Source: Blastocystis sp. Blastoise
Lineage: Eukaryota > Protista > Bigyra: Opalinata
DNA length: 64,000 nt
Assembly: GCA_039096225.1 (NCBI GenBank)
Contig: JBBPEB010000019.1
Location: 356,344 to 420,343 of the forward strand
Direction: 5' to 3'
The notes under the pieces were generated by a model that saw only the letters and a list, made by a program, of their open reading frames with translations, was not told the origin of the DNA and ran no database searches. The translations under genes and the position numbers were made by a program. Positions within the stretch are counted from its first letter, which is position 1. Each line of letters begins with the position of its first letter. Shown piece after piece: positions 1 through 64,000 of the stretch.

Positions 1-91
1 TTTATTGAAAAAATGTTATTTACATGTTTATCTTTATTAAATACAGTGAAAAAATATTTTTTCCCGTAAATATGGAAACAAAACAAAAACG

Positions 92-126
92 GGTCACTTT
101 GGTACAGGAGGTCACTCTGGTACAGG
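92..126. repeat. 17-bp direct repeat GGTCACT(T/C)TGGTACAGG x2, possible decayed DNA-transposon end
   Basis: Two copies (92-108, 110-126) with one mismatch, GC-rich in an AT-rich intergenic region; no partner end in the window. Confidence 0.45.
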
Positions 127-447
127 TACTTTAAAAGAAAATTGCCAACAACAATTTAAAAATTTGTTTTCAGATTAATTTAGTAATATTCAGTTAATCA
201 TTTTTCATTTTTTTTTCATTTTTTTTATTTAATTAAAATAATCATAATATTTACAGAAGATTCTACTTCGAATCAATATTCTGAAAAGTATACAAATAAT
301 ATATACATAAAATATAATAATTTGGGTTTTAATAAAAAATAAAATACTATTATTTTTTATAGGTGATTCTTCGATTAATATAGACTATCTGTGAAGCGTC
401 CACAACTAAGGACAAGACAGTTAGAAAAATAAAAACAACTAATACTC

Positions 448-11378
<10,931 letters not shown>

Positions 11379-12306
11379 TATATTATATATATATTTATTA
11401 ATATACATATTTTATTAAATAATTTCTTTTTTCATTTTTAAATCTATTTTTATTTCGTATATTTATATATTTTTCATCTTTTCTTCTTTTATTTGATTTT
11501 TTTTAATAAATTTATTTGTTTGGGTAGTGAAGATTTTTATATAAAACAAAAAATATGTTATTTATATTATTGTTCATTTATGTATATATTTATTTTTTTA
11601 ATGCGATACTTATCACTATAATTAAATGTTAATCAGAAAGGAGTTACGACTACATAAATTATAATCATTATCATCCTTGTCATAACGTTTTCTTTTAAGA
11701 AAAAAAATCAATTTACCTTGTAAAAGAGAAATCTGTGAATTCTATATGACATTTACAGCGTGAAGTATTTTTGAACAAGTATATACTTTGACTATATATA
11801 AAAAATACAGCTTATAAAAAATGGAACAATTTACTTCCTTTTAAAACATTATTTTCATGATTTCGTCTTCTATATACAATATTCTTGGCATGTTTTACAT
11901 CATTTAAATTAGATTTAGTAACAAGATGAAATGGCGGTATCATTAAAAATGAAAACCTAATACAATTTTGTAAAAGTAATATACTCGGAATAAGTGTTAG
12001 TCTAATTAATATGTTATGTTTATACACTCATAAAAGAAAATGAATGAGAAAGGATGCTAATAGAAGAATAATCAAAAACGAGCAAATCAAAACACAGTAA
12101 ATCCATAAAAATGATGAATTCATAATAAATCATGATAATAATGAAGATTTACGATAAAAAAAGTAGATATTCATGAAACATCATGAATATCTGGGTTTCT
12201 CTGTTTAGATAGAGAATTTTTTGAAGACATTGAAAAAAAAAGAGAATCACACCTAAAGTATTTTGATTGTAAAGTGTTCTTTTGTTATTGAATTAAATAA
12301 ATCATC

Positions 12307-13122
12307 ATGAATCGATTGATGAAAAGTTCTGCTCTTCTTATGAGAAGTGCTAAAATGATGAAGACAACTAGTGTCAGTATGTCTCAATTTCGTAGATTCC
12401 TTGAAACCTATACACCTGAAAATGTTCCTGTTCCTTTCCCAGAGAGTCTTGATGAAACAAGTCAAAAGCTTGCATGTGGTGTTTTAAATCAAAAAAGAGC
12501 ACTACTTAGTCGTGCTGTCACTTTAAGTATGTTTTTTTTTTATTATCGTCTCTTTATATATATGTAACTGTTTCATATATGTGTATCTGTTTTTGTTGTT
12601 ATAATAATAAAAATCATAAATAAATAAATAAAAATTATATATATATTTATATAGTGGAATCTCATCATCCTAAGCATATTCAACAAGCTGAAGATTTACT
12701 TGATTATATATTAAAAGCTCGCCGTCATATAAATGCAATTGAACATCCACATGAATTTGTTCCTGGTTCTTTTCGAATTGGTATTGCAGGTCCTCCGGGT
12801 GCTGGTAAAAGTACATTTATTGAAGCTTTTGGTACTATGTTATGTAAACAAGGACATAAAGTAGCTGTCTTAGCTATTGGTATATATATATTAGTTTTAT
12901 TCATTCTTTTAAATATATAGTATTGTTTTTTTAAATTTATAGAATTAATATATATAGTTTATGTTATAATATCATATATATATATATATATAGATCCTTC
13001 TTCTACTCGTTCTGGTGGTAGTATATTAGGTGATAAAACACGTATGCTCGAATTATCTTATCATCCCAATGCTTTTGTTAGACCTTCACCTTCTCAATGT
13101 AACCTAGGTATATATATATATA

Positions 13123-13171
<49 letters not shown>

Positions 13172-13878
13172 ACTGTATAGGTGGTGTAGCAGAGCATACA
13201 AGTGATTTAGTATTATTATGTGAGGCTGCAGGATATGATATAGTAATAGTAGAGACAGTAGGTTTGGGTCAATCGGAAGTACAAGTAGATGATATGGTCG
13301 ATATGCTTATGCTATTAATGCCACCTGCCATGGGTGATGAATTACAAGGATTTAAGAAAGGTATTATGGAACATGCAGATATGGTCGTTATTAATAAAGC
13401 AGATGGAGCACTAGCTAAGTATATATATTACTTTTATTTTTATTTTTATTTTATTTTATTTTATTATTTTTATATTTTATTCTTGTTTACTTATTCTTTA
13501 TTTAGTTATTTTTATATTTTATTCTTGTTTACTTATTTTTATTTATTTATACAGTGTTGCTATGAGAAGTGAACAAGAGAATCGTCGTGCTGTTCAACTT
13601 CAAAGACCTAAATATCCATTCTGGGAATGTGAAGTATATACTATTATATTTATTATAAATAATTTATATATATATATATATTATATAATAAAATCATTAT
13701 TCTATTTTATTCTTATTTATATTAAAGGTAACCCGTTGTAGTGCTATTGAAAAGACGGGTATTGAACGTGTTTGGAAGATCTGTAGTGATTTTAGAGATG
13801 AAGCTATGAACAATAATGCTATAGAAGAAAAACGTATTCAACAAAATGAAGCCTCTATGTGGGCTCAATTATTTACAC

Positions 13879-13955
<77 letters not shown>

Positions 13956-14000
13956 GTTATTATTATTATTAACAAAATTATTATTATTATTATTATTATG

Positions 14001-14099
<99 letters not shown>

Positions 14100-14282
14100 A
14101 AAATTATTATTATTATTAATCTAATTATTATTATATAGGTATTAGGTATTTCTAAGTCAAGTGAAGCTGTAAATAAGAAGGCTATTGAATTAGAAGAAGT
14201 TATGAAAAATGGTGGTATTACTCATAGAAAAGCAGGTAGATTATTAATGGAAACTTTATTTAATAGTTATTCTAAACAGTAA
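12307..14282 (+). CDS. MMAA: Methylmalonyl-CoA mutase-associated GTPase (MMAA/MeaB/ArgK family), probable mitochondrial presequence; multi-exon
   Basis: [78 protein letters not shown]; Arg/Ser-rich N-terminus. Confidence 0.95.
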
Positions 14283-15056
14283 AATTTTTCTCTATAATAC
14301 TATTTTATTCCACTTTTAGAATCATTTTATTTGAATACTTCATTCTATTCAGTTTATACATTTTATATATATATAAATCTATTTTCTTATTTTTCATATT
14401 TTTTTTCTTGAAACAGTTTTTCATAAGAAAACCATAATTTATAACTTTCTTGCATATACGCAAATATTCTTCTTTATATATCTTTTGCTTTAATCTTTCA
14501 ATAAACACGATTTCTGTATGTTTTGTTCTATTCTATATGTCTCAAGAAATTTTTATTTTCATAATTTTAAAAATATTTTTTTTTAATAATTTTAAAGCAT
14601 CTGTCTTTTTATTTACTACATATTTCAATAATGTTCAACATGTTATTACCATTTTAAGACACACTAGATGGACATTTTTCAAATTTATTTATTATAGAAT
14701 TGGATTAAATCTTATTTAATAATAGATTCATTTAATGACAATACTTTTTTATTTTCAAATATCAAAATCATGATTCTTACACATTATATATTAAAAGAAA
14801 ATGTTCATAACACAAATAGAAAAATAAATGCGGAATAATTTTTGGATAATCCAAAGAAAATTATAATAGGTACAGAAATATATATATATATCCTAAATTA
14901 ATCAAGAATTATCGATATTTCTCAGAATTATGCCCTAAACAATTTAAATGAGTCTTTATTAAGAAAATAAAGAGTAGATACTTAAAAATAACCGCAATTA
15001 TTGAATATCTTTTATTTGTTTATTGTTTTTATATACTATTTTGGAAGATATACAAG

Positions 15057-16589
15057 ATGTCGCATAGTGGTTTAGAATCCTATGAGATGGTATTACAATC
15101 CATCTATGATCTTGCTGGAAAGAGAAAATTCTCGTCATTATTAGCTCCTCTTCGTAAACTCTCTATGTATATTCATAAGATTCCAATTGAAGTCACTCTC
15201 CAACTCGCTGAATATATCCTTTACATCTATTATATCTATATATATATGATTTCATTGATTCAATTATTCATTTTTCTATTTATCATGTCATAATTCATGC
15301 CTTAATATGCTTAAATTTGTCTTCTATGCATAAAGGAAATGATGAAAGAAAATCTATCAGAATTATCCATATGATTATTGGTGAAACCTACTTTTTAGGT
15401 ACTACTGAACAAAAACAAATGTTAAAGAATATCCTAAAACAAGAAATAGAATACCCTATGTATCCCCGCTATGCTTCTTGTATTAAAATTTATATATCTT
15501 TATGTAAAGATTTAAATGATACTCAATCTATTTTAATGGCAATTGAACCTAAATTAAAAGAAGGTCTTTCTAAAACTGGAGGTGATAAATTTGGTTCTTC
15601 TGTAGGCATGCTTACTGAATTATATTCTTGCTTATTCTTTGCTCAATTACCTTTAAAACAAATTGAATCTGTATTGATATATATATATATTTTTTGTTAT
15701 TTATTATGTATTATTTATTATTTATTATTTATTATTTATTATTTTTTATTTATATATATATTTTTTATTATTTATTATTTATTATTTATTATTTATTATT
15801 TATTATTTATTTATATACTATTAAGTATACTATTATATAGTATATCCGTTCAGGAATGAATAGTGATAATACTTCAGTAATTCGATTCTCCTTAGGTTGT
15901 TTAATGATTAGTTTTAATAATGATACTGATCTTGTTGAAAAAATATTTAGTACTTTTATTAAATCAGATGGTACTCCTTCTTCTTCTATTCGTTTAGATA
16001 CTCAAGGTTATTTATATTATATTCGTTTATGTTATTTATTATATATAAAGACTAATTGTAGTAATCCTCTTTATATTAAAGGATTATGTAGTTGTTTAAA
16101 TGGTAATCCTTCTATTGCTCTTATTACTACATCTATTGAATTATTAAGTAAAATAGGATATACTCAAATTAATAAATTTGATACTCGAGGTAATGAAACA
16201 CAAGGATTAGGTATATTTATGATTTTTTATATATTATTCTTTATTTATGATTTTATATATTATTATATTTATTTTTTTATTTATTATTTTATTTATTTTA
16301 TTATAATATAATTCTGTATTCTATAGAATTAGTCAAGTTTATGCTTGATAATTTGAATAGTAATTTAACTTATTCTATTAATAATAACGATCAGCCTTTA
16401 TTTATTACTGTTACTCGTTGTCTTATTAATATTATTAAAGCATTAATTAAACAATTCAAAACAAGATCAAATATTCAAGGAAATAGCTTCTTTGAACAAG
16501 CGAAAACTCAATTTGATTCTATATACCAATCTTGTTTACCTATGATTGAACATCAAAATATGGCTCTTAAAACTGCTGTATTTATTATG

Positions 16590-16646
<57 letters not shown>

Positions 16647-16652
16647 TTATCA

Positions 16653-16707
<55 letters not shown>

Positions 16708-18000
16708 GGGTATTCAAATATGTATATGGTTAGTAACACCTTTAGAGAATGGTATACAATCAGAAGAATGTTCCAATCTCTTAAATAAGCTGAAAGTAAC
16801 TGAATTACCTTCAGATTCAGTTACTTTAGTTATGAATACTTTACATAGTCGTATTGAATGTACTCCTGAATTAGCTTCTTTTTCAGTTTTATTAAGTTGG
16901 GCTTGGTTAAAACTGAATCCTCTATCTATTTCTGTTAATGATCTTACTACTGGTTGGAAATTATGTTTTGAAAATAAAGATGATCATGATGTAGAATTAA
17001 CTTTAGAAGTATATATTAACTATTTTATTTATTTATTTATTATTATTATATATATATATCTTTTTTTTTTAATTTATTCTTTTCATTTATTTTAACTTTT
17101 TCTTTTTTGAAATTCATTCTTATAAAATATATTTTTATTATTTAACTTATGATATATATATAGCATATATACAAAGTATTAGATTTATCCGTTGCTAATG
17201 TTGAAATAGAACAATATTTATCTATATTAAAAACATCTTCTATTTGGTTCTTAGGAGAATGCTCTTCTTTCTTTAAGAATACTACAAATGAAAGTGAAGC
17301 TAAAGATATAGAGAATAAAGATACTATCAATGATGCTATATTTGATGCTAGTCAATATTATCAAAGTATTATATTAAGACTTCAAAAAGGTGCTTTAATT
17401 GGAGATTGGGCTGTATGTTATTATGTTTATTATTATTATTATATTTATTATGTTTATTATTTTATAAATATATGTTTATTTTTTTATTATTATGTTTATT
17501 ATGTTTATTATTTTATAAATATATGTTTTTTAATTTTATTATTATTATTATATACTCATCTCAATAGACACGTAGAGAGAGTATTCGTGCCTTAGGGAAG
17601 ATTGGTATAAAGGCAGGAGAACCTATTCGTATTACTATCTATGAAATGCTACGTAATCTTGCTGAACATTCAGGTATATATATAAAAGCTTTTTTTTACA
17701 TATTATTAGTTTATATATATATATACTATAAAGAAATAAAATAAAATTATTAATAACTATATATATATATATATATAGAAGATGGAAGTGTTCTTAGTCA
17801 TGATCTAATTGATCCTATTATTGAAATGCTTGATATTATTTACACAGCTATTGAAAATAATGAAGTATATATATATATATATAACTATCTTTATTATTCA
17901 AATCTTCTATATTCTCTATATTGTTATTATATTTTAGGATGTAGATACTTTAATCAAAAATCAATTACTTATATTTGAACAAGGAAATACTGACTATTAA
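15057..18000 (+). CDS. TSET/TPLATE-complex large subunit, TSAUCER/TASH3-like alpha-solenoid protein without an SH3 domain; multi-exon
   Basis: Spliced LQKGALIGDWATRRESIRALGKIGIKAGEPIRITIYEML resembles the TASH3/TSAUCER block LQRCAFSGSWEVR...AIRSGEPFRLQIYEFL (recalled, not searched); also SIWFLGE. Confidence 0.7.
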
Positions 18001-18460
18001 TCTCTTTTTTTTTTTTGTTTTACAAAATTATTCTCTGCTTTTAATTAGATATTTCGATACTATTTCTATTTTATATTATTTCTTATCATATTACTGTCTT
18101 TTTTATCTATTTAAATTTTTTGTTTACTTTATCATGTATCATTTACACTACTTCTCTTACAAGTCAGAAACGCTATTCATGCAAATTTCAATAGAACAGC
18201 TATCACCTCGAGAAAAAAGAATCTCTTTATTCTTTGTTGATATATGAAACCTATATTCTTTTCTATGTTATTTTTGTATTCTATTTTCGATTTAGAAACG
18301 TTTTTCATACGTGACTCATGATAACTATATTTACATTTATATTCGCTTCACACTAAAAGTAGAACACATTAAATGAATGATGTTACTTTTTTTTTATTAT
18401 GAATTAACATCCAAGTAACTTAATGATTATCTATAAAAGTGAATAGATAAATTTCAGAGA

Positions 18461-18532
18461 GCCTGGTTAGCTCAGCGGTAGAGCGCTTGACTTTTAATCC
18501 AGTGGTCAGGGGTTCGATCCCCCTATCAGGCG
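18461..18532 (+). tRNA. tRNA-Lys(UUU)
   Basis: Acceptor GCCTGGT/ATCAGGC, D-arm GCTC/GAGC, anticodon loop CT-TTT-AA, T-loop GGTTCGATCC, downstream oligo-T, TATA-like element about 30 nt upstream. Confidence 0.95.
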
Positions 18533-19339
18533 TTTCTTTTTTATTTTTTTTTTTAAATAAAATATATATTATATATTACCTTATATTTTTGTTTTACACT
18601 TGATTTGTAATGTCTATGAATCAGATACGCCTTTAGATAGATCTAGAGGATAATATAAAGAAAGATAATACAAGAAAATAGCAAAATAAATAAATTTTTT
18701 AAAATAATTTTTTTCAAAAACGAATAAAATCTTAAATGTTATCAAATAAAAAGTGACGAATATAATGTATTATGAAATAACTATATATAAACATTAGTAT
18801 CACTAGTATAACACGGTTGATTACAATTATATCCCTTTGTTCATATTTTCACTGTTTCATTCATCTTTTTCGGTGAATAATTCCAATGAATTTTTTTTAT
18901 TGATCTAATTTATTATGTGTAGAAGCAAAAAAAAAGGATCATTTATAGCCATTCTAAATATTATTGATTCTAATATAGAATAAAGATAGAATAAGATGAG
19001 CAATAGAATAAATTAAATACATGCATTAAATCTCAACCGAAAAGCAAAGAATAGCAATAAAAATAGCAGATCCTCGTATCTTCCTTAAACAGTATCAATA
19101 TGCCATTGGAACGTTCATACCAAGTTTACAATAGTTCACTCCACAAGTGAGTGCCTGTAAATGGTAAAAGAACATATTAATGAATCACACTAATTCTTAA
19201 CAACTGTTATGAACCACATTTAGTCTTATGTACAGTCAGACATCTTCTAGGCAACATAATTGCATGCTGATACACTTGAACAATATCGTAAATACACATA
19301 ACCATAAGAAAAAGAATTTTGAAAAAGATCCAACTATCG

Positions 19340-19480
19340 GCAGGGTTCGCCACGAAGACTCTGCTGGGGTACAGAATTCCCAAAAGAGCCAGTTTTAAGG
19401 GTACTTCTGGCGGCTCAAGGCGTAGGATAAAAATTGTCTGGGGTAGAGTCCCTACCCTGGGTAGCCTATGGCGAACGCTA
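19340..19480. mobile_element. hAT-like MITE (about 140 bp)
   Basis: Imperfect 12-bp TIRs CAGGGTTCGCCA / TGGCGAACGCTA; 8-bp direct repeat AACTATCG at 19332-19339 and 19481-19488; GC-rich island. Confidence 0.7.
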
Positions 19481-19538
19481 AACTATCGTGTGGTTTATTT
19501 TTTTAGTACTTCAAATTCGTTTTGTTTCTAGCTTCATC

Positions 19539-22164
19539 ATGAAATGGTTTATTGAGGTTTATTACATGTTCATCACCTTAATGAAGTCACAATTAAGTTA
19601 TTCTATTTTCTTAATATGTATTTGATTTCATTGAAAGAACGTTATTTGTTTATATTCACATTTTTTTAGGTTTCATACACATTTGTGTTTCTTCATCAAA
19701 TATTTCTCTAATAACAAAATGTAATGAATATTTAGATCATTCTGACTGCAGTGTTATACATGAGACAAACAATACACACACTATTGTTGGATCTTCCTCG
19801 TTCGAAATTCGTCATAACTATTTAAATCTATCTCTACATGTTGAAAACGATACTGACTACTTGATCTCATGTACAATAAAGTATATAAAAGATTTGTAAT
19901 ATGTCAATAGTGTTTCTAGGTCTTGTGAACATTCATATTTGGTCTCAGAATGTCCGATCTATGTTGTTTATCGTTATGTATCATTTCAAAGAATTGTCCC
20001 TACATTATTCAAAGATGATGATTCTTACTCTATTATTTTTCACTGTATATTTTATTTATTTTTTTAGCTCCAACTTGTTATTTTATTTATAAAGTGAATT
20101 TACAAAAATTATTTAAGAATTCGTATGACTATTATCCAGATTTGATTCCTCCTTCTTTATTGTCAGAAAACAAGGAATATTATTCTCTAATATCCAATGA
20201 TTTGCGAAATACCATGAATCACAATAATTATTCTATTTATATGTATAATTCTCCTTTTTCCTCAAAATACGATACTACTGATCTATTTATATATTCTATT
20301 AATTCATCATTTCCTATGTTTTTTAATTTTAATTCTGAAAATCATTCGATGATCCTGTATATTATTATATATATACTCGTATTCTTATACTTTAAATGTA
20401 TAGATCACTCTCATCAAACAATAATATGAATAAATTTTTGTATATATATATATATGTTTATCTTTCTTTTTTCTTTAATTACATATATATATATTAGATC
20501 ATCTCTATATATTTCGGCTCATTGGATACCAACTTTAATAAATATATTTTCATTGGTTCCTAAAAATAGAATACAAAATACAAATGGTCTCTCCCTTTCA
20601 GTGATTTCAAATAGTATATATATATATATTTTTTTTTTTATTGTTTAAGAATTATATATATATATATATAGAAGATACATTTCTTATTCATCCATATACT
20701 ATAAAATTACAAAATAAATCTTCAAAATATATATATACAATCACATTATTAAATAACATGTATATTCCATTAATGACTAATTTTTCATCATTATATATAT
20801 ATATATAGATGGATAAGTCCACAATATCTTTCATTTTCTTCTTCTTTTCCTTTTTCTATATATGGAATAGATACAAAGAATAATATTTTATTATATTCTC
20901 ATTTAGAATCTGATCCAAATAATAATAAACTATTTATTCATATATCAAATAAACATCATTTACATATTTTCAATCAATTTCAAATATATACAACATGTAT
21001 ATATATCGAATAATCATTTCTTATATATATTTTTATAGTTCGTGTCACTATTCCATTTGAATTTACTATATATATAACTTATAATTGTGCCATATCGTTT
21101 ATTCTTCAATCACAAAATACAACAAATATTTCTTCTCTATTATATAAAACTAATAAATATATATCACAAAATATCTCTGTTATAGACAAGAATAAATATT
21201 CTCCTTCTATTATTTCTCCTTCTTCTCTTATTTCTTCTCCTATTATTTCTCCTTCTATTATTTCTTCTATTTCTTCTTCTCCTTCTAAACAACTCTATTT
21301 AAACAATCCCACTTTATATTCATTTTCTTCTCTTCATATATATTCATATGTATCATTTGATTATTATCCTATTTTTACATTATATCATCATTTCTTATCT
21401 GTACCTATATTTCCTGAAGGCATATATTTAACATATTCTAATGGCCGTTTATATGGTCAATCAAGTAAACAATTTTCTCAAATATATACACTTTCCTGTA
21501 GACATATAGAAACAGATGAATTATATACATTTACATTAAATATAACAATACAAGGTTGTATAACAGAACGATATAAACTAATAAAAATAGAAAAGCATAC
21601 ATTAATTCCTAATAAAGATGAGATGTTTCAGTTTTTAAGTGATAAAGGAGCGTTATTATTATATCAACAAGGAGGAAAAATAGAGTCTAATAATATACAA
21701 TATGCATGTATAGAAACAGGTTTACAAAAAATGGTTTTATCAAGTGATAAAGAAACTGGTTGGAGACCTGGTTCTTATTTATATATGTATTTAATATTTG
21801 AAGATAATGTATCTATTTTATTACATTCATTTACATTAGTTAATAAAATGGAAGCTACTTATATTCTTAATACTAATTTTGATTTACCTTTTCATTCTAC
21901 TTGGAAATATATTACTTCTCAACCAAAAGATGAAGACTGGATGCTTGATACTTATATTCCTAAATATTGGGATGAATATATTACTTCTATTTATCCTCGA
22001 ATAACAAGTAATATAATAGCATTTCGAAATCAATTTACTGCTTTAAACTCTACTCAATATTCAAGTTGGACTTTTTCTTTTTATGCTTCAAAAGAATATT
22101 ATTATATAATCTATTTAAATGGAAAAGAATATTTTAATAATATTGATATATCAAGTAAAATGAA

Positions 22165-22254
<90 letters not shown>

Positions 22255-25200
22255 AACGAATGCATCTCCCTATAAATATGTATCTTTACCTACTCCCGAA
22301 GAGTCTTTATATCCAGTTTGGCATACTATAAATGGAAATAATACATATTTTATGAATTCTAAAGAAGTTACTATAGCAATTATGTTTTATCGTGATAGTA
22401 CTAATGAATATTCATTAATATTTGATTCTTATTTTCATTTTCTAAACGAATCTTCTTTACCTTTAGAAATAGATACAAAAATAAATAGTAATGTTGAATC
22501 AACGCATTCTATAGAGAATCTTATGGATAATAATCGTGATACTTATTGGAAAACTACATTATTAGAAAAAGATCCTATATTAATTTTCTCTTTTCTTAAT
22601 AATCCTACTTTTCTATTTAATAAATATTGTATGATGAATAGTCCGAATTCGATGAATTATGACCCAATACAATGGTCTTTATATGGCAGAACTTATCAAG
22701 GAAAAACTGATCTTTTATCTACTGTAAAATCTATTATATGGAAAAAAAGGCAAGAAGAATATTGTTTTTATTTATTACCTCATAATAATATATATACTAC
22801 ATATACATTAGAATTTCATAAAAATTATAATTCTACATTTAAAATTTATTCTTTATCTGATATTACCTTTTATATGGAAGATATATCATCTCTTACTATA
22901 CCTCAAATGAGAACATATCCAGGTGAACTTCAATTATTTGATAATTGTGAATTTCCTGCTTATATAATCAATTCACCTTATTATTATTCATTAAATATTG
23001 ATTCAAATCTTCCTTCTTATCTCTCCTTTAGTAGTAATGATGGAAGTATACATGGTATTACTCCATATTCATTCTTTCTTAATACTACTATTACAGGTAT
23101 TACTCTATATAATGAACAAAAAACATTAAATTTAAAATTATTATCAACATCATGTCCTTATTCAAGAACTTCATTCGCCATTCTATTTACACCTTCAACT
23201 ATTCCTTATGAACTTATATTCACATTAAGAGATGAAAATAATACTATATTATATAATAAAGGAATACAAGTATATAATCAAAATAATACAATTTCACTCT
23301 GTTATTCTCCACAAGTATTTATTTTTCAATTCGAAAAAATACATGATATAGAATGGGCTAATAATCATTATTATATATATATTAATAATGATTCTGATTT
23401 TTATCATTATACTTTTTCTGCTTCTTCTTCCTTTGTGTCTCATACACTTCAAGTAGGTAGTATATATCAACCCAAAACAGCTTCTTGGAAAGCTTATTTT
23501 ACAGATAATAATACTCCTATAGAATGGTATATACCAGAATATAATGATCAATCATGGAGTACTGTATATTCAAAGAGATTACCTTCTTATAGAACAAAAA
23601 CTCAATATTATAGAACTACATTTATATTACAATATTATGATAATACTGCTGGATTAAATATTATTATTTATACTCCTGGAGGAAGTATAGTCTATATAAA
23701 TGGTATAGAATTCTATCGAATTAATCTACCTGAGGGTCCATTAAACGCATCTCAAACAGCTCTTCAACCTTTTTCAAAACCTTATGCTTCTTTTAGTATA
23801 TCGTTAATTAATCATCATTTATTAAATATTCATAATACTTTAGCTGTAGAGAATCATATTTATAATACAGCTCCTTTTGCAAATACATTTGATGTTGATG
23901 CTAATTATATACCTAATAAAACTTTAATGATATTTACAGGAAATATATCAAGTAATCGAAATGAAGATCCTTCTTATCCTCTTTCAAATCTATTTAATCA
24001 AAATAATTCTTTAATTATGAATACATTTGATACTTGTTATGATTCAATATTTGAATGGGAATATACTGAAGATCGTTATGAAACTATTAATGGTTATAGT
24101 ATTCGAAACACTAATAATTGTAATACACGTCATCCTACTAGCTGGAAATTAGAAGGAATGAAACGTAAAGTATATAATAATAATGAAGATGATAAGAATA
24201 ATAATAATAATAATGAAGATGATAATAATAATATAGAGAATGAGTGGATATTATTACATGTAGCTATAAATGAACATTGGACAGAATATAATCAAACAAA
24301 ATATTTTTATTTCTATAATTCATATCCTTTCCATAAATATAGAATTCATATTATTAAATGTAATGAAACTAGTTTAGAAATACCAATTCATGATGATAAT
24401 GATATTAATAATAATAATAATAATAATAATGATATTAATAATAAGTATAATAATAAGTATAATAATAATAATAATAAATCATATAATTTATTAGATGATG
24501 ATTATTATATTGATGAGAACAATCATATACAACAATGTTCATCAGGTATACATTTAAGTACTATAAGTTTTTATTTATTTTCTCAAAGTCATTTATGTTC
24601 TCCTCCTTCTCCTGATTATTCTTATGCTTATGAAAATACATATAGTTATAAACAATGTGATGATTATTCTATTGGAATAAAAAGAAGATTATGCCGTTAT
24701 GGACGATTTGAAGAAGAAGAAGATTATTGTGAATATGCAATACCTTCAAATTTCCATTTTAATCAAAATACTTATATTTTTTATACATATATACAAGTGA
24801 ATATTCCTTTTACATTAAATGGAACAGAAATATATTTTACTATTCTTCCTTCTCTTCCTTATGGATTAACTATACTATCAAATAATACATTATTTGGTGT
24901 TCCTACTGAAGCTTCTTCTATGCAAACTTATACTATAATAGCTTCAAATATTTATGGGAATATTTCTACTTCTATAAATATTTCTATAGAGAGTATATAT
25001 TGTGATACAGAAGATGAATGGAAACAAACCCTTCCTAATCATTATATACATAAAAATTGTCAAAATGTAAATTATTATTTAGGAAGTATATATCGCTATT
25101 GTATTCCTACTCATCCTCCTGTATGGTCATCTATTATTAATAATTGCACATTATTAAAACCAACTATTTCATATTCACCTAGTTATATTAATGTTGATAA

Positions 25201-26146
25201 AGGAAGTAGTTTCATCCCTCTTCAGCCTGATCTATTTGGTGCTGAATTATATCCTATTTATACAATTCCTTCTCTTCCTAATAATATAAAGATTAATAAT
25301 GAGAATGGACTAATATATGGTACACCAGTAGAATTAGTGAATGACCGATATATAGTAATTATATCCAATCCTGCAGGTCAATCAAATGCTACTTTATATA
25401 TTAATATACATACATATTATTGTAAAGAAGATGGTTTATGGAAATCTACTGCAAAAGATGAAACAGTATATTTATTTTGTGGAAATAATCAAAAAGGAGT
25501 TATGACTCGTAAATGTATTGAACATTCAAATCATGAAATGATATGGTCAGATATATATACATATTACTGTCATTTCTATGAAGAAGAAGAAGAAACAAAA
25601 CCTGATATTTCTCATAGTTTCCTTTATATAACTTTAATTTTAGAAAATATTAATAAGACTTCTTTTGAAGATCCTTATACTTATGAGTCTTTTCGACTTC
25701 TTCTAGCTACTTATTTATATGATTATTATATATCTATAGATAATGTATATATATTGTCTATTCTCTCTATAAGGGATAAAGTAGTTTCAATACGTTTATT
25801 AATCAAAACAGAATATAAAGAAGCAGAGAATATATTTACTATATTAAAAGATTATATAGAAACTACTTCTGATAGTTTATTAAATGCATTACATCATAGT
25901 ACTATATCTTCACTTACTGCTATTACATATGCATATATATATTCAAATGATATTATTATTATTGATGGTTCTCAACAAGATATTATTTTTACTATACTTT
26001 GTAGTATTACTCTTTTATGTATATTCATTATATTCATGGTTATTTGCATATGTGGATATCAAATATGGTGGAGTTGCCCTCCTTTCTGTTACCGCCATCA
26101 TCCAATTCACAGAAAATTAAATGAACCACGAGTTGTACCCATGTAA
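19539..26146 (+). CDS. Large type I membrane/surface protein: signal peptide, discoidin(F5/8C)/galactose-binding-like domains, putative Ig-like repeats, Cys/Trp repeats, C-terminal TM helix
   Basis: 5' exons give a hydrophobic N-terminus (MKSQLSYSIFLICFIHICVSS); NLMDNNRDTYW...DPIQWSLYG and HPTSWKLEG discoidin-like motifs; PSLPYGL...LFGVPT and PSLPNNIKINNENGLIYGTP Ig-like repeats; CxxEDEWKQT/CKEDGLWKST repeats; TM IIFTILCSITLLCIFIIFMVICICG. 5' exon structure approximate. Confidence 0.75.
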
Positions 26147-26955
26147 AAATACTTTTATTTTTATATTTAATCATTTTTTTATATTTAATTATATTTATTT
26201 TTATTTAATTATATTTTTTATTATATTTATTTTTATATTTAATTATATTTGTTTTTATATTTATTATATTCATATTCATATTCATATATTAATATTTGTC
26301 ATATAACTACATTTTTAATATATAAATAATTTATATAACATTATTATTTTAAACTATATTTATATTACTTTTGTATTGTGAAGCAAAAATGTATCTATTA
26401 TATATAATATTTCATTCATTCAAATATTATATATTATTATTTTCTGGTATTTTATTTTAATCCATGCATATATATATATCATCATATATATGTTTGATTA
26501 ACTAATAATATCATTTTGTGTATATATATCTATTCTAGTTATAAAATATGATATTATTTGTTTGTTTATTCTCTAAAAGTTTATTTATAAATTCTTTTTA
26601 ATTTCTTTTATATTACAAAAAAAAAATTTCATTTAATTATAAACCAAACTAAAATAATAAATTGAGTTATAACTCTTAAAAAAACATATAAATATAAATA
26701 TATATCTTTAAAATAGATATGAAGTATACTAAATAATGTTAAACTATCTATAATGATATTGCATTATTATATGATAATAAAAAATGATAAAGTATAATAT
26801 CAAATCCATTTAAAGATTATATAAAGAATATTAATATATATATATATAAACATAAATAAAAAGTTTAAAAAATATTACATATAGAATAATAAAAATAAAT
26901 ATATAAATATATATGTATGTATAATATTATTTCTTGTTATTATAATTTAATTCTA

Positions 26956-29413
26956 TTATGCTTCATCAAGATCAGTAATAATTTCAAATATATGTTGTCC
27001 ATTAAAATGTTGAATTCTCTTTGTGGCATCACAAGATTCACATATATAGAAATTCGAACAAGTTAAACATTTGAAACGATAACCACGAATATATTGTTTA
27101 TCTAAAGATTTACTCTTTTGACAAAAAGAGCATTTAAATTCATGATTATGTTCTTGGTTAGGATCAATATTTGGAATAGTATTCTCAACTTGTTTAGTTT
27201 TATTATTAATAGTTAAGGGTGACTTATAATATTCAGCAGATTTCCAAGTAAATTTAGTACCACAACCATTTATAATCATATTTGTAGATTTATCTTCAAT
27301 TCCACACATAACAGCAAGTAAATTATTATTATTCACTTGTTTACGATGACATTTTGGACAGCATTTCATATTTTGTTGGCAATATAATTCATATTCAACA
27401 ACACGTTCTAATAATTGTTTTGATTCTGTAACCATATTTAAATATTCTGGGTTTTCAGTAAGTTGTTGTACTTTAGCTTTAGAAACCCCTCGACTTATAA
27501 GTCGATCTCTTCTACCTTGAATAGACCATAATAACCAATAAATACGATTCATTATATTCAAATCACAACTAAAAGGAGTATGAGAAGGACTTGATTGACA
27601 ATGAGAACAAAAGTTAATATGACATTTAGAACAAGTAATAGAAATAGCATGAATTACATCCTGTTCATTAATAGATATAAGATTATGGCATTGAGGATTT
27701 ACACAAGTATATGCATATTGATAAGAAATAGTAGTAGTAGTTGTAGTAGTTATAGGAACAGAAGGAGAAACAACTGATTCAGAAACACATCCATATAAAT
27801 CATCTTCATCATTAGTATTAGTATTAGTATTATTAGTATTATTATTAGTATTATTAGTATTATCTATGATATTATTATTATTATTAGTATTATTAGTATT
27901 ATTCATATTATTATTATTCATATTATTATTATTCATATTATTATTATTCATATTATTATTATTCATATTATTATTATTCATATTATTATTATTCATATTA
28001 TTATTATTCATATTATTATTATTATCAGTAGGAATAGATGGAGGTGGAGGTGTCATCATTGAAGAAGATACTACTGTAGGAGGAATAGAAGGAGTAGATA
28101 CTGTAGGAGGAATACTACATTGATATATAGTATTATAAACATTAACATATTCATCAATATTATTACTAGGATATAATGAACTTAAAATAGTTCTTACTGT
28201 TTCTGAATTTATACAATAATGGCAAGACTTATCTAAGCAGTATATAAGTTGTTGATGTTCAATACTATCATTAAATAATTCCATAAAACATACATTACAT
28301 ATCTTATGTTGTTTAGAACAACCAATATTAAATATTTCGCTACTATTTATATCGAAATGTTTATTACATTTTATACATATATTATTTTGTATTTTAGGTA
28401 ATGTAGGTAATGTGAGTAATGAGGATGATAAATTTAATTTTGGAGTAGTAATAGAAGGAGTTATTGATGATGAAGGAGAAGCAAATAAAGAAGAAGAAGA
28501 GGAATTAGGTGATACTAATGAAGAATTCATTTGTTGACTCATTTCTAATATAGTTATATTAGATTGATTAGGAGTATTATGTATAGATTGATTAGGAGTA
28601 TTATGTATAGATTGAGTAGGAGTAACTAAAGAAGGAGGAAGAGGAGGAGAAGGAGGAGTTATAGGTTGATTTGGAAGTGTTTCTAAAGGATTCATAGAAT
28701 GAGAAGGAATAGTATCCATTACAGGAGGATAGAAAACATTAGGAGCCATAGGAGCAGTAGGAGCAGTAGGTGCCATAGGAGCCATAGGAGCCATAGGAGC
28801 AACAGGTGCAACAGGTGCAACAGGTGCAACAGGTGCAACAGGTGCAACAGGTGCAACAGGTGCAACAGGAGCTATAGGAGAATTAGCGTCACTTGATTCA
28901 CTATTCTTCTTTTGACAATTGGCAATAATAGCAGCAAGACGTGGATTAAAAGAAGGTGTTTGTTGAGATGTAGAAAACGATTGTTTATTTGAAAGAATAG
29001 GTATATTATTTTGTTTAGATAGAGATGGAGTAGTAGCAACGTTAGTAATATGATTATTATCCATAGGAATAGCAGGGAGAGGAGAAGAAGAAGAAGAAGT
29101 ATGAAGAGTAGGAGGTTGTTGAAGTATAAAACGATCTTTTAATGATTTACTTGGAGTAACATTCGCATTTGAAGCATTATTGTCATTATTATTATTGGTA
29201 TTATTATTATTAGCATTAGGTTTATTACTGTTTTTATTATTATTACTAGTAGCATTTTTATTATTACTTTGTTGAGCACCTTGTTTAGCATCTAAAGTAG
29301 TCAAGAAACGAGAGAGATTCGATTGATTTAAAAAGGGTAATGAACCTTGTTTAGAATTATCTTGTTTATTATTATTAGCATTATTATTATTAATCTTATT
29401 ATTATTATTAATC

Positions 29414-29457
<44 letters not shown>

Positions 29458-29729
29458 TACAGAACTAGTAGAAATACGAGAATTAGGATTAGAAGCAGTT
29501 GAATTATTTTTTTGTTTATTTTGTTGTTGTTTACTTTTAAGAAGAGAACCAAGAGTAGTTGAAGGTACTTGTGAAATAGGTACAGATTTAGAAAGAGTAG
29601 TAGTAGAAGAAGCCATATTATTCTTTTGATTAATACTATTATTAAAAGGTATAGATGTATTAACAGGATTTGAATTATTAATACGAGGATAACCAAGAGG
29701 AGGAAGAGTCATAGAATTATTATTATTCA

Positions 29730-29765
<36 letters not shown>

Positions 29766-30390
29766 TAGGATTTGAAGGAAAAGAAGGATATGCAGGAATA
29801 GAATTATTATTATTCATATTCATAGGATTTGAAGGAAAAGAAGGATATCCAGCAGGAATAGGAATATTAGAATTATTTGACTTTGTATTCTTCTTATTAG
29901 AATTGGTATTCTTTTCTAATAATACATCCTTAATAATAGATATAACTTTACTATTTGAATATAAATCATCATCATCTTCATCATTCTTATATTTCTTATT
30001 CTGTTTCGTGTCAGCTTTAGATTTATTGTCAAATCTCTTAGAATCACCTTTCTTTCCATTCTTTGAAAATTTAGAATCACCATTATCTCTCTTATTACTA
30101 TCTTTCCATTTATTTTGATCTTCCCAATGCTTATACTTACGTTTGCCATATCCACTATTTACAAAAGATGCATAGAATTCATCCATATCTGTAATAAGTC
30201 TAGTATAAAGCTCTTCATTTTCAGGTAAACTGAGCCAAGCATCAATTTCATCTGGATGAAATAGGTTCATCCCATAAAAGTATGCCTGAAGGTTTTGTCC
30301 TTGAGCTAAATATTAAAAATATAGTAGCCAAAGTGAAATGGAAAAGTAAATAAGAAAAATACTCATATCAGGTCTACTACCGGGAAACAT
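26956..30390 (-). CDS. RBR-like protein (RING1-IBR-degenerate RING2) with C-terminal ZZ zinc finger and low-complexity N-terminal half
   Basis: Exon 1 (30390-30363, MFPGSRPDM) splices in frame to 30305; CIKC...[11 protein letters not shown]...CLDKSC, CVNPQC...[12 protein letters not shown]...H...C, CCPKC...[14 protein letters not shown]...[18 protein letters not shown]. Confidence 0.85.
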
Positions 30391-30705
30391 ATCGATAAAT
30401 AACAAAAATCAAAAGAGACTAAGAGTACTCGATATTATATATTAACCAAATACTTGGAAAATAAAATGAAGATGTTCAATGAAAAACAGAAGTAACTCTT
30501 TTCTTTTAATTAAAGAATTGAACAATGTACCGACTAATTGCGAGTTTTTACAGAAATTCCCAATTAATTCATAATAAATCATGATTTTTTTATAGACATC
30601 ATTTTGAGAAATAATCTTGAAAAAACGATTGTTTTCTTTTTTTTTAAGTTTGTTGTTTCTCGCTTCTATTCATTATCTATAGTTTTACTAAGTATATTTT
30701 GAAAA

Positions 30706-31294
30706 ATGGAAGACAGTGAGAGTTGTAACAAATCTAAACAATGTAATTTAATATGTTTTTTTCCAAATTATTGTTGAATAGTACAAGAATTGAATCAAGC
30801 ACATTTATATATTCTCTTCCATGAGATGGTAGACAAAATCGTTAGAATAAAAGTATTTTTTATACTCTTTTTTCATTTTATATAACAATTTGTTTTGTTT
30901 TTTCACATATATCTTATATAGACAATTGATGGAACTGTTTATAGAGGTCAACTGCATACAATACATATTGATGAAATGCATTATGTCTTGAAAAACCCTG
31001 TTATTGAAGTATTATTGTTTTTTTCTGTTTTTTTTTTTTGAACTCTCATTTCTTTGCTATTTATTATTTTTAATATTAATTTATATATCAAAGTATATCC
31101 TTATTATATATATATTATATGTATATATATAGAGATCTCTTTCAAAGCGAGTATCACCTCCGTACGATAAATACCTTGTTATTCCTTCAAATCAAATAGC
31201 GAATTTATCTATATATGATGTGGATACTCTTTCTGCAGAGAACGAAATTACTCTCCAAACATCAGAAACACGAGAAGACGATATAAATAATTAA
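30706..31294 (+). CDS. Small Sm/LSm-fold protein, ataxin-2/Pbp1 (SM-ATX)-like, 4 exons; absent from the ORF track
   Basis: Spliced product MEDSESCNKSKQLQELNQAHLYILFHEMVDKIVRIKTIDGTVYRGQLHTIHIDEMHYVLKNPV...YLVIPSNQIANLSIYDV...; Sm1/Sm2 pattern; all junctions GT-AG and in frame. Confidence 0.7.
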
Positions 31295-31680
31295 TTTATA
31301 TATATATATATATGACTTTTTATGTCACTTTTCCTTTAATAATATGTATTTTTTTTTTTAAATATTTTCTCATTCTTTTCACTTTTTCATTTAATTTTTA
31401 TAAAATCTTGTAATTCAAGCTATTCAATATAATATCGAAATTCTTATATACAAGTAATATTAAGAATTATTAGTTTACTTTTTTTCTCTTTTTTAAATGG
31501 TTTCATGTTTCAGCATATATCGTTTTTATTGATATATTTTTTTCCTAATTATTGTTGTTATTTTTGTTATCTTAAAAGACAAAACATGTATAAACAATTT
31601 TATAATTAATATAATACCCAAGTAATGAATCGTGATAAAAAAGAAGAAAAGAATATAATAAATATATTTATATAGCTTTA

Positions 31681-32136
31681 TTAGAAGCCAAGATCTTCCA
31701 AGTACTTTCTGATTTCATGATTAAAAGATCCATTCACTTCTAAGCTTCCCTTTCGCACTTGAACTTCTGCACCTTCACAAACTTTCTTTAATTCTTGAGC
31801 CAAAATAATAGGATCACCTCTAATTCTTCTAACAATAGTGTTGTGAATACCAGGATTATGGATTTCTAATAAAACAGTAAACAATAGCAAAAATGAAAAT
31901 GAATACCTGTGTAAACTGGAAGATTCTTTGATAACTTAGTTCTTGTGACCTATAGAATTATTGTATTCAATAATGATCAATAATCATACTGAAAAAGGAA
32001 GTTGATCGCCTTGTTTATAGGCTAATGGTGACATCACAACAGGTTTTTTAGCAATACGTTTGTTAAAATTAGTCAGATTCTTCAACGAGTTGTTAGATGG
32101 ACGATTACTTCTTAATATTTTGGCAACAGCTTCCAT
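31681..32136 (-). CDS. MRPL49: Mitochondrial ribosomal protein mL49 (Img2)
   Basis: LPFSVTRTKLSKNLPVYT...TIVRRIRGD...LEVNG...IRKYLEDLGF*, 3 exons. Confidence 0.88.
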
Positions 32137-32386
32137 TTAAGATATTTCTAAATAGAATAAGGAATATAGGAATAAGTAGAATATCAATCTAATTATTTTT
32201 ATGTAATAATATATAAAATAAAATAAATACGATCAAAGTAATAATAGATAAAGAAAACAACAATATGAAAGAAGATGGTTTATTCAATTAATCTTGGGAA
32301 ATAATGTTTGGTAAGTAGAAAAATTTAAAATTTTTGTTAAACGACTACTATTCCTCAAAAGACGTCTATATTATTGATATACTTAA

Positions 32387-37099
<4,713 letters not shown>

Positions 37100-37587
37100 A
37101 TAATGAATACTCTATTATTATATGAATTCTTCTTCTTTTTTACTGTGCTTTTTATTTTTTTAATTTTTTTAATTTTTTAATTTTTTCCTTTTTTTGACAT
37201 TTCTGTATTATATTATTCAAAAACAATAGTTTCAATCTTTATTTTTGTTATTTAATATTTTCACTTTTTATTTATATATTTATTTTTTTCTTTTTCCATG
37301 ATGGCTTTTTTATAACTATATTTTCTGTATTATTTTTCATAATCATATTCTAATATATTATTTATAAATGTAATATGATTATTTTATGATAATAAATAAT
37401 TGAAAACAATATTTGTGTTTAAAAATACTATTACAATTATCCAATCTCTCGTCCAAGTGAATTCTCAAATTTTATTTTTTCAACCTATAAATTCAAGTTT
37501 GAGATAATCATTGTATAGATAGTACAAATCATTTCTAGACAACATTAGTAACACTTTCGAATAGCAATATCTATTTTTTTAGAATAA

Positions 37588-38635
37588 ATGTATTTTTTTG
37601 ATTGTACAATTGCATCATATATTGCTTGGATACTTACTGGACTAGCCATTCCTATATTTTTAATCCTTCTCTTCGTTCCTGCATGGTATGGAAGATATAC
37701 AAATATGTCAGAATCAAAATGTCATATCAACTTAGGTTCTTTAAGTCCAAGATTGTCATGGATTCTTCAAGAATGTCCTTCATTCTTTATTCCTTTATTT
37801 GGTCTAATTTATGGAATAATAGAAAATAGTATTGATATTCATGGTTGTATTATGATCATTATGTTCATGACTCATTATGTAAATAGGTATTTCATCATCT
37901 TTACATTGTTTCATATTTTCATATTTTTTTAATTGTGTATTTCTTTAGATCATTTATTTATCCATTTCGTATCAAAAGTACTCACAGAGTCCCAACCGAA
38001 ATATTTTTGATGGCAGTCACTTTCTGTTTATTAAATGGATATATTCAAGCATCTTATTATATTACTTCATGTGCACCATGGTCAAATACATTGTTTAAAG
38101 ATATATGTTTCCTTCTTGGATTTCTTTTATTCATTATTGGAATGACTATAAATATATATTCTGACAATGAACTTATTTCTTTGAGACAATCTTCTGAAGG
38201 TGAATATTTGATACCTCAAAAAGGATTATTTCAATATATTTCAGGTGCTAATTATTTTGGTGAATGTATCGAATGGTTTGGATATGCTATTGCCTCTTGG
38301 AATCTAGCAGGTAAATATATATATATATTGTTATGTTTATGTTTTTTATCTTTCTGATTATTTCATATTCGAATTGATATTTTTTTTATATAATTCTTTT
38401 TTATTATTATTTATAAATATTATTTATAAATATTATTTATAAATATTATTTATTAAATATTATTTATTAAACATTATTTATTATATATAATACTTTTTCT
38501 ATAGGTTTATCATTTGCTGTATTTACGATAGCTAATATAGGTCCAAGAGCATTAAAACATCATCAATATTATAAAGATCACTTTGGAAACTCATATCCTA
38601 CGGATAGAAAAGCATTAATTCCTTTTATCCTTTAA
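37588..38635 (+). CDS. 3-oxo-5-alpha-steroid 4-dehydrogenase (SRD5A1/DET2 family), 3 exons
   Basis: PAWYGRY, WILQECPSF, HYVNRSFIYP, NIYSDNELISLR, YLIPQKGLFQYISGANYFGECIEWFGYA, GPRALKHHQYY, RKALIPFIL. Confidence 0.93.
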
Positions 38636-38894
38636 TTTTATCTTCTTCTAATTATATATATTATAATGATTCTTCACTTATTAGTAAATAAACTGGAATA
38701 TGTTTTATATATCATTTTCTACTTTTTTTTTTTATTTATTTGTATGTATTGTTGTTTCATTTATTTCCCTCTACAAAACAAATCAGTTAATTATTGTATT
38801 CATCTACTGAATAAAACAGAATAATAAAAATATATCACATTCATGATTTAGTTATAGAGAAATACCAAATACAATTTTGAATTATTATTTCCCG

Positions 38895-39200
38895 TTATTC
38901 ACGAACTTCTACATTCATTTGTGCATTCTGTTTGTGTTCATAATCAATAATTATTTGATCAAAGAATTGTTTATGTACCAAAGAATGAAAGAAATCCATT
39001 GAAGATATATATCGGTTGTTCTTATTACGAATATAGAATGGAGTAGATGAAAAAACGATACCAGTCAATCCACACACAACATAAAATGCTTTTATATGAG
39101 CAACAGTCATCAGTTTAGGCACATAGAATATAATAATACCATTTGAATTACTTATAATCTTAAAAATCAGTTTCTATAAGGATATATATTTGTGTTCCAT
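38895..39200 (-). CDS. Small hypothetical single-pass membrane protein; start uncertain (39110 or spliced from 39200)
   Basis: Coding-like ORF with one hydrophobic segment AFYVVCGLTGIVFSSTPFYI. Confidence 0.45.
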
Positions 39201-39373
39201 TTCTAGGATTCTATTTTTTATTTTGTGATGTTTCAATAAAAATATAAATAAACAAAACAAAAGCTATGAAAAGTCAATCATTATCGCTATTTAATGATTG
39301 TAAATATAATATTCTTAATAAAATAAAAATCAAAAAAAAAATATCAAAAATAAAATTAATTCAAATTGAGTAC

Positions 39374-40144
39374 TTAAAATTGATAAGTATATACACTTTC
39401 ATCCACAGAGATAGTAACTGTAGCATTGACAGGTTCTTCCATAACAATAGTGACTTTAGTTCCATCAATAGGTTTAGCATAATAACGAACAAATTTATCT
39501 TCGTTAAGAACTACAGAATATTGGAAAGAAGCAATTTTTCCAAAAACAAGATGTTTACTAAAATCAATAGTATATTCCTTAGATTGTTCTAAAGTAAGTT
39601 TTTGAGTTAATTGAGTTTGACGAATATCATAATTCTTAGTACCAGCAAATTGTTCAATAATATAACAATCACGGATTTCTCCAAAAGAACCATGAGATAA
39701 ATCGACATCAATAGTAACACCATTAGAGCCACCATATAAAGAACGTTCAATAGCAAAGCCACGTACATCTTGTTTACCTTCAGGAGCTAAAATAAGATGA
39801 GCATAATACCAGAAAGTATCTAAAATAATATTATTTTCAAACTTTTTTACAATAGCAGTATTCCAATCTAAATAGCAATTTAATAATCTATTAGCACCAC
39901 CATTAACGATGATACCATAACCTCCACACCAAGTATGAACACCTCTTAAGAGATTAGCTCCACCATTAATTTCAACACCATTCTTAGACCAGAAGAAAAT
40001 AACATCATTTAAGAAATGGTCATTACCATGAATAATAACACCAGTACCAGTAGCATCACCCTTCTTAGGTCCATTTTCATAATAGAATTCACCAAACCAA
40101 CCTTGATGAATCATAGTTTCATGTCCACCTTCACTGGTAGGCAT
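39374..40144 (-). pseudogene. C-terminal half of a QRT3-like polygalacturonase / pectin-lyase-fold (beta-helix) protein, 5'-truncated
   Basis: GGHETMI, GNDHFLNDVIFF, GANLLRGVHTW, RLLNCYLD, IDFSKHLVF...QYS parallel QRT3 blocks (recalled); intronless; homology starts at the CACTG junction at 40131/40132. Confidence 0.7.
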
Positions 40145-41107
40145 TTTTCATGGGACTAAAAATAAGACAAACTAGAAATTGTTGCTAAATATTTTTAAGA
40201 CTGTTTCAGATTTATAGAATTTCTATGTTCTTTCATAAAATATGATTAGTTTGTTAATGATTTTTAACCAATAAAATAATGAAAATAGTCCAATAGTATT
40301 ATCACGATTTTTCTGGAAAATTATTGCTAACGATAATATATAATTTTTCCAGAATTCTATAGAATATTCTTTAAAAGAGTTATTAATTAAAAAAATAGTT
40401 TTTTTTTAGTTTTAATATACATCAATATAAACATTAGTAAAAACAAACAAAACAATGATTTATGACTAAAATTTATAATAACAACAATTTTTTGTTAAAG
40501 AACTTTACATAACTCATATTTAGTTAACATATAAAAGAAATATTAATCAACTATATAAATAAAAATAAGAATGAATAGAAATAGTAATAGTATATCATAC
40601 AATAATAAATATATATATACAATTAAAGGCACTTCTCATATTATTGTGGAAGAAAAACTGATCTATAAATTATATGAAATAAATAATGTATAGAAATATT
40701 TAATATATATATATATATACATAGAATAGATTCAACTGAATGTAACAGGCAATTAGACAATCAAAAAGAATCTATATAAAATGAATTAATAAAATAAATG
40801 AAAAGATATATACTCAAAATGCTTCATATTTATTAATTGTAATAAATCTATATAAAAATAATGAAAACTAGTATATATATATAATACATACATTTTAAAT
40901 ATATTATTATAATAAATGAATAAGTTTTTAAGGATCTAAGAATTCATGACGTCATAACTAATGTATATTTCATTACTATATAAAGATAATTATAAATAAA
41001 GAAAATATTTTATAGTATAATATAATATACAAAACCTAAAAGAATAATAATAATAAAATATAAAACAATTTATATCTTAAATATATATGAGATTCAACTG
41101 CGTCAAC

Positions 41108-42045
41108 TTATTTTAAATTTTTATAAAATAAAGAAACAATAATAAAATAAATAGCCAATAGGATATACTTGTGAATGACGAAGACTGTGTTCCATAAGTT
41201 TGTCATAAATATTCTGCAATCTTTCGATGACTACGTAATTTGTTTTATACGCATACGTAGTTTTATCAAAAAAATCTGGATTCCTTTTCCATTGCAAAGC
41301 CTATATATGATAATTCATCTAAATTTTTGTGTTAATATAGAATATATAATACATACCAAAAAATCACTTCTTATTTTTTTTTTATCTTCTACTTTATATC
41401 CATCTTTATCTAGTAATAAAAACCCAAAGGAAGATGCAAAGTCTCCATGAGTCTTTTTATCATAAAGAGATTTTTTCACACATCTAATAATATCGTAATC
41501 ACTTAGTGATTCGACATTTTTATATTGACACATATAATCCTTTACTATTTTTAAAATAATATCCAATAATTTATTTTCATCATCAAGAAGTGTTTTACCA
41601 TTATTTTGAATAAACATATTCTTTGCATCTATTAAGTCTCCTTCATTAATAACATAGGGTATGTATTTTAAGCAATTCTATAAATTTTTAATAGAGATTA
41701 TAGTAGTGAAGTCTAATATATAAGAGTATAATATACCTTTATTTGTTTTGTCGAAGCTTTATTAGCTGACACATTTATATTTCTTTTGAGAGCTTCTTTC
41801 CGAAAGAATGTTTCCATGTCATATGTCAAATAATGACATTTTTTAGTTTCTAAAAATGTAATATAATTAATAATTAATATACTTAACATTTCAGGATATA
41901 GTATCGAACGATAAAACTCATGAAAAGCTCCAAACAGTTTCAATTTAAATTTCTTTACTCTTTCAATATCATTTTTTTTTGCAGTATTTCTATAATTCCC
42001 AGTATAAACATTATATAAAATAGTTTTATGTTACTTTTGTTGCAT
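41108..42045 (-). CDS. Orphan multi-exon protein inside the putative CACTG element; 3' end uncertain
   Basis: ATG at 42045 and GT-AG exons join MQQKNTAKKND...KLFGAFHEFYRS..., ETKKCHYLTYD..., NCLKYIPYVINEGD..., ALQWKRNPDFF...; no recognisable motif. Confidence 0.55.
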
Positions 42046-42474
42046 GGTTAACGATAAGTTAAAGATAAAAAAATATATCTTTTTTTATTTATTTTTCTAT
42101 TGTTTGTCTTAAAACAAATATAATAATTTTATTAAAATATATTTTATTTATATTTATGTAATATATTTATTTCTGTAAATCTTATAATTGATGATCTTGT
42201 TGCAAAAATTGGTTTATCAAACAAAAAGAAAATTATACAATTTTGTATTATTAATAATATACTTAATATACAGGATATAGATAAGAACAACGTTAATATG
42301 TTTCTTAGTATTTAAATGAGATATTCAATTAAGAAGATGATAATATTAATAGTATACAAACTATCATTTATAATATTATTTTCATTTGAAAACTATATAA
42401 GTTAAAATAAATTATATAAATAATCAATCTAAATTAGAAATAAAAATGAGAGGAAGAATTACTATAATAAAAGG

Positions 42475-42477
<3 letters not shown>

Positions 42478-42513
<36 letters not shown>
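42478..42513. repeat. (TA)n microsatellite, Helitron target site
   Basis: Pure TA run abutting the CTAG terminus. Confidence 0.9.
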
Positions 42514-42514
<1 letters not shown>

Positions 42515-42520
42515 TAGGGT

Positions 42521-42566
42521 AACGCCGCTGGCGCACCGCCTAACGGCGACGCGCCGCGGCTGCGTT
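42521..42566 (-). terminator. Helitron 3' subterminal hairpin (rolling-circle termination signal)
   Basis: Minus strand AACGCAGCCGCGGCGCGTCGCC-GTTA-GGCGGTGCGCCAGCGGCGTT, 7 nt before the end; repeated at 54603-54648. Confidence 0.9.
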
Positions 42567-42749
42567 GTGCAGTTGGGTTTTAAAATTATTTCTTTAACTT
42601 TATTGAACAAAACAACCTTGTTTATTATAAACATTTAAAAAACAAATAAAAAGTGAAGAAGTAATAGATTAAAAAGAAAAAATAATTAACAAACATAAAA
42701 CAAAAACAAACAAATATAACAAAAGAAGAAAAAAGAAAAAATAAAGCAT

Positions 42750-45700
42750 TTAATTATTTAGAGTAGACCTGAAGACCACGTTCTTAGTAAATATTTCATT
42801 ACTACTACTAATCATCTTACCTTGAGAGACACTATCAACTACCTTAATAAAAAGAGCGTTGAAAGATCGAGCACGACTGAAAGCAACATAGAGTTGACCA
42901 TGAGAGAAGACAGGACGATCTAAGTAAACACCAACTCTTTCAAATGTTTGTCCTTGAGATTTGTTGATAGTCATGGCAAAGGCTAAACGAATAGGAAATT
43001 GTCTTCTGGATATAATAATAGGAAGATCTTCAGGATTTGAATTACAGATGATTCTTGGAATAATAACAGTTTGTTCATCAATAGTAAGAGAAGGAGGAGG
43101 ATTTAAAATAGTAGCAGTAATATTATTTGATCCTAATCGAGTTACTATAAGTCTAGTACCATTACATAATCCTTTAGAAGGATTAAGATTTCTTAAAAGC
43201 ATAATGATACAACCTATTTTTAAATTTAATATATGAGGAGGCATTCCAGAAGGTGTTTGAGAATTGATAAACTCGATAGGATAATTTGATTCTGGATCAT
43301 CTGTTTCAGAATCAAGAATAGAATCAGAAGAGATATAAGGAGTAGTAGTTCCAGAAAGAAGATTATCAACAATGAAATCATTTAAAGTACCAACACAATC
43401 ATTAGTAGAAGCTAATATAACAGAAGAAGCTAATCGTTTGATATCAGAATCAAGAGAAGTATTGATTCGATGTCCAAATACAGTAACACATAAATCATCA
43501 TTCACAATACATTGAGGAGGAATAGGAATATAATCTATATCTAAATGATGACTAATAGTATAATTATTAGAAAGAACACCATCTCCTACTTGTAATAACC
43601 ATTGTCTAAAATCATCTGCTCCTTCTAAAGCTCTCATATTTCTTGATAAATGAATGACATTATTTTTGATAGAATTCCATAAGGAACAAAACTTTATAGA
43701 AGAACTAACAATCTGAGCTTGAGTTCCTTTTCTTATAACTGGTAAACATTGTCTGAAATCTCCTCCTAATACTACTGTTTTACCACCAAAAGGAATATCT
43801 AATTCTGTATTCATTATATCACATAATAATCTATGTACTACCATAAAACAATCACCTTTCATCATAGGAGCTTCATCCCATATTATTAAATCAGCTATTC
43901 TTATTTCTTCTACTTTTCTTCTATCTCTAGCTAAATCTATATTTGAAGTAGAATCAGGATCAACATTCAAAGGAATACCAAATTGTTTATGAGCTGTTCT
44001 ACCACCTGGTAATAAAGTAGAAGCAATTCCTGTTGAAGCTACAGGTAATACATTCTTATTATGTCCACGTAAATAACTTAATAAACTATTATATAAGAAA
44101 GTCTTTCCACTTCCACCTGGACCATCTATAAAGAAACATAACTTATCTTCTATTCTACTACTTTCTATTGAATGAATTACTCTATCAAATGCATTTCTTT
44201 GTTCTTCATTTAATAATTCTATTACTCTATTAGCTTCTTGTAATTCTAATGTAGGATTATAATTATAATCATTATAATGATGTTGTTCTTCTACTTGAGG
44301 TAATCCTAAATCATTATAATTCACTCCTATACTTATCATCATCTCTTTTATATCTTGTAAAGTACGTATTTCATAATCTTGAAGAACACTATTAGTATCA
44401 TCTTCTATAACACTTGATGAATCTAAATCTTGAGCTAAAGGAGTATTTATATAATCTATTTCATTATTATGCATTGAATGTTTATAATCCTCACTAAGAA
44501 ATGATTTAAATCGAATCCAAAACTCTTTCACATTTGTTAATAATGATTCTGAAATATAAGTAATAAATAATTGTCTCAATTGACATGGAGTAGCAAAAAC
44601 AATAGCTTCTGAAAATGAATCAAATACTTCTCTCTCATTATTCAATAATCCTCTTGCTATAGCTGCTTCACTAAAGGTTCTATAAGGTTCATTACTATTC
44701 AATCCTTTTACTATCTTCAAAGAATCAAAGCTATCAGCTCCTTTCGTATTCAATAATAATAATCTCAAAGCATATCGTTCCTTATCTTTTGGATTCACAT
44801 AATACATTCTTCCTAAAGCTTTTATATCTCTCTGACGTCTATTCCAAGTATTTGTATTCGATTTCCATACATAATATTTTGGTATTTCATGATAAGCATA
44901 AATAGGATATTTCTCATCTAATATTTTCAATAATTCTTCGGATATATTATCATCATCTACTTCATAACTATTTATTCTATTTATCTCTTCTAAACGAACT
45001 TGAATCAATTCTCTTTCTTCTTCTACATTATTCATATTACGAATACCATGCTTCTTCTCTATATAATAATAAGTATATATCTTTCTTTGATTCTGAACTT
45101 CTTTCTCTAAATCAAAGTATTTTGTTAATTTAGTACCTTTCTCTAAACTATTCCTTAATGCTTCTACTTCATGTCCTTCTCGAAATAATATATATGGATC
45201 ATCAGGTAAATGAATAGGTAATCTATTAATAGAAACAGAATTATAAGTAATTTCAAAACAATTCAAACGATAAGAAGCTTCAGGAGGAGAAACATATCGA
45301 CAATCTAAATAAGCTTGAGTTTCATCTACTATTCCATTATCATTCACTCTTCTTAATTGAGCTATCACAGAATCATTTCCTTTTAATGCATACTTATATA
45401 TATATTTTGTACTTTGAATATTACAACAGACTTCTACATTAATATGAGCTTGATATTTCAATAATAAATAAGGATTATAAGGAACTACCCAACGATTATC
45501 AATAGTATAAGTATTATGACTACGAATAAGAGTAATAGTTCTATCAGGAATATTTCTTCTTTGATATAAAGGATAAGAATTTAAATGACAATTAGTTTGC
45601 TCTATATATTCTTTTGGAAATCTCTTACTACATTTACCTGTTGATCTATCAATACAAACACAATTCGTATCATAATCAGGACCACATGGACCATGAATCA

Positions 45701-48700
45701 TATGTTTCTTAACTAATTCATAAAGAAGAGGAGTTGATTCTTTATCAGGAATCTCTGCACTTATTATACTATCTACTTCATCTTCTGTTCTATATTTAGA
45801 ATTCGTATCTAAAATAATTAATATATGAGAATGTGGTAAACCTCTCTTTTGGAATTCCACTGAATATAATAAAGCTTCTACAGTACCAAATATATTCTTA
45901 TCCTTTATATCAGAAAGTAATTGTTTCAACTTTAAATGAAACACTCTTGAAACTAAATCTGGAAATTCATTAACAGTATAACCTTCTGGAATATTATTCT
46001 TTATTTCTAACCAATCTGGATTGCAAGTAAATGTTATAAATAAATCAGGTTTACCATATTCTCGAACTACACTCATAGCATCCATATATTTCTGTTGCAA
46101 ATTTCTTGGACTACCAACAAAAGAAGAAGGTAATATAATAGCTTTACCTATTCTATCTATATTTCTATCATTCTCATTTATTTGATCTCCTCTCTCTTCT
46201 AACATATTATTTATATTCTGATAAGTTGAAGCTCTTAACTTATTTTGATTATTTCGTATATAATTAATTCTATTTTGTTCTACTCGAATATAATTATCAG
46301 TAATATATTGTAAAGTTAATTTCTTATATTTTAATAAATAATTATCATAAGGTGGATCTTTCATTTGAAGCATATAATTATAATATTCTAACATAGTAAT
46401 AGTAATTTGATTAGAACGATTCAATGATAATAAATCTGGATACCAACCTTGTCTTCCAGTTGGAAACATAACTGGATAAACCATACAATCTATATAAGAA
46501 TTAGTATTCTTCATTACTATATATTGACCTGAAGTATAACGATTCTGTTCATTATTACTATTAGTAGCTACTATTTCCATACCACTTCTAGGAAAACAAC
46601 AATAACTTCTTTCTGGCATTACTCCTCCTTCTCTATATTGATATATTACTGCTACTTCATCTACTTGAGGAGTATTATATCTTCTTATATCAGGTACTTC
46701 TCTTCTTTGTTTCTTAAACTCTATTAATAAATTAATATTATTTCTATTCATTTGACTATTCTCTTCTAATACTTCATCTACTCTTTCTCGAAGTGAATTA
46801 TATATTTGAGCTAATGGATGATATTCTCTTATTGTACTATCTAATATCTCTAAAATATTTGGTTTTAAATCACAAAAATATCGATTCATACTTCTCATAT
46901 GAGTAGCTTCATCTCCATCTATCATATAATATTGATTGAATACAGGATGTCTTGTAGGATCATTCACATCAAAATCTAAAGCACTCTTAAAAGTATGATA
47001 TATATTACCTCCACATTTAAATAGTAAAGGTCCAGAAGAATTTCTTAAATCATCATCAGAAGTATTATTTCCAGCTAAAGAAGCTAAAGCAACAGAATTA
47101 TTATATCGAATAATATTATTAATAAATTCTCTTGAATCTGGATTATCTCTTTGTAATAAAGAACGAATAGTATTAGGAAGATCAGGAAGCTCAGGAAGAA
47201 CTACTTTACCACTACCACAGCAAGTATAAAACTTATCATTCATTCCTTTCTCTAATTCAAAATGTTTAGCATGACAATATTCACAATGAACATTAAAATC
47301 ACCTAAATAATTAGCTTTATAAGTATTCAATGCTTCATTTAATACGAAATCACCATGAGAATCTATATAAAATAATATAAAATAAATATTAAATATATAT
47401 AAATACTTCTTTGAATAGAAGCAATACAATTATGTAATCCAGGATATAATAATCTTTGTTGATTATCTATAAAAATAATTTGTTATTTAATTATTCATAA
47501 AGAATTATAAAAAATAAATAGCATACAAATATCTAAAGCTCTTCTTCTTCCTCTATTAATAATAGGATGAATAATTATATCTTCTTCAACTATAAAAAAG
47601 TATTAAATAAATATATTTAAATAATAAAAAACATACTATTATCTGTTATAGGTCTTCTAATAGTTCTTACAACTGGTATTTCGTCATTATTTTGAGTATT
47701 ACTATTAATATTAGGAAAAGGATCAATATAATCAGAATCAGAATCATTATCAGAAAAACTACTACTACTACTACTACTACTATCACTTGAACTACTACTA
47801 CTACTACTATTAGGTATTGTTGTTATAATTTCTGATTCATTATCATTATTTAAATTAATATGAGGAATATTTGTTAGAATACTTAAAGGAGGAAGAATAG
47901 GACTTAAATCAGGAATAGTTAAATAACTATTCATAATGGAATTAATAGATCTATTATTTCTATGTATTATTGTTTCATTATTATTAGTATTAGTGTTATT
48001 TCTTGAATTATTTGTATTATCATTAATGATTGTAGAATTATTATTGTTAGATATATTTACATCAGTTGGAATAGTAGTAACAACAGGTAAAGAGTGTGAA
48101 GAAGTATTAATAGAATCATTATTATTATTAGAAACAGAAGTATTTTTTTCTGTAGGTTGTATAATAGTAGTTGATATAGGAATAGATTGATTATTATTAT
48201 TAATTTGACTTTGAACAATAGATATGTTATTAATTGATTGATTAACTGGATTCATTTGATTGAATAGGTTTGAACCATTATTTAATATAGAATTATTATT
48301 ATTTATTTGTGAATAACGATTATCGATATCAATATCAATATTGTTATTTGAATTATTGTTTTGAATGTTTTGTAAAGGAATATTATTTTGAAAATTAAAA
48401 GTCGAAAACAAAGCTAAAGGTTTTGAGTTAAAACCAAATGATTTAGATAAATCATTATTATTTATTTTATCCTTATTGGAACCTATATATATTAATTATT
48501 AGATATTAAATATATTATGTTTAAGTTTAGAATAAAGTTTAGTTGTGTAGTATATAAATTAACTTTCATTGTTATAGTTGTTGAAGTATTTATTAATTAA
48601 TATAAAGTATAACCTTTATTAATATAATATAATACATAGATATAGTATGATAATATATATATTAATATAAAGTATAACATTTATTAATATAATAATACAT

Positions 48701-51148
48701 ACATAAGTATAGTATGATATATTAATTAATATAAAGTATAACCTTCATCAATATAATATGATACATAAGTATAGTATGATATATTAATTAATATAAAGTA
48801 TAACCTTTATTAATATAATATAAGTCATAGATATAGTATGATATATTTATTAATATAAAGTATATAACTCTTATTAATATAATATAATACATAGATATAC
48901 TATGATATATTTATTAATATAAAGTATAACCTTTATTAATATAATATAATACATAAGTATAGTATGATATTATATATATTAATATAAAGTATATAACCTT
49001 TATTAATATAATAATACATAGAATATACTATGATATATTAATTAATATAAAGTATAACATTTATTAATATAATAATACATAGATATACTATGATATATTT
49101 ATTAATATAAAGTATATAACCTTTATTAATATAATAATACATAGATATACTATGATATATTTATTAATATAAAGTATATAACCTTTATTAATATAATAAT
49201 ACATACATATAGTATGATATATTAAATAATATAAAGTAAAAACTTTATTAATTAATAATTATCTTCAATACTATAATGTAATGAAAGATAATATTATAAT
49301 TAATGAAAACTAATATTAAATAAGTATAGGTAATTAATATTGTATAATTTATTAAACAATCTATATGATTCAACCTCATAGAGGACATCTATAGCTATTG
49401 TGCTTTGTTACAACATTCTATAAACATATAGCTAACTACCAGTTAATATCATATACAATGTGAGTAAGTGAAGAATCTTAACACTTAGATATCTCATCAT
49501 TGATAGTATTACATCGGTTAGACTATATAGAGTTAGAAGCGAACAATAGTCAGCAATAGTATGAGTCATATAGGTAATCAATAGTTGTATTAATTAAATT
49601 AAATACAAATATTAAAATACTCAACACTATTTAATATTAAGTAATTCAAAAATTATCTTAATATCCGACACCTTCCCGTTAATCGATACGATTAAAGTAA
49701 AATTAAAATAAAAAAAAAATAACAAAACAAAAATGAAAAAAGAAAGGATTCTATTAAATATTTAAATACTAAGTAGCTAAAGCTAAGCTTAGTAAATAAA
49801 TATATAAATAGATAATAAAAAAGAAAGCAGACAACAGAAAGCTATTATCTGTGAAAGAAAAAAAAATAATAAAACAAAAGAAAAAGAAACTAAAATAATA
49901 AATAATACTTACCCACAACTTTATTTGAACCTATATAAGTATAGAATATAATATAAGTATAAATATACATTGAATAATTGAAGAATTGTTGACACCATCA
50001 ACGACTGAAGAATTATTAACACCATCACCTATATATATATATACAATAGTATAAGTATAAATAAATAAATAATATTATATATATATATATATACCTTTAT
50101 ATATATTAGTAGTAACTATATCAAGACCAACAACAGAGTCACACGATCCCAAATTAAAAGACACACCTATATAGAATCATAAAATAGAATAAACATAGAT
50201 ACATATATATATATATATATATATATACCTTCTGAAGAAGGAATAGAAGAATGACCATGTACTAACTGAGTTGAAGGACCTATATAAAAACAAATAAGAA
50301 AGAATTAAAAGAATAATAAAAAATATATATATATGATATATCTATATACCTTTAGCATTAGAAGGATGATCACCATCAGATACAGTACCATGAACAGAAG
50401 ACACTATCAGAACAGAAGGACCTATATATATTTATAAAATAAAAGTAAATCAAAAAGAAGAAAAAGAAAATATATTATATATACCTTCTTTATGATTAAG
50501 ATCAGCACCAACATTCATAGCAACAGAAGAACCTATAATAACATATAAATAGGAAATAAAAGAAATAATTAAAAATAAATAAATAAATAAATGATTACAT
50601 ACCTTGAAGACCATGAGAAGAGTTAGCATCACCATCAGTAGCATCAGCAACAACATCATCATGAGTATAAGAACCTATAGATAAATAAAAATAAAAAAAA
50701 AATAAAATAAATGATTGACAACATACCTTCAAGACCATTAGTGGAGTGTATATCATCATCAATAGCTCCAGCAACAGAGTCCACAACAACAGAAGAACCT
50801 ATAGATAAATAAAAATATAAAAATAAAAACAAATGATTGACAACATACCTTCAAGACCACTTGAAAACATTATACCATCATCAGTAAAGGACACCAAGGA
50901 CAGAGAAGAGTCTAAGATAATATAAAATAATAAAACAAAAAGAAATGTATAAATATATACCTTCAAGACCATATTGATAAGCACCATCACCATCAATGAC
51001 ATCCATACTTGCATCCTGTTGAGTAGAAGAACCTATATATGAATAATAAAAAAAAATAAATACAATACATACTGGACCGTCTTTGAGAAACGTATTTTTT
51101 TTGATTCAAGGACCTCCGCCTTGATGACATTCTGCCTTTTCTAGGCAT
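42750..51148 (-). CDS. Helitron RepHel transposase (Zn finger, HUH-Y2 Rep, Pif1-family helicase); proposed 15 exons, about 2085 aa
   Basis: CEYCHAKHF...CCGSG; PDLFITFTCNPDW, EFQKRGLPHSH, KYIYKY; GPGGSGKTF, IIWDEAPM, GGDFRQ, TINKSQGQT, HGQLYVAFSR. Last exon 47362-42750 is secure; linkage of the 51148-49913 exons is inferred from splice phase. Confidence 0.9.
48595..49250. repeat. Minisatellite, about 11 copies of a 60-66 bp unit, inside the Helitron
   Basis: AATATAAAGTATAACCTTTATTAATATAAT...ATACATAGATAT..TATGAT recurring about every 62 bp. Confidence 0.9.
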
Positions 51149-51339
51149 CTTATTTAATAATTTAATAAAAATAAGTATTTTTATGTAGAAAACAAAAACA
51201 TATTCATATTTGAACTTTTGTAAAATAGGGACAATATTTAAAATATGCATATTTAAAAATTAATAGGAATCATAAATAACCTCGAATTTTTATTATTATC
51301 TTATGCTAAGCTGATAATAGGGACATTTTTTATTAAAAA

Positions 51340-52110
51340 CATTTTGGGTACCCAAAAACTATAGTTTTTTACATTTTTTAAATATTTGTTTGTATTGATT
51401 GTCTGGGTATGTTTTATTAATTAATTTGATGTTATTTAGTTATTATTTTTATATTTATTTGTATATATTAATTTATTTATTTATAATAATACACTTTTTT
51501 ATAGGATTCTCTTGTATTTGTCTTGGTTGTGGTGGTGAGTGGTTCTTAAAGTGGTCCTGGTTGTGTGAAATGGGTTACTTATTATCAGGTATATAAATAT
51601 ATTATTTATTTCTTAACATCTGTTTATTTTTTACTAATTACTTTTTGTTATTATTTAATTTTATTATCTATATTATTTATTTTGTCTTTTTATATCATCT
51701 ATTAAATTGTTTTTAATTATTTTTATTCTATAGGAAAGAAAATGTTGTTGATGTGTTGTGGTCTTCGTTTTTTCATGTCGTTCTTCTTAGTCTGTGGTTT
51801 CAGATTATTCTATTAGGTATATATTTATATTTTATTTATTGTTTTCATTTTTATTATTTATTATTTATGTTTTTTATTTATTTATTTATTTTTATTTATT
51901 TATTTATTATATTTATTTATTTATTTATTATATTTATTTATTTATTTATTATATTTATTATATTTATATATATTTATTTATTATATTTATTTATTTATTT
52001 ATTATATTTATTTATTTATTATATTTATTTATTTATTTATTTATTTATGTTTTTTATTTATTTATTATATTTATTATATTTATTATATTTATTATATTTA
52101 TTTATTTATT

Positions 52111-52141
<31 letters not shown>

Positions 52142-52527
52142 TTTTATGTTATCTTTTTATATTTTTTCTATTGTATATAGGTTTAATAGTCTTCTTGTTC
52201 CTTTTTCTTCTTTCTTCCTTCTTTCTACTTCATTTTACTTCTTCCTTATCCTTCCTACTACCTTCTTCCTCATTCTTCATTCTTCATTCTTCATTCTTCA
52301 TTCTTCCTTCCTACTTCCTACTTCCTCATCCGTCATTCTTCCTTCTTCTTCTTCTTCTTCCTTCTTCTTCCTACTTCCTCATCCTTCTTTCTTCATCCTA
52401 CTTCTTCCTTCTTCCTTCTTCTTCCTTCATCCTTCTTCCTACTTCTTCCTTCTTCCTTCATCCTTCATCCTTCCTTCTTCTTTCTTCCTACTTCCTACTT
52501 CCACATTCTTCCTACTTCCTTCATTCC

Positions 52528-52530
<3 letters not shown>
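51340..52530 (+). other. Putative divergent spliced transcript inside the Helitron (non-coding or short peptide); limits approximate
   Basis: Donor at 51407, exons 51505-51588 and 51734-51816, acceptor near 52180; exons are G-richer than the flanking T-rich introns. Confidence 0.5.
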
Positions 52531-52565
<35 letters not shown>

Positions 52566-52939
52566 ATTATTATTATTACTCTTTAAACTCCCTTTATGCT
52601 CTGGAAGGAGAGAAGCAATCATTATAGATTGTTTTCAGGTTCAATTCCTGACATGAAGTCTTATTTTTCTTTTTTTAAATATTTTATTTATATATTATTA
52701 TATATATATATTCTCTTTTTTAAATTTATTTTAATCCAGTTTAATTTATACTTTTCAATTTTGACCTTATATATATATATATCTAACTTTTTATAGTTTT
52801 TTTAGACTTACTCTTCTCAACAACAGTCACAATGAGAACAAATCCATTTATACTTAAACAGCCAAGTCATCTTAAAACTGATTATATCAATCAAAATACA
52901 TGTGTTAAACTTGTTTTATTGATTTAAACTCAATTTTAA

Positions 52940-54030
52940 TAATTAAAAGTAAACAAACCAAACACACATGTTGACTTTAAAACTTTAAACTCAGTGTTAA
53001 ATGGTTAGTTTTAAAGAGTAGACACAAAACATTGATTTATACTAAAAGGAATGAAAACAATCAACTCTTGATACAACTTTACCATTTGATAAAACACTCA
53101 TCCACAATATTTTCCAAAGTTCTTTTAGTAAAGTGTTTATATAGACATATAATGTATAAAATGAAAGTCAACTTCTTGAATCTCTTATTTTAGGACAGTC
53201 TTTAAAACATTTTGACAAATAGACAACCTTTAACTTGCTATTTAAAGCTAATATTTTAAGAGTAGACTTGATTTAAACCTATATACACAACTGTCATCAT
53301 CATAACACTTTTAAAGACACTTTACCATTTGCTCATACACTTTGATCAAAACATTTTCGTCCCTTCTTTTAATATAATATAGATCATACACTCTAGTTTA
53401 ATGAATAAAAGCTCTTATTTTGAATCTCGTCCTCTAAGTCACTCATTTTTACATTTTTCAAAATTTAAGACCCTTAGAGTTGATATTTTGACTCAATTTT
53501 TCTACAATGCACGAAATTCACGATTTTATATAAACTGAAGTGAAAATAAATTTTAAATAATAGTCACAACACCTCACACATCCACTCTCTAAAAATTATT
53601 TTCTTTGTACTTTTGATATGTTGTAGAGCTACTACAGCTGTATACTAATTAATATCTCTAAATTTTTTATTCACAGTTTAAGACTATGTTTTACACATTC
53701 TTTTAAATTTGACAACCTTAAACTATTTATTTAAAGCTATTATTCATAGAATAGACTTGATATAAGATTCTATACACATATATAAACCATTTTACTTTTT
53801 AAGACACATTTTGTCATTTGGTCATACACTTTGACCTTCATAATTTTGACTTTCCTTTTAACATAGAATAGAGTATTATCTCTAGTTTACTAAATAAAAG
53901 TCATTATATTGAATCTCTCACTCTAAGACCACTTAATTCACACTTTTCAAAATTGTGACACTAAAACTCATTATTTTAAGACTTTGTTTTAGATATAGTA
54001 GTTTGATGACCTATTGATTACAATACTACA
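52940..54030. repeat. Degenerate tandem repeat, about 243-bp unit, about 4.5 copies, in the Helitron 5' region
   Basis: ACTTTACCATTT near 53076 and 53319; TGAATCTC near 53177, 53421 and 53910; TCTAGTTTA near 53392 and 53881. Confidence 0.75.
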
Positions 54031-54595
54031 ATATTAGTTGATTATAAGAAGATCAAAGAAAATATCGATCACTCAAAAATCGTCCTCAGGAGCTCAAAAT
54101 TGGTACACCTAGGTTTTTCGACCTCCTGAATCAGAATATCATGTCAAAATAAGAATCTAAATTTGACCGTTAAGGCCTCACGTGTTCAATATGAAAAAGT
54201 ATTAAAAAGTAGATAAATATAAAGAATAAACACGGATAACGTATATTGTGGGATTGAGAAAAAATCAAGTTTACCCCATGTTTATTTTCCAATTGTCTGG
54301 TCAACAATTTTTATCGGGATGATCCCAAAGAGCCAATCAAAAACGACTCAAAAATCATGTTTTCTGTTTTTTTATTAATAACTTTTTAATTATTAATAAT
54401 ATCGCTTAACCAAATATACGGTGCACAACTACACGTTATATCGTATTGAACTGTGTTTCAGCCAAAAGTTAACTCCCCGTAAGTTTAGAGGAGTTGCGGC
54501 GACAAACTATAGTATACATTAGCCAATCAAATGGTTTTTCCAAAAACTGACCAATGGGAATTTTTTTGCCTATTCTCATATATATAGTAATGATA

Positions 54596-55614
54596 CTAGG
54601 GTAACGCCGCTGGCGCACCGCCTAACGGCGACGCGCCGCGGCTGCGTTGTGCAGTTGGGTTTTAAAATTATTTCTTTAACTTTATTGAACAAAACAACCT
54701 TGTTTATTATAAACATTTAAAAAACAAATAAAAAGTGAAGAAGTAATAGATTAAAAAGAAAAAAATAATTAACAAACATAAAACAAAAACAAACAAATAT
54801 AACAAAAGAAGAAAAAAGAAAAAAATAAAGCATTTAATTATTTAGAGTAGACCTGAAGACCACGTTCTTAGTAAATATTTCATTACTACTACTAATCATC
54901 TTACCTTGAGAGACACTATCAACTACCTTAATAAAAAGAGCGTTGAAAGATCGAGCACGACTGAAAGCAACATAGAGTTGACCATGAGAGAAGACAGGAC
55001 GATCTAAGTAAACACCAACTCTTTCAAATGTTTGTCCTTGAGATTTGTTGATAGTCATGGCAAAGGCTAAACGAATAGGAAATTGTCTTCTGGATATAAT
55101 AATAGGAAGATCTTCAGGATTTGAATTACAGATGATTCTTGGAATAATAACAGTTTGTTCATCAATAGTAAGAGAAGGAGGAGGATTTAAAATAGTAGCA
55201 GTAATATTATTTGATCCTAATCGAGTTACTATAAGTCTAGTACCATTACATAATCCTTTAGAAGGATTAAGATTTCTTAAAAGCATAATGATACAACCTA
55301 TTTTTAAATTTAATATATGAGGAGGCATTCCAGAAGGTGTTTGAGAATTGATAAACTCGATAGGATAATTTGATTCTGGATCATCTGTTTCAGAATCAAG
55401 AATAGAATCAGAAGAGATATAAGGAGTAGTAGTTCCAGAAAGAAGATTATCAACAATGAAATCATTTAAAGTACCAACACAATCATTAGTAGAAGCTAAT
55501 ATAACAGAAGAAGCTAATCGTTTGATATCAGAATCAAGAGAAGTATTGATTCGATGTCCAAATACAGTAACACATAAATCATCATTCACAATACATTGAG
55601 GAGGAATAGGAATA
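54596..55614 (-). mobile_element. Helitron copy 2, 3' 1.0-kb portion, interrupted by copy 3
   Basis: Near-identical to 42514-43530, including hairpin, CTAG end and helicase C-terminus. Confidence 0.95.
54834..55614 (-). pseudogene. RepHel helicase C-terminal fragment of copy 2
   Basis: Translation matches the C-terminal ~250 aa of copy 1; cut at GGAATA^TC. Confidence 0.9.
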
Positions 55615-57642
55615 TCATTACTATATATATGAGAATAGGCAAAAAAATTCCCATTGGTCAGTTTTTGGAAAAACCATTTGATTGGCTAATGTATACTATA
55701 GTTTGTCGCCGCAACTCCTCTAAACTTACGGGGAGTTAACTTTTGGCTGAAACACAGTTCAATACGATATAACGTGTAGTTGTGCACCGTATATTTGGTT
55801 AAGCGATATTATTAATAATTAAAAAGTTATTAATAAAAAAACAGAAAACATGATTTTTGAGTCGTTTTTGATTGGCTCTTTGGGATCATCCCGATAAAAA
55901 TTGTTGACCAGACAATTGGAAAATAAACATGGGGTAAACTTGATTTTTTCTCAATCCCACAATATACGTTATCCGTGTTTATTCTTTATATTTATCTACT
56001 TTTTAATACTTTTTCATATTGAACACGTGAGGCCTTAACGGTCAAATTTAGATTCTTATTTTGACATGATATTCTGATTCAGGAGGTCGAAAAACCTAGG
56101 TGTACCAATTTTGAGCTCCTGAGGACGATTTTTGAGTGATCGATATTTTCTTTGATCTTCTTATAATCAACTAATATTGTAGTATTGTAATCAATAGGTC
56201 ATCAAACTACTATATCTAAAACAAAGTCTTAAAATAATGAGTTTTAGTGTCACAATTTTGAAAAGTGTGAATTAAGTGGTCTTAGAGTGAGAGATTCAAT
56301 ATAATGACTTTTATTTAGTAAACTAGAGATAATACTCTATTCTATGTTAAAAGGAAAGTCAAAATTATGAAGGTCAAAGTGTATGACCAAATGACAAAAT
56401 GTGTCTTAAAAAGTAAAATGGTTTATATATGTGTATAGAATCTTATATCAAGTCTATTCTATGAATAATAGCTTTAAATAAATAGTTTAAGGTTGTCAAA
56501 TTTAAAAGAATGTGTAAAACATAGTCTTAAACTGTGAATAAAAAATTTAGAGATATTAATTAGTATACAGCTGTAGTAGCTCTACAACATATCAAAAGTA
56601 CAAAGAAAATAATTTTTAGAGAGTGGATGTGTGAGGTGTTGTGACTATTATTTAAAATTTATTTTCACTTCAGTTTATATAAAATCGTGAATTTCGTGCA
56701 TTGTAGAAAAATTGAGTCAAAATATCAACTCTAAGGGTCTTAAATTTTGAAAAATGTAAAAATGAGTGACTTAGAGGACGAGATTCAAAATAAGAGCTTT
56801 TATTCATTAAACTAGAGTGTATGATCTATATTATATTAAAAGAAGGGACGAAAATGTTTTGATCAAAGTGTATGAGCAAATGGTAAAGTGTCTTTAAAAG
56901 TGTTATGATGATGACAGTTGTGTATATAGGTTTAAATCAAGTCTACTCTTAAAATATTAGCTTTAAATAGCAAGTTAAAGGTTGTCTATTTGTCAAAATG
57001 TTTTAAAGACTGTCCTAAAATAAGAGATTCAAGAAGTTGACTTTCATTTTATACATTATATGTCTATATAAACACTTTACTAAAAGAACTTTGGAAAATA
57101 TTGTGGATGAGTGTTTTATCAAATGGTAAAGTTGTATCAAGAGTTGATTGTTTTCATTCCTTTTAGTATAAATCAATGTTTTGTGTCTACTCTTTAAAAC
57201 TAACCATTTAACACTGAGTTTAAAGTTTTAAAGTCAACATGTGTGTTTGGTTTGTTTACTTTTAATTATTAAAATTGAGTTTAAATCAATAAAACAAGTT
57301 TAACACATGTATTTTGATTGATATAATCAGTTTTAAGATGACTTGGCTGTTTAAGTATAAATGGATTTGTTCTCATTGTGACTGTTGTTGAGAAGAGTAA
57401 GTCTAAAAAAACTATAAAAAGTTAGATATATATATATATAAGGTCAAAATTGAAAAGTATAAATTAAACTGGATTAAAATAAATTTAAAAAAGAGAATAT
57501 ATATATATAATAATATATAAATAAAATATTTAAAAAAAGAAAAATAAGACTTCATGTCAGGAATTGAACCTGAAAACAATCTATAATGATTGCTTCTCTC
57601 CTTCCAGAGCATAAAGGGAGTTTAAAGAGTAATAATAATAAT

Positions 57643-57680
<38 letters not shown>

Positions 57681-58064
57681 GGAATGAAGGAAGTAGGAAG
57701 AATGTGGAAGTAGGAAGTAGGAAGAAAGAAGAAGGAAGGATGAAGGATGAAGGAAGAAGGAAGAAGTAGGAAGAAGGATGAAGGAAGAAGAAGGAAGAAG
57801 GAAGAAGTAGGATGAAGAAAGAAGGATGAGGAAGTAGGAAGAAGAAGGAAGAAGAAGGAAGAAGGAAGAATGACGGATGAGGAAGTAGGAAGTAGGAAGG
57901 AAGAATGAAGAATGAAGAATGAAGAATGAAGAATGAGGAAGAAGGTAGTAGGAAGGATAAGGAAGAAGTAAAATGAAGTAGAAAGAAGGAAGAAAGAAGA
58001 AAAAGGAACAAGAAGACTATTAAACCTATATACAATAGAAAAAATATAAAAAGATAACATAAAA

Positions 58065-58095
<31 letters not shown>

Positions 58096-58299
58096 AATAA
58101 ATAAATAAATATAATAAATATAATAAATATAATAAATATAATAAATAAATAAAAAACATAAATAAATAAATAAATAAATAAATATAATAAATAAATAAAT
58201 ATAATAAATAAATAAATAAATATAATAAATAAATATATATAAATATAATAAATATAATAAATAAATAAATAAATATAATAAATAAATAAATAAATATAA

Positions 58300-58330
<31 letters not shown>

Positions 58331-59869
58331 AAAACATAAATAATAAATAATAAAAATGAAAACAATAAATAAAATATAAATATATACCTAATAGAATAAT
58401 CTGAAACCACAGACTAAGAAGAACGACATGAAAAAACGAAGACCACAACACATCAACAACATTTTCTTTCCTATAGAATAAAAATAATTAAAAACAATTT
58501 AATAGATGATATAAAAAGACAAAATAAATAATATAGATAATAAAATTAAATAATAACAAAAAGTAATTAGTAAAAAATAAACAGATGTTAAGAAATAAAT
58601 AATATATTTATATACCTGATAATAAGTAACCCATTTCACACAACCAGGACCACTTTAAGAACCACTCACCACCACAACCAAGACAAATACAAGAGAATCC
58701 TATAAAAAAGTGTATTATTATAAATAAATAAATTAATATATACAAATAAATATAAAAATAATAACTAAATAACATCAAATTAATTAATAAAACATACCCA
58801 GACAATCAATACAAACAAATATTTAAAAAATGTAAAAAACTATAGTTTTTGGGTACCCAAAATGTTTTTAATAAAAAATGTCCCTATTATCAGCTTAGCA
58901 TAAGATAATAATAAAAATTCGAGGTTATTTATGATTCCTATTAATTTTTAAATATGCATATTTTAAATATTGTCCCTATTTTACAAAAGTTCAAATATGA
59001 ATATGTTTTTGTTTTCTACATAAAAATACTTATTTTTATTAAATTATTAAATAAGATGCCTAGAAAAGGCAGAATGTCATCAAGGCGGAGGTCCTTGAAT
59101 CAAAAAAAAATACGTTTCTCAAAGACGGTCCAGTATGTATTGTATTTATTTTTTTTTTTATTATTCATATATAGGTTCTTCTACTCAACAGGATGCAAGT
59201 ATGGATGTCATTGATGGTGATGGTGCTTATCAATATGGTCTTGAAGGTATATATTTATACATTTCTTTTTGTTTTATTATTTTATATTATCTTAGACTCT
59301 TCTCTGTCCTTGGTGTCCTTTACTGATGATGGTATAATGTTTTCAAGTGGTCTTGAAGGTATGTTGTCAATCATTTGTTTTTATTTTTATATTTTTATTT
59401 ATCTATAGGTTCTTCTGTTGTTGTGGACTCTGTTGCTGGAGCTATTGATGATGATATACACTCCACTAATGGTCTTGAAGGTATGTTGTCAATCATTTAT
59501 TTTATTTTTTTTTTATTTTTATTTATCTATAGGTTCTTATACTCATGATGATGTTGTTGCTGATGCTACTGATGGTGATGCTAACTCTTCTCATGGTCTT
59601 CAAGGTATGTAATCATTTATTTATTTATTTATTTTTAATTATTTCTTTTATTTCCTATTTATATGTTATTATAGGTTCTTCTGTTGCTATGAATGTTGGT
59701 GCTGATCTTAATCATAAAGAAGGTATATATAATATATTTTCTTTTTTCTTCTTTTTGATTTACTTTTATTTTATAAATATATATAGGTCCTTCTGTTCTG
59801 ATAGTGTCTTCTGTTCATGGTACTGTATCTGATGGTGATCATCCTTCTAATGCTAAAGGTATATAGATA
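55615..59869 (+). mobile_element. Helitron copy 3, 5' 4255 bp, inverted relative to copies 1 and 2, interrupted by copy 4
   Basis: Starts TCATTACTATATATATG; reverse complement of about 50339-54593. Confidence 0.95.
59056..59858 (+). pseudogene. Exons 1-7 of the micro-exon array in copy 3, with a +1 A in exon 1
   Basis: A9 at 59102-59110 versus A8 in copy 1 shifts the frame; interrupted in intron 7. Confidence 0.7.
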
Positions 59870-61897
59870 TCATTACTATATATATGAGAATAGGCAAAAA
59901 AATTCCCATTGGTCAGTTTTTGGAAAAACCATTTGATTGGCTAATGTATACTATAGTTTGTCGCCGCAACTCCTCTAAACTTACGGGGAGTTAACTTTTG
60001 AGTGAAACACAGTTCAATACGATATAACGTGTAGTTGTGCACCGTATATTTGGTTAAGCGATATTATTAATAATTAAAAAGTTATTAATAAAAAAACAGA
60101 AAACATGATTTTTGAGTCGTTTTTGATTGGCTCTTTGGGGTGACCCCGATAAAAATTGTTGACCAGACAATTGGAAAATAAACATGGGGTAAACTTGATT
60201 TTTTCTCAATCCCACAATATACGTTATCCGTGTTTATTCTTTATATTTATCTATTTTTTAATACTTTTTCATATTGAACACGTGAGGCCTTAACGGTCAA
60301 ATTTAGATTCTTATTTTGACATGATATTCTGATTCAGGAGGTCGAAAAACCTAGGTGTACCAATTTTGAGTTCCTGAGGACGATTTTTGAGTGATCGATA
60401 TTTTCTTCGATCTTCTTATAATGGACTAATATTGTATAATGGTAATCAATAGGTCCTCAAACTACTATAGTTAAAACAAGGTCTTAAAATAATGAGTTTG
60501 AGTGTCACAATTTTGAAAAATGTGAATTAAGTGGTCTTAGAGGATAAGATTCAATATAATGACTTTTGTTTAGTAAACTAGAGATAATACTCTATTCTAT
60601 GTTAAAAGGAGAGTCAAAATTATGATGGTCAAAGTGTATCACCAAATGACAAAATGTGTCTTAAAAAGTAAAATGGTTTATATATGTGTATAGAATCTTA
60701 TATCAAGTCTATTCTATGAATAATAGCTTTAAATAAATAGTTTAAGGTTGTCAAATTTAAAAGAATGTGTAAAACATAGTCTTAAACTGTGAATAAAAAA
60801 TTTAGAGATATTAATTAGTATACAGCTGTAGTAGCTCTACAACATATCAAAAGTACAAAGAAAATAATTTTTAGAGAGTGGATGTGTGAGGTGTTGTGAC
60901 TATTATTTAAAATTTATTTTCACTTCAGTTTATATAAAATCGTGAATTTCGTGCATTGTAGAAAAATTGAGTCAAAATATCAACTCTAAGGGTCTTAAAT
61001 TTTGAAAAATGTAAAAATGAGTGACTTAGAGGACGAGATTCAAAATAAGAGCTTTTATTCATTAAACTAGAGTGTATGATCTATATTATATTAAAAGAAG
61101 GGACGAAAATGTTTTGATCAAAGTGTATGAGCAAATGGTAAAGTGTCTTTAAAAGTGTTATGATGATGACAGTTGTGTATATAGGTTTAAATCAAGTCTA
61201 CTCTTAAAATATTAGCTTTAAATAGCAAGTTAAAGGTTGTCTATTTGTCAAAATGTTTTAAAGACTGTCCTAAAATAAGAGATTCAAGAAGTTGACTTTC
61301 ATTTTATACATTATATGTCTATATAAACACTTTACTAAAAGAACTTTGGAAAATATTGTGGATGAGTGTTTTATCAAATGGTAAAGTTGTATCAAGAGTT
61401 GATTGTTTTCATTCCTTTTAGTATAAATCAATGTTTTGTGTCTACTCTTTAAAACTAACCATTTAACACTGAGTTTAAAGTTTTAAAGTCAACATGTGTG
61501 TTTGGTTTGTTTACTTTTAATTATTAAAATTGAGTTTAAATCAATAAAACAAGTTTAACACATGTATTTTGATTGATATAATCAGTTTTAAGATGACTTG
61601 GCTGTTTAAGTATAAATGGATTTGTTCTCATTGTGACTGTTGTTGAGAAGAGTAAGTCTAAAAAAACTATAAAAAGTTAGATATATATATATATAAGGTC
61701 AAAATTGAAAAGTATAAATTAAACTGGATTAAAATAAATTTAAAAAAGAGAATATATATATATAATAATATATAAATAAAATATTTAAAAAAAGAAAAAT
61801 AAGACTTCATGTCAGGAATTGAACCTGAAAACAATCTATAATGATTGCTTCTCTCCTTCCAGAGCATAAAGGGAGTTTAAAGAGTAATAATAATAAT

Positions 61898-61935
<38 letters not shown>

Positions 61936-62319
61936 GGAATGAAGGAAGTAGGAAGAATGTGGAAGTAGGAAGTAGGAAGAAAGAAGAAGGAAGGATGAAG
62001 GATGAAGGAAGAAGGAAGAAGTAGGAAGAAGGATGAAGGAAGAAGAAGGAAGAAGGAAGAAGTAGGATGAAGAAAGAAGGATGAGGAAGTAGGAAGAAGA
62101 AGGAAGAAGAAGGAAGAAGGAAGAATGACGGATGAGGAAGTAGGAAGTAGGAAGGAAGAATGAAGAATGAAGAATGAAGAATGAAGAATGAGGAAGAAGG
62201 TAGTAGGAAGGATAAGGAAGAAGTAAAATGAAGTAGAAAGAAGGAAGAAAGAAGAAAAAGGAACAAGAAGACTATTAAACCTATATACAATAGAAAAAAT
62301 ATAAAAAGATAACATAAAA

Positions 62320-62350
<31 letters not shown>

Positions 62351-62554
62351 AATAAATAAATAAATATAATAAATATAATAAATATAATAAATATAATAAA
62401 TAAATAAAAAACATAAATAAATAAATAAATAAATAAATATAATAAATAAATAAATATAATAAATAAATAAATAAATATAATAAATAAATATATATAAATA
62501 TAATAAATATAATAAATAAATAAATAAATATAATAAATAAATAAATAAATATAA

Positions 62555-62585
<31 letters not shown>

Positions 62586-62972
62586 AAAACATAAATAATA
62601 AATAATAAAAATGAAAACAATAAATAAAATATAAATATATACCTAATAGAATAATCTGAAACCACAGACTAAGAAGAACGACATGAAAAAACGAAGACCA
62701 CAACACATCAACAACATTTTCTTTCCTATAGAATAAAAATAATTAAAAACAATTTAATAGATGATATAAAAAGACAAAAATAAATAATATAGATAATAAA
62801 ATTAAATAATAACAAAAAGTAATTAGTAAAAATAAACAGATGTTAAGAAATAAATAATATATTTATATACCTGATAATAAGTAACCCATTTCACACAACC
62901 AGGACCACTTTAAGAACCACTCACCACCACAACCAAGACAAATACAAGAGAATCCTATAAAAAAGTGTATTA
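59870..62972 (+). mobile_element. Helitron copy 4, 5' 3103 bp, interrupted by copy 5
   Basis: Starts TCATTACTATATATATG; direct repeat of copy 3 at offset 4255. Confidence 0.95.
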
Positions 62973-64000
62973 TCATTACTATATATATGAGAATAGGCAA
63001 AAAAAATTCCCATTGGTCAGTTTTTGGAGAATGCATTTGATTGGCTACTATATACTATAGTTTGTCGCCGCAACTCCTCTAAACTTACGGGAAGTTAACT
63101 TTTGGTTGAAACACAGTTCAATAGGATATAACGTGTAGTTGTGCACCGTATATTTGGTTAAGCGATATTATTTATAATTAAAAAGATATTAATAAAAGAA
63201 CAGAAAACATGATTTTTGAGTCGTTTTTGATTGGCTCTTTGGGGTGACCCCGATAAAAATTGTTGACCAGACAATTGGAAAATAAACATGGGGTAAACTT
63301 GATTTTTTCTCAATCCCACAATATACGTTATCCGTGTTTATTCTTTATATTTATCTATTTTTTAATACTTTTTCATATTGAACACGTGAGGCCTTAACGG
63401 TCAAATTTAGATTGTCAATTTGACATCATATTCTGATTCAGGAGGTCAGAAAACCTAGGTGTAGCGATTTTGAGCTCCTGAAGACGATTTTTGAGTGATC
63501 GATATTTTCTTCGATCTTCTTATAATGGACTAATATTACAGCATTGTAATCAATAGGTCATCAAACTACTATAGTTAAAACAGAGTCTTAAAATAATGAG
63601 TTTAAGTATGACAATTTTGAAAAATGTGAATTAAGTGGTCTTAGAGGACAAGATTCAATACAATGACTTTTATTTAGTAAACTTGAGATATTACTCTATT
63701 CTATGTTAAAAGGAGAGTCAAAATTATGAAGATCAAAGTGTTTGACCAAATGACAAAATGTGTCTTAAATAGTAAAAGGGTTTCTATATGTGTTTAGAAT
63801 CATGTATTAAGTCTATTCTATGAATAATAGTTTTAAATAAATAGTTTAAGGTTGTCAAATTCAAAAGAATGTATAAAACATAGTCTTAAACTATGAATAA
63901 AAAAATTTAGAGATATTAATTAGTGTACAGCTGTAGTAGCTCTACAACATATCAAAAGTACAAAGAAAATAATTTTTAAAGAGTGGATGTGTAAAGGGTT
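62973..64000 (+). mobile_element. Helitron copy 5, 5' end, diverged variant, runs off the window
   Basis: Starts TCATTACTATATATATG; many substitutions relative to copies 1 and 3. Confidence 0.93.

Follow-up and report, generated by a model that had tools for sequence, protein, structure and literature searches.

Five stacked Helitrons in Blastocystis sp. Blastoise probably consist of a head-to-tail pair and one inserted chimera with three 5' termini

The window, i.e., the whole stretch of 64,000 nucleotides of Blastocystis DNA analyzed here, ends in a stack of five Helitron copies of one family, and this raises the question whether these elements were inserted one into the other at this place or whether the stack arose in a different way. 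Copies 1 and 2 lie on the minus strand and copies 3–5 on the plus strand, and the common 5' terminus TCATTACT starts at 54593 on the minus strand and at 55615, 59870 and 62973 on the plus strand. The 5' junction of copy 3 reads GGAATA/TCATTACT (55614/55615), that of copy 4 TAGATA/TCATTACT (59869/59870) and that of copy 5 GTATTA/TCATTACT (62972/62973). The corresponding unfilled sites are preserved in copy 1 as GGAATA^TAATC (43530/43531), TAGATA^TATC (50339/50338) and GTATTA^TTAT (51487/51486). An earlier note had described five family Helitrons with these A^T junctions, and all junctions it quoted were found, each with its unfilled site in copy 1; likewise, its statement that the preceding ~40 kb lack the family agrees with the absence of any family copy from window positions 1–42496. 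The data support that each junction is the footprint of one family member entering another, and the five stacked Helitrons are real and very young. The contig of the window (C1) terminates at window base 64000, 1,028 bp into copy 5.

Canonical Helitrons (Helitron1) encode a RepHel protein composed of a HUH Rep and a PIF1-type helicase, start with 5' TC, end with 3' CTRR, carry a short G+C-rich hairpin approximately 10–12 nt upstream of the 3' end and have no terminal inverted repeats. In copy 1, the minus-strand open reading frame at 42750–47429, which was assigned from the list of open reading frames, Pfam and the Helraiser match, encodes a RepHel of 1559 aa. It matches the Pfam families Helitron_like_N (PF14214, 2.2e-56) and PIF1 (PF05970, 2.1e-64) and aligns over residues 42–1557, almost its full length, with Helraiser (PDB 7LCC; E 1.3e-296), including the HUH motif GLPHSHIL. 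Immediately upstream, the list of open reading frames contains a 264-aa frame on the same strand (47617–48411), for which a family search gave no match and which is possibly an upstream exon of RepHel. The G+C-rich 3' hairpin of copy 1 (42524–42560, minus strand) has a 16-bp stem and a GTTA loop, ends 10 nt before CTAG and folds with -21.1 kcal/mol (z -2.85). In the subfamily of copy 5 the same fold with a 16-bp stem is built from other stem bases with the pairing kept (-19 kcal/mol, z -5.7), and the family includes a third stem variant. On the loci examined, TCATTACT... with A before it was read at all 25 of 25 5' ends, and ...ACCCTAG with T after it at all 12 of 12 3' ends. Because of this regularity on both sides the A^T insertion pattern is not due to chance. 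Insertion at A^T without target-site duplication, as had also been claimed before, is borne out by three pairs of filled and unfilled sites inside the window and by the target in copy 2, the two sides of which match on a second contig, C10. Terminal inverted repeats were sought at the printed ends, and TCATTACTATATAT... and ...GGCGTTACCCTAG are not complementary. Judged by the sequence features of RepHel, ends, hairpin, A^T insertion and the lack of terminal inverted repeats, the family is a canonical Helitron (Helitron1). ARAGORN detected no tRNA-like elements in the 28–64 kb part of the window.

Copy 1 is a complete autonomous Helitron of 12,080 bp (42514–54593, minus strand), with the 5' terminus TCATTACT at 54593 and the 3' CTAG at 42514. 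Its 3' end is bordered by its target, a (TA)n tract (42478–42513), the TA run of which passes directly into CTAGGG at 42514. The 5' 6 kb of copy 1 (48412–54593, minus strand) are composed of tandem repeats with a 62-bp unit, of repeated modules of exons and introns and of low-complexity DNA (repeat families D2, D4, D9, D12 and D15). This 5' region is the portion common to copies 3, 4 and 5, and positions 50325–54595 match positions 55613–59885 in inverted orientation with 99.7% identity. Next to the 5' end of copy 1, a spacer of two base pairs, TA (54594–54595), separates it from the 3' end of copy 2, reading AGTAATGA-TA-CTAGGG. Of copy 2, the window shows the 3'-terminal 1,019 bp on the minus strand (54596–55614) with the helicase C-terminus, the hairpin and CTAG, corresponding to copy 1 positions 11046–12080 with 99.3% identity, before it is interrupted at 55615. 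Its continuation is found at C10:1-1760, equal to copy 1 positions 9304–11063 at 100%. The same head-to-tail layout of copy 2, TA and copy 1 is present on C10, where the counterpart of copy 1 is 99.94% identical.

The DNA that interrupts copy 2 is built from three segments in the same orientation. The first ("copy 3", 55615–59869, plus strand) covers the initial 4,255 bp of one element and has no substitution relative to copy 1. The second ("copy 4", 59870–62972, plus strand) was delimited by its junctions and by alignment and corresponds to the initial 3,103 bp of a family member; compared with copy 1 it has 27 substitutions, none of them beyond the first 771 bp. The third ("copy 5", 62973–64000, plus strand) is the start of a 6.4-kb non-autonomous element cut off by the contig end, which is found entire at C10:8163-1761 and C6:66042-59604. 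It represents a diverged non-autonomous subfamily with 94% identity in the first kb and ~82–87% further in. There are several 5' termini in the same orientation, each preceded by an incomplete 5' segment of the previous element (4,255 bp, then 3,103 bp, then copy 5).

The simplest reading of such a series, and the one that had been put forward, is that copies 3, 4 and 5 were each inserted here, with their 3' halves following in reverse order past the contig end. The clean A^T footprint at each 5' junction with its unfilled site in copy 1, and the fact that C1 ends before the 3' end of copy 5, are in line with it. However, the 3' side can be read on C10, which contains all four junctions and differs from window positions 31988–64000 by 3 mismatches across the shared 32 kb. 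The order on C10 is the remainder of copy 2 (copy 1 positions 9304–11063), copy 5 with its end ...GACCCTAG, the 5' segment of copy 4, the 5' segment of copy 3, the tail of copy 2, TA and copy 1. Directly after the CTAG of copy 5, TAATCTAT follows, which is copy 2 resuming; this junction, CTAG/TAATCTATATC, resumes at the exact base where copy 2 was broken on the other side and occurs once in the genome. After copy 5, C10 shows no resumption of copies 3 or 4, only of copy 2. The expectation that the 3' halves of copies 4, 3 and 2 would appear one after the other did not hold, and, because C10 has copy 2 directly after copy 5, the stack appears not to have been built stepwise at this locus, making three separate insertions here very improbable. 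Instead, the insert in copy 2 reads as a single chimera of 13,758 bp: it has three 5' termini, its only 3' terminus belongs to the innermost element, and copies 3 and 4 are, on this sequence, 5' segments that arrived in one event. The single 3' terminus followed by the resumed target is read on C10 only, as C1 ends earlier; this boundary is thereby taken from what is perhaps an allele or a recent duplicate and not the same molecule as C1, and it sits only 1.76 kb from the contig start.

C1 and C10 match as twins along at least 42 kb, and the junction of copy 2 with copy 3 is found on C1 and C10 only. As the stack sits at the end of C1 and at the start of C10, the repeats might have been mis-joined at contig ends, or one locus might have been assembled several times. 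Against such an artefact, all junctions coincide precisely with an element terminus, TC or CTAG, and with an A^T site, and the two sides of every interrupted element fit to the base, which a mis-join in an overlap would not give. Moreover, a third contig, C6, shows the 3-to-4 and 4-to-5 junctions in other surroundings together with four empty-site paralogs, so that an assembly error is a highly unlikely explanation. Regarding the relation of the two contigs, C10 was also considered as a plain redundant copy of the whole end of C1, and this was rejected, since window positions 4000–6000 are unique in the genome while positions 22000–24000 have a twin on C10.

The 3-to-4 and 4-to-5 junctions occur at three places in the genome only, on C1, C10 and C6. 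At C6:73397-50629 the three-part block recurs with both junctions; it shows 0 mismatches along 8.4 kb and lies in a different flank at an unrelated site (TTAA/TC ... CTAG/TATT). The same chimera is present at two loci, and because its junctions are found at this second, unrelated site as well, they were made elsewhere and moved. Independent nesting would have to strike the same two bases twice, which speaks further against an assembly of the stack in place. The flanks of the C6 block are adjacent at four paralogous places (C3:780137/8, C3:367866/7, C4:1615453/4 and C32:653372/1), with no base duplicated and none lost, as established from adjacent coordinates only. On C6, copy 5 is followed by TTATAAAT, i.e., by copy 4 resuming and running to its own CTAG, and this remainder of copy 4 has 1 mismatch over 9.0 kb; copy 3 does not resume. 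In the assembly, the primary nest of copy 4 in a complete copy 3 was sought as CTAG followed by TATCATAT, which was not found, and a search for CTAG followed by TATCATATATATAT returned a sole match with 2 mismatches at another site. Taken by itself, the structure on C6 could also be given by a local nest with homologous recombination between two identical 7.8-kb 3' parts.

A related explanation would be that the elements were nested locally and that copies 4 and 3 subsequently lost their 3' parts by recombination between element 3' regions. Identical direct repeats of several kb are good substrates for recombination, and for the C6 block, consisting of the 5' segment of copy 3 and the whole of copy 4, the product would be the same as that of chimeric transposition. 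In the window and on C10, however, the crossover would be confined to the last seven bases (ACCCTAG) that the two differing 3' ends share, given that position -8 shows a G/T difference of the copy-5 type, and the 3' region of copy 5 is otherwise without similarity to the autonomous element. Furthermore, deletion would leave unexplained why two loci carry this block, and nesting followed by deletion is regarded as improbable. A tandem multimer generated by rolling-circle read-through was also considered for copies 3–5 and rejected: the units are unequal 5' segments joined at internal A^T sites and not 3'-to-5' end joints.

With good confidence we favor the reading that the locus consists of a head-to-tail pair of autonomous elements on the minus strand (copy 2, TA, copy 1) in a (TA)n tract, and of one chimeric Helitron of 13,758 bp that entered copy 2 in its helicase-coding part, at GGAATA^TAATC. 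For the origin of this chimera, we infer a direction of transfer and an order of events in which family members would first have formed a nest, all in the same orientation, at another place in the genome. The RepHel transposase would then have nicked the outermost 5' TC end and proceeded in 5'-to-3' direction, and the transfer would have stopped at the first 3' hairpin-CTAG met, which is that of the innermost element ("first terminator" rule). C6 still carries a donor-type structure of this kind. Such a model, in which transfer begins with the outermost 5' end and terminates at a nested 3' end, was already proposed (PMC5148889, Fig. 7; PMC3288121; PMC4224331); the mechanism is already described and conceptually nothing new is required.

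The earlier note had further suggested that self-targeting or local re-insertion builds a transposon island. The clustering part of this suggestion stands: copies of the family show strong clustering across the genome, and 43% of the 67 5' ends listed have another 5' end within 5 kb compared to 2% expected, in a non-random sample consisting of the best BLAST hits and of contigs picked for their likeness to the window locus. The enrichment is real, but it does not distinguish active self-targeting from a preference for TA tracts or a bias of survival, and it is inflated by such a preference, by survival in gene-poor DNA and by the copying of ready-made chimeras. It is conceivable, if doubtful, that the transposase actively prefers the DNA of its own family or nearby sites. 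Apart from the clustering, this would fit the observation that, on the loci examined, approximately one in two 5' ends lies inside or beside family sequence, and the recurrence of end-adjacent insertions: one in the window lies 2 bp past a 3' end, one on C24 follows a (TAA)8 tract, and on C6 a 5' terminus was entered after 9 bases. However, insertion takes place in TA tracts, and the elements have such tracts of their own in introns and at their 5' ends; the genome is compact and selection probably purges insertions in genes; and counts in this non-random sample of ends are raised by chimeras that were moved and by the twinning of C1 and C10.

The family is likely mobile today. A further-reaching idea, which we consider speculative and rather unlikely as a whole, is that it is active now and re-inserts preferentially into or beside its own copies, using the TA tracts at element ends and its own introns, that self-nesting together with "first terminator" transposition would be the main source of new non-autonomous, multi-headed elements, and that this would build Helitron islands, which end many contigs and may mark chromosome domains. 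In practical terms, clusters of the family break the assembly, and the number of insertion events is overestimated when 5' ends are counted. As an observation on the family, its copies are near-identical and the RepHel frame is open, with 0 substitutions over 4.26 kb between copy 3 and copy 1.

Compared with known systems, the Blastocystis element resembles Helraiser/Helibat of bats (7LCC) in its RepHel of ~1,500 aa with HUH Rep and PIF1 helicase, in the TC and CTAG ends, in the hairpin ~10 nt before the 3' end and in the insertion between A and T without duplication. It differs in its host, an AT-rich protist (~24% GC), and in its length of 12 kb, of which the 5' 6 kb, upstream of RepHel, contain repeats and small exons. 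No paper on Helitrons in Blastocystis was found in a text search of the literature. The chimera resembles FoHeli of Fusarium oxysporum, for which several 5' termini in the same orientation with a single 3' terminus were given the same explanation (PMC5148889, Fig. 7 model). The duplicated 5' pieces of FoHeli are typically <200 bp and the elements are non-canonical (PMC5148889), whereas the pieces in Blastocystis measure 4.3 and 3.1 kb, on three levels, with a donor-type structure and unfilled sites at 0 substitutions. In maize, multiple termini were attributed to nested Helitrons, 99 of 100 sampled internal 3' ends are without an intact CTAG and the pathway relies on a hypothesized intermediate (PMC3288121), and in the compound HelibatN539 host DNA was captured between two neighboring copies (PMC4224331). 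The Blastocystis chimera contains no captured host DNA and its internal 5' termini are not visibly degraded. Until now, the route from a self-nest to a chimera with multiple 5' ends was mostly inferred from old or short remnants. In Blastocystis, the product is found together with a donor-type structure and unfilled sites, at a divergence of essentially zero, with segments of kilobase length and on three levels, making the chimera a clean natural test of the rule that transfer starts at the outer 5' end and stops at the first 3' signal.

Self-comparison and direct reading of the sequence were used to map the window, and they place a complete element, copy 1, on the minus strand at 42514–54593 (12,080 bp), with its 3' CTAG at 42514 and its 5' TCATTACT ending at 54593. 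Within it lies a RepHel open frame of 1559 aa (42750–47429, minus strand), which matches Pfam Helitron_like_N (2.2e-56) and PIF1 (2.1e-64) and aligns over almost its whole length with the Helraiser transposase of solved structure, 7LCC (E 1.3e-296); conservation extends to the HUH motif region. The terminal 65 nt on the 3' side are G+C-rich against a genome background of about 24% GC, and folding yields a hairpin of 16 bp, capped by a GTTA loop, whose end lies 10 nt short of CTAG. In its 5' 6 kb the Helitron contains tandem repeats of 62 bp, arrays of low complexity and repeated modules of 122–124 bp (48498–49321, 50554–51040 and 51783–52529, mirrored in 57664–59653 and 61919–62655); the modules resemble small exons, with ...GGTCTTGAAG at their ends and gtatgt introns after them. 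To the left of copy 1, the stretch 41000–42500 is repeated at 99–100% in five places (on contigs C1, C10, C14, C18 and C23) and is probably another mobile element.

Beyond a TA spacer (54594–54595), a second element, copy 2, follows head-to-tail with copy 1 and is represented by its 3'-terminal 1,019 bp (54596–55614, minus strand). Then come three plus-strand units that each begin with TCATTACTATATATATGAGAATAGG, namely copy 3 (55615–59869; 4,255 bp), copy 4 (59870–62972; 3,103 bp) and copy 5 (62973–64000). The earlier note had read each interruption as an insertion at an exact A^T site, and the unfilled counterparts in copy 1 bear this out: copy 2 is broken at GGAATA^ (GGAATA^TAATC, 43530/43531, in copy 1), copy 3 stops at TAGATA^ (TAGATA^TATC) and copy 4 stops at GTATTA^ (GTATTA^TTAT). 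Across about 217 kb of genome examined, an A precedes 25/25 5' ends and a T follows 12/12 3' ends. With this anatomy, the junctions and the A/T flanking counts, every feature that defines a canonical Helitron was tested and is present.

Copy 5 runs to the window end, which is exactly where the window's contig, C1, ends, and the 3' boundary of the insert was read from its twin contig C10; the same unit junctions are carried by two further contigs, C10 and C6. Reversed, C10 matches window 31988–64000 with 3 mismatches and 18 small gaps, and it extends further. Its first 1,760 bases (C10:1–1760) equal copy 1 positions 9304–11063 at 100% and supply the upstream part that copy 2 lacks in the window; they are followed by the entire copy 5, copy 4, copy 3, the copy 2 tail, TA and copy 1. 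At the key junction, ...GCGGCGTGACCCTAG|TAATCTATATCTAAATG, the 3' end of copy 5 is followed directly by the interruption base of copy 2. The 3' halves had been expected to resume downstream as copy 4, then 3, then 2, an order that C10 contradicts, since copy 2 resumes straight after copy 5 and copies 3 and 4 never do. The insert in copy 2 appears from these junctions to be one 13,758-bp unit that has three 5' termini but a single 3' terminus. In the assembly, the copy 5/copy 2 junction occurs once and the copy 2/copy 3 junction on C1 and C10 only. A mis-assembly producing the window structure is unlikely, as both sides of every interrupted element fit to the base.

C1 and C10 match almost perfectly for at least 42 kb (window 22000–64000 against C10:7138–49042), a block that contains host-like genes such as a steroid 5-alpha-reductase-like ORF (37935–38357), but they differ further left, where window 4000–6000 is unique in the genome; they would therefore be alleles or a recent segmental duplication, or may in part be redundant. 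The window has two segments, of 41 and 40 bp (31866–31906 and 31948–31987), that read GT...AG on the minus strand and are exactly missing from C10 (counterpart near 39135–39175), while the surrounding 11.4 kb hold only 2 substitutions; it looks as if two adjacent introns were lost, precisely and very recently, or as if their presence differs between alleles.

The contig C6 carries the three-part block in unrelated flanks, with 0 mismatches to the window over 8.4 kb, and the copy 3/copy 4 and copy 4/copy 5 junctions occur only in C1, C10 and C6. Here the CTAG of copy 5 is followed by TTATAAAT, which is copy 4 resumed; this shows a single mismatch to copy 1 over 9.0 kb, extends to a CTAG of its own and is followed by TATTATATATATG, not by copy 3 resumed. 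The block (C6:73397–50629; 22,769 bp) sits at TTAA^TATT. Its flanks, searched separately, directly adjoin at C3:780137/780138, C3:367866/367867, C4:1615453/1615454 and C32:653372/653371, four positions that by their adjacent coordinates appear to be unfilled paralogous sites of the insertion. The insertion went into a repeated element, of which there are at least four such paralogs (flanks L008:8398–8797 and L006:5229–5628); a palindromic motif of about 70 bp (tctttcacgggttt...aaacccgtgaaaga) stands on either side. In the 400-bp query taken from the upstream flank, bases 1–257, the part most distant from the Helitron end, match 12 or more other loci at 91–97%.

Because the same internal junctions stand at two loci, with 5' TC/3' CTAG bounds, A^T and matching unfilled sites, the three-part block appears to have moved as a transposon. 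The C1/C10 version is without the remainder of copy 4, which is present on C6, and would therefore be the derivative. Its insert would have started at the outermost 5' terminus of a structure like that on C6 and stopped at the first downstream 3' hairpin-CTAG, which belongs to the innermost element. Deletion from a full nest is an unlikely source, since the crossover would have to fall in the last 7 bases, the diagnostic G/T at -8 being of copy 5 type. The C6 block, comprising a copy 3 segment and the whole of copy 4, may have arisen from an earlier nest by the same start and stop, but a local nest from which homologous recombination removed one of the two identical 3' parts of 7.8 kb would explain it equally well; the primary nest, copy 4 in a complete copy 3, was absent from the assembly when searched for.

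The Helitron copies at the locus are very young. Copy 3 shows 0 substitutions to copy 1 over 4,255 bp, and copy 4 shows 27, all in its first 771 bp (59870–60640) and none beyond; 14 of these match the copy-5 subfamily, suggesting a recombinant or converted 5' end. Copy 5 shares 94% identity with copy 1 across the first kb and is a member of a 6.4-kb non-autonomous relative, which has its 5' 4–5 kb in common with copy 1 at about 82%, shows no detectable similarity to the part of copy 1 that encodes RepHel and carries its own 3' hairpin variant. Three stem variants were found: GGCGCGTCGCC/GGCGGTGCGCC (window 42524–42560), GGTCCGGTGCC/GGCCCCGGACC (locus L001:1771–1807) and a third with ...GGCACTGGACC (C24:255318 and C6:41854/78560). 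The first two give the same fold with differing bases, and the GTTA loop and the terminal ACCCTAG are invariant across all three.

The genome-wide clustering of the family is real as an excess, and may have several causes. In a non-random sample of 67 distinct 5' ends outside C10, taken from sequence-search match coordinates, 43% had a neighbouring 5' end within 5 kb and 67% within 30 kb, compared with 2% and 11% expected at random placement; the 115-kb contig C6 alone holds 13 of the 67. About half of the 5' ends at the examined loci lie inside or beside family DNA. End-adjacent insertions recur: 2 bp past a 3' end in the window; at C24:255318–255343, where a 3' CTAG leads through a (TAA)8 tract to a 5' TC end in the same orientation; at C6:39795, where an inverted element is inserted 9 bases into the 5' terminus of another; and at C6:21871, where a T stands between CTAG and an inverted 5' terminus. 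The self-targeting that the earlier note had proposed is one possible cause; the targets are TA tracts that the elements themselves supply. Insertions elsewhere in the compact genome may also have been lost, and moved chimeras inflate the excess by adding 5' ends without new nesting events.

No paper on Helitrons in Blastocystis came up in a text search of the literature. Fusarium Helitrons that carry several 5' termini were described by Chellapan et al. (PMC5148889), and Dong et al. trace the multi-termini Helitrons of maize to nested ones (PMC3288121). In the Fusarium model, the leftmost 5' terminus of a nest is nicked and the process stops at the first 3' terminus (PMC5148889, Fig. 7), exactly the route proposed here. 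The chimera is a further case of this known kind of Helitron, and stands out by its size, by having three levels and because a donor-type structure and unfilled sites survive at zero divergence.
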